Virus record (IMG/VR): IMGVR_UViG_3300036761_001580
Coordinates: 5,198-69,197 of that record
Strand: one strand, 5' to 3'
Source: a virus
Length of the DNA stretch: 64,000 nt
A model generated the notes under the pieces. It saw only the letters and a program-made list of their open reading frames with translations. It was not told the origin of the DNA and did no database searches. Position 1 is the first letter of the stretch, and every line of letters begins with the position of its first letter. A program made the translations under genes and the position numbers. Below, one piece after another: positions 1-64,000 of the stretch.

Positions 1-1408
1 TGATGGCGGTCGCCGCGGTCCAGTTGATCGTGTGCGTACCGTACCCGAGGATGATGGTCCCTGGAGACTCGGTCGTCGCGATGATCGCCTGGATGAGCGC
101 CTGGAGTCCCGTGCCTCCTGCGGGCACGAAGTACACTCCGTTGCCCTTGATCCAACCGCCCACATCGGTTGCCACGGAGATCTTGGCAGAGACACCCGCA
201 TAGGTGCTCGACGTGATGCTGATGTTCCCGGGGGAAGTGACCGTGATGCCGTTGCCGCCGCTCTGGATGGTGATCCCCGAGGTCGTGTTCGTGCTCCCCA
301 GTGTGAGTGCCTTTACACCCGCGCCGGTCGCTATGTTGATGCTGTTCGAAGTAGCATCGGTACTGAAGTTGATGGTGCCGGTACCCGAGTAGATGCTCAG
401 CCCCACGTTCACCGTGTAGATGCTGCTCAGCGTACCGCTGTCGCCGTAACCAACGATGTTGAAAGCATCTCGACTAGAAATCGAAATGTCGCCGGTACCA
501 CTCTGAATGGTTGTCGAAGAGGTGGTGTTGGTGCTTCCTACAGTGACGGTTTTGACCGCAGCGCCGGCTCCAAAGCGCAAGATAGTGGCCGCGGCGTCAT
601 CACTGATATAGACCCTGCCGGTACCTGTATATATGACCAAGTCGGTGTTGGTTGTGTAGATGTAATTGGTGATCGCCGCACCGGAACTGGAGATGGAGAA
701 GGCTCCGGTGCTTGTGATCACCATACCCGCGGTACCGCTCTGCACGGTGGTGATCGAAGTGGTGTCGATACTTCCGACAGTGACGTTTTTGACGCCAGCA
801 CCAGTACCAAACCTGAGAGGTTGTGCAGTGGCATCATCACCAATGTACAGGCGGCCCGTTCCCGAGTAGATCATCAGGTTGACGTTGGTCGTGTAGATGG
901 AGCTGGCGACAGCACCTGTGATGGTAAAGGCTCCCGTGCTCGTAACGGATGTACCTCCGGTGCCGCTCTGCACGGTGGTGATCGAAGTGGTGTTGGTGCT
1001 CCCTACCGTAACAGTCTTGACCCCTGCACCCGCCCCAAAACGGCAAGTATTCGCCGTAGCGTCATCACCGAGATACAGCCTACCCGTCCCCGTGTAGACC
1101 AGTATGTCTGCGTTGGTCGTGTAGATGGAGCTGGCGGCAGCCCCTGAGATGGTAAAGGCATCCGCAGAGGTCAACTGAATCTGACCCGCTCCCGTCGTAG
1201 TCACCGTGAAATTGTTCGCCAGCTTGGGAGTGAAGGAGATGGCGTCCCCGATGGACCCTCGGGCAAAGCCTCCTGAAGAAAACGAAAGGGTCAGCGCAGC
1301 TGAATGATAGATGCCTGTGGCGGTGTCCCCTGAAAACGCAAAGGATGGGGTTCCCACAGACCCTACCGGGATATGGAGACCGTTCTTTACGACGAACTCG
1401 TTAGCCAT
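1..1408 (-). CDS. Tail fibre-like repeat protein (partial, continues beyond window start)
   Basis: Own minus-strand translation from ATG at 1408 (MANEFVVKNGLHIPVGSVGTPSFAFSGDTATGIYHSAAL...) stays open to position 1. ~76-aa Gly/Thr/Ala-rich tandem units match ~228-bp DNA tandem repeats at ~500-1150. Absent from the ORF track only because it runs off the window. Plus-strand ORF 32..1147 is the Arg/Asp/Gly-rich antisense artefact. Confidence 0.5.
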   Translation of the reverse strand, partial: MANEFVVKNGLHIPVGSVGTPSFAFSGDTATGIYHSAALTLSFSSGGFARGSIGDAISFTPKLANNFTVTTTGAGQIQLTSADAFTISGAAASSIYTTNADILVYTGTGRLYLGDDATANTCRFGAGAGVKTVTVGSTNTTSITTVQSGTGGTSVTSTGAFTITGAVASSIYTTNVNLMIYSGTGRLYIGDDATAQPLRFGTGAGVKNVTVGSIDTTSITTVQSGTAGMVITSTGAFSISSSGAAITNYIYTTNTDLVIYTGTGRVYISDDAAATILRFGAGAAVKTVTVGSTNTTSSTTIQSGTGDISISSRDAFNIVGYGDSGTLSSIYTVNVGLSIYSGTGTINFSTDATSNSINIATGAGVKALTLGSTNTTSGITIQSGGNGITVTSPGNISITSSTYAGVSAKISVATDVGGWIKGNGVYFVPAGGTGLQALIQAIIATTESPGTIILGYGTHTINWTAATAI

Positions 1409-1433
1409 TTTTCAGCCCTTTCACTTTCCAGAG

Positions 1434-3179
1434 CTAGAGCGTTACCTTGCGCCTCAATGCCTTGAAGTTGTAGACGTTCACGCCCGCGTTGGCGGCGTTG
1501 AGACTGAGGTTCGCGCCGGAGTGCGACACGGTGAACACGATGTCCGTCGTCACACCCATGTCCGTGGTGACCGTCTCGTAGAGCTTCGCGTCAGGAACAC
1601 TCTGGTCCCAGGTTGCCAACAAGGTGCCCCCACGGATGTTGCCCGCGAACTGGATGATGAAGAACCACTCGGCCGTGCCGTCAGTAGCAGCCGCAAAAGT
1701 ATCAGGAGAGGAGGCACCACCCGGGATCGTCGTCGAGATGACCGCAGCGGCCCCTCCGGAGGACTTCAGCTCGTTCAGGGCACCGATGATGGAGGTCGCC
1801 GTGAACCCCGACAGCGTGACGTTCCCGGCCTCGTTCAGGGTGATCGCAGCTACGGTACCCCGGGCCCCAAAGGTCAAATCCGCCGCCGCCCCGGAGACCG
1901 AGAAGTTCGAAGCGGTCGCAGCGTCGAGGCTGATCGCCGCGGTCGCATCCAGCGTGCAGTCGGTACAGTCGATGTTCAGCGTGCTCTTGCAGGCCAGATC
2001 GATGTTGCCTTGACCAGCACCCCCGTTCGTGACGTTGATGGTGAGCAGAACTGCGCCGGCAGCGGCTCCGGTGATCGTGAAGTTCGAACCCGTTACCGCA
2101 TCGATGCTGATCCCGCCGGTCGCGTCCAGTGTGTACGCAGCGCAGTCCAGGTCCATCGTAGTCTTACATGCGAGGGTCAAGTTCCCTGCGCCGGCACCTG
2201 CGTTCGTGCAGTTGATCGTCAAGGTCTGCGCGGCAGCGTTGGTCGCTCCCAAGGTGATGTTCGAAGTAGTAAGAGCGTCGATGCTCAGTGCACCTGTAAC
2301 GTCCAAATCGCACTGCGCGCAGTCTATGTTCAATCCAGAGACGCTGTTGATGATGAGCGTGGTGCCCGCGCCACCCGTAGCCAGAATCGACAGTGTGTCT
2401 TCGCAGCTGACGGTGAGGTTCCCCGTACCAGCTCCCAAGTTCGTGCAGCTCAAAAGCAAGGTCTGGGCCGCAACGGAGTTGGCCCCTATCGTAACGTTCG
2501 AATTCAACGCGGAATCGAAACTGAACGCTCCCGTAGCGTCCAAGGAGCAGTCCGTACAGTCTATGTCCAACATGGTCTTGCAGCTCATGGTGAGGTTGCC
2601 CGCACCAACGCCCGCGTTGGAACACGTTATCGTCAGAGTCTGTGCAGCCGCATTGTTGGACACCAGCTGCAAGGCACTCGTGAGGTTCGCACTGATCGTC
2701 GCCGCCGCGGAGTAGACATTGAGGCTCGTCGGCGTGACGTTGTTTCCGATGTTGATAGAGCCGGTCGCGTTCAAGCCGATGTAGGTTTTTGACTTGAAAT
2801 CCAAGGTCGCCGTGCCCGAAGACACGACCATAAAAGTACCGTTCGCAGCGCTGAAGGAGATGTCTCCGGTGCCGCCGCCAACATTCGTAACCGTGATGGA
2901 AAAGGTCTTCGCGAGTGCACTGTTCGCGGTCAAGGTGATCGAAGAGTCATCCACCGCCGCCAGGGTGATGTACCCCGTCGTGGCATTCAAAGTGATGTGC
3001 CGGGTCGCAGAGAGGGTGATGTCCGAGTTCGCACCGGTCGTCTGGAAGCTCAGAGCGGTCGCAGCGGTGGCCTGGACCATGCCGCCAGCGGCAATACGGT
3101 CAGTGTCCAGAACCAGGCGAGGATCAATAGTAAGCCCGCTTGTGGTGCTGAAACGAGACAGTACCCGAAGATTAGCCAT
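1434..3179 (-). CDS. Tail fibre protein with ~55-aa tandem 'NLT..C' repeats
   Basis: 581-aa ORF, Ala/Gly/Thr-rich, repeated TLTI(N)CTNAGAGAGNLTxxCK...DCTDCxLDATG units. RBS GGGAGGG before ATG. Confidence 0.6.
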   Translation of the reverse strand: MANLRVLSRFSTTSGLTIDPRLVLDTDRIAAGGMVQATAATALSFQTTGANSDITLSATRHITLNATTGYITLAAVDDSSITLTANSALAKTFSITVTNVGGGTGDISFSAANGTFMVVSSGTATLDFKSKTYIGLNATGSINIGNNVTPTSLNVYSAAATISANLTSALQLVSNNAAAQTLTITCSNAGVGAGNLTMSCKTMLDIDCTDCSLDATGAFSFDSALNSNVTIGANSVAAQTLLLSCTNLGAGTGNLTVSCEDTLSILATGGAGTTLIINSVSGLNIDCAQCDLDVTGALSIDALTTSNITLGATNAAAQTLTINCTNAGAGAGNLTLACKTTMDLDCAAYTLDATGGISIDAVTGSNFTITGAAAGAVLLTINVTNGGAGQGNIDLACKSTLNIDCTDCTLDATAAISLDAATASNFSVSGAAADLTFGARGTVAAITLNEAGNVTLSGFTATSIIGALNELKSSGGAAAVISTTIPGGASSPDTFAAATDGTAEWFFIIQFAGNIRGGTLLATWDQSVPDAKLYETVTTDMGVTTDIVFTVSHSGANLSLNAANAGVNVYNFKALRRKVTL

Positions 3180-3197
3180 TCAACCCTCCCGATCATC

Positions 3198-3226
3198 CCT
3201 CCGTGCGCCACCAGACGCACGGAGGG
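3198..3226 (-). other. 11-bp-stem hairpin CCCTCCGTGCG-N7-CGCACGGAGGG between fibre genes
   Basis: Perfect inverted repeat in the 74-bp gap between 3254..4942 stop and 1434..3179 start. No T-tract follows. Confidence 0.5.
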
Positions 3227-3253
3227 ACTCGGTTCCTCAATCGACGACCTCGA

Positions 3254-4942
3254 CTAGAGCACAGTCGGGATCGTGATGTGTGCCCACAGCGTGTGCGCCG
3301 TAACCGGCCCAACGTCTGTAGCCGCCGCGTAGCCCACGCACTGAACCATGTTTCCACCAGCTATCGGAGCGGTCTTGCTCACCTTTCCTGCTGTAGTGCT
3401 CGTGTAGATCATGTCGCCGCGCGCCCAGGTCTCCGCCGCCGGAGAGGTCACGGCAATGAGGCCGCTGGTCTTCACTTGCACCGGAGTGCCGCCGCCTGCG
3501 GTCGCTCCCGCGAAGCCGAAGCACTTAGCTACCGACGAGGTCGCGGTGGTAGCATCCGCGTTCATGACCTGATCATTCGTGGACGAGCCACCGAGCGCGT
3601 AGCCCAGAGTCGTGCCGGGAGCGGTCACAGTCGCCACGAAGCCACTGCCGGTCGAGTAGGCCGTGTTGACCGCCGAGATCAAGGAGGTGAGGTCACCGAA
3701 GTTCGCCACGAACGTGGTATACTCAACCGCGTTGTTCGCCAACGGCATCGGAGCGGTGTAACCGCCGCCCGCCATGTAGCTGTCGGTGAAGTTGACCTCG
3801 CCGCCTGTCGCGGTGAGGTTCAAGTTGGTGAAGCCCGTGAGGGACAGAGCACCGGCCGCCGTCGACCAGGTGGCCGCAGCCGCCGAGGTCAGGGTCAGAG
3901 CACCGGCCGCCGTCGACCAGGTGGAGCCCGCCGCCGCGGTGATCGTCAGCGCGCCGACCGAGGTCGTGAGGTTCGAAGCGCCGGCCGCGTCGATCTGGAT
4001 GCCGTTGGCCCCCGCGTTGAGGTCGATCCGGATCGCGTTGCCCTCGATCTCGGTGGAGGCCGCGTTGCCGAGCGTGATCGTGCGCGCCGCCGCGCCCGTG
4101 CCGACGTTGATGGCGAAAGCGTTCGCATCGTCACCGATGTTGATCGCCGCACCCGACGAGTTGATCGACAGCGCACCCGCCGCGTCGAGGTCCATCGTAG
4201 TGGACGCCGAAGCCGTGAACGACGTGACGCGGGCTTCGAGGGTCATCGCGTTCGCGCCCGTCGAAGTCAGGGCCAGCCAGTCGGCACCACCGTTGCTCGA
4301 AGCGAACGTGACGGAAGTACCCGCCGTGGCGCTGTCCATGTTGATGAGGAAGGGACCATCCGCAGTCAGGGTGATGATACCCGCGGTTGCCGGAGTACCC
4401 GCATCGTACGACTGCTGCAACGTGTTGCCGGCCGCAGCTCCCGCGGCGACCCACGCAGCACCGTTCCACCATTCGAACGCATTGGCCGCAGTGACGCGAA
4501 TGGCACCGGCCTCACCGACCGAAGTGCTCGGCAGGACCATGACGCCCGTACCGGTGACACGGCTGAACCGGAGGTCCTTCGTGTCGGCGATGGTCATGTC
4601 GACCCGAAGACTGACAATCGTGTCTGTAGCTCCGGCCGTACCGATGTTCACGATGTCGCCCGCCGAGACAAACGCCCCGCCGAGAGTGATGGTATCGCCA
4701 TCACCCCCACCCAGGGTGACGTTACCGTCACCCGTGAGAACACTGCCGTCGATCAGATGCAGCGTACCGGGGATGTTGATCGTTGTGCCCGCAGCACCGA
4801 AATTGATCGTAGTGGCATTGACAGTGCCAATGTCCATCGTCCCGGCAGGAGCGGCGTTGTCGATGTACCGAGCGTTCAGAACGTCGGTAGCCTCGACAAA
4901 GTTTCGAACTATGCCTGAGGGTCTTACGAGTGCCAAAACCAT
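3254..4942 (-). CDS. Tail fibre/structural protein (Gly/Ala/Thr-rich)
   Basis: 562-aa ORF. N-terminal GDGNVTLGGGDGDTITLGG fibre-like repeats. Same strand and block as neighbouring fibre genes. Confidence 0.55.
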   Translation of the reverse strand: MVLALVRPSGIVRNFVEATDVLNARYIDNAAPAGTMDIGTVNATTINFGAAGTTINIPGTLHLIDGSVLTGDGNVTLGGGDGDTITLGGAFVSAGDIVNIGTAGATDTIVSLRVDMTIADTKDLRFSRVTGTGVMVLPSTSVGEAGAIRVTAANAFEWWNGAAWVAAGAAAGNTLQQSYDAGTPATAGIITLTADGPFLINMDSATAGTSVTFASSNGGADWLALTSTGANAMTLEARVTSFTASASTTMDLDAAGALSINSSGAAINIGDDANAFAINVGTGAAARTITLGNAASTEIEGNAIRIDLNAGANGIQIDAAGASNLTTSVGALTITAAAGSTWSTAAGALTLTSAAAATWSTAAGALSLTGFTNLNLTATGGEVNFTDSYMAGGGYTAPMPLANNAVEYTTFVANFGDLTSLISAVNTAYSTGSGFVATVTAPGTTLGYALGGSSTNDQVMNADATTATSSVAKCFGFAGATAGGGTPVQVKTSGLIAVTSPAAETWARGDMIYTSTTAGKVSKTAPIAGGNMVQCVGYAAATDVGPVTAHTLWAHITIPTVL

Positions 4943-4975
4943 GATCTACCTCCCTTTCGAATCGTTTCTGCCCAC

Positions 4976-5305
4976 CTACAGCTCGATGTGGTGGGTCAGG
5001 TTGTTTGCGACGACCGCGAACGGGTTGAAGTCCGCGTAGTCTTCGTGGTTGTACGTCTTGACCGTTGCCTCCAGATCACCCTTGGGCTGCCTCGTGATCT
5101 TCGGGATCTTCGGAGGCCGGTAGCCTTCCAGCTGGATCTTCACGAGCTGGTCCTCGGTCTTGATGATCTCGCCCTCGCGGAGCACGACCTCCCGAGGGCC
5201 GTACTGCGTCGTGATGCGCAGCTTGATGACCGAGTCGCCCTCGAACTGGCTGATGAGCTGTGCCGGGACGCCCGCCAGCGAGATCCTGTACTTCTTGATC
5301 GCCAT
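4976..5305 (-). CDS. Hypothetical protein
   Basis: 109-aa ORF tightly packed in the leftward structural block. Confidence 0.4.
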   Translation of the reverse strand: MAIKKYRISLAGVPAQLISQFEGDSVIKLRITTQYGPREVVLREGEIIKTEDQLVKIQLEGYRPPKIPKITRQPKGDLEATVKTYNHEDYADFNPFAVVANNLTHHIEL

Positions 5306-5317
5306 GCTCTCCTCCTG

Positions 5318-5992
5318 CTAGACCCTTGTCGGCAGGGTCGGGTTCATTACCAAGGTCGCCGCGCTGCGAGCGGTGCCTACCATCTGCTTCACAGTCGCCG
5401 TCACGGGAATGAGCAGCTCGGTGACGAAAGCGCCACCATCCCCGAGGTAGTAGTCCGCACCGGGCACCAGGCCGCCGAACCCAGAGACCTCCGCACGGTA
5501 GGCAACGTCGCACACGAGACCGCCCCCGTAGACGCTGATCACCAGGCCGTCAGCCTTGTTCCCAGGGGTCGCGCCGGCCAAGGCCACCGAGTTCACTGCG
5601 TCGATGTAGGCGAGCTGGCCGGCCACGGTGCCCAGAGGGCAGGAAAACCCATACCCGATGAACCCGGCAGACGCCGCGTACCTCAGATCGTAGTCGTTCC
5701 CCAGCTCGTCCGTGTAGATGATGGCGTAGCTCGGAGCTGTCGTCGTGTCGATCCACAAGGAGGGGACCCCGGGAGGGGCTGGGTTCGCAACGTGACCGAC
5801 CGGATCGAACGCCAGCCCGCCCGTGCTCTGAACCAGGGCGTTGTCCGTGTTCAGCTTGGCTTGGAGGGCCATCACCGCGGAGGCCAAGGAGTTCGGGTGG
5901 TTGGCCCATACGATGTCCACCCCGTCGATTTGTGAGACGAGGAAGTTATCGAGAACCACAGGGTATCCACTGGGAAAGGGCCAAAACGCCAT
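5318..5992 (-). CDS. Hypothetical virion protein
   Basis: 224-aa ORF immediately downstream of a late-type promoter motif at 6022-6056. Confidence 0.45.
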   Translation of the reverse strand: MAFWPFPSGYPVVLDNFLVSQIDGVDIVWANHPNSLASAVMALQAKLNTDNALVQSTGGLAFDPVGHVANPAPPGVPSLWIDTTTAPSYAIIYTDELGNDYDLRYAASAGFIGYGFSCPLGTVAGQLAYIDAVNSVALAGATPGNKADGLVISVYGGGLVCDVAYRAEVSGFGGLVPGADYYLGDGGAFVTELLIPVTATVKQMVGTARSAATLVMNPTLPTRV

Positions 5993-6021
5993 GAAAATAC
6001 CTCGTTGCCTTCAGCACGAGG

Positions 6022-6056
6022 AGTATAACCCGGACACCCGTAGGGATTTTTAAATT
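6022..6056 (-). promoter_or_regulatory. Late-type promoter motif
   Basis: Minus reading caaTTTAAAAATCCctacgggtgtccgggtTATACTcc. Confidence 0.4.
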
Positions 6057-6075
6057 GAAAGGGTACCTGGAGGAG

Positions 6076-6576
6076 CTAACGTGGTCTCTTCGAACCGACG
6101 TACTGGGTCGCAGGGTTGCTTTCCTGGTACTGCTCGGGCTGCTGAGCACCGGGAATCTGGTCGGGCATCACGACCTGCTTGAAGTGATCCCACCAAGAAG
6201 TCGGCTGCCAGGCCTGTTGCTGCGGCTGCTGCGGCTGTTTCGGCTGCCTCTTCTTGCGAGGTGCTGGCGCGGCAGGCTGCCCACCAGCGCCAGCCCCGGG
6301 AACGGCCCCTCCGGACTGCTGAAGCTCCTGCACTTGAGCTTGCAGATCGGCGATGCCCGTTCCCAGGATCTGAAGCTCCTGCATCTGGGCTTGCAGGTTG
6401 CCCAGCCCATCCTCCAGAGCCTTCAACCGACCTTCCGTGTCCGCCACGGGAACGCCCGAAGGACCCTCGGGCATGATGAAGTCACCAGAGGCAGGATCCG
6501 TGGCGTAGTCTTGCGCAAGAACCACTCTTCCGATCCTGCGAATCGCCTGTTCCGACAAACCAAGACCTTTGCGCAT
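6076..6576 (-). CDS. Hypothetical coiled-coil protein (Gln-rich C-terminus)
   Basis: 166-aa ORF downstream of late-type promoter motif at 6596-6628. LQAQMQELQ...LQAQVQELQ heptad repeats. Confidence 0.45.
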   Translation of the reverse strand: MRKGLGLSEQAIRRIGRVVLAQDYATDPASGDFIMPEGPSGVPVADTEGRLKALEDGLGNLQAQMQELQILGTGIADLQAQVQELQQSGGAVPGAGAGGQPAAPAPRKKRQPKQPQQPQQQAWQPTSWWDHFKQVVMPDQIPGAQQPEQYQESNPATQYVGSKRPR

Positions 6577-6595
6577 AGGACCTCCTGAAGGCCTC

Positions 6596-6628
6596 AGTAT
6601 ACCAAGGACGGTCTTGGATTTTTAAAGG
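6596..6628 (-). promoter_or_regulatory. Late-type promoter motif
   Basis: Minus reading cggccTTTAAAAATCCaagaccgtccttggTATACTgagg. Confidence 0.45.
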
Positions 6629-7485
6629 CCGTACGCGCCCGGATCGATGGGACCTGTGTACGGTTTCGTGTTCCGAATGTATTGATGGAAGTATTTTCCC
6701 TGGGAGTCGGCGGCGAGCAGGTCATCGAACTCCGACTGGGAGACGTTGCTGTACCTGTAGAGGGTCCGCGGGGTCGAGCGCTTCTCCGCGAAGATGATGT
6801 AGAGCAGCTCTTCCTCCGGAATGTACCCCACGGCCTCCAGGTTGCTCGACTTGACGGGGATCATCTCCGGCATGTCCCGCTTGTCTTCGAAGCCCGGAGG
6901 AGGCGGTGGGGGCTCCTCGGTCACGGGGATCCCCACGGGCTCAACCGGCGGGCCCGGCATCTCCTCCGGAGGCGGCGGGATGTTCGGCTCAGGTCCAGGA
7001 CCGTACCCCGGCGGCGCGGGCTCGGCCATCGGCTCAATGACTTCCTTCGGTTCCATGCTGTACATGTCTTCAGTACCTGGTTCCCTCTCGGGGAACGGCT
7101 CACCGAACTCCTCTTGGTACTCGTCCTCGGGACCTTGGCTCCACCAGTTCTTGAACCGGTCCTTCAGGTTCTGCCACCACTGCGCGTCCCGGTGCATCGC
7201 GGCCTTCACGAGCCGGTTCTCGATGGCCCGATCATCCAGCCCCGTGTTCTGGCGCAGGATGTCCCGCACAGCCCCAGAGCGCAGGAACTCGGCCACCGCG
7301 GCGGAGGCCGCGACGTTGCCGGTCCGGGGCCCGATGTCCAGCTCGGCGAGCGCCATCGTGAAGGTGAACCGCTCCTCCTCGGGAAGCTGGTTGAGGAGGT
7401 CCGAGTAGTGCTGCTGCCGAAGGATTCGCTCCTTGCCGGCGGACAGCTTGGCGGACTCTATCGCTTCATCGAGGGTGATCGCCAT
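6622..7485 (-). CDS. Hypothetical Pro-rich protein
   Basis: 287-aa ORF. Central PPPPEEMPGPPVEP proline tract. Immediately downstream of the terminase gene on the same strand. Confidence 0.45.
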   Translation of the reverse strand: MAITLDEAIESAKLSAGKERILRQQHYSDLLNQLPEEERFTFTMALAELDIGPRTGNVAASAAVAEFLRSGAVRDILRQNTGLDDRAIENRLVKAAMHRDAQWWQNLKDRFKNWWSQGPEDEYQEEFGEPFPEREPGTEDMYSMEPKEVIEPMAEPAPPGYGPGPEPNIPPPPEEMPGPPVEPVGIPVTEEPPPPPPGFEDKRDMPEMIPVKSSNLEAVGYIPEEELLYIIFAEKRSTPRTLYRYSNVSQSEFDDLLAADSQGKYFHQYIRNTKPYTGPIDPGAYGL

Positions 7486-7639
7486 CAGGAAGCTCCTTGC
7501 AGGTGGTGAACCACTCGCCGCAAACCTCAGGGCGGCAGTACGAGCAGCGCGAATTGTAGCACGGCGGAGGTGTCGCGGTTTTAACCTCGCGAGAGGCAGC
7601 GTCGACCTTGATGACCTCGACCGGCTTCCTCTTCGGCAT
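7480..7639 (-). CDS. Small Cys-rich (zinc-ribbon-like) protein, ~53 aa
   Basis: Own translation: MPKRKPVEVIKVDAASREVKTATPPPCYNSRCSYCRPEVCGEWFTTCKELPDGDHPR. ATG abuts the terminase stop (TAGATG). Below the ORF-track size cut-off. Confidence 0.25.
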
Positions 7640-9901
7640 CTACCAGTTCCCCCTACCGGTAGCGACCGTCCCGATGGCCGTCGTGTCGGTGGCCGCCATA
7701 CGCTTTCTTATATTCATACGCCGCTTCATGTTCGCCTGGCTGTCCACAATAGAATCCTGGATGAGATGGTGGACGCCGACGTAGCAGCGCGCGAGATCGT
7801 CCGAGTCCCGGCCGCGAACAGTGCCCTTCTTCGGGTTGAAGAACTTCTTCAGGTCCGGAGACCGCGTGAGCTTGAGCAGCTCGACCAGCGCGACGGACTG
7901 CCCTTGCATCTGCTCCTGCGGGGTCGCGATCACGAGGGCCCCCGTGTCCGTGATGCCCACGGTGTCCTCCGCATGTGGCGGAAGGAGCTTCACCCGGCCG
8001 TTGTAGGTCATCCGCAGGAAGTTCATGAAGTGGACCGGCCCGAGCTGGACCTTCGTCGTGATGATGCCCATCGTCCGGAGCTGCTGGATCGTGGACTCGG
8101 CGTTCCAGTGGTCGAACGCCACCCCGGCGATCCGGACCTTCTTCTGGACCTCGGCGATGATGTTCACGACCGAGTTGAACCAGATGTCCCGCTCCCGGGT
8201 CGGAACGATGCGCACGGAGAAGTCGATCACCGTGCACAGCATCTCGTTCATGTGATCGAACGGACGAGCGCCGGCCTTGTTCGAGGCGGTGAAGTAGTTC
8301 GCCATGCGGCGGCGGTTCTTCTGAGCCTCCATGATCATGTCGCCGTCGGCACCGACCGGCATGTTCGCGCCGAGGAACGTCCCCAGGTCCTCGGAGAAGA
8401 CGACCCCGTACTCGTCGACAGGCTCCATCCTGCCGCGGCCCACAGGAGCCCTCTGGCGAATGAGGGGCTCTCCGTCGGGGCCAGTCTCGTCGGACTCGAA
8501 GTCATCCACGTTGAGCCACTCGGAGTGCGCGCACACGAGCCCGAACGAGTCCCAGTTGAGCCCGGCGTCACCGAACAGGTAGTAGGGGTTGACGTGGTTC
8601 AGCTTGCACTCCTCGACCTCCATGCCGATGTACTTCTTGCCCGTCGTGTCCTCGAAGAACGAGGGCCGGAAGCGGGCGATGGGATCGCGGTCGAAGTCGA
8701 TGCTCTTCCAGAACCGCTTCGGGTCGTCCACGTAGGGGCTCTCGGCGTTCGGGGGGTTCGCCCCGAAGTCGCGCTCCGCGCCCATGGCGTCCTTCACGTA
8801 GTCGTCGTCGAAGACGTGCCGCGGCATCTGCGGGTTGAAGTCCCAGGTCGCGCCCTTCCAGTAGTACGTCCTCGGCAGGATCCCCTCGGCCGCCTTGTTG
8901 TAGTGCTCCATCGCCGGGTCGTCCTGCGAGATCGGCGAGGTCACGTTCAGCATCATCCCCAGGAAAGACGGAAGCTCGTTCTGCATCACCGCGGCGCGGA
9001 CCGTGGCGAGGGACTGGTTCAGCACGCGGTACAGCTCCTTCGCGGAGCGGCTGCCCTCGGTGTCCGCGAGACGAGCCCACTCGTCGATGGACGCCATGAT
9101 GCGCGTCTTGCCGGCGACACCGGCCGAGTCGCTGGCGATGCGGTTGTAGCGCACGCGCGCCCAGCCATCCAGGATGGCGTCGGCGTTGGTGTTGTACATC
9201 CAGCGGTCGACTTCCGAGGGTTGCTGAGACTCGAAGGCCTGGACCCACGAGGAGTAGCGCTGAATCCACGGAGAGTTCTTCCGCATCTCGCGGTACTTGG
9301 CGTAGATGGTCTGCTGCGCCTGGGTCGCGGTCGACGCGGAGAAGGTGACCTCGAACCACTCACTCTTCTCCTGCCTCAGCATCCTCTGGAGGTGGCCCTG
9401 GCCGAACATGGCCCGGCTCGAAATGAAGTTCTCGAAGTACCCTCCGATGTGAGCGCCCAGGTACGATTTCCCCGAGCGCATGCCGGCCAGGATGATCGTC
9501 TCGTTGTAGGCCTGGAGGATGCCGTCATGGAGCAGCTCGCGCTGCGTGCTGCCGCACCGCGGGCACACGAAGTCCGTCTCGCTCTCGACCCAGCAGAGCA
9601 GCACCTCGGACTCCAGGTACATCCTGCTCTTGCCCCAGCAGTCGACCGCCTCGGGCTTCATCGAGTTGCAGATCGGACAGCGCACCCCGAACAGGTCGCG
9701 CATGATCTGGTACTGGCGGGTGTGGTCGAACGTCGTGGGCACGTTCCAGTAGTCGAGCCCGGTCACCCACTCGCAGATGTTCGGAGCCGGCCGACGGAGG
9801 TACTCGACCTCGGGACCGGTCAAGCCGCTCGACGTCCTCGACTCCAGCGCGGTGTCGATTCTCCTGGACAGGGAATCGAGAAATCCAGTGCCTTCGGTCA
9901 T
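7640..9901 (-). CDS. terL: Terminase large subunit (N-terminal Zn-ribbon insert, ATPase plus nuclease)
   Basis: 753-aa ORF. P-loop AGMRSGKSY, Walker-B-like RIMASIDEWA, acidic C-terminal nuclease-like region (FGDAGLNWD...). Size and position are typical of a large terminase. Confidence 0.6.
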   Translation of the reverse strand: MTEGTGFLDSLSRRIDTALESRTSSGLTGPEVEYLRRPAPNICEWVTGLDYWNVPTTFDHTRQYQIMRDLFGVRCPICNSMKPEAVDCWGKSRMYLESEVLLCWVESETDFVCPRCGSTQRELLHDGILQAYNETIILAGMRSGKSYLGAHIGGYFENFISSRAMFGQGHLQRMLRQEKSEWFEVTFSASTATQAQQTIYAKYREMRKNSPWIQRYSSWVQAFESQQPSEVDRWMYNTNADAILDGWARVRYNRIASDSAGVAGKTRIMASIDEWARLADTEGSRSAKELYRVLNQSLATVRAAVMQNELPSFLGMMLNVTSPISQDDPAMEHYNKAAEGILPRTYYWKGATWDFNPQMPRHVFDDDYVKDAMGAERDFGANPPNAESPYVDDPKRFWKSIDFDRDPIARFRPSFFEDTTGKKYIGMEVEECKLNHVNPYYLFGDAGLNWDSFGLVCAHSEWLNVDDFESDETGPDGEPLIRQRAPVGRGRMEPVDEYGVVFSEDLGTFLGANMPVGADGDMIMEAQKNRRRMANYFTASNKAGARPFDHMNEMLCTVIDFSVRIVPTRERDIWFNSVVNIIAEVQKKVRIAGVAFDHWNAESTIQQLRTMGIITTKVQLGPVHFMNFLRMTYNGRVKLLPPHAEDTVGITDTGALVIATPQEQMQGQSVALVELLKLTRSPDLKKFFNPKKGTVRGRDSDDLARCYVGVHHLIQDSIVDSQANMKRRMNIRKRMAATDTTAIGTVATGRGNW

Positions 9902-10188
9902 GGGTTCACCTGCTGGAGCACAACGTGGTTGACCTTGTGCATCCCCTCTGAGAGCAGGATTCGGCCTTGGGGCGTGTCCTGCGGGATCCGGTACGCGATG
10001 CCGTCGATGTAGAACACGAAGCTCCGGATGTTCCTCGTCGCGGTCACCGGGACGAGCAGGACCGCCACCGGGACAGGAGCCCCTTCGACGTAGGTTCGGT
10101 CGTTGAGGAGGATCGCGCGGCCGACCGGTTTCCCCGCAGGGTCACGGACGACGTGGTCGTGGATGAAGGTTTTTGTGACTGGGTTCAT
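9898..10188 (-). CDS. Hypothetical protein
   Basis: 96-aa ORF, ATGA-overlapped with the terminase start. Confidence 0.35.
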   Translation of the reverse strand: MNPVTKTFIHDHVVRDPAGKPVGRAILLNDRTYVEGAPVPVAVLLVPVTATRNIRSFVFYIDGIAYRIPQDTPQGRILLSEGMHKVNHVVLQQVNP

Positions 10189-10195
10189 GCCTGCA

Positions 10196-10984
10196 TCACC
10201 TGATTTTGTACTTCTTGTAGACCTCGTCCAAAATCGAGGGAATCGACGCCTTCAAGGGCTCCCCGATCTTGTAGGCCACCATCCTCGCCAGCTTCTCGCC
10301 CCACTCCGGGTTCGCGTACTGCTGGTGCAGGTTCGACCGCAATTCTACCATGGAATCCTGAATTGCGTTCATAACAACTTCAACGACCCGCTCCAGAGCG
10401 TCCCGGAGGGCAGTGCCGGCGACCGCCTGCTTAGCCTGAAGGACCGCCAACTCCTTCTTCATCGCCATCTGCTCCCGGATCAGCTTCTGGAAAATCTTCA
10501 CCTCCTCCAGGTTCACGATAGGGGGTGCCTTGCCGGAGCCCCGAAGCTCCGCAGCTCTCGAAGACAGGGTCTTCTCGTAGCTTTCGAGCTGCACCACCGA
10601 GGCGGAGATCAGGGACTCCAGCCGGAGGTAGTCGTCCATCTCCGACGCCGCCGAGGCCTGGAGCGCCATCTTCGCGGGGTTCGCCCTGGCCTCGGGGGAG
10701 AACATGTTCTGCGCCGCGATGTACGCCTCGACCTGGGTGAAGTCCGTGATGTGCATCTTGAAGTGCTTGACGATGCCGTTGGTGGAGAACGTGGGCAGCA
10801 GCTCCCAGTTGTTCTCCTCCCGGGTGATGTTCAGGATCTCCGCCCGCTGGTTGAGCCACGTCAGCGCCCGCGCCCGGCTGATGCGCTCGATGATGACCTT
10901 GCGGTGCAGCTCCTTCCACAGATCGGGGTCCAGCCGCATCAGGATGCAGATCTTGCAGCGAGGCTGGAGAGACGTCAGTTCCAC
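10196..10984 (-). CDS. Putative DNA-binding protein (possible terminase small subunit)
   Basis: 262-aa ORF upstream of terL. N-terminal CKIC / basic region, rest coiled-coil. The assignment is positional only. Confidence 0.35.
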   Translation of the reverse strand: MELTSLQPRCKICILMRLDPDLWKELHRKVIIERISRARALTWLNQRAEILNITREENNWELLPTFSTNGIVKHFKMHITDFTQVEAYIAAQNMFSPEARANPAKMALQASAASEMDDYLRLESLISASVVQLESYEKTLSSRAAELRGSGKAPPIVNLEEVKIFQKLIREQMAMKKELAVLQAKQAVAGTALRDALERVVEVVMNAIQDSMVELRSNLHQQYANPEWGEKLARMVAYKIGEPLKASIPSILDEVYKKYKIR

Positions 10985-11066
10985 GGGTCCTCCCTTTGGG
11001 CGAAAAAAGCCCTCAATCTTAAATTACGAGATTCACTCGCGATGGTTGGGCAAAAACGAGCAAAAA

Positions 11067-11628
11067 CTACGGCTGGGGGCTGGGAGCCGGAGGTTGCGCC
11101 TTGCGGGCCGCAACGTCTGCGACCCGCTGTAACAGTGGCTCCAAGGCCGCTGCGTCGAGCAGCGGGGGCTGTTTTGCCTGGTCTGTTTTTAATTCTATTT
11201 TTTCCAGGCGAACGTTGTTGGCTTCGAGGTTGTACGACAGACCCGACAGGTACCAGACGAAGGCGACCCCCGAGGTGAGCAGCACGAGGATGAGCGCTCC
11301 GAGCCCCCGGGCGTACCACTTGTACATGTCGGAGATGCTCTTCTGCACCTCCTTCACGTTGCTCTGGACCTCTACCACGGTCTTCTGGGTGTCCTGCGCC
11401 TCGCGCTGAGCCTCCTTGGCGAGACCCTCGATGCCCGAGAAGCGCGAGTCCTGTGCGCAGGCGTGAGGCTTCCTGGTCTCGATCTCGACTCGTTCGATGT
11501 CCGCACCCAGTGCTTCCATTTTTGTCTCCACGACCTCTTTCGAGGCCTTCTTGTCTAGCTCTTTCCAGACCATCTTGAAAGCGCTCGGTCCCTCGACTGG
11601 GGTGTCGTACGTGTGTTCTCTCTCCACC
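11067..11628 (-). CDS. Membrane-anchored coiled-coil protein
   Basis: Start taken at ATG 11628 (GAGGAactgcATG), not the ORF-track upstream Met, which would overlap the promoter motif at 11678-11709. One TM helix, LGALILVLLTSGVAFVWYL. Confidence 0.4.
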
Positions 11629-11677
11629 ATGCAGTTCCTCGATTCAAGAGTAGTACCCCTCACGCAATGTACTACAA

Positions 11678-11709
11678 GATCTGTTGGATTTCTAAATCCT
11701 GCGAACCCC
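11678..11709 (-). promoter_or_regulatory. Late-type promoter motif (TTTAGAAATCC-N-TAGTACA)
   Basis: Minus-strand reading cgcaggaTTTAGAAATCCaacagatcttgTAGTACAttg. Member of a ~9-copy motif family upstream of leftward structural genes. Confidence 0.45.
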
Positions 11710-11879
11710 TGCCGAGCCCTGCCAATACTGCGGAATCCGTATTCCCCCCTCTGGAACCGGAATTTGAACTGCTCTTCGAGCCGTATAAGGTAAGTCGTAC
11801 GGACCATTCGGATAAATCTTGGTAAATAGACTTATGAGATTGGATCAAACTCTGTAGGATGATCCCGATCCCAAGTAGT

Positions 11880-11917
11880 TCCTGTACATAGAAAAAGATC
11901 CTAAGGGGTGACTAGTA
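11880..11917 (+). promoter_or_regulatory. Possible late-type promoter on plus strand (TAGAAAAAGATCC-N11-TAGTATG)
   Basis: Resembles the late motif in plus orientation. Followed by a 34-codon ORF/palindrome and a terminator at 12146-12178. Confidence 0.25.
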
Positions 11918-11921
11918 TGAC

Positions 11922-11982
11922 GAAGATCCTGAAGATCCTGAAGAATTCCGAAGGAATTCTGAAAGGATCTGAAGGATCTGAG
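11922..11982. repeat. ~60-bp near-perfect palindrome
   Basis: gaagatcctgaagatcctgaagaattc cgaagg gaattctgaaaggatctgaaggatctg. Two GAAGATCCTG units mirrored by two GGATCT units around a GAATTC core. Confidence 0.7.
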
Positions 11983-12145
11983 GAATACCCCCGGAAAAAA
12001 CGCAAAAACAGGCAAAAACAGGGTTGAAAAGATAGAAATACTGTAAAAACAGCCTAAAAGCAAGAACACCAGTAGTACCTCAGCAGAAAAGCGCAAGAAT
12101 ACCCCCGCCGCTTGACTCCCTGCACTTGATGGTTACGTGCGTTTT

Positions 12146-12178
12146 GGGCCTTAAAAAGGCCCTTGATTCCTTGTTTTC
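12146..12178 (+). terminator. Rho-independent terminator-like hairpin (GGGCCTTaaaaAGGCCC + T-rich tail)
   Basis: gggccttaaaaaggccc followed by ttgattccttgttttcg. Confidence 0.45.
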
Positions 12179-12261
12179 GGGCGGTTACTCAGGAGAGCTG
12201 CCCTCTTGAGGGTCGAAATTGGGGGTCAGCTTCCCCTTGACTTCCAACCCTATGAAGGTAT

Positions 12262-12476
12262 GCCACTAACCGTCGGCAAGGTATAGTCAAGAGGCTAGTT
12301 CGCTATAAATCATTGAACAATTTTGACAGTATTTCGGGTTATGAAACGTATAACTTCTAATAAAATAGTAACCATAGGTGCAACCACCAGGAAGGTATAG
12401 TCAAGACCTCTTTGAAGGGTTCAAATCTAGGGCATTTTCAACTTCCAGAGGGGGTACCAAGGGGGTCTTGACCATA
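12262..12476. promoter_or_regulatory. Three copies of a 17-bp site GTCTTGAC(T/C)ATACCTT flanking an AT-rich stretch
   Basis: Copies at ~12266-12283 (-), ~12393-12409 (-) and ~12458-12475 (+). An AT-rich putative unwinding element at 12300-12380 lies between them. Confidence 0.5.
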
Positions 12477-12499
12477 CCTTGGCGGTGGTTAAAACCAAG

Positions 12500-12715
12500 G
12501 TTCAAGGTAGGGTTCAAGGTACCTTTGAAGGTTTCCAAAGGTAGGGTTCAAGGTAGGGTTGAAAGTAGGGTTCAAGGTACCTTGAAGACCTTCAAGGTAG
12601 GGTTCAAGGTCTTGAAGGTACCTTGGAGACCTTCAATGTAGGGTTCAAGGTACCTTAAAAGTCTTCAAGGTAGGGTTCAAGGTACCTTGAAGGTCTTCAA
12701 GGTAGGGTTGAACTC
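12500..12715. repeat. Iteron array: ~7 tandem ~30-bp units GGTAGGGTTCAAGGTACCTTGAAGNCCTTCAA
   Basis: Directly visible. Each unit contains the palindrome CAAGGTACCTTG. ORFs 12378..12641 and 11845..12096 here are artefacts of the repeats. Confidence 0.75.
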
Positions 12716-12730
12716 TAGGACGTGGAGGCC

Positions 12731-13018
12731 CTAGTCGGCTACGCTTTCAGTGGTCTTGAAGAACCCGCGCAAGCAAGGCTCACAGTCCATCAGGAGCCTC
12801 GCATAGAACGCTCGGTGGGCGTTGGGTATCTTGAAGGGCTTGTTGTTATCCGCGGTGACCTTGCGGCTGTGCCACCGGAGAACCTCTATGAGAGAGGCTA
12901 TGCCGTAGTTCTTGTACCCCTCAGCCTTGGCTTCCAGAGCCATTGCTCTGAGCTGCTCGTAGACCCAAGGGTTCTTCTTGTGGTACTCCAAAAAGGCGCT
13001 AGACAATGGAGTCTTCAT
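12731..13018 (-). CDS. Hypothetical protein
   Basis: 95-aa ORF, first gene of the leftward block to the right of the iteron region. Confidence 0.4.
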   Translation of the reverse strand: MKTPLSSAFLEYHKKNPWVYEQLRAMALEAKAEGYKNYGIASLIEVLRWHSRKVTADNNKPFKIPNAHRAFYARLLMDCEPCLRGFFKTTESVAD

Positions 13019-13048
13019 CTACGTCTTCTTTCTACACCTGTGTGTGGT

Positions 13049-13297
13049 TTAAGTGGAGGTCGAGATGCCGAAGTAGCGCTCGCCTGGGAGGATCTCCGGA
13101 AGGTCCTCCCGGGTCTCGCAGCTGCCGTACTCCATCTTGAGGTCGTCGGTCATCCACCGCTCGACGTACTCGATGGCGTCTTCCTTGATCAGCTCTCCGT
13201 CGGCGCTGAAGCAGTCGGCGGGGAGGGGGATCTGGGCTTCGATTCTTCCGAGTCCGGGGAATCGGATCCAGGCCCAGACGGTTCTGGTTTCTTCCAT
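13049..13297 (-). CDS. Hypothetical protein
   Basis: 82-aa ORF. Overlaps the 3' extension of 13189..13614 in another frame. Confidence 0.3.
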   Translation of the reverse strand: MEETRTVWAWIRFPGLGRIEAQIPLPADCFSADGELIKEDAIEYVERWMTDDLKMEYGSCETREDLPEILPGERYFGISTST

Positions 13298-13614
13298 GGG
13301 TCCTCCTGCTCCTTTCGGAGCTTCTCCTGGACATCCACGATGCCGTTCAGCAGGGCGACCAGCTGCCGGCCTTCGGCGATGTTCAGGGTTGCAGAGCGGA
13401 TCTCGGGCCCGCAGGTGCCTTGGTAGGCAGCCACGCCGGCCGCAAGCTCCGCGATGACGATGTCTCTGAGCTGCTGGAGGATCCAGTCCTCCCCGACCTT
13501 GTGGAGCCGGAGGGACTCGACGATGGCCCCATAGGTGACACCGACCGGCTGGCCGTCCTCACCGACCGGGCACTCCCTCTGGAGCTTCGCGAGGACCTCG
13601 GAGAGGCGGGACAT
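13189..13614 (-). CDS. Hypothetical protein (Pro/Ser-rich C-terminal tail)
   Basis: 141-aa ORF. First ~100 aa look globular. The tail overlaps the next gene by 108 nt. Confidence 0.35.
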   Translation of the reverse strand: MSRLSEVLAKLQRECPVGEDGQPVGVTYGAIVESLRLHKVGEDWILQQLRDIVIAELAAGVAAYQGTCGPEIRSATLNIAEGRQLVALLNGIVDVQEKLRKEQEDPWKKPEPSGPGSDSPDSEESKPRSPSPPTASAPTES

Positions 13615-13856
13615 CAGCCGGCCCTCATCGGGCTCCAGAAACGCTCAGGGACCTCCTCGCCGCAGACGTACTTGCAGGCAAGGTGCCGCGGGAAGCGGTT
13701 CAGGGAGTCCGGCTCCGGAAGGGGTCCGCAGACCTTGCAGATGCCTTGCGGAGGGAAGTTCACGAAGAGTACGAAGTGGTCGCACTTCTCGTCGCAGAAC
13801 GCCTTGCCGTGCTGCTCACTGGTCTTGATCTCGACGATGACGCGGTCTGGGTTCAT
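13614..13856 (-). CDS. Small Cys-rich protein
   Basis: 80 aa. CDEKCDH...CKVCG...CKYVCG. Confidence 0.35.
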   Translation of the reverse strand: MNPDRVIVEIKTSEQHGKAFCDEKCDHFVLFVNFPPQGICKVCGPLPEPDSLNRFPRHLACKYVCGEEVPERFWSPMRAG

Positions 13857-13866
13857 CGGACCCTCC

Positions 13867-14229
13867 TTAAAAGGGGTTGCTCAGAGAGTACATCAGCTTG
13901 GGCAGAGGAACGCTCCAGCGCTTCTCGATCCGGGCACCTTGCTTGGGGTCGCTCCACACGAAGAGGTCCCTTCGTCGGAGCGCCGGCCGGGCGTAAAGGA
14001 CTTCATGCTCGACGAGCATCACCTCGCCCCTCCGGTACCCTTTCGGAAGGATGAGCACCGGGTAGTAACCCTCGGCGTTCGGGGGCTCGGGCACGTACTC
14101 GCCGTTGAGGAACTCCTCCCAACCCACCAGGTCATCCGGAAGGGTGAGCTTGCAGCCGCCGCAGATCTCTTGGCCCTCGGTACCACCTGGATTTTTGTCC
14201 AGTAGGACGTGGATGTAGTTACCCGTCAT
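13867..14229 (-). CDS. Hypothetical protein
   Basis: 120-aa ORF. Confidence 0.35.
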   Translation of the reverse strand: MTGNYIHVLLDKNPGGTEGQEICGGCKLTLPDDLVGWEEFLNGEYVPEPPNAEGYYPVLILPKGYRRGEVMLVEHEVLYARPALRRRDLFVWSDPKQGARIEKRWSVPLPKLMYSLSNPF

Positions 14230-14476
14230 GAGACCCTCCTGTGGCGGCGGCGAAGTTCTTCACGAGGACGTTCTCCAGGGTGGTCAGACGCTGGTCGTGT
14301 TCTTCGAGGATGTTGCTGACCTCGGCGTTGAGCCGAGCGTTCTCCTCGACGAGGGCCTGGTTGACCTCCAAGGCCTGCTTCAGCAGCTCGGGGAGCTGCT
14401 TCACAGAGTCGAGCCCGCGGAGCGCCTGGACGGCGTCCTTGCGCTTCAGCTTGTCCTTAATCCGCTTTTGGCTCAC
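14219..14476 (-). CDS. Hypothetical coiled-coil protein
   Basis: 85-aa ORF. Confidence 0.35.
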   Translation of the reverse strand: MSQKRIKDKLKRKDAVQALRGLDSVKQLPELLKQALEVNQALVEENARLNAEVSNILEEHDQRLTTLENVLVKNFAAATGGSHDG

Positions 14477-14795
14477 CGGCAGGGCTCCTCATCAGGTCCA
14501 GCTGGCTCCAGAGCGAATCCCGGAGGGCGAGCTGCCGGCCCGCGTCGACCTGGTTGGCGATCTGGAGAACCCGGCCGATGCAGGTCAGGGCCGCGGTCTC
14601 GTACATGATGGCCTCGGAGTGGAGCTTCTCCTGCTCCGTCAGGTTCGGAGCCTGCTCGGTGATGAGCCCCATGGCCCGGAGGACGGACGCCTCCAGGTGG
14701 TCCAGGACGGGCTTCGTGACGATGTCGATGGAGTTCCGAAGAACGTCCCCGCCGATGACCTCCTCGGTCTCGGCGGCGTTTTTCAGTTCGGGCAT
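14457..14795 (-). CDS. Hypothetical protein
   Basis: 112-aa ORF. Confidence 0.35.
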   Translation of the reverse strand: MPELKNAAETEEVIGGDVLRNSIDIVTKPVLDHLEASVLRAMGLITEQAPNLTEQEKLHSEAIMYETAALTCIGRVLQIANQVDAGRQLALRDSLWSQLDLMRSPAGEPKAD

Positions 14796-14874
14796 GTTGG
14801 CACCTCGTTGTGTAGAACAGACGAGGCCCTACCATACAACAAAGGGTACCTGAATGCTAGACCGAAAGTGGGTC

Positions 14875-15534
14875 CTAGCCGACGAAAGTGCCCTCGACCA
14901 CGACCTTCGCGGTGCCGGCGGTGCCGGTGTCCGCAGCCGCGAGCCGGCAGTAGAGGGTCGCGTTGTCCGCGACCGCCGCGATGGCCGACGTGGTGGCATC
15001 GATGACCTTCTCGATAGCCATGTCGGTGTTGTTGAGGCCCGTGAGCGCCGCGGCGTTGAGGTACTGGGTGCCGGCCGGAGCCGTGCCGATGCTCAGGGTC
15101 GCGTTCGCGTTCAGGGTGTCGTCCATGGTGCACAGCACGAGAGCGCGCTTCGGGATGAAGCGCTTGGAGCCATCGCCAGGGAGGACCGCGGTCCACTCGG
15201 TCACGCCGTCCACCAGATCGATGGTGAACTCGACGCCCGCGAGGTGCTCGGCCTCGTCGACCATGCCGTCCTCATCGAGATCGAACAGCGTGCCGTTCTT
15301 CACGGCTTCCATCTCCGCCGCCGTCAGGACGCGGCCGGTAGCCGATCCGACGCGGACTTCGAGGTGGGCCTTCGTGATGAGGGACGCGCACACGTCGCAG
15401 AACACCACGTTGCCGATGGCGTCCTTCACGGGCACGGTCTCCGTCGCGCCCTTGGCGACGTCGATGCTCGGCTTGCCCTTGTCACCCGTGAGCGACACGT
15501 TCGTGGAACCCAGGCACCTGAGATACAGATCCAT
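14875..15534 (-). CDS. Hypothetical virion structural protein
   Basis: 219-aa ORF immediately downstream of late-type promoter motif at 15599-15632. Confidence 0.45.
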   Translation of the reverse strand: MDLYLRCLGSTNVSLTGDKGKPSIDVAKGATETVPVKDAIGNVVFCDVCASLITKAHLEVRVGSATGRVLTAAEMEAVKNGTLFDLDEDGMVDEAEHLAGVEFTIDLVDGVTEWTAVLPGDGSKRFIPKRALVLCTMDDTLNANATLSIGTAPAGTQYLNAAALTGLNNTDMAIEKVIDATTSAIAAVADNATLYCRLAAADTGTAGTAKVVVEGTFVG

Positions 15535-15598
15535 TTTGCTTCTCCTTGCAATCCTGTGACGAAGGGACCAGCCCTCCGAATGTTCTCGGTTGCGCCCA

Positions 15599-15632
15599 GT
15601 ATACTATAGGGGGTTTCGGATTTCTAAAACGG
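15599..15632 (-). promoter_or_regulatory. Late-type promoter motif
   Basis: Minus-strand reading ccgTTTTAGAAATCCgaaaccccc TATAGTAT. Confidence 0.45.
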
Positions 15633-15636
15633 AGGG

Positions 15637-16041
15637 CTACCGCTTCCCGCCGTCGTACAGCACCGCCAGGCCCTCCGACACGAGGGTGTCGTTCAGGTTG
15701 AAGGCGTGAAAGCCCGGCTGCTCAATGAACACCTCGGCGAGGTACCTGCCGTACTTCTCCTGGGAGTCTTTGATGGTCCGGATCGAGACCATCGATCCCA
15801 CCGGAGCGAGTGCCTCCACCCTGCGGGAGGCCTGCTTCCCGCGGACAGAGTCGGCCCCATGAACCTCAGGCGTGTTGATGCGGTTGAGGCGAAGACGTTC
15901 TCTCTTGTAGATCTCGAAGCCCAACGAAATTTCTACATCAAGAGTATCGCCGTCAACAATTCGGAGAATCTTGGCTTGGTACTCGTACATCGCAGGCCCT
16001 TTCGTAAAAGAAGCTACAAGATCACCGCAGTGGCGTTCCAC
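15637..16041 (-). CDS. nuc: Thermonuclease (staphylococcal-nuclease-like) family nuclease
   Basis: ILRIVDGDTLDV, RLRLNRINTPE and RTIKDSQEKYGRYLAEV motifs match the SNase fold. True start may be the internal MYEYQ (~15990). Confidence 0.65.
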   Translation of the reverse strand: MERHCGDLVASFTKGPAMYEYQAKILRIVDGDTLDVEISLGFEIYKRERLRLNRINTPEVHGADSVRGKQASRRVEALAPVGSMVSIRTIKDSQEKYGRYLAEVFIEQPGFHAFNLNDTLVSEGLAVLYDGGKR

Positions 16042-17015
16042 CGAGTACCGTCACTCACGATAGTGAGACAGGAAAACTGGTTCACCAGGTTGTACGTGTT
16101 GGAGGCATCGATGCGTTCCGCAGGGTTGTTCGTATGGACCGTCACCCACCCGAGAAGCCTCTTGATAATGTACTCCCGACCAGGACACGAAGCCACGGGT
16201 GGTAGGGTTACGTTCTGGCCGGCCCCGGTACACAGCACCACATGGTGTGTCGCATCCAAAACCAGGTCGTTGAAGTCTTCATAGGTCGTGTAGTCAACCG
16301 CTGCACCAAGCCTTGCCTCTCCAGTCACCCAGAAAGTCCCGCCAACGTAGAGCTTCGTAGGGATTGAGAGGATGTAGCCCACCGAGACGTTGTCGAAGCC
16401 ATCCACGTACAAGCCGTCCGAAGGGGCCCCCGCGGCACCCTGGGAGGTGAGGACCAGCTTGTTCTCCGGGATCACGTAGGTCATGCCGTGCTTAAAATCT
16501 GAGCCTCCTGTATTGAACCCGAACGTCGCATTGGTCCCCCCGGCAGGGACCACAAACCAGAAGTTCGTAGCATTGCCGTTGGTAGAGAGGGAGATGATGC
16601 AGTTCGAATCGACGACAGCGGCCGGCATCGGGAAGCCGCCATCCCACTTGCTGATCGTCAGTCGGTCGGGAGCCGTAGTCCACAGGAGCCGAGTCTCGTC
16701 CCCGTAGAACCCGCCAGCCCCATCGTTGATCTGCACGGCCCCCAGCCCGCCGCCAGGAGCACCCCCGCCGCCGGTCGAGGTCCAGATGCCCGCGGTCTTG
16801 CAGTAGTAGAGGGTGTCGGTGGTGGTCAAGAGGTAGAGGTCAGTCACCACGGGTGCGGGCGGCAGCGCAGCCCCTTGGGTGATACCCGCCCCACCAGTGA
16901 TGGAGGTCCAGACACCGTCGGCCTTGCAGTAATGCAAGGAGTTGTCGGAAGTCCGGACCTGCGCATCACCGATGGTTGGGTACGGCAGCAGGGACGCGCT
17001 CAAGGTCATCTTCAT
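16014..17015 (-). CDS. Tail fibre-like protein
   Basis: 333-aa. Duplicated N-terminal motif LHYCKADGVWTSITGG / LYYCKTAGIWTSTGG, also present in 17174..18526. Gly-rich. Confidence 0.5.
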   Translation of the reverse strand: MKMTLSASLLPYPTIGDAQVRTSDNSLHYCKADGVWTSITGGAGITQGAALPPAPVVTDLYLLTTTDTLYYCKTAGIWTSTGGGGAPGGGLGAVQINDGAGGFYGDETRLLWTTAPDRLTISKWDGGFPMPAAVVDSNCIISLSTNGNATNFWFVVPAGGTNATFGFNTGGSDFKHGMTYVIPENKLVLTSQGAAGAPSDGLYVDGFDNVSVGYILSIPTKLYVGGTFWVTGEARLGAAVDYTTYEDFNDLVLDATHHVVLCTGAGQNVTLPPVASCPGREYIIKRLLGWVTVHTNNPAERIDASNTYNLVNQFSCLTIVSDGTRWNATAVIL

Positions 17016-17049
17016 CGGGGCTGCCTCACGCTGCGGACTTTATGTAAAG

Positions 17050-17067
17050 CCCTCTCGAAAGAGGGCG
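17050..17067 (-). other. GC hairpin GCCCTCTcgaaAGAGGGC just upstream of 16014..17015 start
   Basis: Perfect 7-bp stem. On the minus strand it is followed by TTTACAT and then the RBS and ATG. Confidence 0.4.
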
Positions 17068-17077
17068 TCATCTGAAT

Positions 17078-17161
17078 GGCCTGACTTTCACTTGGCAGGC
17101 CTACTATGGCTCGACTTTCACTTCCCGAGCCTTGTGTGGCTTGACTTTCACTTCCCAAGCC
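17078..17161. repeat. Three tandem 24-bp hairpin units (30-bp period) with compensatory stem variation
   Basis: ggCCTGactttcacttggCAGGcc, ggCTCGactttcacttccCGAGcc, ggCTTGactttcacttccCAAGcc. Confidence 0.7.
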
Positions 17162-17173
17162 AACAATATATTG

Positions 17174-18526
17174 CTACCTCCGCACCTCGTACTTGAACGG
17201 GGCGTTCTTGTGCCTCATCGCCCGCACTATGCGAGCTTCCGAGACGCGGGAGATTTTTTTCGAAACCTTATCCTTCAAGAAGAACTGGGTTGTATAGGGC
17301 TGCAACCCCACCATGTTCTTCGTCAATCGAGCCTTGGTACTTGAAGACGGGGGCTCCCACAAGGGGCGGTTCAACCACACGAAGTCGTTGGAGGAGGAGA
17401 TCTGCCCGAATAGAGGGTTGATGAATCTGAGGATCGGGCTCGTGTTCTTGCGGGTGTAGAGCCCGTACAGATCGTACACACTGGTGTCGTACCAGTTCAA
17501 ACCGAGCCGGTCGATTCCATAGGGCTTCAAGAGGACCGCTCGATTGTTTGAATCGAAGGTATCCTCCAAGGCGTAGACCGCAACGGTGCTGTAATAGTCC
17601 ATCGCGATGTCTTTGATCAGGTCCCCACCAGAGCCCGTAACCCAGTTCCAGGTGTTGTGAGTGTTCACGTTCAAGGAACAGAAGGCCAACGGATCTCCTG
17701 AGGAAGGCACGTTACGATACGCACGAACTGCGGGAATGGGTCCGAAACTAGAAGAACCCCAGTCCCACGCATACCGGCCTCCCGCAGTTCCGATCATCGA
17801 GGAGAAGCCATCTCTCGGAAGACCGTACATCTTCTTTTCGTTCCGCGCCAACCAGACAGCCTTCTCATCGTTCGGAGCGTACGCATGTCCCGGCCCGAAT
17901 CCTATATTCGCGTTGCACAGGCTGTCGAACCAGGCAGGGAAGGTGGGCCACTGTATCCCGGCCGCATTGAGGCAGGGGAACATCGTTCGATAGGCGCTGT
18001 TCCCTTTGAGCATGCTGTAAAAGACGTTGATCCCCCAGATCTTGTTTATGTGGGGCAGGGTGTCATCGATGGTATCGTACCAAGTCAAGATGGCGCAATT
18101 GGCTGCCGTGTTGGGAGCCATACCCGGAGCGAAGTTGGCGCGGATGAACGTGTAGATGTCCGCGGCATTCGCAAAGTCGAGGTCCTTCCAGGTGTTGACG
18201 GTAATACCCCAAGCAGTTACCTCTTTAAGACTCCACTGGCACCTACTGAAATACTGTGCAGGGTTGTCCATCAGGTCCGCACCGAACCGGTGCATGACGT
18301 TCGGGAACACCGCTAAATTCCAATTCGTGACTTCTGCCAGGAGGATGCACGCGGCTCCGTACTCCAGACGAGATGCTCCCCCGGTGACACCTCCACTGAT
18401 CGGAGTCCAGATCCCGGCTCCGAAGCAGAAGTACAAGGTCCCCGCAACCGGAGGGCCTGTTTCGATGAAACAGGTGTCCCCTTGGGTCGGGGCTGGAGGC
18501 AGCACAGTTCCGTATGGTTGCTTCAT
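17174..18526 (-). CDS. Tail fibre / receptor-binding-like protein
   Basis: 450-aa. N-terminal GDTCFIETG...LYFCFGAGIWTPISGG module shared with 16014..17015. Confidence 0.5.
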   Translation of the reverse strand: MKQPYGTVLPPAPTQGDTCFIETGPPVAGTLYFCFGAGIWTPISGGVTGGASRLEYGAACILLAEVTNWNLAVFPNVMHRFGADLMDNPAQYFSRCQWSLKEVTAWGITVNTWKDLDFANAADIYTFIRANFAPGMAPNTAANCAILTWYDTIDDTLPHINKIWGINVFYSMLKGNSAYRTMFPCLNAAGIQWPTFPAWFDSLCNANIGFGPGHAYAPNDEKAVWLARNEKKMYGLPRDGFSSMIGTAGGRYAWDWGSSSFGPIPAVRAYRNVPSSGDPLAFCSLNVNTHNTWNWVTGSGGDLIKDIAMDYYSTVAVYALEDTFDSNNRAVLLKPYGIDRLGLNWYDTSVYDLYGLYTRKNTSPILRFINPLFGQISSSNDFVWLNRPLWEPPSSSTKARLTKNMVGLQPYTTQFFLKDKVSKKISRVSEARIVRAMRHKNAPFKYEVRR

Positions 18527-18535
18527 CCGAGCACC

Positions 18536-19795
18536 TCAGATTGTCCCCACCATAACACGGCCGCTCTGTGGGGCGGCCCAAATAATGGTGACATCGTTCA
18601 AATTTCTCTGGACGCTGAACGCCTGGGAGTAAATGTCGAAGCCGGCCTCGAAGTCCACCCCTTGAACGCTCAGGAACACTTCCCGCCGGCCGAGGTTGTG
18701 CTGCACGACCCAGGTCGTCGAGCTGTCGAACGCCTGCATGTACCGGCGTGGAATCCCTGCGATCAACCAGTATTCCACCCCACCCTGAACCATGGCCCAG
18801 TCCGAGGCGTCCTGATAGGGACCATCGAAGGTGTACCGCACCATGGCGTAACGCTGGTCACTCGTCGTGAAGGGATCCCAAACCCCGTACCCATGGTTCT
18901 GGTTGAACGCATGCTCATGGGTCATGCTCTTCAAGAGGTTGTAGTGCCCGAAGAACGTCTCCGAGTCGAACCGTCCCACGACGACCACCCCCGAGGTCAG
19001 ACTCGCGAAGGTGATGTCGATGTTGTTGAGATCGGTGTAGCGGATGTCCGACGCCAGCCCGGTGATCTCGAAGTCGTCGGTACCGTCGTCGTGAATGTAG
19101 ACCAGGAGCTTTCGAGTCCCTAGGTTGTGGGGAACCGTGATCGCCGTCTCGTTCGTGAAGGGGTACGTGAAGATCTCCGCGTTGCTGACGACCGGAGAGA
19201 CGCCAGTGGGCCCGATGTATTGGAATCCGGTTATATAGACGTGCGTGGTATCTGTGATAAGTGCGGCAACCGCGTTCGAGGCGATGACGATAGCGCCGGC
19301 ACCGTACGAGAACGTCCAAGCGAGGGACGCACCGATTTTCCCGGTCGTCGGGAAGATCTCCACACCGCCCGCGTTCGGATCGCCGTTCCACAACCGAACC
19401 TGGTAGCCGAACGACGGCGTGGCGTCCGCCAGCGGGTAGTGCTGGGGCATCAGCCAGCTGGGCATCCGGGTCGTCCAGTCGCCGTACGTGCTCAGTGCGA
19501 AGAACGCCGTCTGGTTGACCGTCGGCGTGAGCCGGATGGCGTTCACCGCCAGGGAGTAGTCCGCGATCCTCGATGGGGCCGCCGCGGCGTTCGCCTGCGC
19601 GGTCACGAGATCCGGGGCAATCGGGATCTGGTCGAACTCGACCATGATCTGAGCAGGCTTCACCTCTACATCGGCAGGGTAGTATTCCTCAAAAACAGAA
19701 AGATTGTTAGGCGATGAATCTCTATTCGCCGTGCCAAGTAACCCATTCCATCCCTTCCAGGAGAAATTCACCAATTCTTCCGAGAGGAAAGCCAT
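18536..19795 (-). CDS. Tail/baseplate-like structural protein with two repeated domains
   Basis: 419-aa. Internal repeat VPHNLGTRKLLVYIHDDG...FEITG vs VQHNLGRREVFLSVQGVDFEAG. Confidence 0.45.
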   Translation of the reverse strand: MAFLSEELVNFSWKGWNGLLGTANRDSSPNNLSVFEEYYPADVEVKPAQIMVEFDQIPIAPDLVTAQANAAAAPSRIADYSLAVNAIRLTPTVNQTAFFALSTYGDWTTRMPSWLMPQHYPLADATPSFGYQVRLWNGDPNAGGVEIFPTTGKIGASLAWTFSYGAGAIVIASNAVAALITDTTHVYITGFQYIGPTGVSPVVSNAEIFTYPFTNETAITVPHNLGTRKLLVYIHDDGTDDFEITGLASDIRYTDLNNIDITFASLTSGVVVVGRFDSETFFGHYNLLKSMTHEHAFNQNHGYGVWDPFTTSDQRYAMVRYTFDGPYQDASDWAMVQGGVEYWLIAGIPRRYMQAFDSSTTWVVQHNLGRREVFLSVQGVDFEAGFDIYSQAFSVQRNLNDVTIIWAAPQSGRVMVGTI

Positions 19796-19866
19796 GACTA
19801 TGAAACCTCTTTCTTGAGGTTTTCAGACTGCATAGATTTGCAAGATTCGTGCATACCTATTCGTCT

Positions 19867-21168
19867 CTACTTCCCGATCAACCGCTTGAAGAAGTTCTTC
19901 TTCCCCTCCACTGGCTCCACGATCTCAACCTTCGTCAGCTCCTTCAGCGCCCCGCGCTTCTTCAGCTCGGTCTCCAGCAGGCCGACCTTCTCGGTCCAGG
20001 ACTTCGTCTTCCCGTCGAGCTGATCGACCAGCTCGAAGACCTCCGCGGGAGCGTCCTGCAAGGCCTTCATGAGGGTGGTCAACAGCTCCCGGACCTTGAC
20101 CGCCTGGCTCTCGCAGATGTTCAGCTTGGCCTTCAGCTCCTCGACCTCCACGGACTCCCGGTCGATGGCCTTCTGGAGGTCGGAGAAGTGGTCCTCCTTC
20201 AGGAGACTCTCGACCAGATCGGCCGGCAGCTGGAAGCCCTCACCCAGGCGTGCCTTCTGCACGGCGAGGGTCTCCTTGATGGCCCCGAGCTTCTCCTCGA
20301 TCTTCTTCTGGAAGGAGTCGAACTGACGCTGCGCAATGCCGGCCTTCTCGGCTTCGACCGCGGTGCGGCGGATCAGCTCGTTCTCCAGGTACGAATTCTT
20401 GTACATGTCGACCTGCTGCATCCGCAGCATCTCGGTCTTGTCGTCCAGGGCGGCCCGGTGCTGCGCGATGAGGCGCTCGGCGTCCGAGACGACACCCTTG
20501 ATCATGATGTCCTTGTCGGTCTGGAGCCTCTGCAACATGCCGTCGAAGGAGTTCATCTTCGCCGTCAACGCAACGTTCATGTCGGTGAGCTGCTTCTCGG
20601 TCTTGGCCTTGAACTCGGCCAGGGCCGCGTTGCTCAGCTCGACCTCGCGCTGCACGCGGCGGGCGTTGTCCCAGGTCCACTCCTTCCGGGTCTCCAGATC
20701 GGACATGATGGCCCGGATCGTCTGGTCGCGGCCGATGATGGTGTCCAAGGCCTTGTTCTGGGCTTCCTTGGACTGCTCCAGCAGCATGGCGACGGAGGCG
20801 AGGCTCTTGCCTGTACTGTCGTTCAGGCCCGAAGCGAGCTTCTCACGCTGGACGAGGGTCGTCGTGATGAAGTCCTTCAGGGAGTCGTAGCTCGCCTGCA
20901 AGAGTGAGCCGCGCTTCTTCAGGTCCTCCAGGACCTCCTGCCGGAAGTTCGCCAGCTCCTGGAGCGTGTCGATCTCCGGATCGTCCTTCGCCGGGTCGAC
21001 GGAGATGGACTCCTTGTTCTTGTTGAACAGGGAGAGCATGCCGAACTGCCGCTCGAACTCCGACAGCTGAAGCCGGCGGACCGTCGAGGTGGTATCGCTC
21101 TCGCGATAGGTCAGGATGACCTCGTCCCCATCCTGCACAATGCCTTCCAACCGTCCTTCGAGCGACAT
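19867..21168 (-). CDS. Long coiled-coil protein (tail assembly / tape-measure-like?)
   Basis: 433-aa, almost entirely heptad-rich alpha-helical sequence, within the tail module. Confidence 0.4.
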   Translation of the reverse strand: MSLEGRLEGIVQDGDEVILTYRESDTTSTVRRLQLSEFERQFGMLSLFNKNKESISVDPAKDDPEIDTLQELANFRQEVLEDLKKRGSLLQASYDSLKDFITTTLVQREKLASGLNDSTGKSLASVAMLLEQSKEAQNKALDTIIGRDQTIRAIMSDLETRKEWTWDNARRVQREVELSNAALAEFKAKTEKQLTDMNVALTAKMNSFDGMLQRLQTDKDIMIKGVVSDAERLIAQHRAALDDKTEMLRMQQVDMYKNSYLENELIRRTAVEAEKAGIAQRQFDSFQKKIEEKLGAIKETLAVQKARLGEGFQLPADLVESLLKEDHFSDLQKAIDRESVEVEELKAKLNICESQAVKVRELLTTLMKALQDAPAEVFELVDQLDGKTKSWTEKVGLLETELKKRGALKELTKVEIVEPVEGKKNFFKRLIGK

Positions 21169-21177
21169 GTTCTCCTC

Positions 21178-23310
21178 CTACCAGCTGACCTGAATGGAAC
21201 TGACGGCCGTCGAAGCCGCGGTCAGCTCCAGGTGCATTTCGAACCAGTTGATCGGCATGTACGCGCCGCCCAGACCGAAGGATCCGAACGACACGTCCAA
21301 GGTGTTGCCGGCGCTCGCCGTGTAGATCGGCACGTCGAGCACGTTGTCGTACACGCCGCCGTTCTGCACGACGAGGTTGAACGTCGCCGCCCAAAGGACC
21401 CCGCTGTGTGCTCGGCCGCGGATGCGCCAGACGCCGTTGTTGATGAAGACCCACAGGTGCGTCCGGCTCGCGAGCAGGTCCGCCACGACGGCTGCGGCGT
21501 TGAACGTGAACCGGCAGCTCCCGTGGTACGTCCCGTCGCTGGCCTGGTACCGCCTGTAGAACGTCTGCGTGGCGGGCTGAGCGCCACTGTAGTTCGCGTT
21601 CGCCCCCAGACCCGGCCGATGACCCGTCCAGTTCGTAACGCGCCTCTGGAGCTGTCCTGACTGCACCATGGCCCCGGCGTTGTCGTCATAGGCCTGCATG
21701 TCCTGGGTGCTGACCCAAGCCACGCCCGGGTTGTACGCACCGACCAGGTTGAACGCGGTCCGGCGGCGGGCCTCGTCCGTGTAGTATTCGTTCAGCCCGT
21801 CGCTGTCGGGCAGGAACGTGTCGATGCAGACCGCGTTCCCGCCGTCGTTCACCCAGGCACCCGCGACCCAGTCCTCAGGGCGGGAGTAGACGAAAGCGTT
21901 CGCCGGGCTGATGAAGCGGTAGTTCACCCGGGTGATCGTGTAGGTCGCCGAGTGGGACGCGCCCGTGTTGTTCCAGGCGGTCGTCCAGCCGATCAGGTCC
22001 GCGCTGTTCAGTGTGAGCCAGCCGACACCACCACCGCTGCCGATCCCCCAGTCTGTGGCGTTGAGCGTCACGAAGGGCTGCGGGTACGACTCGCAGTTGA
22101 TGTTGTCGATCCCGGTGATGCCGATGGTGAACGTGTCGTTCCGGATGTAGTAGCGGATGCCGCTCAGCCACTTCCCGACGATGACGTTGTCGACGATGGT
22201 GATCGGGGGAGGGCCGCCCGAGATCACCGCGGGGTTCGTGTTCGGATCGTGGAACAGGTTGCCGCTGCTGTAGGTGAAGATGCCCTCGGCCCCGTCATCG
22301 TGCACCAGGGTGATGCTGTACTTCCCACCCTGGGGGATGATGTTGTCGATGAGGACCGCCACGGACAGGCTCGCCTGGAACTTGTACGAGTCCCCAGCCA
22401 GCGCGCCGATGTTGATCGTGATGTTGTTGACCGTCGCGCTGTAGCCGACCGCGGGGATACCGACCGGACCGTGGTCCGCCAGGATCGCTCCGTTCGCGCT
22501 CGTCACGAAGACGCGGAACGTCGAGCTGCCGTCGTTCAGCAGGATCGAGAAGTTCCCCGCCAGGGTGTAGGGGATCGGGCCGCCGATGCCTGGAGGTGTC
22601 TGATGGAAGCCGCCGTAGGAGTTCCCCGCCACCCAACCGGTGATGTCGAACGCGCCCGGGTTGGAGAGGTACCGCGCCGAGGTCGCGTACGCCGGCACCA
22701 GGGCATTCGTCGTCCCGTCCATCGTGTTGAAGTGAGACACGAAGGCCGGCGGGTGGATGAAGGCGTTGACCTGGGTTGGGTCGACGTCCAGCTGCGCGAG
22801 CACACCGTCGTACGCGGCCGGATCCTGTCCGTTGACGAAGTTCAGCTTCGTGACGCCGGGCCCGAGAGGGGCTCCGTTGAACAGGATGCTGATGCCGCCG
22901 GCCACTGTCGCGAACTCCAAACCGTCCTCGGTCGGCTTGACCACGACCTGTTCGCCCGCATGACCCGTGTAGTCGGCGGGGACGTCCTGGAGGTCCGTGA
23001 AGAAGTTGGCCCCGGGGACACTGGCCCCACCGTACTTGTAGGTGCTCACCTGGGCCGAGGTCTGGAGGAACCCATCGAGGCGCACTTGAACGAGCCCCTC
23101 GTCGATCCACTGGCTCAAGGTGTTCGCGAAATCGGCATCGAACTGGACTTCGTGGAGGTCCAACTCAACGTACGACTGAACCGGGACCGTGATCTTCACG
23201 GTCTTTCGAGCACCACCTGTGATGTCGCCACCCACGAGAGACAAAGGGTGTCCATGACCCGAGAGATGGGTCAAGTTCGAGATCCTGAGGGTGTGCCTGA
23301 CCTGCGGCAT
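21178..23310 (-). CDS. Large tail fibre / receptor-binding protein
   Basis: 710-aa. N-terminal F(T)DLQDVPADYTGHAGEQVVVKPTEDGLEF repeat shared with tailspike 26936..28744. Confidence 0.5.
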   Translation of the reverse strand: MPQVRHTLRISNLTHLSGHGHPLSLVGGDITGGARKTVKITVPVQSYVELDLHEVQFDADFANTLSQWIDEGLVQVRLDGFLQTSAQVSTYKYGGASVPGANFFTDLQDVPADYTGHAGEQVVVKPTEDGLEFATVAGGISILFNGAPLGPGVTKLNFVNGQDPAAYDGVLAQLDVDPTQVNAFIHPPAFVSHFNTMDGTTNALVPAYATSARYLSNPGAFDITGWVAGNSYGGFHQTPPGIGGPIPYTLAGNFSILLNDGSSTFRVFVTSANGAILADHGPVGIPAVGYSATVNNITINIGALAGDSYKFQASLSVAVLIDNIIPQGGKYSITLVHDDGAEGIFTYSSGNLFHDPNTNPAVISGGPPPITIVDNVIVGKWLSGIRYYIRNDTFTIGITGIDNINCESYPQPFVTLNATDWGIGSGGGVGWLTLNSADLIGWTTAWNNTGASHSATYTITRVNYRFISPANAFVYSRPEDWVAGAWVNDGGNAVCIDTFLPDSDGLNEYYTDEARRRTAFNLVGAYNPGVAWVSTQDMQAYDDNAGAMVQSGQLQRRVTNWTGHRPGLGANANYSGAQPATQTFYRRYQASDGTYHGSCRFTFNAAAVVADLLASRTHLWVFINNGVWRIRGRAHSGVLWAATFNLVVQNGGVYDNVLDVPIYTASAGNTLDVSFGSFGLGGAYMPINWFEMHLELTAASTAVSSIQVSW

Positions 23311-24090
23311 CTACGCTTTCGTCCTGCCCCTGCTGTCCGCGAACTGTGACACCGCCTCCACAACCAGACCCTCGATCAAGGTGCGAAGCTCGGCCTCCTT
23401 GGTCGGATCGAAGCCTTCGAGGTTCACCGAGACCGGCGGCGGGGTTGCGCCACTGACCGAAGCGACCGATCCGTTCTTCGCGGTGACGATCAGCTGGTGC
23501 TCCCCGCCGAGGTTCAAGGCCTGGGTGATGACGTCGGAGACGTACTCTTCGAGGTCGTTGACGCCGCGCTCGCTCCCGGCCATCGGGATGTTCAAGGATG
23601 CCGAGATCGACACCGGGGCCTGGGGGCCCTCGGAGTCCTCGACGTAGAAGTTCCGGATATCGTAGGCCCTCTTCAGGAGGGCGAGGAACCGTTGAGCCGA
23701 CCGGAGGGTCCAGTCCTTCTTCAGGGGCTCCTTCGGCATGCCCTTCGGGCGCTTCGGGGACAGCCCGGGGGTGATCCCGGGGCCCTTCCGCATGTCCTTG
23801 AGGGTGTCGTCCAGGAGCTTGCTGCTCTGCTCCGCCATGGGATCCTTGGCCTCCTCGTTGAGGACGGTCATGAAGATGTCCCGGTCGGAATCGGGTTCTT
23901 TGTACTCCCAGGCTTGACGGGTGGGGACCGGAGAAGCCTCCTGCGCTCGGGCTTGCCGCGGCTCCTGTCGAACAGGTATGGGCTTCGGGAGGGAGGCGAC
24001 CACCTCGTCCAGGTTCATCCCGCCCGTCTTCTCGGCCGTGAGACGGCGAAGATGATCCATCGTACCACTGGTCAAACCCGATTTGCGCAT
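23311..24090 (-). CDS. Hypothetical protein
   Basis: Start taken at ATG 24090 (AAGGAGGaccttccATG), downstream of late motif 24115-24149. The ORF-track upstream Met overlaps the promoter. Confidence 0.4.
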   Translation of the reverse strand: MRKSGLTSGTMDHLRRLTAEKTGGMNLDEVVASLPKPIPVRQEPRQARAQEASPVPTRQAWEYKEPDSDRDIFMTVLNEEAKDPMAEQSSKLLDDTLKDMRKGPGITPGLSPKRPKGMPKEPLKKDWTLRSAQRFLALLKRAYDIRNFYVEDSEGPQAPVSISASLNIPMAGSERGVNDLEEYVSDVITQALNLGGEHQLIVTAKNGSVASVSGATPPPVSVNLEGFDPTKEAELRTLIEGLVVEAVSQFADSRGRTKA

Positions 24091-24114
24091 GGAAGGTCCT
24101 CCTTGGACAGGGGA

Positions 24115-24149
24115 CACTATACCACGCGCGGATGTCGAATCTTTAAACT
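24115..24149 (-). promoter_or_regulatory. Late-type promoter motif
   Basis: Minus reading cagTTTAAAGATTCgacatccgcgcgtgGTATAGTGtc. Confidence 0.4.
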
Positions 24150-24153
24150 GAGG

Positions 24154-24633
24154 TCAGCCGACGATTTCCGACCACATCTGGTCCAGATGCCGGATCGAGC
24201 GGGCCGAGCGGATGTCGACGTGGTTCATGGAGCGGCCCTGACGGACGATGAGGATCGCCAGGTCATCCGGATGCAGCTCCACGATGGAGCCGTCGTCCAT
24301 CTCGACGCTTTGCTCGGGCTGGCCGGACTTGTACAGCGCGCGAGCAACCCGGTACAGGTCGTCGTCCGCGATGCCGTCGAAGTTCGCCTCGACCTGCCGG
24401 CCACCACCGCCTCCACCCCCACCGTAGCCCCGCTCGTCGGGGTAGCCCGGGTCGCCGTCGAAGACCTCGCTGTTCCCGTACTCCAGCCCCATCTGCTGCG
24501 CCCGTTGGGCCGCGATCTGGAAGGCCGCCTCTGGGAGGGCGTTGGCGATTCGGTTCAACGAGTCTTCACTCGAAATGCCCACATCTTCCGGCTTCTCAAC
24601 CGGGGGCATCCAAAATCCGGGGCGTCCTCTCAT
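24154..24633 (-). CDS. Hypothetical protein (poly-Gly tract)
   Basis: 159-aa. RBS AAGGAGG. GGGGGGGG tract. Confidence 0.4.
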   Translation of the reverse strand: MRGRPGFWMPPVEKPEDVGISSEDSLNRIANALPEAAFQIAAQRAQQMGLEYGNSEVFDGDPGYPDERGYGGGGGGGGRQVEANFDGIADDDLYRVARALYKSGQPEQSVEMDDGSIVELHPDDLAILIVRQGRSMNHVDIRSARSIRHLDQMWSEIVG

Positions 24634-24651
24634 GGGGTCCTCCTTGGCCTG

Positions 24652-24688
24652 AGTAGCATACTACAGGATCCCGACTATTTCTTAAAGG
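24652..24688 (-). promoter_or_regulatory. Late-type promoter motif
   Basis: Minus reading ccTTTAAGAAATAGtcgggatcctgTAGTATGCtac. Confidence 0.4.
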
Positions 24689-25190
24689 CGCGTTTGCAGT
24701 CGGGGCAGAGCATGGTCTGCTGGATCTTCGAGGACTCCACCTTCCCGCAGGACGGGCAGACCTGGACCGGCCTGTCGGCGTGCAGCATCCGGAAGTTGTT
24801 GAGAGTCTTGGCGAGCACCCTACGGTGGGCGACCTCGGCCTCCCAGAGGTGGATCATCTTCTGGAGGGCATCGTGGCTCGTGGTCGCCCTGGTGCTCTCG
24901 GAGTTGTACAGGAACTCGCTCGTGCCGGCGTAGTTCGAGAAGAACTGCTGGTCCTCCTTGGAGGTGCAGCTCTTCCGAGCCTCTTCGAGCTGGGCCTTCA
25001 GGCTCTCGATGATCTTCAGATGCTCCTTCCGCTCCGCGGACCCCATGAAGTACGCGAGGGTGGGGTCTTCCTCCAGAACTTTCGCCTTCTCCAAGGGGTT
25101 CACCACGGAGAACGGCCTGGCCTTCGCCACGAGCTTCTTTCTCGTCTTCGGGGTCATGGTTGTGATCTTCACCTTGGTCTTCTGCGCCAT
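24675..25190 (-). CDS. Hypothetical protein with C-terminal zinc ribbon
   Basis: 171-aa. CPSCG...CPDC. Confidence 0.4.
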   Translation of the reverse strand: MAQKTKVKITTMTPKTRKKLVAKARPFSVVNPLEKAKVLEEDPTLAYFMGSAERKEHLKIIESLKAQLEEARKSCTSKEDQQFFSNYAGTSEFLYNSESTRATTSHDALQKMIHLWEAEVAHRRVLAKTLNNFRMLHADRPVQVCPSCGKVESSKIQQTMLCPDCKRAFKK

Positions 25191-25202
25191 CGAGGCCTCC
25201 TC

Positions 25203-25925
25203 TCAGCCGAACATCAGCTCGGCGTAATTGAATTTTTTGCACAGACAATTCTCAATGAAAACAGGGGTTTCCGAGAAACCCACAGTTTTCCCACAGATGA
25301 TGTGGACGTGGGACGCGACCATGCTCTTCCCTTGGGCAAAGTCGATGCCCTTCTGGGTCGGCTGGTACATGCCGGCCTTGCCGCCCGCGGAGTTCATGGA
25401 AGGCATCTTCTCCACCAGACCCCACCGTGTCAAGTAGGCACCGTCGGTAGCCGCCTTGGACGTCGCCGGCAGCAGCTCGCGCGTGGAGTACCACCGCGGC
25501 TCCTTCTGGTACGCCTTGACCAGCTTGATCAGGAACAGTGCCATCTCCGTGTGGAGCTTGCGCCGGTAGAGCTTCACCCGCTGCTCGCAGATCGGGCAGA
25601 AGTTGTCCTTCTCGTCCTGCCCATCGAACACCCTCCGACGGGCATGAGCCAGGGCCACATCGTCGAAGCTCGCGTCGAGTTCGGTGTACACCACCTGGGG
25701 TCCCCAGGAGAAGATCATGGTCGGGAAGTAGGACCCTTGGACGCCCAAGATCATGACCCCATCAGGGTTGCCATTCGCGAAGCGTACGGATGCCGGTATC
25801 GGAAGGCTGTGCGCAGCCTCCTGCACCCAGTAGTTCCGGTACTGCACTTTCGCAGGATGCGGGATGGTGGGCATGGTCTTTCGGAACCCAGAGAAGAGGC
25901 CGGTCATCTCGTCGACTTGGCTCAT
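25203..25925 (-). CDS. Hypothetical protein
   Basis: 240-aa. CPICEQ motif. Preceded by sigma70-like promoter 25968-25996. Confidence 0.4.
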   Translation of the reverse strand: MSQVDEMTGLFSGFRKTMPTIPHPAKVQYRNYWVQEAAHSLPIPASVRFANGNPDGVMILGVQGSYFPTMIFSWGPQVVYTELDASFDDVALAHARRRVFDGQDEKDNFCPICEQRVKLYRRKLHTEMALFLIKLVKAYQKEPRWYSTRELLPATSKAATDGAYLTRWGLVEKMPSMNSAGGKAGMYQPTQKGIDFAQGKSMVASHVHIICGKTVGFSETPVFIENCLCKKFNYAELMFG

Positions 25926-25967
25926 AGCACCTCCGAAGGGCGTTCGCCCCCGCTGCCGTACTGTGAT

Positions 25968-25996
25968 ACTATAGATCAGCCTGTGCGAGATGTCAA
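25968..25996 (-). promoter_or_regulatory. Sigma70-like promoter TTGACA-N17-TATAGT
   Basis: Minus reading ctcTTGACAtctcgcacaggctgatcTATAGTatc. Confidence 0.55.
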
Positions 25997-26005
25997 GAGG
26001 TGGGT

Positions 26006-26878
26006 CTAGCGAATGGTGTTGTACAGCTCTTTGCCGAGGATCTTCTCGATGATCTGTCCGGAGTCGACCTCGAAGAGTTGGGGCATGCTGATGTTCTCGT
26101 CCTCCGGGTCCATGCCTTCCCGCGCCATCTCCATCGCTTCGCTCTCGGAGCTGTAGGTGCCGCCGTACCCGTCAGCGTAGAAGCCCTGCACGAGGTCTTG
26201 AAGGAGGTCCATGACCTCCCGGCCGGACTTAACGAAATCGAAAGCGACGTAGCCTTCTCCTTCGAACGGGGAGCTGGAATAGGAATCAGGGTCTTCGGAA
26301 TCGATGAAGAGTGGACCAGTGTACAGGTCCGCGTTCAGGTAGCGGATCTTGCGCTTCGTGTCCTCGTCGAGCTGGCTCTCGTAGAACTCAGCCTGCCTGT
26401 TGATCTCATCCTCGACCTCGCTCGCGGCCTTCTTCCGCTGAGCAGCCGTGATCGCCTGGTCCCAGGCGGATTCCGCGGCCTCGTCCTGCGGGTTGAACAT
26501 CAGCGCGCTGGTCTGGGTCTCCGCGCTCGCCTGGTTGAGAGCCTCCCACACTACACTGGGGGTGATCCCGTCCGGAGGAATATTCTGGAGGTACGGGAGG
26601 GCAACCACGGGGTCGACGAGGACCTCTCTGCCGAGGGTGTCTTTGACGTAGACCAGCTCCTGACTGGAATCCTGAGTGGGGGCCGGGGCCACGGTGAACG
26701 GGTTCACCCCGGCACCTTGGGGAACCGGCCAGACAGTGCCGTCGGGTTGCTTGACGTCCCTCGGGCCGAGGCTGTCGAGCATCTGCTGGAGCCTGTCCGC
26801 GAGCGCCGCCTGGCGAGTGCTGAAGAACTTGGCTAAGCGGTCGATGGCCCCGGACTCTGCGATTCGTGTCGTCTTCAT
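26006..26878 (-). CDS. Hypothetical protein
   Basis: 290-aa. RBS GGAGGA. Downstream of late motif 26897-26934. Confidence 0.4.
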   Translation of the reverse strand: MKTTRIAESGAIDRLAKFFSTRQAALADRLQQMLDSLGPRDVKQPDGTVWPVPQGAGVNPFTVAPAPTQDSSQELVYVKDTLGREVLVDPVVALPYLQNIPPDGITPSVVWEALNQASAETQTSALMFNPQDEAAESAWDQAITAAQRKKAASEVEDEINRQAEFYESQLDEDTKRKIRYLNADLYTGPLFIDSEDPDSYSSSPFEGEGYVAFDFVKSGREVMDLLQDLVQGFYADGYGGTYSSESEAMEMAREGMDPEDENISMPQLFEVDSGQIIEKILGKELYNTIR

Positions 26879-26896
26879 GAAGGTCCTCCGTGCTTG

Positions 26897-26934
26897 GAAT
26901 ATACTACAGGTCTCTCTGGATTTTTAAAAGGGGG
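26897..26934 (-). promoter_or_regulatory. Late-type promoter motif
   Basis: Minus reading cccccTTTTAAAAATCCagagagacctgTAGTATATtc. Confidence 0.45.
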
Positions 26935-26935
26935 T

Positions 26936-28744
26936 CTACGGGATGGGACCGATTGCCGCTGCGATCCTGTCGAGAGCAGCCGCCACGGTCGCGGGAACGG
27001 GCCCCACCCAGTTGCCGGGGACCGCGGGAATGTACGGAACGCCCTGAGCTGGAACGTACCTGCGCGCGGGTCCGAGCGTGGCAAGGTTCGAGCCCGGGAG
27101 AACGTAGCCGTTCAGGATGGAGTAGTCGGTCGTGTTCCCGAAGCACGAGTTCCCGGACAGCTCGCAAATGGAGCCCGCCTCAGCGTAGATGCCTCGGTTG
27201 CAGAGGGTGCAGATGTTCCCGACCGCCAGGACCCGGGCAATGGCCGGCGCGACACCGCCGTCGATGGAGATGCCTTCATCGGTGCACTCGACGCAGCGGT
27301 TGTTGAGCACGACCACGTCGCAGTCGTCGTCACAGTCGATGCCCTCGATGCACTTGTAGGCGTCGTTTTCGATGACGTACCCTGTGTTCCGGACAGCGAC
27401 CGGGAGCCCAATGGAGTCGATCTTGAGCCCCTCGCCGTTCCCAGTGAACGACTGGATCCGATTCCCTTCCACCCGGAAGTTCGTGCAGTTCTGGAGCATG
27501 AACCCCCGGGAGTTCAGAGCCGCACCATCCACGTAGCAGCCGTAGAAGATCGGTTTGTTGAACCCTCGCAAAAGGAGTGCCGCGCCCTCGGTGCCGTCCT
27601 TGCACGCCTTGTAGAACGAGCAGGAGACGAACGAGATGCCGTCCGACATCTCGGCTGGCTGTGGCGGCTTATCGTAGCTGTCGGGGCCGACGCTCCGATG
27701 GAAGGACATGAGCACCGCAGAGCCGGCGGTGACCTCCTCGAAGTGCAGGTTGTGGAAGATGAGATCCTGGCACTTGGAGCCCTGATCACGGAACGTGATC
27801 CCTGCGCCCTGGGCGTTGTTGTCGTCGGTCGTGTAGGCCGTGAACCCGAACCCGCTGACGATGTGATCGTGTGCCCCATCCACGATCTTGATGCACTTCG
27901 TCCCCGTCAAGAGGGGTCCGTAGCCGATACCTGCGCGGATGGTGAGCACCATGGTCGACGGCAGGGTGATCGGGCTGTAGGTCGCGTTCGTCCGGACCTC
28001 GATCACGTCTCCGTCCGCCGCGGCGGCGATGGCCGTCTGGAGGTCACCGGCCCCCACCCCGGACACGATCACGGTCGCTGGAGCCGCGAGCGCTGCATCG
28101 ATCTTCCCCAGGACCACCGAGAGGTCTGGCAGGGTGGCGGGGGGCACCACGAACTCCAACCCGCCTTCAGCTGCGTTGACTCGAACCAGCTTCAAGGACT
28201 GACCCACGTAGGTACCCGGGACATCCGAGAGGTCCGTGAAGGCCCCCGCGCCGCCGCCCCCGACCCCGAACTCCAAGCCGTTCTCTGCCGCCTTGACCTT
28301 GACGAACTTCCCGCCTTGGAGGGCGTAGGCGGCTGGGACATCGGTGAGGTCTGTGAACGCAGCAGCTCCACCGCCCCCGACCCCGAACTCCAAGCCGGTC
28401 GCGGTCGGGTTGACCTTGACGACCTTCCCCGCCTGCCCAACGTAGGACTGCGGGACGTCGGTCAGCTTGGTGAACTGTCCACCACCCACGATCTCCGAGG
28501 TGTCCCTCTCCGCCAGGGACCTCACCACGTCCGCGGCCAGGACGTCTCCATCCATCGTGACGATGGCCTTGCTGGACTCTACGAAGTTCGCCAGGTTGTA
28601 CAGGAACTCGGAGTCCTCCTGAACTTCGTGCAGGAGCACCGAGTCTGGATGGAGGGGATCCACCTTTACCCGGACGTGAAGTCCTTCGATGGAAAGGTGC
28701 GCACTGCCCACGACAGTGATGATGAGGGTCTTGATCGTCGTCAT
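26936..28744 (-). CDS. Tailspike with right-handed beta-helix (pectate-lyase-like) domain
   Basis: 602-aa. N-terminal FT(D/K)L(T/S)DVP..Y.GQ.GK.V.V....GLEF repeats (x3), then NNRCVECTDEGISIDGG / GNRIQSFTGNGEGLKID beta-helix-like repeats. Confidence 0.55.
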   Translation of the reverse strand: MTTIKTLIITVVGSAHLSIEGLHVRVKVDPLHPDSVLLHEVQEDSEFLYNLANFVESSKAIVTMDGDVLAADVVRSLAERDTSEIVGGGQFTKLTDVPQSYVGQAGKVVKVNPTATGLEFGVGGGGAAAFTDLTDVPAAYALQGGKFVKVKAAENGLEFGVGGGGAGAFTDLSDVPGTYVGQSLKLVRVNAAEGGLEFVVPPATLPDLSVVLGKIDAALAAPATVIVSGVGAGDLQTAIAAAADGDVIEVRTNATYSPITLPSTMVLTIRAGIGYGPLLTGTKCIKIVDGAHDHIVSGFGFTAYTTDDNNAQGAGITFRDQGSKCQDLIFHNLHFEEVTAGSAVLMSFHRSVGPDSYDKPPQPAEMSDGISFVSCSFYKACKDGTEGAALLLRGFNKPIFYGCYVDGAALNSRGFMLQNCTNFRVEGNRIQSFTGNGEGLKIDSIGLPVAVRNTGYVIENDAYKCIEGIDCDDDCDVVVLNNRCVECTDEGISIDGGVAPAIARVLAVGNICTLCNRGIYAEAGSICELSGNSCFGNTTDYSILNGYVLPGSNLATLGPARRYVPAQGVPYIPAVPGNWVGPVPATVAAALDRIAAAIGPIP

Positions 28745-28768
28745 CGGTGCCTCCTTTTGGCACCAAGC

Positions 28769-28802
28769 AGTGTACCATGCAGTCTTGGAAGGGTTTTAAA
28801 GC
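28769..28802 (-). promoter_or_regulatory. Late-type promoter motif (weaker variant)
   Basis: Minus reading cgagcTTTAAAACCCttccaagactgcatgGTACACtg. Confidence 0.35.
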
Positions 28803-29386
28803 TCGTGACGTCGTTGACGTTCTATGAAGACTGTAGGTGCCAGCCACTCCCGATCTTCCAGGCTCAGAACCTGAGGAAAGGCCTCGATCACCGTAGGGTT
28901 GTGGACCGCGCAGAGGATCTGGGCACCCAACGCTTCCAGCTTCAGGAGGACCCCGATCACCCGGTAGCAGCTGCGGATGCTCAGCCCGATGTCGGGCTCG
29001 TCGAGCAGGACCAGCGGGGTCAGATCAGGGTGCTTCCGCAGCTGCCCCTGCACGGCCGGCAGGAGCCCCGAGAGGATGCTCTTCACGGACTCCCCATGGG
29101 AGCCCCAGGCCGCCTTCATCTGGTAGGACAGGTCACCTTCGGACGACATGGAGCGCATCCGCGGGTTGTCCCGCTCGAAGTCGAAGGCGAACACCTTCGC
29201 ACCCCGCTGCCCCAGCACGACCTCGACGACAGGGTTCTTTCGATCCGAGAGCCGGATCGCGTTCATCAAGGAGCTTTTCCCGCAGCCCTGATCGCCGACG
29301 AGCAGGTTCACCCCGGGGCGGAACTCGAAGGTATCGCCCGGTTCGAAGCAACAGAACTTCTGGAGGAACCGGACTGAGGTGAGCAT
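28796..29386 (-). CDS. Small ABC-type (AAA_21-like) ATPase
   Basis: Walker A GDQGCGKSSL, signature-like LSGL, Walker B LVLLDEPDIGLS, H-loop CAVHNP, all in a 196-aa protein. Confidence 0.55.
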   Translation of the reverse strand: MLTSVRFLQKFCCFEPGDTFEFRPGVNLLVGDQGCGKSSLMNAIRLSDRKNPVVEVVLGQRGAKVFAFDFERDNPRMRSMSSEGDLSYQMKAAWGSHGESVKSILSGLLPAVQGQLRKHPDLTPLVLLDEPDIGLSIRSCYRVIGVLLKLEALGAQILCAVHNPTVIEAFPQVLSLEDREWLAPTVFIERQRRHEL

Positions 29387-29908
29387 CTAGTAGTCACCAG
29401 AGAGGATTTTGTCCACGACGTTCACGATGTGAAGGGCCCCTGCTTGAGGGGTAGTGCACTTCTTTAAGTCGGCCAAGATGTTGTCCGGAAAGTCTCGAAT
29501 GAACTCGTCCAGCTTCTTCAATTTAATGAAGTTGTTGAGCTTCTTTAGAACGAGGGCCTCAGGTACTATTTGATGCGCTACAGGTAGAATCTCTGAAGCC
29601 GCTGCGCTCAGGGTGTATCCACGAGCTTGAGCTTTGCCGGTGTGTCTCAACCAGCCCTTGCGATACAAGGCTTTCAGATGGTCAACCACTCCGTTCAAAG
29701 ATGCGATCCCTGCGGCTCTTCCGATCTCCCGAAGAGTAGGTGGTATGCCTTCTTGAACAATGTGGTTGGTAATGATGTCGAGAATCACCTTTTGCCTATC
29801 CGTCAACCTTTCCAGATTTGACTTCTTCTCCTCCATGAGCTTCTCCAATTGATCTTTTTTTCTGGACTTCCTCTTTGGCATATGTCCCTCCCGGTCTTCG
29901 TTCTGCAA
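29387..29908 (-). CDS. LexA-like winged-HTH DNA-binding protein (no S24 peptidase domain)
   Basis: LTDRQKVILDIITNHIVQEGIPPTLREIGRAAGIASLNGVVDHLKALYRKGWL closely resembles the LexA N-terminal DNA-binding domain. Gene is markedly AT-richer than its surroundings. Confidence 0.55.
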   Translation of the reverse strand: MQNEDREGHMPKRKSRKKDQLEKLMEEKKSNLERLTDRQKVILDIITNHIVQEGIPPTLREIGRAAGIASLNGVVDHLKALYRKGWLRHTGKAQARGYTLSAAASEILPVAHQIVPEALVLKKLNNFIKLKKLDEFIRDFPDNILADLKKCTTPQAGALHIVNVVDKILSGDY

Positions 29909-30359
29909 CCCACGCGGCCCACTCCGCCCGCGACTTCTTCAGCGCGGCGGATTTTTTGATCTTGGTATCGAAAGCGGTGACCACTTTTCGAGCCTCAGAG
30001 AGCGACTGCCGGAACTCTTGCGTCTGCTGGAGCAGGTCCCTCACAGCGTCATTATAGAGCCGCGGGGGCAGCATGTAGTTTATGGGTGCATCGTCCTTCC
30101 AGATCCTCCACCCGAACTTGTCCATGATGGGGTTCTTCTTGCTCGGCGCGGCCCAGAGCTTCGAAGGTGTCTTCTCGGTCCTGACGAACTGGATCTGGGC
30201 CCCTCGCAGCGTGTACAGGTACGTCAGCTTGTCTCCGTCTGGACAGACGAGCATGGCGACGTCGAAGGGGTTGTCGTCATCGTCTGCGTACCACCAGACG
30301 CCCTGCATGTAGATCGAGAGCTTGTACAGCTCCCCGATGGAGACTTCTTCTTCGGCCAT
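29796..30359 (-). CDS. Hypothetical protein
   Basis: 187-aa. 3' end overlaps the LexA-like gene start region. Confidence 0.35.
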   Translation of the reverse strand: MAEEEVSIGELYKLSIYMQGVWWYADDDDNPFDVAMLVCPDGDKLTYLYTLRGAQIQFVRTEKTPSKLWAAPSKKNPIMDKFGWRIWKDDAPINYMLPPRLYNDAVRDLLQQTQEFRQSLSEARKVVTAFDTKIKKSAALKKSRAEWAAWVAERRPGGTYAKEEVQKKRSIGEAHGGEEVKSGKVDG

Positions 30360-31081
30360 CAGATCTGCTCCAGGACTTTCTCCACGGTCTCATCGACCAG
30401 GTCGAGCTTCTCCGCTGCGACAAGGAGCAAGGTGCTCCGAAGACAATCGGTGAAGACCTCCCGGATCTCCCGGGTTGCGTCCACCCGGCGGACAGTGCTG
30501 TGCTGTGGACGCACAGTGCGGGCGCTCCAGACCTCGTACAGGTCGACGACCTTCCTTTGGATCTCCGCCTTCTCGTAGATCTCCTCGTTAGCTCGCGATG
30601 TTCTTCGGAGGGCCAGCGTGCCGACGTCGAGCACTCGGAGGTAGAGCCAGAGGTGGGGCTCCAGGAAGTTCGGTTGGCTCTTCATCTCTTTCAGGAGAGA
30701 GAAGAGCCTGTCGAGCTGCTCGTTGTGCGAAGGCGCGCTGGTGCTCTGGTAGACGAGCGTGCTCGCGTAGTACCGGTCGCAGATGACGTGAGTCCCCTGC
30801 GCGAGAGCGGGCGCGACGATGGTCTTGACGTGCCAGATCCGGTCGGCCATGAAGAGGTATGACAGCTCCCTCCAGCCCCACTGACCGGGACGTTCTCCGA
30901 GGTGCCCATGTTTCCCAGAGAGGACCTCCCGCAGGAACCTTCCGATGGGGGTGTTCGAAGGCTCGAAAGTCTGAAGCGCCGGGATGCCAAGCGCACAGAG
31001 CGCGTCCAGCAGGAGCTTTGACTGCGTCGTCGTTCCGGCACCGTCCGCGCCCTCGAAGACGATGAACTTCCCGAGCGTCAT
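30359..31081 (-). CDS. tmk: Thymidylate kinase
   Basis: P-loop FIVFEGADGAGTTTQ plus DRYYASTLVYQ (the DRY motif of dTMP kinases). Confidence 0.7.
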   Translation of the reverse strand: MTLGKFIVFEGADGAGTTTQSKLLLDALCALGIPALQTFEPSNTPIGRFLREVLSGKHGHLGERPGQWGWRELSYLFMADRIWHVKTIVAPALAQGTHVICDRYYASTLVYQSTSAPSHNEQLDRLFSLLKEMKSQPNFLEPHLWLYLRVLDVGTLALRRTSRANEEIYEKAEIQRKVVDLYEVWSARTVRPQHSTVRRVDATREIREVFTDCLRSTLLLVAAEKLDLVDETVEKVLEQI

Positions 31082-31365
31082 TTCGGCTCCGCTCCTTCTA
31101 CCGCGGCCGGTACTTCCGGGATGTCGAACTCGTCGAGTACGAGTGTGGAGAGGGCCTCACCCTCCAGGACGTGTTTCATGATCTTGTAGATGTTCTTCTC
31201 CGAGAGGAAGATGGTGCGCGACTTGTACGTCGTCAGAAGCACGCCGTCACCCGTGGAAGGGCATTCACAAAACCCCCCGCTCTCGGGCATCATGGAGACG
31301 CTGTCGCCTTCGAGGATCTTTTTCAGATGCAGGACGTGTCGACTACTCTTCTCTGCTACCGACAT
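31078..31365 (-). CDS. Hypothetical protein
   Basis: 95-aa ORF, ATGA overlap with tmk. Confidence 0.3.
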   Translation of the reverse strand: MSVAEKSSRHVLHLKKILEGDSVSMMPESGGFCECPSTGDGVLLTTYKSRTIFLSEKNIYKIMKHVLEGEALSTLVLDEFDIPEVPAAVEGAEPK

Positions 31366-31684
31366 GGGGTTCCTCCTTGTTTTCTGGGGGTTGGAACATC
31401 GCCCAGCCGAGCGCCTGGTGCGCCAACAGCGAGCGCTCCACCATGCCCGCTTCGTAGAAAGCCTCTGACTTGATACGCACGAGCAAGGACTTGTTTACGA
31501 GATCGTACACGGTCCCGTCGATCAACATGGTCATGTGTGCGTCTTGAAGGGCTAGTCCGTCCGGGGGGATGCCAGGGAGATCCACCTTCTTGCAGATCCT
31601 GTGGGTCTCCAAGATGGCTGGAGCAGCGTTCTCGAATGTAGTTTTTCTCATCAAGCGCAGGTCTTTCACCAGCAGAGCATCCAT
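31343..31684 (-). CDS. Hypothetical protein
   Basis: 113-aa ORF. Confidence 0.3.
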   Translation of the reverse strand: MDALLVKDLRLMRKTTFENAAPAILETHRICKKVDLPGIPPDGLALQDAHMTMLIDGTVYDLVNKSLLVRIKSEAFYEAGMVERSLLAHQALGWAMFQPPENKEEPHVGSREE

Positions 31685-31762
31685 CTCGGGCCTCCTGTTT
31701 TTCGAGATACGCGAGCAGATCCTTCACGTCGAGGTCTCTAAGCCGCCTCGCAGGCCTACCAA

Positions 31763-32548
31763 CTACGCAAGCAAGTCTTTCACGAATGCGACTTCCTCGT
31801 CCCACGCGCAGAGCACGTAGAAGAAGTCGCCGAAGGGCGACTTCGCCAGGAGGATGGGATCGCCCTTCCGAGTCTTGAACATGCTCGTCGGGGCGATGAT
31901 GGAGAGCACCACCGGAGGGGTGATCTTGGGCTCGTGGGAGAACGCCGCCTCGTGCACCTTCCGGTAGGCGGTGATCTCGTCCACGGCTTCCTGGGGAAGC
32001 TCGGGGATGAAGTCCTCGGTGCCCTGGTGCGAGAGCTTGTACTTCTTGCACAGATCGTTGATCTTCTCCTGCGTCGTGGTCTTCCAGGGAATCCACTCCG
32101 CGAGCTTCGGGTAGTTCTTCCGCGCCTCCAAGATGCTGATCGCGTGCCGGATGTCCGGAGGGATGGGCTGCCGGATCGTCGTCTTGTACAGCTCGGCGCG
32201 CTCGTAGAGCAGGCCCAGCTTCCGTTCGAGGTCTTCCAGGTTGATGTCCACCGGCTGCTCGAACTCCTGGACGATGTCCTTGGGTGTCACCTCGACGCGC
32301 TGGTCTGAGGATTCGGGATCCCCGACCGGAGTGCCGGAGTCCATGATGCCGCCAGTGTTCAAGAAGAGAATTGGCCCGCTCGTTATCGACGAGGTGCTGT
32401 TGGAGACGGTGACGTTCGTTGGTGCGATCCACCGGGAGGTCGGGGTGATGCCCATCGAAACGAACTTCTCCAGGTCCTTCAGGATCTCGTCTCGAACCGT
32501 CGGCTTCTTCTTCCAGAAGCACAGAGCATCGATGAACTTCTTGAACAT
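31763..32548 (-). CDS. Hypothetical protein
   Basis: 261-aa ORF. Confidence 0.4.
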   Translation of the reverse strand: MFKKFIDALCFWKKKPTVRDEILKDLEKFVSMGITPTSRWIAPTNVTVSNSTSSITSGPILFLNTGGIMDSGTPVGDPESSDQRVEVTPKDIVQEFEQPVDINLEDLERKLGLLYERAELYKTTIRQPIPPDIRHAISILEARKNYPKLAEWIPWKTTTQEKINDLCKKYKLSHQGTEDFIPELPQEAVDEITAYRKVHEAAFSHEPKITPPVVLSIIAPTSMFKTRKGDPILLAKSPFGDFFYVLCAWDEEVAFVKDLLA

Positions 32549-32550
32549 GA

Positions 32551-32745
32551 CTACTCCTTCTCGGTCGCGCAGTTCATCACGACCGCTTTGTCCAACATCT
32601 CTATCCGGACTACGAGTTTTTTACCCATCGAAGCTGCACGGATCTGTTCGAAAAGATAGAAGGGGGCCGAGTCCTCGATACCCTCCAGCTCGGACCGCAG
32701 GTCGCCTACCGTCTCGATGTCTCGATTTTCCACGCTACTCCTCAC
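32551..32745 (-). CDS. Hypothetical small protein
   Basis: 64-aa ORF. Confidence 0.25.
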   Translation of the reverse strand: MRSSVENRDIETVGDLRSELEGIEDSAPFYLFEQIRAASMGKKLVVRIEMLDKAVVMNCATEKE

Positions 32746-33250
32746 CCAGCCAGCGCCGGCCGTTCTTCTTCACGAACTCTTTGATCTTGGGGTTCTGGTA
32801 AGGATCGTAGAAACACGTCATCACCTGGCTGGAGTCCACAATCCACTGGAGCCAGTCCTCGCCTTCCTGGGGCCATTCCTTCCGGTGATGCGACTCCACG
32901 GAGTGCGGCAACGTCGTTGCACGGAGCAGGAACAGGTACTCGTGGTCGAGCATCCAGTCCTTCGATTTCAGGGCTATACAAGTGTACAGGTGGAACCCGC
33001 GGAACTTGAGCGCCAGAGCTACCCTCCACGGGAGGCCCAGCAGCTCGGGGTGCTTGTACTCGGGGTTCGCAGAGTTCTCGACCAGCCTGTAGGCGTCCTT
33101 GGCGCGGATCCAAATTCGGCAGAGTTGGTGCATCCAGGGCTTCAGCATCTCGATGGCCTGCACCACGCTCGGGGCGTAGGCATCGGGATCGGAGCCCTCG
33201 ACGAACTCGGGGAGCTGCGTGACCACGGTATCGATGAGATGTGGGGCCAC
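32735..33250 (-). CDS. Hypothetical protein
   Basis: 171-aa ORF. Confidence 0.35.
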   Translation of the reverse strand: MAPHLIDTVVTQLPEFVEGSDPDAYAPSVVQAIEMLKPWMHQLCRIWIRAKDAYRLVENSANPEYKHPELLGLPWRVALALKFRGFHLYTCIALKSKDWMLDHEYLFLLRATTLPHSVESHHRKEWPQEGEDWLQWIVDSSQVMTCFYDPYQNPKIKEFVKKNGRRWLGEE

Positions 33251-33252
33251 GT

Positions 33253-33537
33253 TCAGTCGCCCTCGTCCAGGTCCGCCAGGTCTTCGTAGACGTCCCGAGA
33301 GGCAGGAGCCTGTGGGCCTCTGCGCCGCTTGTTCGCGGGGATGGAAGGTGCACTCGCCGCGGCCTCTTCCATGATGTCCTGGAAGCGCTCATGGATGGTC
33401 TTCAGCTCTTCGAGAGCCTGGTCGAGCCTCTCTTGCAGGATTGCGCGCTCGTCCAGTGCTGAACAAAGGGGGCAGTCGATTCCGACTTCCCACTCGATGG
33501 TGATACCGTCCTTCGCGTGCTTGAAGCAGTTGGGCAT
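33253..33537 (-). CDS. Small zinc-ribbon protein
   Basis: Start moved to MPNCF (GGAGGGacggATG) because the ORF-track Met overlaps the -10 of promoter 33564-33592. CPLC motif. Confidence 0.4.
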   Translation of the reverse strand: MPNCFKHAKDGITIEWEVGIDCPLCSALDERAILQERLDQALEELKTIHERFQDIMEEAAASAPSIPANKRRRGPQAPASRDVYEDLADLDEGD

Positions 33538-33563
33538 CCGTCCCTCCACTGTGTGACTGAGCA

Positions 33564-33592
33564 TATATAGGTCAGCTTGGATGGGTTGTCAA
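33564..33592 (-). promoter_or_regulatory. Sigma70-like promoter TTGACA-N17-TATATA
   Basis: Minus reading atcTTGACAacccatccaagctgaccTATATAtgc. Confidence 0.5.
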
Positions 33593-33651
33593 GATACCTG
33601 AACAAACTTTTTTTGTGGAGCTTGGGAGGCCTGTCTTATATACTCCAGACC

Positions 33652-34377
33652 ATGTTCAAGAACAAGAGGCACAACTGGGACGAGATCGCTCTGGACCCGC
33701 GGCACCCAGACAACGAGGTCGCTCGGAGGTTCCTCGACCTCGTGATGAGCCCGAGGTACCGAACGCTGAAGGACCCCGACCCCAAGATGCGCGACTGGAA
33801 CGTCTACAGGGCCGGCTGGGGGGCGTTCGCCGAGGCCCAGGTCCTGGGCAAGCTCCAGCCCCGGGAGGCGGCCCAGCACGCCCAGTGCGAACTCAGCCAG
33901 CAGTTCTGCGAGGATCTCCAGGTCGAGCTGAACAAGACCCGCGAGGAGAACGACGAGCTGAAGAGGCAGGTGGCCCAGCTCAAGAAGGAGTCCTTGAAGG
34001 GCACCTTCCAGTGCGTCTGCTGCAAGGACACCTTCACCGAGGAGGACGTCCTCCCGTTGACCTGTGAGTTCTTCCCGACCGCCATCAACATCTCCATCGA
34101 CGACGTGGTCGTCAAGGTCACGGTCGATCTTCCTCTGGACAACACCGAGCTGAAGAAGCTGGAAGGTCGGGAAGACGAGAAGCCCTACATCTGCAAGGAG
34201 TGCTTCAGTGGGATCGCGGGGACCGCGGTCTCCAGGATCATCGAGCGAATACGCAACCGCCGGCACCTGGAGATGTGGGGGCGTGTCGAAGGTATCGCAC
34301 CTACCCGCGGGAGCACGGCCTTGCAGGTCCCCGTCCCCGCCAAGAAGACCAGGTTCCCGAAGATCAAGTTCGATTAG
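33652..34377 (+). CDS. Hypothetical coiled-coil/Cys-containing protein
   Basis: Start taken at MFKNKRHN. Lone rightward gene between leftward blocks. Confidence 0.4.
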   Translation: MFKNKRHNWDEIALDPRHPDNEVARRFLDLVMSPRYRTLKDPDPKMRDWNVYRAGWGAFAEAQVLGKLQPREAAQHAQCELSQQFCEDLQVELNKTREENDELKRQVAQLKKESLKGTFQCVCCKDTFTEEDVLPLTCEFFPTAINISIDDVVVKVTVDLPLDNTELKKLEGREDEKPYICKECFSGIAGTAVSRIIERIRNRRHLEMWGRVEGIAPTRGSTALQVPVPAKKTRFPKIKFD

Positions 34378-34730
34378 TAGTGCTCGGGCAGGCGAACCTT
34401 GATCGGGGGGAGCCCGTTGTTCTTCCACGCCAGGAGGGTACCGATGATGACCTCCTCCTTGCCGGCATCAGGAAACGCCGCTCGGGACTTGACCGCCAGG
34501 CCCACGAATAGCCTTCGCACCTTGACCCTCTTCCAGGCCCACCCGAGTAAAGAAAAGAGGTACATTCCGCAGCAGCCACCGACCACAGCCGCAGTGGCCC
34601 CGAAGAGGTTCACCAGGACGATACTGAGAATCGTGAAAAGGATCCAAGGCCACGTCAGGCTGGAGGGACTATCCAGCGGAAGCTCTATCCGCGCCGCCAG
34701 CTCCTCCGCGAAGGCGTCCAGGTCAACCAT
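34374..34730 (-). CDS. Small membrane protein
   Basis: 118-aa. Two hydrophobic helices (WILFTILSIVLVNLF / CGMYLFSLLGWAW). Confidence 0.35.
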   Translation of the reverse strand: MVDLDAFAEELAARIELPLDSPSSLTWPWILFTILSIVLVNLFGATAAVVGGCCGMYLFSLLGWAWKRVKVRRLFVGLAVKSRAAFPDAGKEEVIIGTLLAWKNNGLPPIKVRLPEHY

Positions 34731-35265
34731 CGACCCGCGCCTCCCCCGTCACGATCCTCCGGATCTGCATGGAAGAGACTTTGAACTTCTTCACGAGACT
34801 CGCGTAGGGCTCACCCTCACCTCGCCGTCTCCGAATCTCGGAAACCTGCTTCGAGGTGAGCTTGACATGTGGGTGGTGCTCCCCGTGAACAGTGTTCGCT
34901 CGCAGCTCTTCCAGAGGGGGCACCTTCGTGGGGTATTGGCTCTTCCCCAGAAGAGCGGACCGGACGGTCGACACCGTACAGTCGTACTTGGCCGCCAGCT
35001 CGGTGGCCGTCGCACCCTTGCGATAGAGCTTGCGCATCTCCCCAACGATCTTCCCGTCGAGCGCCTTGTTCCCCCGGGCCTCGGAAGCGAGGCACGCCTT
35101 CATCAGCTCGGGGGCGACGTCCTTGTAGGTGATGTACCGCACGGCTTGTCGAATCGCTTCTTTTGAGAACCCGTACTTGGCCGCGAGCGCGGTCTGGGTC
35201 TCTCCGGCGATGAACGCCTTCCGAATCTTCACCACAACTGCTTCCGACTGAATCATCTGGATCAT
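34723..35265 (-). CDS. Multi-HTH DNA-binding regulator
   Basis: Three HTH-like segments (ALAAKYGFSKEAIRQAV, ELAAKYDCTVSTVRSAL, ASLVKKFKVSSMQIRRIV). Promoter at 35292-35320. Confidence 0.45.
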   Translation of the reverse strand: MIQMIQSEAVVVKIRKAFIAGETQTALAAKYGFSKEAIRQAVRYITYKDVAPELMKACLASEARGNKALDGKIVGEMRKLYRKGATATELAAKYDCTVSTVRSALLGKSQYPTKVPPLEELRANTVHGEHHPHVKLTSKQVSEIRRRRGEGEPYASLVKKFKVSSMQIRRIVTGEARVDG

Positions 35266-35291
35266 TGAACCTCCTAGCTTTCCCTGCTGGT

Positions 35292-35320
35292 AATATAGTC
35301 ATGCCTGGAGGTGAAGTCAA
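35292..35320 (-). promoter_or_regulatory. Sigma70-like promoter TTGACT-N17-TATATT
   Basis: Minus reading ggtcTTGACTtcacctccaggcatgacTATATTacc. Confidence 0.5.
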
Positions 35321-35339
35321 GACCTGGAGGGAAAGATTG

Positions 35340-35564
35340 TCATCGAGGAGTGACCATCCATATGTAGGTGCGCTGCACCTCGGCCTTGCAGGTCGCGCAG
35401 ACGAAAGACTCCGTGATGTGGTTTCGGTCCACACTGTTCGCGATGCCCATGTCCGTGTGGAACGTGCCTTTGTAGTTGAGGGTGCCGTTGCAGCGATCCT
35501 TGCCGTGATATATCGGGCAAGTGATGGGGAGCACCGGGACGTGTTCTTCCGTCATGGCTCGCAC
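35340..35564 (-). CDS. Small Cys-rich protein
   Basis: 74-aa ORF. Confidence 0.3.
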   Translation of the reverse strand: MRAMTEEHVPVLPITCPIYHGKDRCNGTLNYKGTFHTDMGIANSVDRNHITESFVCATCKAEVQRTYIWMVTPR

Positions 35565-35827
35565 TCCTTCTTGCCGTACGTCCTCCAGTACACCCGCCGG
35601 TAGAGACTCAGAAGCGCATCAAGAGGACGGTTGTCGAAAATGGTAGGTCTCTGCTGGGACCTCTTCGAGGCCGGCGACATCTTCCTGGAGATCGCCAGGG
35701 CCAAGATCCCCATGTACCCGTAGGTGACGAGGAAGTCCTCGTAGGACTTGTCCCTCCAGCCCTGCTGCTCCTTGGTCTTCCCGTAGGAGTTGATGTGGGC
35801 CAGCTCTTTCCAGGTCCAGCGTATCAT
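35552..35827 (-). CDS. Hypothetical protein
   Basis: 91-aa ORF. Confidence 0.3.
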   Translation of the reverse strand: MIRWTWKELAHINSYGKTKEQQGWRDKSYEDFLVTYGYMGILALAISRKMSPASKRSQQRPTIFDNRPLDALLSLYRRVYWRTYGKKECEP

Positions 35828-36099
35828 TCAGTCTCCTCGACCATCAGCCGGGCAAAAGCCGGAGTCTTCTCCCCGACCCACGACCCGGTGACGTTGAAAT
35901 CCATGAACTCGACCGCTTCGTCGTAGTCCATCTTGTCACGCTCCATCAGGATCTTCACGCACTTGTCCCAGTCGTACAGCGCGACAGGACCGCGGTTGAA
36001 CTGGGTGGAGACCCCGACCAGAGCCTCCTCGAAGCCGTCTGCAAAGAGGATCTCCTCGTCGACTTCGGCGACCTGCTCTCGGATGGTCTGCTTGGGCAT
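35824..36099 (-). CDS. Hypothetical acidic protein
   Basis: 91-aa ORF downstream of promoter 36126-36153. Confidence 0.35.
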   Translation of the reverse strand: MPKQTIREQVAEVDEEILFADGFEEALVGVSTQFNRGPVALYDWDKCVKILMERDKMDYDEAVEFMDFNVTGSWVGEKTPAFARLMVEETE

Positions 36100-36125
36100 A
36101 CGTGCTCCCTTCGAACCTGCTAGAT

Positions 36126-36153
36126 AATATAGTGAGCCTCAGTAAGAAGTCAA
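36126..36153 (-). promoter_or_regulatory. Sigma70-like promoter TTGACT-N16-TATATT
   Basis: Minus reading cctcTTGACTtcttactgaggctcacTATATTatc. Confidence 0.45.
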
Positions 36154-36157
36154 GAGG

Positions 36158-36526
36158 CTACTTCTGCCGGAAATCGTACACCTTCGTGTAGTCAAAGAGG
36201 TCGGCCATCTCCTCGGGGTAGACCTTGGCCGGCAGGTAGTCGAGCCCTGCGGCCTGGGCGGCGAGCCACCGATGGTGCCCATCGACGATGAGGTACTCCC
36301 CACCCCCGTTGTAGAGGACGGAGATCTCAGGCATGCCTTCAGGCCAGCCCTCGGAGAGGCGCATCATCTCCGCCATGTCAGCAACTTCTCGGGGGTCCTT
36401 TGTGGCGAGGTCCTCGGTCGGAGACAGGCTATCGATGGGAACATCCTCGAACCAAGGCTCCACCTGAGCCTCGGAAATCTTGAGAAGGGATCGATCTGAC
36501 AGGGCCAAGCGCATGGTGCAAAACAT
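36158..36526 (-). CDS. ParB-like nuclease domain protein
   Basis: LIVDGHHRWLAAQAAGLDYLPAKVY matches the ParB/Srx-fold motif. Confidence 0.45.
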   Translation of the reverse strand: MFCTMRLALSDRSLLKISEAQVEPWFEDVPIDSLSPTEDLATKDPREVADMAEMMRLSEGWPEGMPEISVLYNGGGEYLIVDGHHRWLAAQAAGLDYLPAKVYPEEMADLFDYTKVYDFRQK

Positions 36527-36543
36527 AACACGAAAGTGTTATG
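36524..36543. promoter_or_regulatory. Perfect 8-bp inverted repeat CATAACAC-gaaa-GTGTTATG (operator candidate)
   Basis: In the divergent gap between the ParB-like gene and the rightward 36602/37023 gene pair. Followed by an extended -10 TGgTACACT. Confidence 0.5.
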
Positions 36544-36601
36544 AGATCTAAAAATGCAAACAGGCTGTGGTACACTGCGAGGCGTCACAGAGGAGGATAC
36601 C

Positions 36602-36946
36602 ATGATCACCGCGCAGGAAGCCCAGGCACAGGTTCTCGAAGTCATCGCAGCCCGGCTGGAGGGGGAGATCGACGAAGAGCCCAGCACCGCGGCCGTGAAG
36701 ACGAAGATCGAGACCGCCGTCACCACCGCGATCAGCGAGGAGCTTTTGTCGACCGCTCTGGACCTTACCGAGGTGGAAATCGGGCTCTTCAAAAGCGCCC
36801 CATTCAGCGAGTGGCTGACGGCCCTGAGCTACACCTTCTCGATCACTCCAGTCTTCAACGTAGCGGTAGACCCTCCGACAGCGAATGGAGGGGTCCTCAC
36901 GATCTCGTGGTACGGCTCGGCCTACGGCAGAAGCCCATCCGCGTAG
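36602..36946 (+). CDS. Small acidic hypothetical protein (anti-defence candidate)
   Basis: Start at MITAQEAQ with strong RBS GAGGAGG. Directly upstream of an HTH gene and downstream of a palindromic operator. Confidence 0.35.
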   Translation: MITAQEAQAQVLEVIAARLEGEIDEEPSTAAVKTKIETAVTTAISEELLSTALDLTEVEIGLFKSAPFSEWLTALSYTFSITPVFNVAVDPPTANGGVLTISWYGSAYGRSPSA

Positions 36947-37022
36947 TCTTAAAAACCGCTCCCCCAGTTTAAGAATTTATGGTATCAGTTTACAAGGGTT
37001 TGTAAACCAAAGGAGCGCATCA

Positions 37023-37265
37023 ATGGCGGCAAGGAAGATTCAGGGTCGCGTTTTGAACCGCAAGGAGGTCAAGATCGCGATGATTCGCCAGGACCTGACC
37101 CCCACGGACCTGGCGAAGGCCTTGTCGATCTCCAAGATGACGATGAACGCCCGCATCCAGGGACGAACGAGGTGCCGGATGCTGGAGGTGGAGAGGCTCG
37201 TCGAGGTCCTCAAGGTCGACTTCGATCTGATCACGATGCCGGAAGGGACCGAGCCCATCGAGTGA
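37023..37265 (+). CDS. Cro/C1-type (XRE) HTH transcriptional regulator
   Basis: 81-aa. IRQDLTPTDLAKALSISKMTMNARIQG is a canonical XRE helix-turn-helix. Confidence 0.55.
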   Translation: MAARKIQGRVLNRKEVKIAMIRQDLTPTDLAKALSISKMTMNARIQGRTRCRMLEVERLVEVLKVDFDLITMPEGTEPIE

Positions 37266-37274
37266 GGCTGAAGC

Positions 37275-37466
37275 CTATCCCTTCAACGAAGCTCTCACGT
37301 CCCAGGTCCAGGTCTTCGTTCGACAGTCGTAGCACGACACCACACGGCACCTGCATTCCGGGCAACAGTAGCGTCCGTCAGGCTTGCCTTCCATCATCAT
37401 GCGCTCTGCGTACGAAAACAGATGTCCGCAGTGGGGGCACTTGCGCTGATCTGCGTTCTTCTTCAT
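37275..37466 (-). CDS. Small zinc-finger protein
   Basis: 63-aa. CPHCGH...CCPECRC...CYDC. Confidence 0.35.
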   Translation of the reverse strand: MKKNADQRKCPHCGHLFSYAERMMMEGKPDGRYCCPECRCRVVSCYDCRTKTWTWDVRASLKG

Positions 37467-37472
37467 CTTAGG

Positions 37473-37500
37473 AGTGTAACCATCAATTTTGGTGTGTCAA
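37473..37500 (-). promoter_or_regulatory. Sigma70-like promoter TTGACA-N16-TACACT
   Basis: Minus reading cccTTGACAcaccaaaattgatggtTACACTcc. Confidence 0.45.
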
Positions 37501-37743
37501 GGGGTCGGGGAAAGCTCGGGTTGCACTTTCTGGCGGATCAGCTCTAGAGCTTCCCCCGGAAGGCTCTCGGGGTGCGGGTGCGTGAGCAGCTCTTCGAGCA
37601 TCCGCTTGGTCTCCAGGGAGAGCGGACGGTGCTTCAGGGCCCACTTCGCCTTCTTCTTGAGAGTCTGGATCTTCACTTTTTATGCTCCGTCCTGAAGCTG
37701 TCGTCGGGACTCCTAAATCGTCCCGCAGGTACTTTTTTTCCCA

Positions 37744-37935
37744 TTAATCCTCGTCGTCTTTTATGGGTACCCACTGCTTGTCCATCACGTACATGTAGAC
37801 CGCGTTGCAGACCACGCACCCGATCCGAGTGCCGTTCTCCGGGTTCGGCGGATGCGGGATCAGGTTCCCGCAGGAGCAGCCCACCCTGCCGGTCCAGTCC
37901 GGCTGAGGTGTGAGTGTGAAGAGGATTCCGTTCAC
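37744..37935 (-). CDS. Small Cys-rich protein
   Basis: 63-aa ORF. Confidence 0.3.
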   Translation of the reverse strand: MNGILFTLTPQPDWTGRVGCSCGNLIPHPPNPENGTRIGCVVCNAVYMYVMDKQWVPIKDDED

Positions 37936-38261
37936 TTCTTCTCCACGAAGTCTTCGAGGTTCCCGAGAGTCACCGGCTCCACCCAGGCGACAACACCGTT
38001 CTTTACGAGGTTCTCAACCTGAACGCCGGCCTCGGCCGCGGTCCAGAAGGCCCCCGGGTGGACCGGTCCGATTGCCATACCATGCTGGGTGTTCGTCAAG
38101 GACAGGACCACGTAGATCTTCTTCTGCTCACGCAGCGCCCTCTCGGCGTCGAGCGCCCGTTGCAGCCAGCAAAGCAAGCAGCAAGGTTCTCCGGAATACG
38201 GATCCTGAAAGAGATGAAGACCCTCCCTACGGCACTTCGAACAGAGCTTCTTCTTGCTCAT
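37932..38261 (-). CDS. Hypothetical Cys-containing protein
   Basis: Start taken at MSKKKLCSKC. The longer ORF-track N-terminus is Gly/Pro junk overlapping 38258..38470. Confidence 0.35.
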   Translation of the reverse strand: MSKKKLCSKCRREGLHLFQDPYSGEPCCLLCWLQRALDAERALREQKKIYVVLSLTNTQHGMAIGPVHPGAFWTAAEAGVQVENLVKNGVVAWVEPVTLGNLEDFVEKK

Positions 38262-38470
38262 GTCGCCAGCCCCGACAGCCACCTCTCGGCCACGGTGCGG
38301 TCGGTACCTTCGTACACGGTCTCTCCGTTGTGGGTGACCCGGTAGGTGCGGTCCCACGCCCGGACCCACAGCCGGACCATCACCTGGTGGTCCTGCTTCG
38401 AGAGGAACTGGTCCCAGTGGTCCAGAAAATGGCTTTCGAGGGCTTCCCAGAAAAGCGTTTGTCCCGACAT
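38258..38470 (-). CDS. Hypothetical protein
   Basis: 70-aa ORF immediately downstream of promoter 38493-38520. Confidence 0.35.
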   Translation of the reverse strand: MSGQTLFWEALESHFLDHWDQFLSKQDHQVMVRLWVRAWDRTYRVTHNGETVYEGTDRTVAERWLSGLAT

Positions 38471-38492
38471 TCTTCACCTCCTAGCCTGGATA

Positions 38493-38520
38493 CTATAGTC
38501 AGCCCGTACAGGAAGTCAAG
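38493..38520 (-). promoter_or_regulatory. Sigma70-like promoter TTGACT-N16-TATAGT
   Basis: Minus reading ccTTGACTtcctgtacgggctgacTATAGTatc. Confidence 0.5.
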
Positions 38521-38818
38521 GGGCCTTTTCGGGGGTCTTCGGAGGGACGCACCACTTCTGGTAGTTCTCATGTCCCGACCAATGGTGATCGCACCAGGAG
38601 TCCTTCCAAGGTCTCCAGCTCATTCTGATGAAGTCGCTAGAGTCGCTTCCCGAACACCCAACGGCGTATTTCCCATCGATGATGTAGATCTGCTCAGAGG
38701 ACGCCTCAATGACTTCGACCTTGCGCCCCGGATAGAGCTGTCGGGCGTTGTCGTCACAGTTAGCACGGTCCAGACAGCCAGAGCAGAGCACCGCCAGGGC
38801 AAACATCAGGTATCGCAT
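38516..38818 (-). CDS. Secreted lipoprotein (signal peptide + lipobox LCSGC)
   Basis: MRYLMFALAVLCSGC N-terminus. 100 aa, Cys/Trp-rich. Confidence 0.5.
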   Translation of the reverse strand: MRYLMFALAVLCSGCLDRANCDDNARQLYPGRKVEVIEASSEQIYIIDGKYAVGCSGSDSSDFIRMSWRPWKDSWCDHHWSGHENYQKWCVPPKTPEKAP

Positions 38819-39111
38819 TTTCCCTCCAGCCCTCTGAGGTCAACGGTGATGTGTTCCAAAGGCATCTTCAGAGAAGCCTTGTAGGTGACGGAGCCGTCCT
38901 CCAGGACCTTGATGTCAGTGATCTCGGAAAGGATGCTGTCATCTACGGGAGAGGTCACCCGCAGCTCATCGGGCGGCATCTCCGGATCGATAACGATTCT
39001 CACCTTGGCTCCGAAGAGGACTTTTTCGAGAACTCTCACCTCATGAGAGGCGTCCGGGCTCCGCATGGACCCGAAGTCCGAGAACAGCATGTCAGGGGTG
39101 TCTACCTTCAT
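38806..39111 (-). CDS. Hypothetical protein
   Basis: Start taken at MKVDTPDM. The upstream part of the ORF-track call is antisense junk. Confidence 0.3.
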   Translation of the reverse strand: MKVDTPDMLFSDFGSMRSPDASHEVRVLEKVLFGAKVRIVIDPEMPPDELRVTSPVDDSILSEITDIKVLEDGSVTYKASLKMPLEHITVDLRGLEGKCDT

Positions 39112-39119
39112 GCTTGGCC

Positions 39120-39365
39120 CTACTTGGGGAGAGCGAAGAAGTTCTGCGCCTGGAACCAGGAGATCAGAGTCGCGCTCGTCTCTTCGGGGGTGAACCCTGC
39201 TTCGGTCAAGGCCTTGCGCAGGCCCTTCAGAACCTCCGCCAGGTCTTCCATCGTGATCCCCTGGGTGAGCCACCCCGTCTTGGGATCGTAGGCTTTCAGA
39301 ACCAAACCCTTCTCCGCCTTGCTTGTCGTCATCTTGCGCTCCTTGGTCTTCGAGTTGTTTTTCAC
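39120..39365 (-). CDS. Hypothetical basic protein
   Basis: 81-aa ORF immediately downstream of promoter 39392-39420. Confidence 0.35.
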   Translation of the reverse strand: MKNNSKTKERKMTTSKAEKGLVLKAYDPKTGWLTQGITMEDLAEVLKGLRKALTEAGFTPEETSATLISWFQAQNFFALPK

Positions 39366-39391
39366 TGCACACCCACCTTTCCCACCAGGGC

Positions 39392-39420
39392 ACTATAAGC
39401 ATACCCCCTCAGGAAGTCAA
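39392..39420 (-). promoter_or_regulatory. Sigma70-like promoter TTGACT-N17-TATAGT (leftward arm of divergent pair)
   Basis: Minus reading gcccTTGACTtcctgagggggtatgctTATAGTgcc. Confidence 0.55.
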
Positions 39421-39446
39421 GGGCAGAAAATCGCCAAAAAGGGGTC

Positions 39447-39475
39447 TTGACTTCCGCAGCAGGCATACTTATAGT
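39447..39475 (+). promoter_or_regulatory. Sigma70-like promoter TTGACT-N17-TATAGT (rightward arm of divergent pair)
   Basis: ggggtcTTGACTtccgcagcaggcatactTATAGTtgcc. Marks the switch to a ~17-kb rightward gene block. Confidence 0.55.
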
Positions 39476-39506
39476 TGCCAGGTCCGGCATTGCGAAAGGT
39501 GGTCCA

Positions 39507-39989
39507 GTGAAGTGGAAGAGGAAAGACGGTTGCCTACGGTGTGGTGAGGGAAACGCCCAGGCTCGCATCCAGGAGCGCGAGGGGCGGTTCTGGCTGTCCT
39601 GGAGGCTTCCGGGAGGTGCCTGGGAGGTAGGGCAGTCGTTCGGCAGCGCCGAGGACGCCAAGGCCGTAGGAGAGACGGTGCTCAAGGCCATGCTGGAATT
39701 CGAGAGCCAGGAGAAGGCCTACTTCCAGAAACGTCGGGACTTCTACTCCGAACGCCAGAAGAAGAGGGACAGCCTCACACCCGAGGAGAAGTCCCTCAGG
39801 GCCGCCTTCGAGGCGTACGCGAAGCTGAACCCTGAGGAGCGGGACTACGCCCGGAAGATGGCCCCCCGGGTCATCGGCATTTTCGATAAAGTTCTTGCGG
39901 AGGAACACAGCGCCAGTGGGACGGTTGAGGGTCCCAACGACAAGGTCCTTGCTGAGGAGCAGCAGGAAGGTCAGGCCGCGGATGCGTGA
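39507..39989 (+). CDS. Hypothetical protein
   Basis: GTG start after RBS AAAGGTGG. The ORF-track Met at 39447 coincides with the promoter -35. Confidence 0.35.
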   Translation: MKWKRKDGCLRCGEGNAQARIQEREGRFWLSWRLPGGAWEVGQSFGSAEDAKAVGETVLKAMLEFESQEKAYFQKRRDFYSERQKKRDSLTPEEKSLRAAFEAYAKLNPEERDYARKMAPRVIGIFDKVLAEEHSASGTVEGPNDKVLAEEQQEGQAADA

Positions 39990-40596
39990 GTCCAAAGACA
40001 TCACTCGGGAAGAGCTGCTCAACATGATCAGATTCCTTCGAGGAGCCTTGTTCATCGGGGACCCGCCGATTGGTGAGCTGAGCGGCTTGGAGCTGAGCAA
40101 CATGCAGGATGAGCACACGCGGCTCTACCTGGAGACCGCCTTCGACCTCTCTGACGCTGAGTGCAGCTACAAGACCGCGGCCGAGAAGATCGCCTCTCTG
40201 GAGGAGAAGCTGGCCGATGCGAAGGCGGTCATCGAGATGAACAAGGACGTCATCTCCGAGAAGGCAGCGAAGACCTTCATCCAGGCTACCAAGGTAGTCT
40301 GCGAGAACGTCGACAAGCTCGGTAAGCAGATGATCGACATCATCAAGAGGGCCTGTGACGATTGCCCCCACCGGCAGACGATTCCCTGCGAGACCTGCAA
40401 GCTGGCCGAAGAGATGGAGGGGCCTGAGGACCTGGAAAGGCTCGTCCGACGCGGCTGGCTCGGCAAGACGATGACCGCAGAGGAGCGCGAGGAGCAGCGC
40501 CGCAGCTTCGCCCACGGCAACGTGAGCCTCCACAACCCGAACGTGACCCGAGAGCTGATCGACCAGGAGGCCGAGAAGCTGAAAGGTGGAAAGTAG
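39983..40596 (+). CDS. Hypothetical coiled-coil protein with CxxC...CxxC
   Basis: Start at MRESKDIT, overlapping the upstream stop (ATGCGTGA). Confidence 0.4.
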
Positions 40597-40597
40597 G

Positions 40598-41842
40598 ATG
40601 TCGAAGTTCCAAGAAGGTGACACGGTCAGGGTCAACGCGGAAGGTAAGGAGTACCACGGTGCCATGGGGATCGTAAAAATCCCCCATATCCAGTGCACCG
40701 ACGACCCCGTGAACCTCGTGGGGGTGGTACTCGACATGGATGCGTACTCCGGAGTGGCCCGGTGGTTTGCGGAGGATGACCTCCTTCTGGGACACAGGAA
40801 GACCACCAAGTCCTTGGGGATGAGCTACCTGACACCGAAGGAGAAGGATCTTTCGGTGAAGGACGTTCCTCGAACGAAGTTCGAAGGCCTAGTCTCGAAG
40901 CCGATTCTCAATCCCGAAGATACGAAGGCGTTCGACAAGCTCATCAGCGTGGACCTCGAACACTTCGAAAAGAGGTTGTGCGCGGCGCTCGGGGTAAAGA
41001 AGGAGCTACTCAAGGTGGATCGAGATCACTTCGAAAAGCAAGAGGCCGTGGCTCACGGGTTCGAGAAGCCGAACCCCGAGGTGCAGAAGCGTTCCGCGGC
41101 CGAGAAGCTCGCGCGGTTCGCCGAGTCGTACGGCATGTCGAAAGAGACCTTCAAGAAGGAAGTCTTCGGTGATGGTAGCGAATTCACGGTTAAGATCCCC
41201 GGGGATGCAGCACGGAGGGCGGCCATGAAGATCCGTCTGAGAGAGATGAAGGACATCCTGGACCGAGGCCTCCGCATCCCGAAAGAACACATGGCCGAGT
41301 ACAAGTTCCTGGTGGACGCGGTGGGGGAGGAGTACCGGCTCGACATGGAGGGGAAGCTGGCCGACATACGAATACAGCGAGCCGCGGAGATGACCAAGAA
41401 TCTGGGCATGAATATGAATATATTTCCCAAGCTCTCCTTCGACGTGGTCGAGTGGGACCGGGACATCTCGAAGCCCGCCCTCAAGGAGACCTGGAGCGCG
41501 ACCATCGTGCTCGCCTCCGGCAGAGAGGTCTCGATCCCGGATCCGAACCCCGAGAAGTGGGAGCTGGTCGAGACCAAGAAGGATCTGCCGATCAAGAAGA
41601 TACTGATCACCCCACTCAGCGGGATCAATCAACCCGGCAACGAGGGAAAGGTCTACCCGGTCGTTCACGAGGCGGGACGGTGCTGGATCAAGGACATGGC
41701 CCGGATCGTGTCCCAGACCGAGCGCGTCAGCCCCTTCGAGGAACGTTTCTCGTATCTCGTCGAGCTGCGGCACTTCAAGGAGAAGGCCGTCGTGGAGAAC
41801 TCCTACACGAACGCTCTGCCGACCCTCTCGGTGCTCTGGTAG
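40598..41842 (+). CDS. Hypothetical protein (~415 aa)
   Basis: Start MSKFQEGD. Confidence 0.45.
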   Translation: MSKFQEGDTVRVNAEGKEYHGAMGIVKIPHIQCTDDPVNLVGVVLDMDAYSGVARWFAEDDLLLGHRKTTKSLGMSYLTPKEKDLSVKDVPRTKFEGLVSKPILNPEDTKAFDKLISVDLEHFEKRLCAALGVKKELLKVDRDHFEKQEAVAHGFEKPNPEVQKRSAAEKLARFAESYGMSKETFKKEVFGDGSEFTVKIPGDAARRAAMKIRLREMKDILDRGLRIPKEHMAEYKFLVDAVGEEYRLDMEGKLADIRIQRAAEMTKNLGMNMNIFPKLSFDVVEWDRDISKPALKETWSATIVLASGREVSIPDPNPEKWELVETKKDLPIKKILITPLSGINQPGNEGKVYPVVHEAGRCWIKDMARIVSQTERVSPFEERFSYLVELRHFKEKAVVENSYTNALPTLSVLW

Positions 41843-41954
41843 AGCATGGGGCCGAACAAGAAAACCAGCGGGCTGGGTAGAATGCCCGACGGAGCCTGCC
41901 TCGGGATGGGCAGCACCGACTACTGCAACGACTGCGCATACGACGAGGTATCAC

Positions 41955-42305
41955 ATGGTTGACCCGAGCCAGACACCGCCTCCGTGGGTCAGCTGCATGA
42001 TCCGGGATGTCATCGACCGGGACTTCTTCGGCAGTGGGTTCCGGGTAGGACCTTGGCACTACGTCTGCGGAAAGTGCGGGTTCCGAATCCGCCTCGCGGA
42101 TCTCGATCCGGAAAAGCTCGATACGTGCCCGGAGTGCAAGTGGTCCGGCCCCGAGCCTCACGGGTACGGAGATGAGGCTCTCCACCGGCTGTGGACCAAA
42201 GCCGCCCGCTCCGCAGACTACTGCAAGGAGGAGTGGAAGGCTCTGGAGAAGCTCGTCCACGCCGGCATCGAGGCGCTCAAGAAGATCGCCGGAGAAAAGC
42301 GATGA
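41955..42305 (+). CDS. Zinc-ribbon protein
   Basis: CGKCGFRI...CPECKW. Confidence 0.4.
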   Translation: MVDPSQTPPPWVSCMIRDVIDRDFFGSGFRVGPWHYVCGKCGFRIRLADLDPEKLDTCPECKWSGPEPHGYGDEALHRLWTKAARSADYCKEEWKALEKLVHAGIEALKKIAGEKR

Positions 42306-42664
42306 CCTTCGACCGAGACCACTTCTCTCCGGAAGTCTACGACGCGAGGGACGCCGAGTTCTTCTTCGAGTACGGCCGGGCTCCATGGAGACGGTGGGAT
42401 CTCTTCAGGCACATCGAGCAGAAGTTCATCACAAGGGTAATGCCAGAGTACCTCAAAAAGCTGATGAAGGTAGCTGAATACATCGCGGTCCCCGACGAGA
42501 CCGCCGCCTTCGAGTTCGTCCTGACGCTGACGGACGAGGAGCTGATCGAAGCGCACTTCAACATCGACGATCAGGTACCGACCTGGATCACGGACATCAT
42601 CAAAACCGCGGTAGGGCATCGTCTGCTCGACAGGTCCCTAGAAATAGGAGTAGAGCCTTCATGA
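42302..42664 (+). CDS. Hypothetical protein
   Basis: Start MTFDRDHF (ATGA coupling). Confidence 0.4.
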   Translation: MTFDRDHFSPEVYDARDAEFFFEYGRAPWRRWDLFRHIEQKFITRVMPEYLKKLMKVAEYIAVPDETAAFEFVLTLTDEELIEAHFNIDDQVPTWITDIIKTAVGHRLLDRSLEIGVEPS

Positions 42665-42945
42665 GCGAAATGAATCGCAGCATCACCTTTCACTTCCCCG
42701 ACAAGAGCGCCGAGCCGATCTTGGAACTCAAGGAGTGCGGGGACATCCTAGTCCACGGCAAGGTCGTCGAGAACGACAAGGAGCTGGTGGACGGCCTGCG
42801 GGAATGGCTCGCCTTGGGTCGAACAGCGATGCAGGAACGCGCAGAAGCGGCCTGGCCTTGCGTGGAGGAGGTCCTCCACAGTGACATGCACACCAAGGGG
42901 AACTACAGCTTCTGCCCCTACTGCGGGAGGGACCTGAGAACATGA
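42661..42945 (+). CDS. Hypothetical protein with C-terminal CPYCG
   Basis: 94-aa ORF. Confidence 0.35.
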   Translation: MSEMNRSITFHFPDKSAEPILELKECGDILVHGKVVENDKELVDGLREWLALGRTAMQERAEAAWPCVEEVLHSDMHTKGNYSFCPYCGRDLRT

Positions 42946-43475
42946 GTTTCATCTCGATGGATGTCGAATCGGACGGGCCGTGCCCTGGTCTGTACTCGAT
43001 GGTGAGCTTCGGTGCCGTCGTCGTCGAGCCCGAGCTGAGCAGGACCTTCTACGGTCAGACGGCCCCGATCTCGGACCTGTGGATGCCGGAAGCCCTCTCG
43101 GTCAGCAGCACCACCCGGGAGATGCACCTGAAGTTCCGTCATCCTGAAAAAACGATGCAGGACTTCGAGACGTGGGTCAACGCCGTCTCCCCGAACAAGC
43201 CGGTGTTCATCTCCGACAACCCGGCGTTCGACTGGTCGTTCATCAACTACTACTTCCACAAGTTCCTCGGGAAGAACCCGTTCGGACACTCCGCCCGCAG
43301 GATCGGAGATCTGTACTGCGGGCTGATGAAGGACGCCGGCCGCAACCACGAGTGGAAGAAGCGCCTTCGGAAGACCGCGCACACGCACCATCCGGTCGAC
43401 GACGCCAAGGGCAACGCCGAGGCGATCCTGGAGATGCAGAAGATGGGCCTGAAGATCAACCTGGAGGGGAAGTAG
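42942..43475 (+). CDS. DEDDh-type 3'-5' exonuclease (DnaQ/RNase T-like)
   Basis: Exo I ISMDVESDG, Exo II FISDNPAFDWSF, Exo III HHPVDDAKGNAEA. Confidence 0.55.
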   Translation: MSFISMDVESDGPCPGLYSMVSFGAVVVEPELSRTFYGQTAPISDLWMPEALSVSSTTREMHLKFRHPEKTMQDFETWVNAVSPNKPVFISDNPAFDWSFINYYFHKFLGKNPFGHSARRIGDLYCGLMKDAGRNHEWKKRLRKTAHTHHPVDDAKGNAEAILEMQKMGLKINLEGK

Positions 43476-43769
43476 ATGTTCCGTAAGCTGAGCATCGAAA
43501 AGATCCCCGACCCTGGGAATGTCGGCCTTGGTCTCGGCCTTCTCGACGGTCGGCTGAACGCCTTCTTGGGCTGCTGGAGGCACGGGAAGCCTTGTCAGCC
43601 CAACTGCGTGGCGTTCGCAATCTCGTACATAGATCTCGAAGGGGAGGACGTCCCTGTGATCCGCTGCCGGGTCATGGAGGATAGCAATGTCATCGGTGAA
43701 CTGGTCCCTCACAAAGAGAAACCCTCGGAAGGGAAGCTGATCGAGTTCCCGGGAAAGGACAAGAACTGA
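43476..43769 (+). CDS. Hypothetical protein
   Basis: 97-aa ORF. Confidence 0.3.
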   Translation: MFRKLSIEKIPDPGNVGLGLGLLDGRLNAFLGCWRHGKPCQPNCVAFAISYIDLEGEDVPVIRCRVMEDSNVIGELVPHKEKPSEGKLIEFPGKDKN

Positions 43770-43770
43770 G

Positions 43771-44121
43771 ATGGTACCTTACGGCGGAGGAACGCAAGGC
43801 GTCGGAACTCTCATGTTCTGCGGAGCCCTGTACGACTCGTGCTACGACACCTCGTCGGGAACGGTCATCATCCCCAAGAGACGCCGTGGGCCTGTATATG
43901 TCCGGTACACCTACCGGTCGAAGAGGCCCAAGCTGCGCTACCCGACCATCATCCACAAGCCCAGCGTTCCGCGCAGGGCCGGGCCGATGCCTCAGCCGAA
44001 GACCATCGAGGTCTCCCCGAAGTCGACCAGGAGGGTGACGCTCGTCGCGTGGACGCGAGGCCACGTCCCGAAGGACCTCAGCTTGCGGACACTCAAGATG
44101 CTCACCATCACGAGGAGGTAG
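43771..44121 (+). CDS. Hypothetical basic protein
   Basis: 116-aa ORF. Confidence 0.3.
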   Translation: MVPYGGGTQGVGTLMFCGALYDSCYDTSSGTVIIPKRRRGPVYVRYTYRSKRPKLRYPTIIHKPSVPRRAGPMPQPKTIEVSPKSTRRVTLVAWTRGHVPKDLSLRTLKMLTITRR

Positions 44122-44124
44122 CAG

Positions 44125-44381
44125 TGGCACGCATTCGAACAGTGACAGTTACCGGTCAAGGCACCGTCAGGAACGGCGAGTACGTGCACTCCACGAGACC
44201 CTTCGTGGAGCACCAGGCGAAGATCGACTTCGACAAGGTCCACCTCATCGAGGATGGGAAGATCTACATCCTGGTGAAGTTCTGCGAGACGGACAAGGGT
44301 GTCGAGACGGTCTTCGAGTGCCGGGAGACCAAGGAGCAGCTCGAAGCGCTGCTGAATGAGCCGGAGAAGGAGACGACCTGA
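44125..44381 (+). CDS. Hypothetical protein
   Basis: GTG start after AGGAGG (VARIRTVTVTGQG...). Confidence 0.3.
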
Positions 44382-44626
44382 TGTGGTTCGACCCTGTAGG
44401 AATTTTTCCGTGGAAGGCCCTGGGCCATATACTCCTCTGGGTACTCCTCATCGGTGCAATTGTACTGATGCTGGTCGTGTCCTTTCAGAAGTGCTCTGAA
44501 GACAAGGCCTCCTACCGAGAGACCAGCACTCTCTGCCAAGACAAGGTGAAGGCAATGAAGCTCCACCCCATGGAGGCACGCACCGCGTACGACCTCTGCA
44601 AGGAGACGGACGGGAGGCTGCCATGA
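44381..44626 (+). CDS. Small membrane protein
   Basis: TM helix ILLWVLLIGAIVLMLVV. Confidence 0.35.
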   Translation: MWFDPVGIFPWKALGHILLWVLLIGAIVLMLVVSFQKCSEDKASYRETSTLCQDKVKAMKLHPMEARTAYDLCKETDGRLP

Positions 44627-44841
44627 CGGACAGAGTCTGCGCCCTGACGGTGATCCTGGACCATGACATGCGCACCGATGACGTGGACGACCTGGTGCGA
44701 GCGATCCGGCAGATGAGGAACGTCGCTAATGTCGTGCCGGAGATCTCGGAGCCCTTCGCGGAGGCGACTGCTCGGACGCGGCTCGCGCTGGAGCTGCAAG
44801 AGCAGTTCCACGGGATCATCGACAAGCTGTGGACGAGGTAA
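44623..44841 (+). CDS. Hypothetical protein
   Basis: 72-aa ORF. Confidence 0.3.
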   Translation: MTDRVCALTVILDHDMRTDDVDDLVRAIRQMRNVANVVPEISEPFAEATARTRLALELQEQFHGIIDKLWTR

Positions 44842-44843
44842 CG

Positions 44844-45314
44844 ATGGGGGACAAGAAAAAACTCGGCTTGGCGGGGATACCGTCCATTTGCGGCTGGTGC
44901 GATATGGACCCGGAGAAACGAAAGGAAGAGAACCGGCGCAAGCCTCCTTGCGACCACTACGAGAGCCGCCCAAACTCGCATCCGTTCCTGTACGAAGCGT
45001 TCTGTAAACACTGTGAGCATCCTCCAAAGTGCCACCCCGGGTACACCGGATTCGGGTCTCTCGGTCCGAAGGTCAGCGAAGTGCTCAAACCGAAGAAGCC
45101 GAGCCTGAACCGCCGGCCGAACGCCCTCTCGAAGCAGAAAGCTCTCGCGCTGGAGTGGTCCCACGAACTCAGCGAGATCTACAAGAAGCTGAACACCGCC
45201 AAGGTGGCGCTGAGGAAGATCGCCTCGTGCAAGAGCGTTGTCGAGGGAGACGTCGTCGACATCGCGCAGAAGGCTCTGAAGCAGATCGAACCCTCTACCG
45301 GGGAGCCTGAGTGA
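44844..45314 (+). CDS. Hypothetical Cys/His-rich protein
   Basis: Start MGDKKKLG. Immediately upstream of rtcB. Confidence 0.35.
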   Translation: MGDKKKLGLAGIPSICGWCDMDPEKRKEENRRKPPCDHYESRPNSHPFLYEAFCKHCEHPPKCHPGYTGFGSLGPKVSEVLKPKKPSLNRRPNALSKQKALALEWSHELSEIYKKLNTAKVALRKIASCKSVVEGDVVDIAQKALKQIEPSTGEPE

Positions 45315-46633
45315 TGTTCACGATCCAAGGAAAGTATACAACAGCCACGGTGTTCGCGGATCAGGTGGAGGCCAGCTGCATCGCGCAGATCACAAGTATG
45401 GTCAACAACGCGGCCTTCACGGAGCCTGTGGTCATCATGCCGGACACGCATGCAGGCGCGGGATCGGTGATCGGTTTCACGATGCCTCTGGGCGGCGCGA
45501 TCATCCCAAACATCGTGGGTGTCGACATCGGCTGCGGCGTGCTGGCAGCGCGAGTTCCCTGGCGCACGGACATCAGCCTGGAGAAGCTCGACCGCGAGAT
45601 CCGAGCGCGAGTACCCTTCGCGCACGAGGTACGGTCTGACAACCACCACGAGCTGTCAGAGGGGGATCTGTTCTACGACGAGACGCACGCCATGCTGACC
45701 GTGACGCGCCGCAAGCTGAACGCGCGGTTCGCAGGAGACGGGTTCCAGGCGCTGGACTGGGGGGCATCCCATAGGGGATTCGAGGAGCTGTGCCAGCGGG
45801 TTGGCATGAAGTACGGGCGGGCGCAGCGGTCCATCGGATCCCTGGGCGGCGGCAACCACTTCATCGAGATCGGTCGCGGTGTGTTGCGCGATCATGCCTG
45901 GGTGCTGGTTCACAGTGGGTCGCGGCAGCTTGGTGAGAAGATCTGCAAGTACCACCAGCGGGTGGCGGCCGAGAAGCTCCTGAACTTCAAAACCGGTGAG
46001 TACCAATCCGAGATCGAGGTGATCCGGAGCACGGCACCGCGGAACGAGATCGATGCACGAGTCAAGGCGTACAAGACTGCGCAGCGAGCACTGGTGGCGA
46101 CACCAAGCGGACTGGAGCCGCTGCACGGCGAGGACCTGTTCTCCTACGTGGAGGACATGGTCTTTGCGCAATCGTATGCGGCGCAGAATCGCAGCGCGAT
46201 CATGACCGAGGTGCTGGAGGCAATCGGCATGGGCCCGGGTGTGAACGTGATGGGGATCGACACGGTGCACAACTACATTGATCCGGTGGACCTGGTCATC
46301 CGCAAGGGTGCGGTGGCGGCACGCGAAGGCATGTCACTGGTCATCCCGTTCAACATGCGGGACGGCAGCTGGTACTGCCGCGGGAAGGGCAACCCGGACT
46401 GGAACTGCTCGGCACCGCACGGGGCGGGCCGCCTTATGAGCCGATCCCAGGCCAAGCGCGAACTGGACCCAGCCGCGGCGCGAGCGAGCATGAAGGGGAT
46501 CTACACGAGCTGCATCCCTCTGGACGAGGCTCCTGCGGCGTACAAGGACGCAACGGCGATCCGAACAGCTATCGGGCCGACGGTCGAGGTGATCGAGGAG
46601 ATCCACCCGATCCTCAACCTGAAGGCGGAGTAA
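45311..46633 (+). CDS. rtcB: RNA 3'-phosphate/5'-OH ligase RtcB
   Basis: MPDTHAGAG, GGGNHFIEIG, HNYID and CSAPHGAGR motifs match RtcB active-site signatures over a 440-aa protein. Confidence 0.8.
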   Translation: MMFTIQGKYTTATVFADQVEASCIAQITSMVNNAAFTEPVVIMPDTHAGAGSVIGFTMPLGGAIIPNIVGVDIGCGVLAARVPWRTDISLEKLDREIRARVPFAHEVRSDNHHELSEGDLFYDETHAMLTVTRRKLNARFAGDGFQALDWGASHRGFEELCQRVGMKYGRAQRSIGSLGGGNHFIEIGRGVLRDHAWVLVHSGSRQLGEKICKYHQRVAAEKLLNFKTGEYQSEIEVIRSTAPRNEIDARVKAYKTAQRALVATPSGLEPLHGEDLFSYVEDMVFAQSYAAQNRSAIMTEVLEAIGMGPGVNVMGIDTVHNYIDPVDLVIRKGAVAAREGMSLVIPFNMRDGSWYCRGKGNPDWNCSAPHGAGRLMSRSQAKRELDPAAARASMKGIYTSCIPLDEAPAAYKDATAIRTAIGPTVEVIEEIHPILNLKAE

Positions 46634-46636
46634 AAG

Positions 46637-46882
46637 ATGGCCCTGCTCAACCCGGGAGAACCCATGTCCGGCAACGCCGAGCTGGATCGGCTGCGCAAGG
46701 AGAACACCGAGCTGCGATACCGACTGGAAAGCATCCGGTACAAAGTCCACCACATGCGGCGCTGGACTTTGAACTGGGAGCAGGTGGACCAGGCCCGCGA
46801 CGGCGAGTACCTGGAGTACGCCCAGGTCGTGAACATGGTCAACCACTGGGCTGACCTCTCGAAGGAAGTGAAGGTTCCATGA
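46637..46882 (+). CDS. Hypothetical protein
   Basis: 81-aa ORF. Confidence 0.35.
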   Translation: MALLNPGEPMSGNAELDRLRKENTELRYRLESIRYKVHHMRRWTLNWEQVDQARDGEYLEYAQVVNMVNHWADLSKEVKVP

Positions 46883-47226
46883 GCAACAAGATCTACCACT
46901 GCAAGTACGGGCTGACTCTGGAGAACGGCGAGTTCCGCAAGGAAGACGTGACCACTGAGACGCAAGGGCTAACGGATGCGTTCGTGATGGTCTCCATCCT
47001 GCGCTACGGTGAGAGCGCGCATGACGGTGCAGTGGATACCGCCATCCTCTCCTACGACGGCCAGAACAACGGAGAGCCGATTCCGGACACGGAGATGTTC
47101 AGGACCTGGTCTCTGATGGCAAACACCTTGATCAACTCTGAAGGGTGTCCTCCTTGGCAGAAGGAGATCGCGAAGCAGGCGTTCGAGGCGGTGCGTGAGA
47201 AAATCACCGGCATGAAGACGCACTAG
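46879..47226 (+). CDS. Hypothetical protein
   Basis: 115-aa ORF. Confidence 0.35.
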   Translation: MSNKIYHCKYGLTLENGEFRKEDVTTETQGLTDAFVMVSILRYGESAHDGAVDTAILSYDGQNNGEPIPDTEMFRTWSLMANTLINSEGCPPWQKEIAKQAFEAVREKITGMKTH

Positions 47227-47234
47227 GAGGGCTG

Positions 47235-47633
47235 ATGTTCTACTCGAACGAGAACGCAGTCGGGAAGAAGGTGGTCCTGGAGCACGAGCACTGGACTGAG
47301 AAGGGTGTGTACACCTGCGGGCACATCATGCGCATCAAGAGGATCGAGGGGCTCTTCTTCGTCCTGGAAGACGACAACGGCGAGCTGGCGCTGCCGGTCA
47401 ACGGGTTCCACCTCCTAGAGGAAGAAGAGCCAGATGATGAAGTGTTCCAAGGAGACAGAGGGTGCCACGGCACACAACGATGCCCTGGCTTCCAAGAAGA
47501 CTTTCTAGCTGTGGCTCGCGGAATCCGGCGTGGACGATGTGCTCACGCAGGACCTCTCTTCGGAGGATGTCGAAGAAGCGACTACCAGAAAGACATGGAG
47601 GCTTGGAGAGAATGCCTGAAGAGCAGTACCTGA
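47235..47633 (+). CDS. Hypothetical protein (3' boundary uncertain)
   Basis: First ~65 aa look real. The C-terminal half of the ORF-track call is Arg/Gly junk. Confidence 0.25.
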   Translation: MFYSNENAVGKKVVLEHEHWTEKGVYTCGHIMRIKRIEGLFFVLEDDNGELALPVNGFHLLEEEEPDDEVFQGDRGCHGTQRCPGFQEDFLAVARGIRRGRCAHAGPLFGGCRRSDYQKDMEAWRECLKSST

Positions 47634-47881
47634 TCCTGCACACGTTCACCGTCAACGGGGACTGCGCGGTTTGGTGGGGTCCCGATCACAGGGGCTATAC
47701 CACAGACATCGACAAGGCCGGCCGCTACACGAAGGAAGAGGCCGACGCGATCTACAGCAACCGGCCGAGGCTGGACAAGCCGATCCTCTGGAGCAAGGTC
47801 GAGCCTTTGATCGTGCGGCACGTCCACATCGACAAGGTGCGCGAGTTCGCCCCTCCTGATCTGCGGGGGGTGAGCGAGTAA
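47612..47881 (+). CDS. Hypothetical protein
   Basis: Start taken at MPEEQYLILHTF. Confidence 0.3.
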   Translation: MPEEQYLILHTFTVNGDCAVWWGPDHRGYTTDIDKAGRYTKEEADAIYSNRPRLDKPILWSKVEPLIVRHVHIDKVREFAPPDLRGVSE

Positions 47882-48411
47882 TGGCCTGGAGGAACTGCGA
47901 GCAGTACAGCCTGGAGAAGTGCGGTCCGGGGAAGCCCTGCCAGTTCAATGGACCTGTCAACTACACCTGCTCCGGCAGAACCCTGCCGGAGCCCGAGAGG
48001 AGGGACATCATGCCCAAGAAGAAGAAGACCAAGAAGAAGCCCGTCGAGAAGAAGGCGCGGAAGACGCCCGTCGATCAGCTGGACAACGTCCGGGCGGTAT
48101 CGTCGGCACAGGAACTGCCGGAGGAGCCCGCCATCAGCCTCGTGGGGAGGGTTGAGGAGCTGCTGACGGACATCAACCAGCTCCATGAGCAGGTAAACGA
48201 ACAAGAACAGCGGGTCGCCACCCTGAAGGACCGGCTGCGGGGCATCAAGTTCGACAACGGCAAGCTCTCCGTCGAGTTCGGCTGGAACGAGGGCCCCGAG
48301 ACCCCCGGAGTTCGTGTCGGGATCTTCTCGGGGCGTGAGTTCGCCTACATCGAGGCCTCCCTGGAAGAGCTGGGAGAGATGGTCGAGTGGTGCAAGGGAC
48401 AGCTGGGCTGA
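47881..48411 (+). CDS. Hypothetical protein with basic KKKKTKKKP linker
   Basis: 176-aa ORF. Confidence 0.4.
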   Translation: MAWRNCEQYSLEKCGPGKPCQFNGPVNYTCSGRTLPEPERRDIMPKKKKTKKKPVEKKARKTPVDQLDNVRAVSSAQELPEEPAISLVGRVEELLTDINQLHEQVNEQEQRVATLKDRLRGIKFDNGKLSVEFGWNEGPETPGVRVGIFSGREFAYIEASLEELGEMVEWCKGQLG

Positions 48412-48418
48412 GAGCCTC

Positions 48419-48447
48419 TTGACTTTCCCATCGACAGTGTCTATATA
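48419..48447 (+). promoter_or_regulatory. Sigma70-like promoter TTGACT-N17-TATATA
   Basis: cctcTTGACTttcccatcgacagtgtcTATATAggt. Confidence 0.55.
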
Positions 48448-48453
48448 GGTAAG

Positions 48454-48645
48454 ATGAAGACGCGCCTACAGTTCGACTTCAATGACGAGCAGCTGGAGCT
48501 TCTGGAAGACCTGATGTCCAGGCTGACGGCCTCCTCGCGCGCCGAGGTGGTCCGCAGGGCGTTGCACCTGATGGACCTTGTCCAGAGCGGACAGCTGAAG
48601 GTGATCGACAAGGACGGGATCTCCCGAGAGGTCCTGCTCATCTGA
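48454..48645 (+). CDS. Ribbon-helix-helix (CopG/Arc-like) DNA-binding protein
   Basis: SRAEVVRRALHLM beta-strand/helix signature. 63 aa. Confidence 0.45.
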   Translation: MKTRLQFDFNDEQLELLEDLMSRLTASSRAEVVRRALHLMDLVQSGQLKVIDKDGISREVLLI

Positions 48646-48655
48646 AAGGAACCCC

Positions 48656-48913
48656 ATGAAGGGTATGGAGAAGAAGGTTCTGGCCGCCTACCGGAAGGTG
48701 TACGAAGCCGAGAAGGCTCTTCACGAGATCGTCGAGAAGGCCTTCCCCGTTGGTACGGAGGTGACCTGGGTAACGACTCGGAACGCCCTGAGCTTCACCC
48801 AGACAGGTGTGGTGATCCGTCTCGGCTACGACGACGAAGTCATCATTCGCAACATGAGCACGGGTAGGACCTCCCGGCACTCGGCCAGGTACCTGTCCTA
48901 CGCGCCGCTGTGA
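48656..48913 (+). CDS. Hypothetical protein
   Basis: 85-aa ORF. Confidence 0.35.
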   Translation: MKGMEKKVLAAYRKVYEAEKALHEIVEKAFPVGTEVTWVTTRNALSFTQTGVVIRLGYDDEVIIRNMSTGRTSRHSARYLSYAPL

Positions 48914-48923
48914 GGAGAAGATC

Positions 48924-49187
48924 ATGAACACCACCTGTTACCTGGTCGGATACATCGACCCGAAGACCCGCACGGTCACGCACGTCCAGACGGCGAGCGA
49001 GTCCGCCCAGTCGATCACGGCGCTCTTCAGCGAGTTTCCGTTCGACATCGACAACGTCTCCGCGGAGGACTACGGAGCGGCGAGGAAGAAGATGGTGGCG
49101 CTGCTCCACGAGAAGAGCACCTGGCCCAGGTGGGGCTGGATGTGGGACCTCCTCGAAGAGGACTGCAAGGAAGCGCTGGAGGACTGA
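48924..49187 (+). CDS. Hypothetical protein
   Basis: 87-aa ORF. Confidence 0.35.
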   Translation: MNTTCYLVGYIDPKTRTVTHVQTASESAQSITALFSEFPFDIDNVSAEDYGAARKKMVALLHEKSTWPRWGWMWDLLEEDCKEALED

Positions 49188-49190
49188 ACG

Positions 49191-49508
49191 ATGGATCCAA
49201 AAATAGGCTACGTCATCCGGATCGACGAGGACCCCAAGTACGCTGCGCAGTGCCGAGCGGAGAACCCCTGCCACATCACGAGGAGCGTCGTTCACATCCT
49301 TCCTGGAGAAGGATACCGCGCCCTGTACAAAGACTCCTGGGGAGGGGGTCTGCGCATGGGGTACGAGACCCTGAAAGACGCTCAAGAGGCTCTCGACCGC
49401 CACATAGCGCATGAAGGTCATTTGTGGCAAAACAGCACCTACACCTTCGTCAAGATCACGGTCACCGAGGAAGACCTCCCAGCATCGCAGAAAGCTCTGG
49501 AGGACTGA
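49191..49508 (+). CDS. Hypothetical protein
   Basis: 105-aa ORF. Confidence 0.35.
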   Translation: MDPKIGYVIRIDEDPKYAAQCRAENPCHITRSVVHILPGEGYRALYKDSWGGGLRMGYETLKDAQEALDRHIAHEGHLWQNSTYTFVKITVTEEDLPASQKALED

Positions 49509-49509
49509 G

Positions 49510-49773
49510 ATGTCTCAAGACCCATTGAACAACTCGGGCAGGGCCTTCAAGTCGGCCGACGACTGGATCCTGTGGTACGAGAAGCAAGCGTCCAAGGGAG
49601 AAGAAGAACTAGGGTTTGAAGAAGTTTATGAGGCCGGCTACTACCGTGGAGCCGTGGAGACCCAGGACCTCATCATCGCCAAGGTCGAGGAACTCTGCCA
49701 GAAGTACCCGAGTGTCCGCTTTGTGCAGGCGATCAAGGACCTCCGGGAGATGCTGAAAAGGACCAGCAAGTGA
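49510..49773 (+). CDS. Hypothetical protein
   Basis: Start MSQDPLNN. Confidence 0.35.
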   Translation: MSQDPLNNSGRAFKSADDWILWYEKQASKGEEELGFEEVYEAGYYRGAVETQDLIIAKVEELCQKYPSVRFVQAIKDLREMLKRTSK

Positions 49774-49911
49774 AAACCTGGTTCGTGAATGAGCAAGGGG
49801 CCTGCTACAGTATTCAAAGTGCCAGCGAGGCGGCAAGAGACCTCGACATCGACCAGCACATCGTCCCGGTGTCTCAGAAATCTCTAGACGTTCTGGAACC
49901 CTTCTGGCCTC

Positions 49912-49939
49912 TTGACTTTCCCCCAGGCATGACTATATA
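49912..49939 (+). promoter_or_regulatory. Sigma70-like promoter TTGACT-N16-TATATA
   Basis: cctcTTGACTttcccccaggcatgacTATATAgtg. Confidence 0.55.
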
Positions 49940-49969
49940 GTGCAGGATGACAACTCGAAAGGGGCTGTG

Positions 49970-50422
49970 ATGAAAGAGCAGGAGACCTGGACCTGGGAAG
50001 AGATTGCAACAACTTGGGAACACATTAGAGAGGACATGTGCCGGTGGGACCAGCAAAGGTCCATGACAAAGGTTTACCTGGAGAAGATCCCTCCGAAGTG
50101 GCGGCCGGGGATCGCTCTGGCGCTGGCACTGGAGAAGTGGAAGCCCGGAGCGAAGGGCCGTGGGTGCGGAACCTGCGCGCTCTGCGTCCTCTACAGGGTG
50201 ATGAACCACCCCGAAGACGTGGGGGAAGAGAAGCACTGTAGGGAGTGCCCTCTCGCCGCGAAAGATAGGTTCTGTACCCGCGCGGGCTCCCTCTTCAGGG
50301 AGTACCACCACGAGGCTGCCGAGATAGCTCTCGGAGGTCTCGACGGGAAGAAGGCCGTGAAGATTGCGGACAAGCTCTACAACCTCCTAGTGGAGTGCTA
50401 CCGCGAGGAGTACGAACGATGA
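49970..50422 (+). CDS. Hypothetical Cys-rich protein
   Basis: Start MKEQETW after AAAGGGG. CGTCALC...HCRECP. Confidence 0.4.
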   Translation: MKEQETWTWEEIATTWEHIREDMCRWDQQRSMTKVYLEKIPPKWRPGIALALALEKWKPGAKGRGCGTCALCVLYRVMNHPEDVGEEKHCRECPLAAKDRFCTRAGSLFREYHHEAAEIALGGLDGKKAVKIADKLYNLLVECYREEYER

Positions 50423-50967
50423 GCACGCCGGTCGCCTGCGAGGTAGCTCTGCGGTGCACGAGCCCGGAAGGGCCCGCCAGGGTGTGTGCGTTCTACTCAA
50501 CGTACACCCCGCCCACCCCAGGGTACCCGGGGTGGTGCAAGTACGCGAGCACTCCTGCGGGGTTCTGTGGGCACCCTCAGGCGCGGCTTCTAGCCATCCG
50601 CGAGGCTGTGCGCGAGGTGATGGGGTTCCTGCCGGATCTTTCACCACCGTTCGATGCGGAGGCCTACTGGACGAAGGAGCAGTCTAGGGTGCTGGCGGAG
50701 CAGGTGGACCGGGAAGACCAGATCAAGCTCCGAGAAGTGATCGAGGAGCGCGTCAAGAACGACGAGTGCCCCGACTGCGGGCTGAAGCTCACCTTCACCG
50801 ACGAGGGGGACTTCACCGGCTTCGACGGGGACGCGCAAGGTCTGAAGAGAGTGGGTGTGACCTGCCAGAGGTGCAAAACTTTCACTACGTGCATTTACAC
50901 CAAGGACGACAAGAGGTGCCCGTGGGGTGAGCTGACCTCGACGGTGAAGAAAGGACGTGCGGAGTGA
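50419..50967 (+). CDS. Hypothetical Cys-rich protein
   Basis: Start MSTPVACE. CPDCG...CQRCK. Confidence 0.4.
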   Translation: MSTPVACEVALRCTSPEGPARVCAFYSTYTPPTPGYPGWCKYASTPAGFCGHPQARLLAIREAVREVMGFLPDLSPPFDAEAYWTKEQSRVLAEQVDREDQIKLREVIEERVKNDECPDCGLKLTFTDEGDFTGFDGDAQGLKRVGVTCQRCKTFTTCIYTKDDKRCPWGELTSTVKKGRAE

Positions 50968-51956
50968 GCGAAGCCCTCGAAAAGTACAAGGAGCTGCGGG
51001 ACTACCTCGCAGATGGGCTCGACACCTGCAAGGTGACCGCCGCCCAGGAAGACGTGATCCTGAACACTCTGGACATTCTGTGGGACCAGCTGACGGACGA
51101 GGATCGCAAGCTCTTGGACACGGAGGAGCCGCGAGTCTGCCTCCCTGATGCCTCTCCCTACCTACCCCTGCCTCCGCACGCCGCCAAGGTGCTGGACGCA
51201 GCGCAAAAGCAGATTGCCGCCCTCGAAGCGGCGCTCGCCGAGCTGACAGACTCGGCACGGTGCAACGATGCGTTCCTCGATGGGCTGCGCGCCGAGATCG
51301 CCCGCCTCACCGCCTCGCTCGCGGCCGAGAGGGAGCGGCTTGTTGTCATGACGGCGCAAGCGGACCACTTCGCCCGACGTTCAGAGGAAATGCGAACCAG
51401 TGCGTGCACTTTGGAGGTGCAACGTGACGCCGCCGTTGCGAGAGCGGAGAAGGCGGAGAGGCGTTTCACCGCGCCTGTTGTTTGTATCTGTGGTTCGACG
51501 AAGTTCAAGCAGGCGTGGATCGCCGAGAACGCACGACTAACAGGAGAGGGCAACATCGTGCTCGCGGTCGGGTTGTGGGGACATCATGAACGGATATTCC
51601 CCGACACCGAGACAAAGACACGACTCGACGACTTGCATAAACGGAAGATCGACCTGTGCAATTGGGTTTGGGTGCTCGACATCGGCGGCTACGTCGGCGA
51701 GAGCACGCGATCTGAAATCGCCTACGCAGAAAAGCTCGGGCGTCCGGTGCGGCGGCTATCGCTGGAGTTCCCCGATTACGTCGAGCCATCCGATCCACTC
51801 GCCGCCGCTCGCGACGATGCGGTGAGGGGGTTCGCGGAGTGGTTGGACGAAACAGGACATGACATCGCGCCGAGTGGTGTTGTCGGTGTGACACTGTTTG
51901 AAAACGCGGACTCGGCGCTCGCCCGCTTCCTCGCTCGAAAGGAGCCGACCGAATGA
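50964..51956 (+). CDS. Coiled-coil protein with C-terminal nucleoside 2-deoxyribosyltransferase-like (NDT/DUF4406-type) domain
   Basis: C-terminus VLDIGGYVGESTRSEIAYAEKLGRPV resembles the NDT-family ...D.G...GT..EIGYA..LGKPV catalytic region. The assignment is tentative. Confidence 0.4.
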   Translation: MSEALEKYKELRDYLADGLDTCKVTAAQEDVILNTLDILWDQLTDEDRKLLDTEEPRVCLPDASPYLPLPPHAAKVLDAAQKQIAALEAALAELTDSARCNDAFLDGLRAEIARLTASLAAERERLVVMTAQADHFARRSEEMRTSACTLEVQRDAAVARAEKAERRFTAPVVCICGSTKFKQAWIAENARLTGEGNIVLAVGLWGHHERIFPDTETKTRLDDLHKRKIDLCNWVWVLDIGGYVGESTRSEIAYAEKLGRPVRRLSLEFPDYVEPSDPLAAARDDAVRGFAEWLDETGHDIAPSGVVGVTLFENADSALARFLARKEPTE

Positions 51957-52122
51957 AAGAGAAAAACCCGACGGTGATCCGTGTCACGCAATCGCCGATG
52001 GACGCAAAACGGTGGTGCCTTGAACTGTCATGCGGACACGAACTATGGGTTACAGCGGCCCAAAGGCCGAACGGGAAAACGAAACGGTGCCCAACGTGCC
52101 TCGCTCGAAAGGAGCCGACCGA
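51929..52122 (+). repeat. 24-bp direct repeat CCTCGCTCGAAAGGAGCCGACCGA (x2) bracketing a 146-bp mini-gene
   Basis: Copies at 51929-51952 and 52099-52122. Both encode ...LARKEPT(E/D) and supply the RBS (AAGGAG) for the next gene. Confidence 0.8.
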
Positions 52123-52129
52123 TGGGTGA
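51953..52129 (+). CDS. Mini zinc-ribbon ORF (58 aa) flanked by the direct repeats
   Basis: MKEKNPTVIRVTQSPMDAKRWCLELSCGHELWVTAAQRPNGKTKRCPTCLARKEPTDG. Below the ORF-track cut-off. Confidence 0.3.
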   Translation: MKEKNPTVIRVTQSPMDAKRWCLELSCGHELWVTAAQRPNGKTKRCPTCLARKEPTDG

Positions 52130-52337
52130 TGTGAAATGCAAGTGCCACGCGATAGAAGATGAAATTCGCGAGTGCCATCCCGCCGACGATTGGAACTGCG
52201 ATAAGTCGTGTCAGGAATGGCACAACCGAGTCGGGGAACTGGAAGACAAGGGGATCGAATTCGACGACGGCGCGGATGAAAACTACGGCTGTACTTGCCC
52301 GACGTGCGGGAGAATGATTTGTGGGTGGTGCGTATGA
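52122..52337 (+). CDS. Small Cys-rich protein
   Basis: MGDVKCKCHAIEDEIRECHPADDWNCDKSCQEWH...CTCPTCGRMICGWCV. Confidence 0.35.
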   Translation: MGDVKCKCHAIEDEIRECHPADDWNCDKSCQEWHNRVGELEDKGIEFDDGADENYGCTCPTCGRMICGWCV

Positions 52338-52684
52338 CTAGCACCCTACGCGCTCAAGCCGCTGTGGCGGCGGTACGAGAATGTCCGTTGTTCCTTGCTT
52401 CTTGCGACCGTAGTTGTAGCGAGGAACAGATCGCGATCTGCGAGCGGAATGATGCTGCGTTTTATGCTCTCGGCCACGCTGCGGGCGTGTCGGAGGGCGC
52501 GAGGAGGTTCGCGGAATACATCGACGCGAATTACACGGGCGTCGAGTGCTTCCAAACCGATGCCGAGAGTTGCGACGGTGTAGTCGCGGTTACGGACTCG
52601 ATTTCAGTTCTGGGGCACTACCTCTCCTCCCTCGCGCCCGGCACGGTGCTTGCTACGGGAGAGGGACAGAAAGAGGAGGGATGA
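52334..52684 (+). CDS. Hypothetical protein
   Basis: Start MTSTLRAQ (ATGA coupling). Confidence 0.35.
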   Translation: MTSTLRAQAAVAAVRECPLFLASCDRSCSEEQIAICERNDAAFYALGHAAGVSEGARRFAEYIDANYTGVECFQTDAESCDGVVAVTDSISVLGHYLSSLAPGTVLATGEGQKEEG

Positions 52685-52685
52685 G

Positions 52686-53198
52686 ATGAGCACACAGAAG
52701 CCGCACCCGGTGGACGTAGCGATGAGCGAGATGGCGTTGAGCGCACGCACGCCGCACCCGGAGGAATTCGAGTCTAGTTACCAGATGCGCGAGGCGCAGC
52801 CGGGCGAATGCGTCAACAGTACGGACATTACCATCCGCGCCCCCGGCCACGGGCAGGGGACGGAGGAGGAGCGGGTGAAGCGGATCGTCGAGATACTGAA
52901 AGCCGAGTGCAAACCGCGATGGATAAGCGGTGTACTGTGGGCTGATCTGGCGCGCCGAATCCTCGCCGCCGCCGCCTCCGTGCCGGTACCGGCCGTGGAG
53001 TGGACGACGGAGCGCATGAAGAATCTCGGAGTCTGCCACAACGGGCAAGCCGACGCGATAGTTGATGGTGCATCTGGAACGTGTGCGCTCTGGCCGAGTC
53101 AGGAGATGGACGGACTGCCGTGTATGTCGTGCTCATACTTCGAGGACGCGCGGCTCCGCATCGAGCCGCCGGTGACGAAGGGGGAGGTGTCGAAGTGA
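52686..53198 (+). CDS. Hypothetical protein
   Basis: Start MSTQKPHP. Confidence 0.35.
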   Translation: MSTQKPHPVDVAMSEMALSARTPHPEEFESSYQMREAQPGECVNSTDITIRAPGHGQGTEEERVKRIVEILKAECKPRWISGVLWADLARRILAAAASVPVPAVEWTTERMKNLGVCHNGQADAIVDGASGTCALWPSQEMDGLPCMSCSYFEDARLRIEPPVTKGEVSK

Positions 53199-53400
53199 AT
53201 CAGGCATTCGATGCAGCGGAGAGAAAGGGGCGCAATGCCTTTCTCGAAGGACGTCCACGAACAGCCTGCCCATACGAGGACAAACGGACGCCACGTCACA
53301 ACCACACTACATTCTCGCGAGCGTTTCGAACCGCATGGTTCAAGGGATGGGACGCAGCCGCCCTCACACCTCCCGCCGATGACGAAGGAGGCCCGCGATG
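53195..53400 (+). CDS. Ribosome modulation factor (RMF)-like small protein (tentative)
   Basis: GTG start overlapping the upstream stop. ERKGRNAFLEGRPRTACPY...AWFKGW resembles the RMF G..AG....CPY...W.GGW signature, with a longer spacer. Confidence 0.3.
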
Positions 53401-53757
53401 ACTGACGCACGGTTCGAGGAGCTGCTGGAGGCGTTCGAGGCTGCGGCGATGGACCTGAATAGCGAGCCGTGTCTCAGCACGTCCTATCGAGGGTACGCCG
53501 AGACGAAACGCGCCGCCCGCGCCGCCCTCGTCGCGTACTTCGAGGAGCGTGTGACGACGGTCATGGAACGTCTCGATGTGATGCGCGACGGACTGGAAAA
53601 TGGGATGCAAGAAAACGAAGACGGAACCTACACCGTGATCTGGACGAAACGGCAGTTAGAGACAGCCAAGAAAGAGGCGAAACGGTTGTACGATAAACTG
53701 TTTGCAGAACCCGACGAGTTGCCTACTGTCGGAGCAATGGGGCACGGCCATGACTAG
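53398..53757 (+). CDS. Hypothetical protein
   Basis: 119-aa ORF. Confidence 0.35.
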   Translation: MTDARFEELLEAFEAAAMDLNSEPCLSTSYRGYAETKRAARAALVAYFEERVTTVMERLDVMRDGLENGMQENEDGTYTVIWTKRQLETAKKEAKRLYDKLFAEPDELPTVGAMGHGHD

Positions 53758-54223
53758 CGAAACGACCCCCGACATCGCGCCCCGCATCGTGGACGGGGAG
53801 CCGGTGTGCAGCGGGAGTGAGTGCTCGGCATGGGAGGGTGATAGGCACCCCGAAACTGAAAAACGATCAGAAGTTTGTGGCGGGTGTTCAGCGATGTTGA
53901 TTGGTCGAAACTATGACTCCGCTGTTGTTGCGAGTTCCGTGTGTCCTCCCGGCCTCCGCGCGCAGCGTGACGCGCTACAGGCAGAGAGAGACGCGGCGTT
54001 CACGGCGGGCGCTGGGGAGATGGCGAGACTGGTACACGATGAGATGGAACGTTGCATCGGAAAAGCGCGGAAGGCAAAGGAGATTACGCGCACGGCCCGA
54101 CTCCGGTGTGAAATGGGTGCTGTGGTCGGCTGGATCGCGACATTGCAAGAGGAAATGTTCATAAATCCTGAGACGCGGCTGCGCGCCTCCCTTCCCGCGC
54201 AGATCGTGGACGAGGAGACCTGA
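53750..54223 (+). CDS. Hypothetical Cys-rich protein
   Basis: Start MTSETTPD. Confidence 0.3.
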   Translation: MTSETTPDIAPRIVDGEPVCSGSECSAWEGDRHPETEKRSEVCGGCSAMLIGRNYDSAVVASSVCPPGLRAQRDALQAERDAAFTAGAGEMARLVHDEMERCIGKARKAKEITRTARLRCEMGAVVGWIATLQEEMFINPETRLRASLPAQIVDEET

Positions 54224-54224
54224 G

Positions 54225-54662
54225 ATGGTATCCGCCGAGCTACGAGAAATCATCAGTTGCGGTGACTGCACTGAACGCGAGTGTGATGGTATCAGCTGCT
54301 TGAGGAGCAAGGTCTCCAAGCTCGAAGACGAGCTGGAGCGCCTGAAGCTCTACGAGTCCGAGCACGAGCGCCTCAAGAGCGAGCTGAACCGGATCCTCCA
54401 CCCGAACGGCGACGGGCCCAAGGCCCCGAGCTTCTGCGATCTCGTCGCCTACGTCGAGTTCGACTTCAGGAAGCTCAAGGACTACAACAAGGCCCTCGTC
54501 GAAAACCTGGAGCCCATGATCGAGGAGGATCTGCAACGGATACTGGGACATCCCGCTCGGGTCGAGCGGGTGGCAAACTTGCTGTGTCGAAGCGTGCCAC
54601 CGTGCGAAATGCACATCGACCAGGCCAGACGTGTTCTCGCCGCCGCCGACAGAGAGGACTGA
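54225..54662 (+). CDS. Hypothetical protein
   Basis: 145-aa ORF. Confidence 0.35.
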   Translation: MVSAELREIISCGDCTERECDGISCLRSKVSKLEDELERLKLYESEHERLKSELNRILHPNGDGPKAPSFCDLVAYVEFDFRKLKDYNKALVENLEPMIEEDLQRILGHPARVERVANLLCRSVPPCEMHIDQARRVLAAADRED

Positions 54663-54665
54663 ACG

Positions 54666-54911
54666 ATGGGCTTCTCAATGAAGGTACGAACCGAGACCGA
54701 CGCCGCCATTTGCCGGAGGAAAGGTTGGGTGGTTGGGACCCGCATCGTCGGCACCGAAACAGGACCCACCCAATCGTTCACAAGCACCATCGAGATCACC
54801 GCCATCGGGGTCGAGTGCATCCTGGCGAGGACAGTGCTCCCGGACGGGAAGTTCAGCCAAGAGCAGGCCTGGTCGTTGCAGTGGCGAGACTGGAAGGAGG
54901 TTCCTCGATGA
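54666..54911 (+). CDS. Hypothetical protein
   Basis: 81-aa ORF. Confidence 0.3.
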   Translation: MGFSMKVRTETDAAICRRKGWVVGTRIVGTETGPTQSFTSTIEITAIGVECILARTVLPDGKFSQEQAWSLQWRDWKEVPR

Positions 54912-55609
54912 GAGCACCCTGCAAGAACTACAATGCCTACGACGTGAACTGCGTCAATTGCCCTGTAGAAGTCGACCCGGACTGCGACAGGTTCGAGTCT
55001 CTCGACAAGAAGGCACCTCAGGACACCTCAGGACCTTGTCGGGAGTGCGGCAGTGTTGCCCACAGCACCGCAGCGCACCCCTTCCAGGAGGGCGACACAG
55101 CCCCGAAGAGGGACCCCTTGGCGAAGGCCTGGAAGTTCCTGCTGCGCCGGCACGACGGCCACCCGGATCAGCTGTGGGTTACAAAGAACGGCGATCTGGG
55201 AACCAAACAGCTCTACACCGACATCTTCGTCGGCACCGAGGAGCAGGCCGGGAGGGAGAGGACCCGCCGGGAGGACAAGCACGACGAGAAGGTCATGCTG
55301 TACGGAGTCATCCCTGGGATCGTCTGCCTGGAGGAGATGACCCCCACCTACGGATCCCCCGAGCCTGCTCCCGATCCCCCTCTCGCGGTCGGCCAGCTTC
55401 CGGTGCTCACCCTCGGAGAGCGGTTGGTCTGGGCGGCGGAGTTCTCCGCGTCGGCACGGTGGAACCGGAGCCTGGATCCCCTTCTGCGCCAGAAGTGCGC
55501 CCTGGAGGATGCCTTGGAGGCGGTGCTCTTCATGCGCAGGACCGCGGGGAACAACCCTCTCGGAGACAGCCAAGCTGCAATGATGCTCCACGACATGCTG
55601 AAAGAGTGA
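54908..55609 (+). CDS. Hypothetical protein with N-terminal Cys cluster
   Basis: Start MRAPCKNYNAYDVNCVNCP (ATGA coupling). The upstream part of ORF-track 54584..55609 is junk. Confidence 0.4.
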   Translation: MRAPCKNYNAYDVNCVNCPVEVDPDCDRFESLDKKAPQDTSGPCRECGSVAHSTAAHPFQEGDTAPKRDPLAKAWKFLLRRHDGHPDQLWVTKNGDLGTKQLYTDIFVGTEEQAGRERTRREDKHDEKVMLYGVIPGIVCLEEMTPTYGSPEPAPDPPLAVGQLPVLTLGERLVWAAEFSASARWNRSLDPLLRQKCALEDALEAVLFMRRTAGNNPLGDSQAAMMLHDMLKE

Positions 55610-55612
55610 CCC

Positions 55613-56689
55613 ATGTCAAAAAGATTCCCGATCATGAGCGGCCCGTCGATCCCTTGGGAGATGATCTCCCCCTACGAGGGACAGGCCCTGACGAACCACC
55701 AGCAGTCCCTGGAGGAGCTGGCCCGCCGCGGGGGTCTCGACCCGGCCGAGGCCCTGGCCGTGCTCTCCTGCCTGAAATGGAGAGACTCTCCGTGGAGTAA
55801 TCCGGTGGTCCGCAACTCGCCGGCCCCTCTGGAGGAGCTGGAGCGGCGCAGAGTCGAGTTCGAAGGTCCCCGAGAGAGGATCGCCCAGCTCGAAGCAGCC
55901 CTCCGAGACAAGGACCTGGCGCTGGCGGAGACCGGAGCGCTGGTGCTGAACCACGAGGGGCACCTCGCACGACTCGACGCCGAGCTGGAGAAGCTGACCG
56001 AACGCTTCGACGACTCCGAGGCCGAGAACGGGAACCTTGGCGAGGAGTGCGGCAGGCTGGAGGAGCAGAACGAGCGCCTCCTCAAGTACGAGGCCCAGTG
56101 CAACGTCCTCTCTCAGAAGTTCTGCAAGCACGCGATCTCGGAAGGAGTCCCCGCGGCGATTGCACACATCAAGGATCTCGAATCCAGGAATAACGCGCAG
56201 GCAGAAGAGATCGTGCGGTCGAGGAAGGAAATCACCAAGTTCCGGGATCGGGACGAGGAGCTGGGTGAGCAGGTCTTGATGGATTGGCGCGGACTGCGCG
56301 CCAAGCTGGCCGCGGCGCAGGAGGAGGCCATCCAAGGTCGTCACGCCGAACGGTGGGCGAGCGCTGCGATGGTCTACCTCGCCGGCAAGATCTCGACGCC
56401 CGAGAAGATCTCCCCCGAGTGGATACAGGAAGCGCTCAAGCACGCCGAGACGCTCCTCACGGGGCTGGACGGGGAGGCATGCGAGCAGTGGAGGGCGGCG
56501 CAGGCAGCGTTCCTCGCCGCCGCCAGCGAGGAGGCCGTGCAGGCTTTCGCGGACAAGGTTCAGAAGTTCTGCGTCGAGAGGCACGGGTTCGGGGCTGTTT
56601 ACGAATTCGTCAGCGATCTCATGTCGGGATCTTTAAACCCTCCCGCTGGTATTGCAACTTCATCACCTTCACGCCGTCGGGATCCTTAA
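55613..56689 (+). CDS. Coiled-coil protein whose 3' end runs into the first CRISPR repeats
   Basis: 358-aa. Last ~22 codons (DLMSGSLNPPAGIATSSPSRRRDP) are encoded by repeat 1, spacer 1 and repeat 2. Confidence 0.4.
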   Translation: MSKRFPIMSGPSIPWEMISPYEGQALTNHQQSLEELARRGGLDPAEALAVLSCLKWRDSPWSNPVVRNSPAPLEELERRRVEFEGPRERIAQLEAALRDKDLALAETGALVLNHEGHLARLDAELEKLTERFDDSEAENGNLGEECGRLEEQNERLLKYEAQCNVLSQKFCKHAISEGVPAAIAHIKDLESRNNAQAEEIVRSRKEITKFRDRDEELGEQVLMDWRGLRAKLAAAQEEAIQGRHAERWASAAMVYLAGKISTPEKISPEWIQEALKHAETLLTGLDGEACEQWRAAQAAFLAAASEEAVQAFADKVQKFCVERHGFGAVYEFVSDLMSGSLNPPAGIATSSPSRRRDP

Positions 56690-59067
56690 ACCGCCCCGCT
56701 GGTGCTGCAACCCTCTTCCCCCGGCACCTCATCGATCTCGGTCATCTTGTCGGGACTCCTAAGCCGTCCCGCAGGCACTGCAACAGCTGAAGAGCCCACC
56801 TCGTGTCAACGTCGTGTGTCGGGATTCCTAAGCCTTCCCGCAGGCATTGCAACTTGAGAATTGAAGAGGGTGTGATCCTGTTGTATCCCATGTCGGGATT
56901 CCTAAGCCTTCCCGCAGGCATTGCGACTCAACCGCCGAAGATAGGTTCTCCCTAACACGCCTCAGGTCGGGACTCCTAAGCCTTCCCGCAGGCACTGCAA
57001 CAGACCACTTCATGCCACGCACCACTGGCGGAGTCGGGAACTCTAAACCATCCCGCAGGCATTGAGATAGTCTTTCTGGCACAGTAAACGGAGGGTCCAT
57101 GCGGTCGGGGCTTCTAGTCACCCCGCAGGCATTGCAACTCCATCGGCAGAGATGACCACGACGAGTACAGGTGTCGGGAATCCTAAGACTTCCCGCTGGA
57201 ACTGCAACGAATACCTTCCTGCGGTCGTGACGCGAATCTGCCTTGTCGGGACTCCTAAACCGTCCCGCAGGTACTGCAATTTCCTCTAGGGACGCGCCTG
57301 CGGTCAGGCCATCTCGTGTCGGGAGTCCTAAACCCTCCCGCAGGCACTGCGACTGACACCTCGTCGGAGTACGACTACGCTCTCATTGCAGTCGGGACTT
57401 CTAAGCCCTCCCGCGGGCATTGCGGTTCACGAGGCACGTCGGGACTCCTAAGCCTTCCCGCAGGCGTTATGACCATGGCAAAGTGCGTGGTCGTCGGGAC
57501 TCCTAAGCCATCCCGCAGGCATTGAAACGATCTCGATGACGTGGCTCTGGAGGGCCGGGCGGCTGTCGGGACCTTTAAGCCGTCCCGCAGGCGTTAAAAC
57601 GCAGCCGACTCAGACAGCTTACACCCGCTGACTTTCCCGTCGAGACTCCTAAACCGTCCCGCAGGTACTGCGACTGGAACATCTGACACCCTTCACTGTA
57701 TGAGGCCGCGGTCGGGACTTCTAAGCCGTCCCGCAGGCGTTGAAACTCACCAGACCGTGCTCTCCGGGTCGAGATTCCTAAGCCATCCCGCAGGCGTTGA
57801 AACGGGGCTACCGTAGGGTCACCCGTTGGGGGGGGGGACCCCGTCGAGACTCCTAAGCCGTCTCGCAGGCGTTGAAACAGCTGATGGCCACTCCTTGCGC
57901 ACCCATCACCCCCCGTCGAGACTCCTAAGCCGTCTCGCAGGCGTTGAAACATCACCTCCACGCGCCGAGACGCTCAGCCGCTTCGCGGTCGAGACTCCTA
58001 AGCCGTCTCGCAGGCGTTGAAACTTCGTCGGAAAAGCCGAATTCGACCAGCCTCTTAACGTCGAGACTCCTAAGCCGTCTCGCAGGCGTTGAAACAGATC
58101 TGTGGGCCGGTCCAATTTCACAGCGTATGCGTCGTCGAGAGTCCTAAGCCCTCCCGCAGGCACTGCGACTAGTACTCCGCCACGGTCGAGACTCCTAAGC
58201 CGCCTCGCAGGCGTTGAAACAACTTCTTGGCCTTCACCTTCTCGCCGATCAGGTTGAGGTCGAGACTCCTAAGCCGTCTCGCAGGCGTTGAAACAATGGA
58301 TCGCTACGGGATCTCTTTCCCAGAGGCGGCCGTCGAGACTCCTAAGCCGTCTCGCAGGCGTTGAAACTTCATGGTTGATCAGTGGAAAAAATGGGAAAAG
58401 ATCTGGTCGAGACTCCTAAGCCGTCCCGCAGGAACTGCACCATCTTGGACCTCTTCGCGGAGTTCAGGTGCACCACGTCGGGGATCTTAAGCCTCCCCGC
58501 AGGCACTGTGACTAGGCCCTAAGGTACGCCTCGTCGGGAGTCCTAAACCCTCCCGCGGGCACTGCAACGAGTTGGGGGCCGGCGATGACCAAGGCCAAGG
58601 TCGGGAGTCCTTAAACCCTCCCGCGGGCACTGCGACACAGCATCTGCTACCCGGTCAAGCTCTCACCCGAGTGGTCGGGAATCCTAAGCCTTCCCGCAGG
58701 AACTGCACCTCCTCATGGCGAGGGGGCGAGCATGGCGGCGCGATGTCGGGAGTCTTACGCCCTCCCGCAGGCACTGCGACCTGATCTCTCTCATCCCATG
58801 GTCCAGATGCTCCAGGGGTCGGGAGTCATAACCCTCCCGCGGGCACTGCGACAGAGAATTCCGACGATGGTCCAACACTACTCGACATGTCGGGAGTCCT
58901 AAGCTCTCCCCGCAGGCACTGCAACGACGACGGGAAGGTCTTCCCGGCGCGGAACTCCTCGTTGGGATCCTTAGGCCATCCCACAGGCACTGCGACAACC
59001 CGCTACAGGGGGTCGGTCTGCTCAGGGAGAAGTTGGGATCCTTAGGCCATCCCACAGGCACTGCAAC
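56623..59067. CRISPR. CRISPR array, 36 repeats of 35-37 bp, 35 spacers (11-39 bp), four repeat families
   Basis: Family A (R19-22, R25, R26 identical) GTCGAGACTCCTAAGCCGTCTCGCAGGCGTTGAAAC. Family B GTCGGGACTCCTAAGCCGTCCCGCAGGCACTGCAAC. Family C GTCGGGAGTCCTAAACCCTCCCGCAGGCACTGCGAC. Family D (R35, R36) GTTGGGATCCTTAGGCCATCCCACAGGCACTGCGAC. Spacers are unique. The 6-bp stem covaries (CGAGAC/GTCTCG, CGGGAC/GTCCCG, CGGGAG/CTCCCG, TGGGAT/ATCCCA). Likely transcribed on the minus strand with the adjacent cas12-like gene, but orientation is unproven. Confidence 0.9.
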
Positions 59068-59108
59068 AGCAGCTCTGAAATCTTCCAAATTGTCAAAGAG
59101 CTACAGGC

Positions 59109-60941
59109 TCACGCGCGAGCGGCCTCGTGGTGCCGGCCGCGCTGGGCCCACTTCGCTGGTCTTTTCACGACAGGTTCTTCACTGTCATCGGGGCTCTCGC
59201 GGAACAGCTTCATGATGTTCTTGGTCGCGTTCGCATCCTGATCGAACACCACTCCGCACCCCTCACACTGATGATCCACCTGCGGGGCGGCATCCCACCG
59301 GCCTTCGAACCCGCACTCGAAATGGATCTGCGTCGTCATGGCCGGATCCACCTTGACCACCCGGCCGCCGCGGCTGACGAACGCCTGGATCAAGCAGTTT
59401 CTCAGATCCGAACACGCCGCATCCTTCTGCTGCAACCTTGCCGCAGCGATCTCCACCTCTTCACTCTCCGGAGGCTTGTGCACCTGCGTCTTCCGGAGAT
59501 CGAAGTCCTCGATGACCAGGACGGAGTAGCGCCTCGCCAGCTCCGCTCCGAGAACACGGTACTGGTCCTTCCGGCGGCGCAGGGACTTCTTCCGCTGGTG
59601 CTCCTGCCACTGCCACAGGTGTCGGTCTCCGCCATCGTAGCGCCCGAGGTCCCCGCGCCACGCCCCTTGGTGCCAGGCGCGCAGCACCTCGAACCCCACC
59701 TCGTCGTCCATCCAGCGCTCCGCCCCCCAGCGCTTCAGCAGCGCCACGAAGCGCCCGGGGGCCCTCCACTTCGAGAAGTGGCGGATCTCCTCGACCATCG
59801 GAGCCGGCATCATCCCGGTGTGCGCCTCCAGCCAAGGACCCAGACGCGCCATCATCTCGTTCATGGCCTTGGAGCGGATCGACTCCAGGTCTTCCACCTT
59901 TCTCAGGCCAGACAGCACCCCAGGGTCGATGCGCACCTCACGCTCGTGCCCCTCGTCGTCTCGCAGGTAGGAAACCCGCACGCCGCCGTCCTCCAGGAGC
60001 CTCCAACCGATGTCGACCGCCACAGCCCCACTCCCGCACACCTCCGTGCGATTCTTAGCCCCGAAGGTCCGCGTCTCGTTGGGCACGTTCAACGTCAGGT
60101 GCAAGGACCACTGATCGTGGCTCGACACCATCTCGCGCTTCACGGTAGCCCAGACCACCGTCGAGCCTTCGGGAAGGGGGCGGTGCATCAGGATGGGCCA
60201 CTCCGCCCAGATCGGTTTCCGGTCCTCGCCCGTACCCACCCGCAGGCGCAGGACGCCGAACCGACGCTTCTGAGCGCTCTTCGAGGAACTTCGAGGCTCC
60301 TCTATCTGGAGCTGCACCCACTGGTCCGTGCAGCGAAGCACGTCGCCCACCCCGAGGATGCGGTTCTGGATATGCACCGCCACGGTACCACTGCCGTCCC
60401 AGCGACGAAAACGCGGGTTGTTGGGCTTCCCGTACCTCCAGAGAGGCATCTTCTTCGAGGCATCTACAGCGGCTTCAACCTGCTGGTAGGTGCCCCACGG
60501 GACCCCACAGATGGCCCGGGCTGCCCGTCTTTTCTCTTCTGCGCGGTTACTGATCTCCTTCATTGCCTGCGTGGTCGCCGGATTCTTCTCTCTGGCTGCT
60601 CGGGCTTCTTTGACCGCCAGCAGAGCCGCCTTCTTCTCCTCGCGCAACAGCTTCACGCGATCTCGCTGCTCTTGGGTATCCGACCGGCTGCGTGTAGACG
60701 CACGCTGCCGCTTCAACTCCTCAAGAGCCCTCGACAGCTCTGCGTCGACCGCCACGACTCTCTGCAACAGGTCAGCTATCGCGACGTCCTCCTCCGCCAA
60801 GACCTGCCTCAGAGCGTCTCGACGCTCACACTCGATCTCGATGAGGCGGTTATTGTAGCGATGCCCTAGACGCATCAGCTCGTTGATCAGCTCTACGTTT
60901 CCGGTCGGACGCCTCACACCGTACTTGGATACGATCATCAT
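59109..60941 (-). CDS. Cas12/TnpB-like RuvC nuclease (compact type V effector candidate, 610 aa)
   Basis: RuvC-I AVAVDIGWRLL, RuvC-II VLVIEDFDL, zinc finger HFECG...CEGCG, RuvC-III DQDANATKNI (TnpB/Cas12 'DxDxNAAxNI'). ~380-aa N-terminal extension as in Cas12f/j-size effectors. Stop is 41 bp from CRISPR repeat 36. RBS GGAGGG. Confidence 0.7.
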   Translation of the reverse strand: MMIVSKYGVRRPTGNVELINELMRLGHRYNNRLIEIECERRDALRQVLAEEDVAIADLLQRVVAVDAELSRALEELKRQRASTRSRSDTQEQRDRVKLLREEKKAALLAVKEARAAREKNPATTQAMKEISNRAEEKRRAARAICGVPWGTYQQVEAAVDASKKMPLWRYGKPNNPRFRRWDGSGTVAVHIQNRILGVGDVLRCTDQWVQLQIEEPRSSSKSAQKRRFGVLRLRVGTGEDRKPIWAEWPILMHRPLPEGSTVVWATVKREMVSSHDQWSLHLTLNVPNETRTFGAKNRTEVCGSGAVAVDIGWRLLEDGGVRVSYLRDDEGHEREVRIDPGVLSGLRKVEDLESIRSKAMNEMMARLGPWLEAHTGMMPAPMVEEIRHFSKWRAPGRFVALLKRWGAERWMDDEVGFEVLRAWHQGAWRGDLGRYDGGDRHLWQWQEHQRKKSLRRRKDQYRVLGAELARRYSVLVIEDFDLRKTQVHKPPESEEVEIAAARLQQKDAACSDLRNCLIQAFVSRGGRVVKVDPAMTTQIHFECGFEGRWDAAPQVDHQCEGCGVVFDQDANATKNIMKLFRESPDDSEEPVVKRPAKWAQRGRHHEAARA

Positions 60942-60996
60942 CTCTCAGGTCCCTCCTCGCTCTGCAAATCCAGTTACCATTCGGCCTAGCTGTAAC

Positions 60997-61025
60997 TATA
61001 TAGGCATGCCTGAGGGGGAAGTCAA
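60997..61025 (-). promoter_or_regulatory. Sigma70-like promoter TTGACT-N17-TATATA driving the cas12-like gene
   Basis: Minus reading cctcTTGACTtccccctcaggcatgccTATATAgtt. Confidence 0.55.
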
Positions 61026-61056
61026 GAGGGTGCACTGCGAAAACTTTTTGAGTCCC

Positions 61057-61392
61057 TCACGCCGGGAGTCGACCGAGCTTCTCGATCATGCGGGAGTAGA
61101 CGCGCAGGGACAGCTCCAAGCAGTGCCTAAAGGCATACTGCTGGTGCTCTTCCCGGGAGACCCACTCGTTGCCTGCCGGGTCCCACAGCGGGCAGCACCG
61201 GCACCCACCCCAGTTGCAGTAGTCCCTGTCGTAGAGGCTGTACCTGCCGTCCTCGATGGTCTCGGCGATCACCATCGCGACCTTGCCCCGGTCCCCATAC
61301 ACCTCCAGGAACTCCGAGTACGCCGGCCCGTTCAGCGCCGCGATCTCCTCCCAGGTCCACGGGGTCGGATCGCTGTAGTTCACCTTCTTCAT
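61057..61392 (-). CDS. Hypothetical Cys/Trp-rich protein
   Basis: 111-aa ORF. Confidence 0.35.
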   Translation of the reverse strand: MKKVNYSDPTPWTWEEIAALNGPAYSEFLEVYGDRGKVAMVIAETIEDGRYSLYDRDYCNWGGCRCCPLWDPAGNEWVSREEHQQYAFRHCLELSLRVYSRMIEKLGRLPA

Positions 61393-61547
61393 AGCCCTTG
61401 CTCCTCCAGATCCTTCAGATCGTCATCGTCCTCGTCGTAGAACTCGACGTGGTCGTCACAGGCCTCGCAGAAGTAGGTTCCTTTGTCGTCGACCGGATCC
61501 ATGTCCTCGCCGCACTCCGGGCACGGGCGCTTCTTGAGCTTCTCCAT
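61389..61547 (-). CDS. Small zinc-ribbon protein
   Basis: Start at MEKLKKRPCPECGEDMD...CEACDDH. The longer ORF-track N-terminus overlaps the upstream gene. Confidence 0.3.
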   Translation of the reverse strand: MEKLKKRPCPECGEDMDPVDDKGTYFCEACDDHVEFYDEDDDDLKDLEEQGL

Positions 61548-61822
61548 CACCAGGCCTCCCCCGCGGCGCGGATGCACCCGTCGAACTTGAAGTCCTGGAT
61601 CACGATGGTCAGGACCCGCGGCCCCTTCTGGACATACCCAATGTGGTCTCCACCCTCCTGAGGGTACACCGGCTTGATCGGCCGGGTCTCCGACACGGAC
61701 ACGGAGATCTTCGACATGTCCTCCCGTCTCCGGTACTCGTGCAGGCGTGCCACCAGGTAGTCCAGGGTCTCCAGGTTCAACGCATTGATCTCCTCTTGGG
61801 AGGGAACCTTCGGCTGCTCCAT
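61547..61822 (-). CDS. Hypothetical protein
   Basis: Start taken at MEQPKVPSQEEINAL. The N-terminal part of the ORF-track call is Arg/Thr junk. Confidence 0.3.
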   Translation of the reverse strand: MEQPKVPSQEEINALNLETLDYLVARLHEYRRREDMSKISVSVSETRPIKPVYPQEGGDHIGYVQKGPRVLTIVIQDFKFDGCIRAAGEAW

Positions 61823-61926
61823 GGGCTCCCCGGTCGTCTTGACCTCCCGCGGCTTCGTCCTAGTTGTAGTCTTCCTCCCGTACCGACCTTCACCTGTAGA
61901 CCTCGTCATCCCCTTGCTCCTTCTGG

Positions 61927-62454
61927 CTATGTCAGCCTCTCGACCTTCGTCAGCCTGTTCACGCAGGTCGGGCACATGAACTCCACATCGAGGTGGTTCT
62001 CCGGTGCGTAGCCGTTGACGTGTATGGCCCTCAGCTTACGCCTTCCGAGCTTGTCCTCTCCAGGGTCGACCCCACACCGAGAACATCCGGAGGGTACCTG
62101 AAGCTCACCACTCTTGATCGCGCCCTCTACGGCTTTCTGCGCCTTCCTTGCATTCATCCCGTGCTCGGTGTGTGCCTTTCTATGGAGGCTCTCTCTGTAC
62201 TCTGGGCGTGACGAGCTTTCGTTCACTATGTCGCGCCTCTTCTGCGCGAAACCCTCATCCTCCTCGATCTTCTTCTGCACTGCCTTGTAGTGCCGCCCAT
62301 CACAGGCAACACCTTTGGCAGAGCACCTGTAACGCGCAGAAACGGTCGCGTTGCACGCCTTGCAAATGCTTCGGTGCCCGTCCTTCTTCGAAGAGTCCAA
62401 CGCGAACTCCTGAAGAGGCTTGATCCCCTTGCACATGGGGCACTTCTTCTTCAT
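61927..62454 (-). CDS. HNH-like zinc-finger endonuclease candidate
   Basis: Start MKKKCPMCKG. CSRCG...RAIHVNGYAPENHLDVEFMCPTCVN fits the loose HNH pattern (C..C...H..N..H...C..C). Confidence 0.35.
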   Translation of the reverse strand: MKKKCPMCKGIKPLQEFALDSSKKDGHRSICKACNATVSARYRCSAKGVACDGRHYKAVQKKIEEDEGFAQKRRDIVNESSSRPEYRESLHRKAHTEHGMNARKAQKAVEGAIKSGELQVPSGCSRCGVDPGEDKLGRRKLRAIHVNGYAPENHLDVEFMCPTCVNRLTKVERLT

Positions 62455-62480
62455 GCGCCACCTTCCTCTTCTCTCATGGT

Positions 62481-62765
62481 CTACAGCTCCTTGAACTCCG
62501 CAGTCCACCCGCATTTCAGGCAGATCAGCCTCCAGAGCCCCGTGTGAACCGTCGCGCCGCCGCACTGCCGCGGCACGTCGGAAGGCAACGGCACCTCCTT
62601 CAGCTCCCAACCCTTGGCACCCTCCTCAGCCCCAGTGTCGAGGTACTCCTGCCGGCACCACGGGCACGCCCGAAAGCGTGGAAACAGTGTGCCCGGGGCA
62701 TACTGGGGGAAGATGGGGTCATCCCCCACCTCGTACGCGATCTGCCGACGTATCTTCTCGCTCAT
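62481..62765 (-). CDS. Small zinc-ribbon protein
   Basis: CPWCRQ...CLKCGW. Confidence 0.35.
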   Translation of the reverse strand: MSEKIRRQIAYEVGDDPIFPQYAPGTLFPRFRACPWCRQEYLDTGAEEGAKGWELKEVPLPSDVPRQCGGATVHTGLWRLICLKCGWTAEFKEL

Positions 62766-62800
62766 ACCACCCTCCAGGTCATTGGATCGTCGCGGTTATC

Positions 62801-62829
62801 ATATATACACCAGCCTGGCGGAGAGATCA
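62801..62829 (-). promoter_or_regulatory. Sigma70-like promoter TTGATC-N17-TATATA
   Basis: Minus reading gaagTTGATCtctccgccaggctggtgTATATAtga. Confidence 0.4.
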
Positions 62830-62833
62830 ACTT

Positions 62834-62863
62834 CTTTAGAAACAGAAGATCTCTTTGTAGTAT
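62834..62863 (+). promoter_or_regulatory. Late-type promoter motif in plus orientation (TTTAGAAAC-N-TAGTATA)
   Basis: cTTTAGAAACagaagatctctttgTAGTATAgtc. Same bipartite motif as upstream of the leftward structural operons. Confidence 0.4.
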
Positions 62864-62896
62864 AGTCGAGCCTCGTACAGGAGGTCCCCCCCCCCC

Positions 62897-64000
62897 GTGG
62901 TCTCGAAGGTCTTCAGCCTCCCAAAGCTCTCCGACTCCTCGTTGGGGAGGATCCAGGCGTCCTTGAACCCCCGGCAGGCCGAATCCGGAGACGAGGAGGC
63001 CCACCGGGACTACGAAGAGTACCTGCGCCAGCTCGAAGAGGTTCTGAACGCCTCCGGGGTCGAGTACGACGCAACGATCATCGGTGAGGTTCCAGAGGGG
63101 CCCATCCTCCTGTACAGGCCTCTCGACGAGGGCCACGGCGACAAGCACCTCCTTTGCATCTCCGGTCAGCACGGAGAGGAGCTTGCCGGCCCTTGGGCGC
63201 TCCTCGAAGGCCTCCGACAGTGCCCCGAGGTGCTGCAAAAGCACAACGTGTCGATCATCCCTGTGGGCAACCCTACAGGCTTCGTCACCGGAGATCGGAA
63301 CGGCCACGGCGGCAAGAAGACGAACTGGATGCTGGACGACGACATGCAGCTCAGGACCGGTCCCGAGGTAGGTCCCGAGGTACAGGCTCTCATCGATCAC
63401 TGCGATCTTCTGAGCAGCGAGTGCGCCCAGGACGGTCTCCTGAACGTCCACGAGGACAACACCTCCCAGGGGTTCTACCTGTACGTGTTCGGAGACACCA
63501 GCAGCCCTGTGGTGGACGACATGCTGCAAGCTGGGCTCCAAGAGTTCGAGTTCAAGAAGGACGGAACGTACCACGATAATGATTCCTACGATCTGGAGGA
63601 CGGCGTCGTCGACAACCACCCGGATCACTCCTTCGATCACTACGCCTACTCCGAAGGTACCTCACTGGCGGTCACGATAGAGCTTCCGGCCACCAAGGGG
63701 ATCGAGTTCGATCAGCGCGTACGATCCGGAGCAGCCATGGTCAGTGCGTTCTTGCAGGGCCTGAAGAAAACGAAGACCTCCAGGAGACGCAAAGTGGGAG
63801 ACGACAAGATCTACTACCCTCCGTCCCCCCGCGATCCGCGGTACAACTACCCCAACCCCGGGGACACCATGAACTACATCCCGGAGGTAGGTGATCTCCG
63901 AGAAGTGACAACGTACGAAGAGCTGGAAGACCTCTTGAGAACCCGGGAAGAAGACCTTGAGCAAGCACAAGCCCATCTGGAGCAGCGTCAAGCCGAGCTG
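62897..64000 (+). CDS. M14-family zinc peptidase (AstE/AspA/MpaA-like), partial; endolysin candidate
   Basis: Own translation from GTG 62897 stays open to the window end. LCISGQHGEELAGPWALLEGL (H-x-x-E zinc site) and later E/H residues fit the M14 fold. AGGAGG followed by a C11 tract precedes the start. Confidence 0.45.
   Translation, partial: MVSKVFSLPKLSDSSLGRIQASLNPRQAESGDEEAHRDYEEYLRQLEEVLNASGVEYDATIIGEVPEGPILLYRPLDEGHGDKHLLCISGQHGEELAGPWALLEGLRQCPEVLQKHNVSIIPVGNPTGFVTGDRNGHGGKKTNWMLDDDMQLRTGPEVGPEVQALIDHCDLLSSECAQDGLLNVHEDNTSQGFYLYVFGDTSSPVVDDMLQAGLQEFEFKKDGTYHDNDSYDLEDGVVDNHPDHSFDHYAYSEGTSLAVTIELPATKGIEFDQRVRSGAAMVSAFLQGLKKTKTSRRRKVGDDKIYYPPSPRDPRYNYPNPGDTMNYIPEVGDLREVTTYEELEDLLRTREEDLEQAQAHLEQRQAEL

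Follow-up and report, generated by a model that had tools for sequence, protein, structure and literature searches.

The present analysis suggests that a jumbo phage of ~205 kb carries a type V-M CRISPR-Cas cassette as an accessory island, that the most likely use of this cassette is competition with other phages, and that solitary CRISPR repeats dispersed in the phage genome act as guides in situ. We put the probability of this reading at roughly 0.72. All positions refer to the window, that is, the whole stretch of 64,000 nucleotides that was analysed, in which the cassette comprises the following features.

56623..61056, minus strand: the whole accessory cassette (promoter, cas12m and array), delimited by sister-phage comparison
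60997..61025, minus strand: promoter-like site TTGACTTCCCCCTCAGGCATGCCTATATA, TTGACT-N17-TATATA, found by motif search
59109..60941, minus strand: cas12m gene, 610 aa, an open reading frame (ORF) with profile, sequence and fold matches
56623..59067, minus strand: CRISPR array, 2445 bp, with 36 repeats (all found by a covariance model) separated by 35 spacers

The surrounding DNA is that of a phage, as the initial annotation had proposed. Among the genes of the window are those for a tail protein and for the large terminase subunit (7640-9901, E 1e-38), and identical or sister sequences occur on contigs of 205-212 kb, among them an IMG/VR viral genome; when 24 kb of the window was compared by megablast with GenBank phages, there was no match. 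Among GTDB representative genomes, only five distant relatives were found. In the sister phage L068, which is 96-98% identical, the cassette is missing and 2.0 kb of other genes stand in its place: homology ends at 56623 and restarts at 61054-61057, directly past the stop codon of the upstream gene. Models of Cas1, Cas2 and Cas4 gave no Pfam match among the 90 ORFs of the window (full list), these proteins are not among the 25 listed of the 54 matched PADLOC families, and their genes are absent from the 4.7 kb past the window end on an identical Logan contig (L004). The lack of an adaptation module is thereby borne out. It is not a special trait of this locus, because absence of cas1, cas2 and cas4 is typical, although not strictly defining, of the Cas12m family (PMC10691335). 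Type V-M systems have previously been recorded on prophages and on one phage (PMC11656645; bioRxiv 10.64898/2026.09.14.751636). We found Cas12m relatives on at least 50 IMG/VR viral contigs, and in ~40 of 50 an array of 36-nt repeats lies directly downstream of the gene on the same strand.

The 610-aa product of the ORF at 59109..60941 is a full-length Cas12m (type V-M, formerly V-U1): profile, fold and sequence similarity to solved structures all place it there. Residues 2-579 align to positions 3-529 of the 533-position PADLOC Cas12u1 profile (E 1.1e-97), residues 6-579 match the solved Cas12m 23vw_A in the PDB (E 6.8e-70), and Cas12m2 is matched at E 8e-22. An AF2 model (pLDDT 88.7) displays the WED, sickle-shaped REC1/REC2, RuvC and TNB arrangement of Cas12m. 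Its top four Foldseek matches are all Cas12m structures (TM 0.59-0.78, three of them at least 0.71, with 0.76-0.78 to 8hhl, 8pm4 and 8hio), while every other family scores 0.59 or lower. The protein contains all three RuvC motifs (VAVD310IGW, VIE478DFDL and FDQD569ANATKNI), and the D310/E478/D569 triad that they supply is intact, as it is in the closest relatives. The initial annotation was thus right to see catalytic RuvC residues in a single Cas12-family effector beside a genuine CRISPR array. Its CxxC zinc finger stands for the second cysteine pair (559-562), whereas the first pair is HxxC (540-543). The label of nuclease is doubtful. All Cas12m proteins tested to date, including four D-E-D orthologues, show PAM-dependent binding of double-stranded DNA (dsDNA) without cleavage (PMC11013384), and 23vw, the closest solved relative of the 610-aa protein, was deposited as a "DNA-binding protein." The intact D-E-D triad would nevertheless be compatible with nuclease activity.

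The gene appears to have its own promoter and a good ribosome-binding site, in agreement with the initial annotation: TTGACT-N17-TATATA lies at 61025-60997 on the minus strand and AGGAGG precedes the cas12m ATG. This extended promoter motif occurs three times in the window (48419, 49912 and 60997), with none expected. A generic σ70 and terminator scan returned nothing in the cas12m region, because TATATA fails the rule of that scan for the second hexamer. Judged from the sequence, the promoter-like site would drive cas12m and, without an intervening terminator, the array.

The array, whose 36 repeats and unique spacers had been correctly noted, starts 41 nt past the cas12m stop codon and lies on the same strand as the gene, as do the arrays of related loci. 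Its repeats, of 35-37 nt with the consensus GTTGCAGTGCCTGCGGGAnGGCTTAGGAGTCCCGAC, carry a 6-bp hairpin near the 3′ end and finish in GAC; a covariance model built from them recovers 36 of 36 at 44-62 bits. They are unusually divergent, with a mean pairwise identity of 78.5% and 31 distinct sequences, and their hairpin covaries: 95% of the cells are paired, four of the six pairs show double changes, and none of 500 shuffles reaches the observed values. It is this covariation that argues for the hairpin, because the folding energies of single repeats do not differ from those of shuffled sequences. Invariant positions and the GAC terminus are likewise preserved, and the relative L010, with a 75% identical protein, has similarly divergent, still-pairing repeats. 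The spacers resemble each other no more than shuffled controls do in an all-against-all comparison, which gave no support for diverged duplicate spacers within the array despite a 73-nt period reported by TRF; seven of the 35 are short (11-21 nt). The covariance model detected no antisense repeat copy (anti-repeat) near the locus and there was no Rfam match, so that the array beside the gene would supply a single crRNA without a tracrRNA, as far as sequence can tell.

No convincing target emerged for any of the 35 spacers in the window itself, in the related loci or in the phage and plasmid sets. With blastn-short, the spacers gave only chance matches of 12-15 nt to the masked window plus 59 loci and to sister loci. 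Concatenated, they had no match among INPHARED phages or PLSDB plasmids, and six exact single-spacer scans (five against IMG/VR, one against JGI metagenomes) were empty. Spacer 12 matches a head-tail gene over no more than its first 22 nt, and that match is preceded by ACG.

Candidate targets are instead suggested by repeats that lie outside the array. The covariance model locates five solitary repeats (S1-S5) elsewhere in the phage genome, all in sense orientation and 26-120 nt upstream of a start codon. In four of these, and in the last array repeat, the 3′ flank matches a sister-phage allele directly after TTC or CTC. In the lines below, X and X′ are the two copies of a 20-nt duplicate.

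37686..37738, minus strand: S1 with its 17-nt flank, GACAGCTTCAGGACGGA, repeat at 37703-37738 (covariance model, 37.6 bits, E 3e-10)
31708..31786, minus strand: S2, with TTC, recoded 20-nt X (31764-31783), 36-nt repeat (31728-31763) and X′ (31708-31727) (27.8 bits, E 4e-7)
39882..39958, plus strand: S3, with TTC, X (39885-39904), repeat (39905-39938) and X′ (39939-39958) (23.9 bits, E 7e-6)
49818..49867, plus strand: S4, inside a non-coding stretch of 750 nt (covariance model, 17.7 bits, E 7e-4)
41865..41910, plus strand: S5 with its flank, GGAGCCTGCCTCGGGATGGG, repeat at 41865-41890 (covariance model, 12.4 bits, E 0.04, weak when taken alone)
56602..56622, minus strand: 3′ flank of the last array repeat, ATGAGATCGCTGACGAATTCG, a putative terminal guide against the cassette-less allele (sister-allele match)

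The flank of S1 equals the interior of a 165-aa gene that the window lacks and that is present in L060 (after TTC, 17/17) and L061 (after CTC). S2 is a 56-nt insertion directly after TTC relative to the near-identical L065 and L066 (99.3%); its X′ is the ancestral sequence and matches the L065/L066 allele at 20 of 20 positions, with SNPs at -4 and +21 flanking the insertion. S3 is a 54-nt in-frame insertion after TTC in the ORF at 39447-39989, missing from six homologues and present in L060 and L061, and in L060 its hairpin is preserved by a compensatory change. In both S2 and S3 every difference between X and X′ is synonymous and falls within guide positions 3-15. The flank of S5 equals L060 sequence after TTC (20/20) within an 87-aa gene, the 5′ part of which is replaced in the window by the repeat. 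IMG/VR UViG_3300031952_000001, which is not among the matches of the Cas12m scan, carries the targets of both S1 and S5. The array-end flank matches the L068 allele after CTC at 20 of 21 positions, with one mismatch, and also forms the 3′ end of the convergent ORF 55613-56689, the last codons of which are encoded by repeats 36 and 35. S4, ~65 nt upstream of a TTGACT-N17-TATATA promoter, has no empty allele among the sequences found, and L068 has the same filled allele. S1, S4 and S5 have no flanking duplications, and nor do the solitary repeats of L003 and L055, for which no empty alleles were found either. Because S3 and S4 are still present in sister phages apparently without cas12m, some solitary repeats may be relics. 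L070 has the S2 repeat, but its guide is deleted there.

YTC thus precedes all five sister-allele matches to repeat flanks (S1, S2, S3, S5 and the array end), against a chance of 1/32 for each, which points to 5′-YTC as the PAM. This prediction is indirect, as no array spacer has a known protospacer. It is in line with the 5′-TTN (PMC10442227) and the 5′-YTN with a guide of ~17 nt (bioRxiv 2026.03.26.714355) reported for Cas12m. The YTC junctions could alternatively be the footprint of how the units formed, for example by spacer-protospacer recombination, and not of guide action at the present day.

Collectively, these observations lead us to propose the following working. A transcript from the phage promoter would run through cas12m into the array on the minus strand, and Cas12m itself would cleave the pre-crRNA a few nucleotides into every repeat, giving mature crRNAs with a ~33-nt handle that contains the hairpin and a guide of ~17-20 nt. 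The complex would bind dsDNA in which a 5′-YTC PAM (TTC or CTC) adjoins a matching sequence, and would most likely block transcription or replication rather than cut, as with all tested Cas12m; D-E-D, H-D-D and N-D-D proteins alike bind without cleaving, with crRNAs of 50-60 nt and R-loops of ~20 bp (PMC11013384). The solitary repeats, at least five in number, would lie in sense orientation in phage transcripts and are best read as in situ guides against sister-phage alleles, laid out like the guide of a TnpB ωRNA. Since the sequences that flank S1, S2, S3, S5 and the array end are sister sequences that follow YTC, each would give a guide against insertion-less genomes. The carrier's own copy would be spared where the repeat end (GAC/AAC) replaces the PAM, where the PAM-adjacent duplicate has been synonymously recoded, or where the target has been deleted. 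Competition between phages at co-infection is the most likely role, because the only targets found are alleles and accessory genes of sister phages; these putative guides also lend support to the earlier proposal of use against competing mobile elements.

A bolder interpretation, which we hold only tentatively and consider doubtful, is that the solitary repeats are a means of making and spreading guides without Cas1-Cas2, and that units and cassette alike are RNA-guided selfish "drive" alleles among co-infecting jumbo phages. A crRNA-sized unit (repeat plus ~20 nt) would become fixed at the junction of a protospacer with its YTC PAM, and the native sequence itself would thereby become a guide against every insertion-less genome; the carrier would evade self-targeting by synonymous recoding or deletion of the duplicate, and the whole cas12m cassette would spread through repeat-repeat recombination. 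If this is true, then the phage would hold a living intermediate between TnpB/ωRNA logic and the CRISPR array, and a plausible growth route for arrays that lack adaptation genes.

An unlikely variant assigns the spread to homing, in which a D-E-D Cas12m cuts or nicks the empty sister allele and recombinational repair copies in the repeat unit or the cassette, much as TnpB/ωRNA preserves IS200/IS605. The conserved triad would suit this variant, as would the correspondence of PAM, insert and target to TAM, element and guide flank. The S2 repeat is identical (34/34) at the same site in L070, whose host gene is only 73% identical, and the element is missing from L065 and L066, whose protein is 100% identical; the flanking SNPs would fit co-conversion. 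Repeated loss could, however, give the same patchy distribution, and in vitro four D-E-D orthologues neither cleaved dsDNA nor gave a nicking-type adapter signal or collateral activity (PMC11013384). That the closest solved relative was deposited as a DNA-binding protein also argues against homing.

Less probable again is self-regulation, in which the solitary repeats would be sites where Cas12m binds or processes polycistronic mRNAs of the phage itself, tuning the stability or translation of what lies downstream, and would not serve as weapons. Their sense orientation and placement before start codons are as expected of such sites, a ribosome-binding site lies within or next to the S1 and S2 flanks, the solitary repeats of L003 and L055 likewise adjoin, just upstream, a ribosome-binding site and ATG, and the S3 hairpin has been maintained in L060. 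Self-regulation leaves unexplained, however, both the coincidence of repeat 3′ ends with YTC-adjacent positions of sister genomes and the recoded duplicates; it and guide function are not mutually exclusive. It is quite improbable that the array is a nonfunctional relic drifting without an adaptation module and the solitary repeats recombination debris. The repeat divergence (78% identity on average), the seven truncated spacers and the lack of identified spacer targets would fit decay, but compensatory changes maintain the hairpin, the repeats retain their invariant positions and GAC end, the cas12m gene is intact and its promoter and ribosome-binding site are conserved, L010 shares the same repeat pattern and the YTC junctions are non-random.

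The initial annotation's proposal of an unclassified lineage of hypercompact Cas12 nucleases, intermediate between TnpB and Cas12f/j, can practically be set aside: Pfam recognises only the TNB domain and NCBIfam matches fall below their cut-offs, so that without Cas12m-aware libraries the protein looks like an orphan, but it is Cas12m over its full length. CasPhi (Cas12j; TM 0.27, 7odf) and CasLambda (Cas12l; TM 0.29, 8dc2) are not among the sequence matches to solved structures. Nor does the protein belong to the IS200/IS605 TnpB clade, a placement that the initial annotation had kept in view: the scores of 32.9 bits for NF040570 (cut-off 100) and 15.5 for NF038281 (cut-off 425) fall short, the fold TM is at most 0.59, REC domains make up the N-terminal 300 aa, the locus has a CRISPR array and no TnpA occurs among the window ORFs. 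Likeness to Cas12f (400-550 aa, tracrRNA-dependent) is confined to the C-terminal TNB/RuvC (query-normalised TM 0.34-0.38), and the PADLOC "Cas12f" model PDLC01692 matches at full length (E 4e-91) but scores lower than Cas12u1.

As a plain phage Cas12m locus, the cassette is one more member of a known family, albeit one whose viral loci are common (at least 50 IMG/VR viral contigs) yet barely reported. Under the preferred reading of inter-phage competition, the dispersed repeat-guide units identify sister phages as the first concrete targets of a phage V-M system and yield a prediction of its PAM, 5′-YTC, without experiment. They would also be a natural instance of a CRISPR repeat serving in the manner of an ωRNA, with the guide set by the neighbouring genome sequence, and they open testable routes to how type V arrays without Cas1-Cas2 acquire and retain guides and how CRISPR arrays came from TnpB guide RNAs. 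A single Cas12m that tolerates 31 repeat variants would be useful for the engineering of guide scaffolds.

The system shares with characterized type V-M systems (MmCas12m2, GoCas12m, MsCas12m and PmCas12m; 8hhl, 8pm4 and 23vw) a protein of ~600 aa with the same fold (TM 0.76-0.78), a single crRNA without tracrRNA, repeats of 36 nt that form a hairpin close to their 3′ end, an array directly downstream of the gene, a lack of cas1/2/4, residence on mobile elements and, putatively, a T-rich 5′ PAM, predicted here as YTC. The protein is ~20-35% identical to the characterized orthologues, which are found on plasmids or bacterial chromosomes and not on a jumbo phage, and the long array of 36 very divergent repeats and the dispersed repeat-guide units set the present locus apart. 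MvCas12m of myxophage MV-1 is likewise a 610-aa D-E-D protein of a phage V-M locus where an array adjoins the gene, adaptation genes are lacking and no spacer target was found, but the two proteins are not identical (69.01 kDa with D305/E463/D555, as against 70.05 kDa with D310/E478/D569), only eight spacers were called in MV-1, and its description mentions neither solitary repeats nor sister-allele targets (bioRxiv 10.64898/2026.09.14.751636). CasPhi and CasLambda of huge phages are also compact, single-effector type V systems without adaptation genes; they belong to other families, however, and are active nucleases. Virus-borne mini-CRISPR arrays and solitary repeat units similarly consist of viral repeats with or without a spacer, are implicated in inter-virus or anti-CRISPR conflict and target closely related viruses, but they use or inhibit host Cas proteins and lie apart from their targets (PMC11656645), whereas here the phage supplies its own effector and every unit is at the locus that it putatively targets. 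In TnpB/ωRNA of IS200/IS605, as in the reading proposed here, the sequence next to the 3′ end of the scaffold RNA serves as the guide, and the target is the "empty" site, in which the TAM or PAM abuts the flank; once the site is filled, the insert stands between that motif and the target. The present units differ in having no TnpA, no LE/RE ends and an effector at 33 bits in NCBIfam TnpB (cut-off 100); they are 54-56 nt long with a recoded duplicate of the target, and a CRISPR repeat of 36 nt, provided in trans to Cas12m, forms their scaffold.

The 610-aa protein encoded beside the CRISPR array is a Cas12m, the effector of type V-M systems, and the locus is a new member of this known family. 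The principal features, in window coordinates, are as follows.

Features of the cas12m locus
61025-60997, minus strand: promoter-like site TTGACT-N17-TATATA, ahead of cas12m
59109-60941, minus strand: cas12m ORF, 610 aa
56623-59067, minus strand: CRISPR array of 36 repeats (35-37 nt) and 35 spacers, starting 41 nt past the cas12m stop
57427-57437, 57474-57492, 57747-57767, 58170-58184, 58513-58532, and 56659-56675: short spacers of 11-21 nt
48419-48447, 49912-49939, and 60997-61025: extended motif TTGACTT(T/C)CCC...TATATA, three copies in the window versus none expected

As the initial annotation stated, all three RuvC motifs are found in this ORF in the TnpB/Cas12 order, with catalytic residues D310 (VAVDIGW), E478 (VIEDFDL), and D569 (FDQDANA). 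The zinc finger it reported is also present, but as HxxC...CxxC and not in the plain CxxC form. The protein had looked unclassified because Pfam recovers only a TNB domain and scores against the NCBIfam TnpB/Cas12f models fall far under their cut-offs. However, the PADLOC model Cas12u1 matches it over its full length (E 1.1e-97), V-U1 being the former name of V-M. A phmmer search of PDB sequences aligns residues 6-579 with 23vw_A (577 aa, E 6.8e-70), entitled 'CRISPR-associated DNA-binding protein Cas12m', and gives further matches to Cas12m2 (8hio and 8hhl, ~1e-21), 8pm4 (8e-21), and UnCas12m4a (6e-17). The AlphaFold2 model (pLDDT 88.7, pTM 0.78) has a TM of 0.76-0.78 to the Cas12m2 and GoCas12m structures, one of at most 0.59 to Cas12f and TnpB, and values of 0.27 and 0.29 to CasPhi and CasLambda. 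Because these comparisons agree, the protein is a Cas12m and the suggestion of a new lineage is withdrawn. Its designation as a nuclease is also unsupported, since DNA binding without cleavage, with transcription or replication blocked, has been reported in every tested Cas12m orthologue, including those that retain the D-E-D catalytic triad (PMC11013384). The triad is kept in the window Cas12m and its closest relatives. Across 40 aligned homologues, E478 and D569 hardly vary, and the position of the first Asp is occupied by D in 33, N in five, and H in one; such substitutions correspond to the 'gradual inactivation' reported for V-M (PMC10691335).

The 36-repeat array 41 bp from the stop codon is confirmed. 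All of its repeats are recovered, at 44-62 bits, by a covariance model derived from them, and the 35 spacers, earlier described as unique, resemble one another no more than shuffled controls do. On the minus strand the repeat consensus is GTTGCAGTGCCTGCGGGAnGGCTTAGGAGTCCCGAC, with a 6-bp stem near its 3′ end and a final GAC. Within this one array the repeats have a mean pairwise identity of 78.5% (minimum 61%) and comprise 31 distinct sequences among 36 copies, and the hairpin covaries: 95% of cells are paired, both sides have changed in four of the six pairs, none of 500 shuffles equals the observed pairing or covariation score, and sliding the 3′ partner reduces pairing to 26-56%. Folding energies of the repeats on their own showed no significance. 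The closest relative in IMG/VR (L010, 8670-9850; protein 75% identical) likewise has an array of divergent yet compensated repeats at irregular spacing. Because the repeats are so unusually divergent, standard CRISPR callers would catch only a block of near-identical copies, and the eight spacers published for the MV-1 myxophage may be an undercount. Six or seven of the 35 spacers are short, at 11-21 nt, and 31-nt spacers account for a seventh unusual spacing. The short ones may have been truncated or may be guide-length units. Since Cas12m guides in published work are trimmed to ~17-20 nt (PMC11013384; bioRxiv 2026.03.26.714355), most of the short spacers could, by analogy, still be usable as guides. 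Covariance-model matches on the gene's own strand in about 15 related loci, combined with the 5′-handle, 3′-guide layout of Cas12m crRNA, indicate that the array is read on the minus strand.

Spacer 12 (58221-58258) agrees exactly over its first 22 nt with an HK97 gp10-like head-tail gene of an IMG/VR contig (L067, 2792-2813), beyond which the sequences have diverged but a homologous peptide is encoded (LNLIGEK...). As the match is preceded by ACG, this contig is unlikely to be the true target. At the outer end of the array, a convergent 358-aa ORF on the plus strand (55613-56689) runs into the last two repeats, which encode its last 21 codons; the sister-phage counterpart of the protein ends ...GDLMRPTKPS (stop).

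The promoter-like site noted earlier ahead of cas12m is real, and the good ribosome-binding site claimed with it is an AGGAGG before the ATG. Judged from sequence, the extended motif probably represents a phage-specific promoter class, and its copy at 60997-61025 is a putative promoter that probably drives cas12m. A scan found no terminator-like site between cas12m and the array, and therefore the two are probably carried on a single transcript.

The DNA is that of a phage, with genes for a large terminase subunit (7640-9901, E 1e-38), a tail protein, and Mor-like and sigma-70 region 4 regulators, and the GC content of the window is 60.6%. Also encoded are an RtcB RNA ligase (45311-46633, Pfam E 9e-61), an enzyme that in phages is often tied to the repair of host-cleaved tRNA, and a thymidylate kinase (30359-31081). 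Two Logan contigs from SRR11721628 (L004 and L064) are 100% identical to the window. A 205,564-bp JGI contig that encodes a protein identical to that of a window ORF and a syntenic sister genome of 211,982 bp (IMG/VR UViG_3300031952_000001) mark the carrier as a jumbo phage. The reported lack of adaptation genes holds: Cas1, Cas2, and Cas4 have no Pfam match in the full list for 90 candidate ORFs, are not among the best 25 of 54 PADLOC families, and are absent from the 4.7 kb past the window end. A sister contig (L068) spans window positions 48434-61842 at 96-98% identity without cas12m and the array. Its homology ends precisely where the last repeat has its outer end, at 56623, and restarts at ~61056, just beyond the upstream zinc-ribbon gene's stop codon; in L068 the break points are 2.0 kb apart, with unrelated genes filling the interval. 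Because homology breaks at both edges, promoter, cas12m, and array constitute a discrete accessory cassette of ~4.4 kb. In another sister phage (L061), a 1.9-kb insertion (11106-12974), located between window positions 44119 and 44125, where the window has nothing, encodes an IS605-type TnpB (394 aa; OrfB_IS605 and TNB domains) and a 198-aa gene.

With its filters off, the repeat covariance model also finds five solitary repeats in the window outside the array.

Solitary repeats
S1, 37703-37733, minus strand: 37.6 bits, E 3e-10; unit with flank 37686-37738
S2, 31728-31755, minus strand: 27.8 bits, E 4e-7; unit with flank 31708-31786
S3, 39904-39938, plus strand: 23.9 bits, E 7e-6; unit with flank 39882-39958
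S4, 49818-49847, plus strand: 17.7 bits, E 7e-4; unit with flank 49818-49867
S5, 41865-41890, plus strand: 12.4 bits, E 0.04; unit with flank 41865-41910

All five run in the sense direction of the genes around them, each with a start codon 26-120 nt downstream. At S2, two near-identical strains (L065 and L066; neighbouring protein 100% identical, DNA 99.3%) read ...GCGTTC-GTGAAGGATCTGCTCGCGTAG-CTCG and the window reads ...GCATTC-GTGAAAGACTTGCTTGCGTA-(36-nt repeat)-GTGAAGGATCTGCTCGCGTA-TCTCG, an insertion of 56 nt directly after TTC. All 20 positions of the downstream copy (X′) agree with the ancestral sequence, and the upstream copy (X) has four differences, all of them synonymous, so that the C-terminus VKDLLA (stop), common to the whole protein family, is preserved. 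One homologous locus (L070, protein 73% identical) has the repeat at the same site (34/34), with X recoded differently and the guide deleted; in another (L069, 78% identical) the site is empty. S3 forms an 18-aa insertion (DKVLAEE-HSASGTVEGPN) in the window and in sister phages L060 and L061 that is absent from six homologues. Its DNA runs TTC, X (20 nt), repeat (34 nt), and X′ (20 nt) in frame, the four differences between X and X′ are synonymous, L062 and L063, in which the site is empty, read ATCTTC-GACAAGG there, and the hairpin is maintained in L060 via a compensatory change. The S5 flank GGAGCCTGCCTCGGGATGGG and the next 40 nt are identical to L060, in which they lie inside an 87-aa gene with TTC directly before; in the window the repeat has taken the place of that gene's 5′ portion. 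Over its first 17 nt the S1 flank matches an internal stretch of a 165-aa gene that is absent from the window, and this stretch follows TTC in L060 and CTC in L061. In the flank of the array's last repeat, 20 of 21 positions agree with the L068 allele, in which the matching sequence is preceded by CTC. For S4 no empty allele was found; it lies in a gap of ~750 nt without a convincing ORF (49188-49939), whose place is taken in L060 by two genes of 201 and 100 aa. In the alternative allele, each of the five judgeable junctions (S1, S2, S3, S5, and the array end) falls directly 3′ of YTC (chance 1/32 each), YTC (TTC or CTC) being the inferred PAM, and in the carrier genome the same flanks are preceded by the GAC/AAC end of the repeat. 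Differences in the PAM-adjacent duplicates fall at guide positions 3-15.

We propose that the cassette would make Cas12m and a long pre-crRNA, which Cas12m, by analogy with its family, would process (bioRxiv 2026.03.26.714355; PMC11013384; PMC10442227), and that the resulting complexes would bind matching DNA flanked by YTC and block its transcription or replication. The solitary units, transcribed inside phage mRNAs, would supply extra guides against sister-phage alleles or accessory genes, and the carrier would be spared through PAM loss, recoding, or deletion. Of the suggested use against mobile elements, it is competition between phages that the match of solitary-unit guides to sister alleles directly supports. 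As to the origin of the units, we speculate that a crRNA-sized insertion at the target was followed by escape from self-targeting, which fits because the 20-nt duplication equals the reported guide and R-loop length and the 54-56-nt unit the reported mature crRNA size; recombination between spacer and protospacer is a likewise speculative alternative. Rather than silencing competitors alone, Cas12m might also trigger gene conversion, but such homing, with cleavage, seems unlikely.

Searches of IMG/VR with a small alignment as query identified relatives at no fewer than 50 distinct viral loci (L010-L059; 22-75% identity), many on 80-200 kb contigs and about 40 of 50 with a 36-nt-repeat array directly downstream; a search of GTDB representative genomes turned up only five. 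A homologue with 30% identity is encoded by virus Rctr197k (197 kb, deposited in 2016; GenBank KX853510.1, 104408-122162), where it carries the annotation 'similar to transposase' and adjoins an annotated CRISPR; a second CRISPR in this virus lies beside a 467-aa 'transposase-like protein'. Additional arrays or mini-arrays are present in L022 and L047, and seven solitary repeats in L055/L056. At 9132-9184 of L055 a solitary repeat is followed at once by a reverse-complement copy, an inverted pair that could be a tracr-like or anti-repeat element.

Type V-M has been described without other cas genes (PMC10691335), and the 610-aa MvCas12m of a myxophage was announced in September 2026 as the first phage Cas12m (bioRxiv 10.64898/2026.09.14.751636). 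The window protein differs from it in mass and catalytic residue numbers, and thus the two are different genes. The literature searched contains no description of divergent-but-compensated repeats, a sharply bounded cassette, or in situ repeat-guide units at YTC junctions; together, and above all through these units, these features give the type V-M theme a variant deserving experiments. On the proposed reading, the solitary units have the topology of TnpB and its omega-RNA, with the flank as the guide and the empty site as the target.
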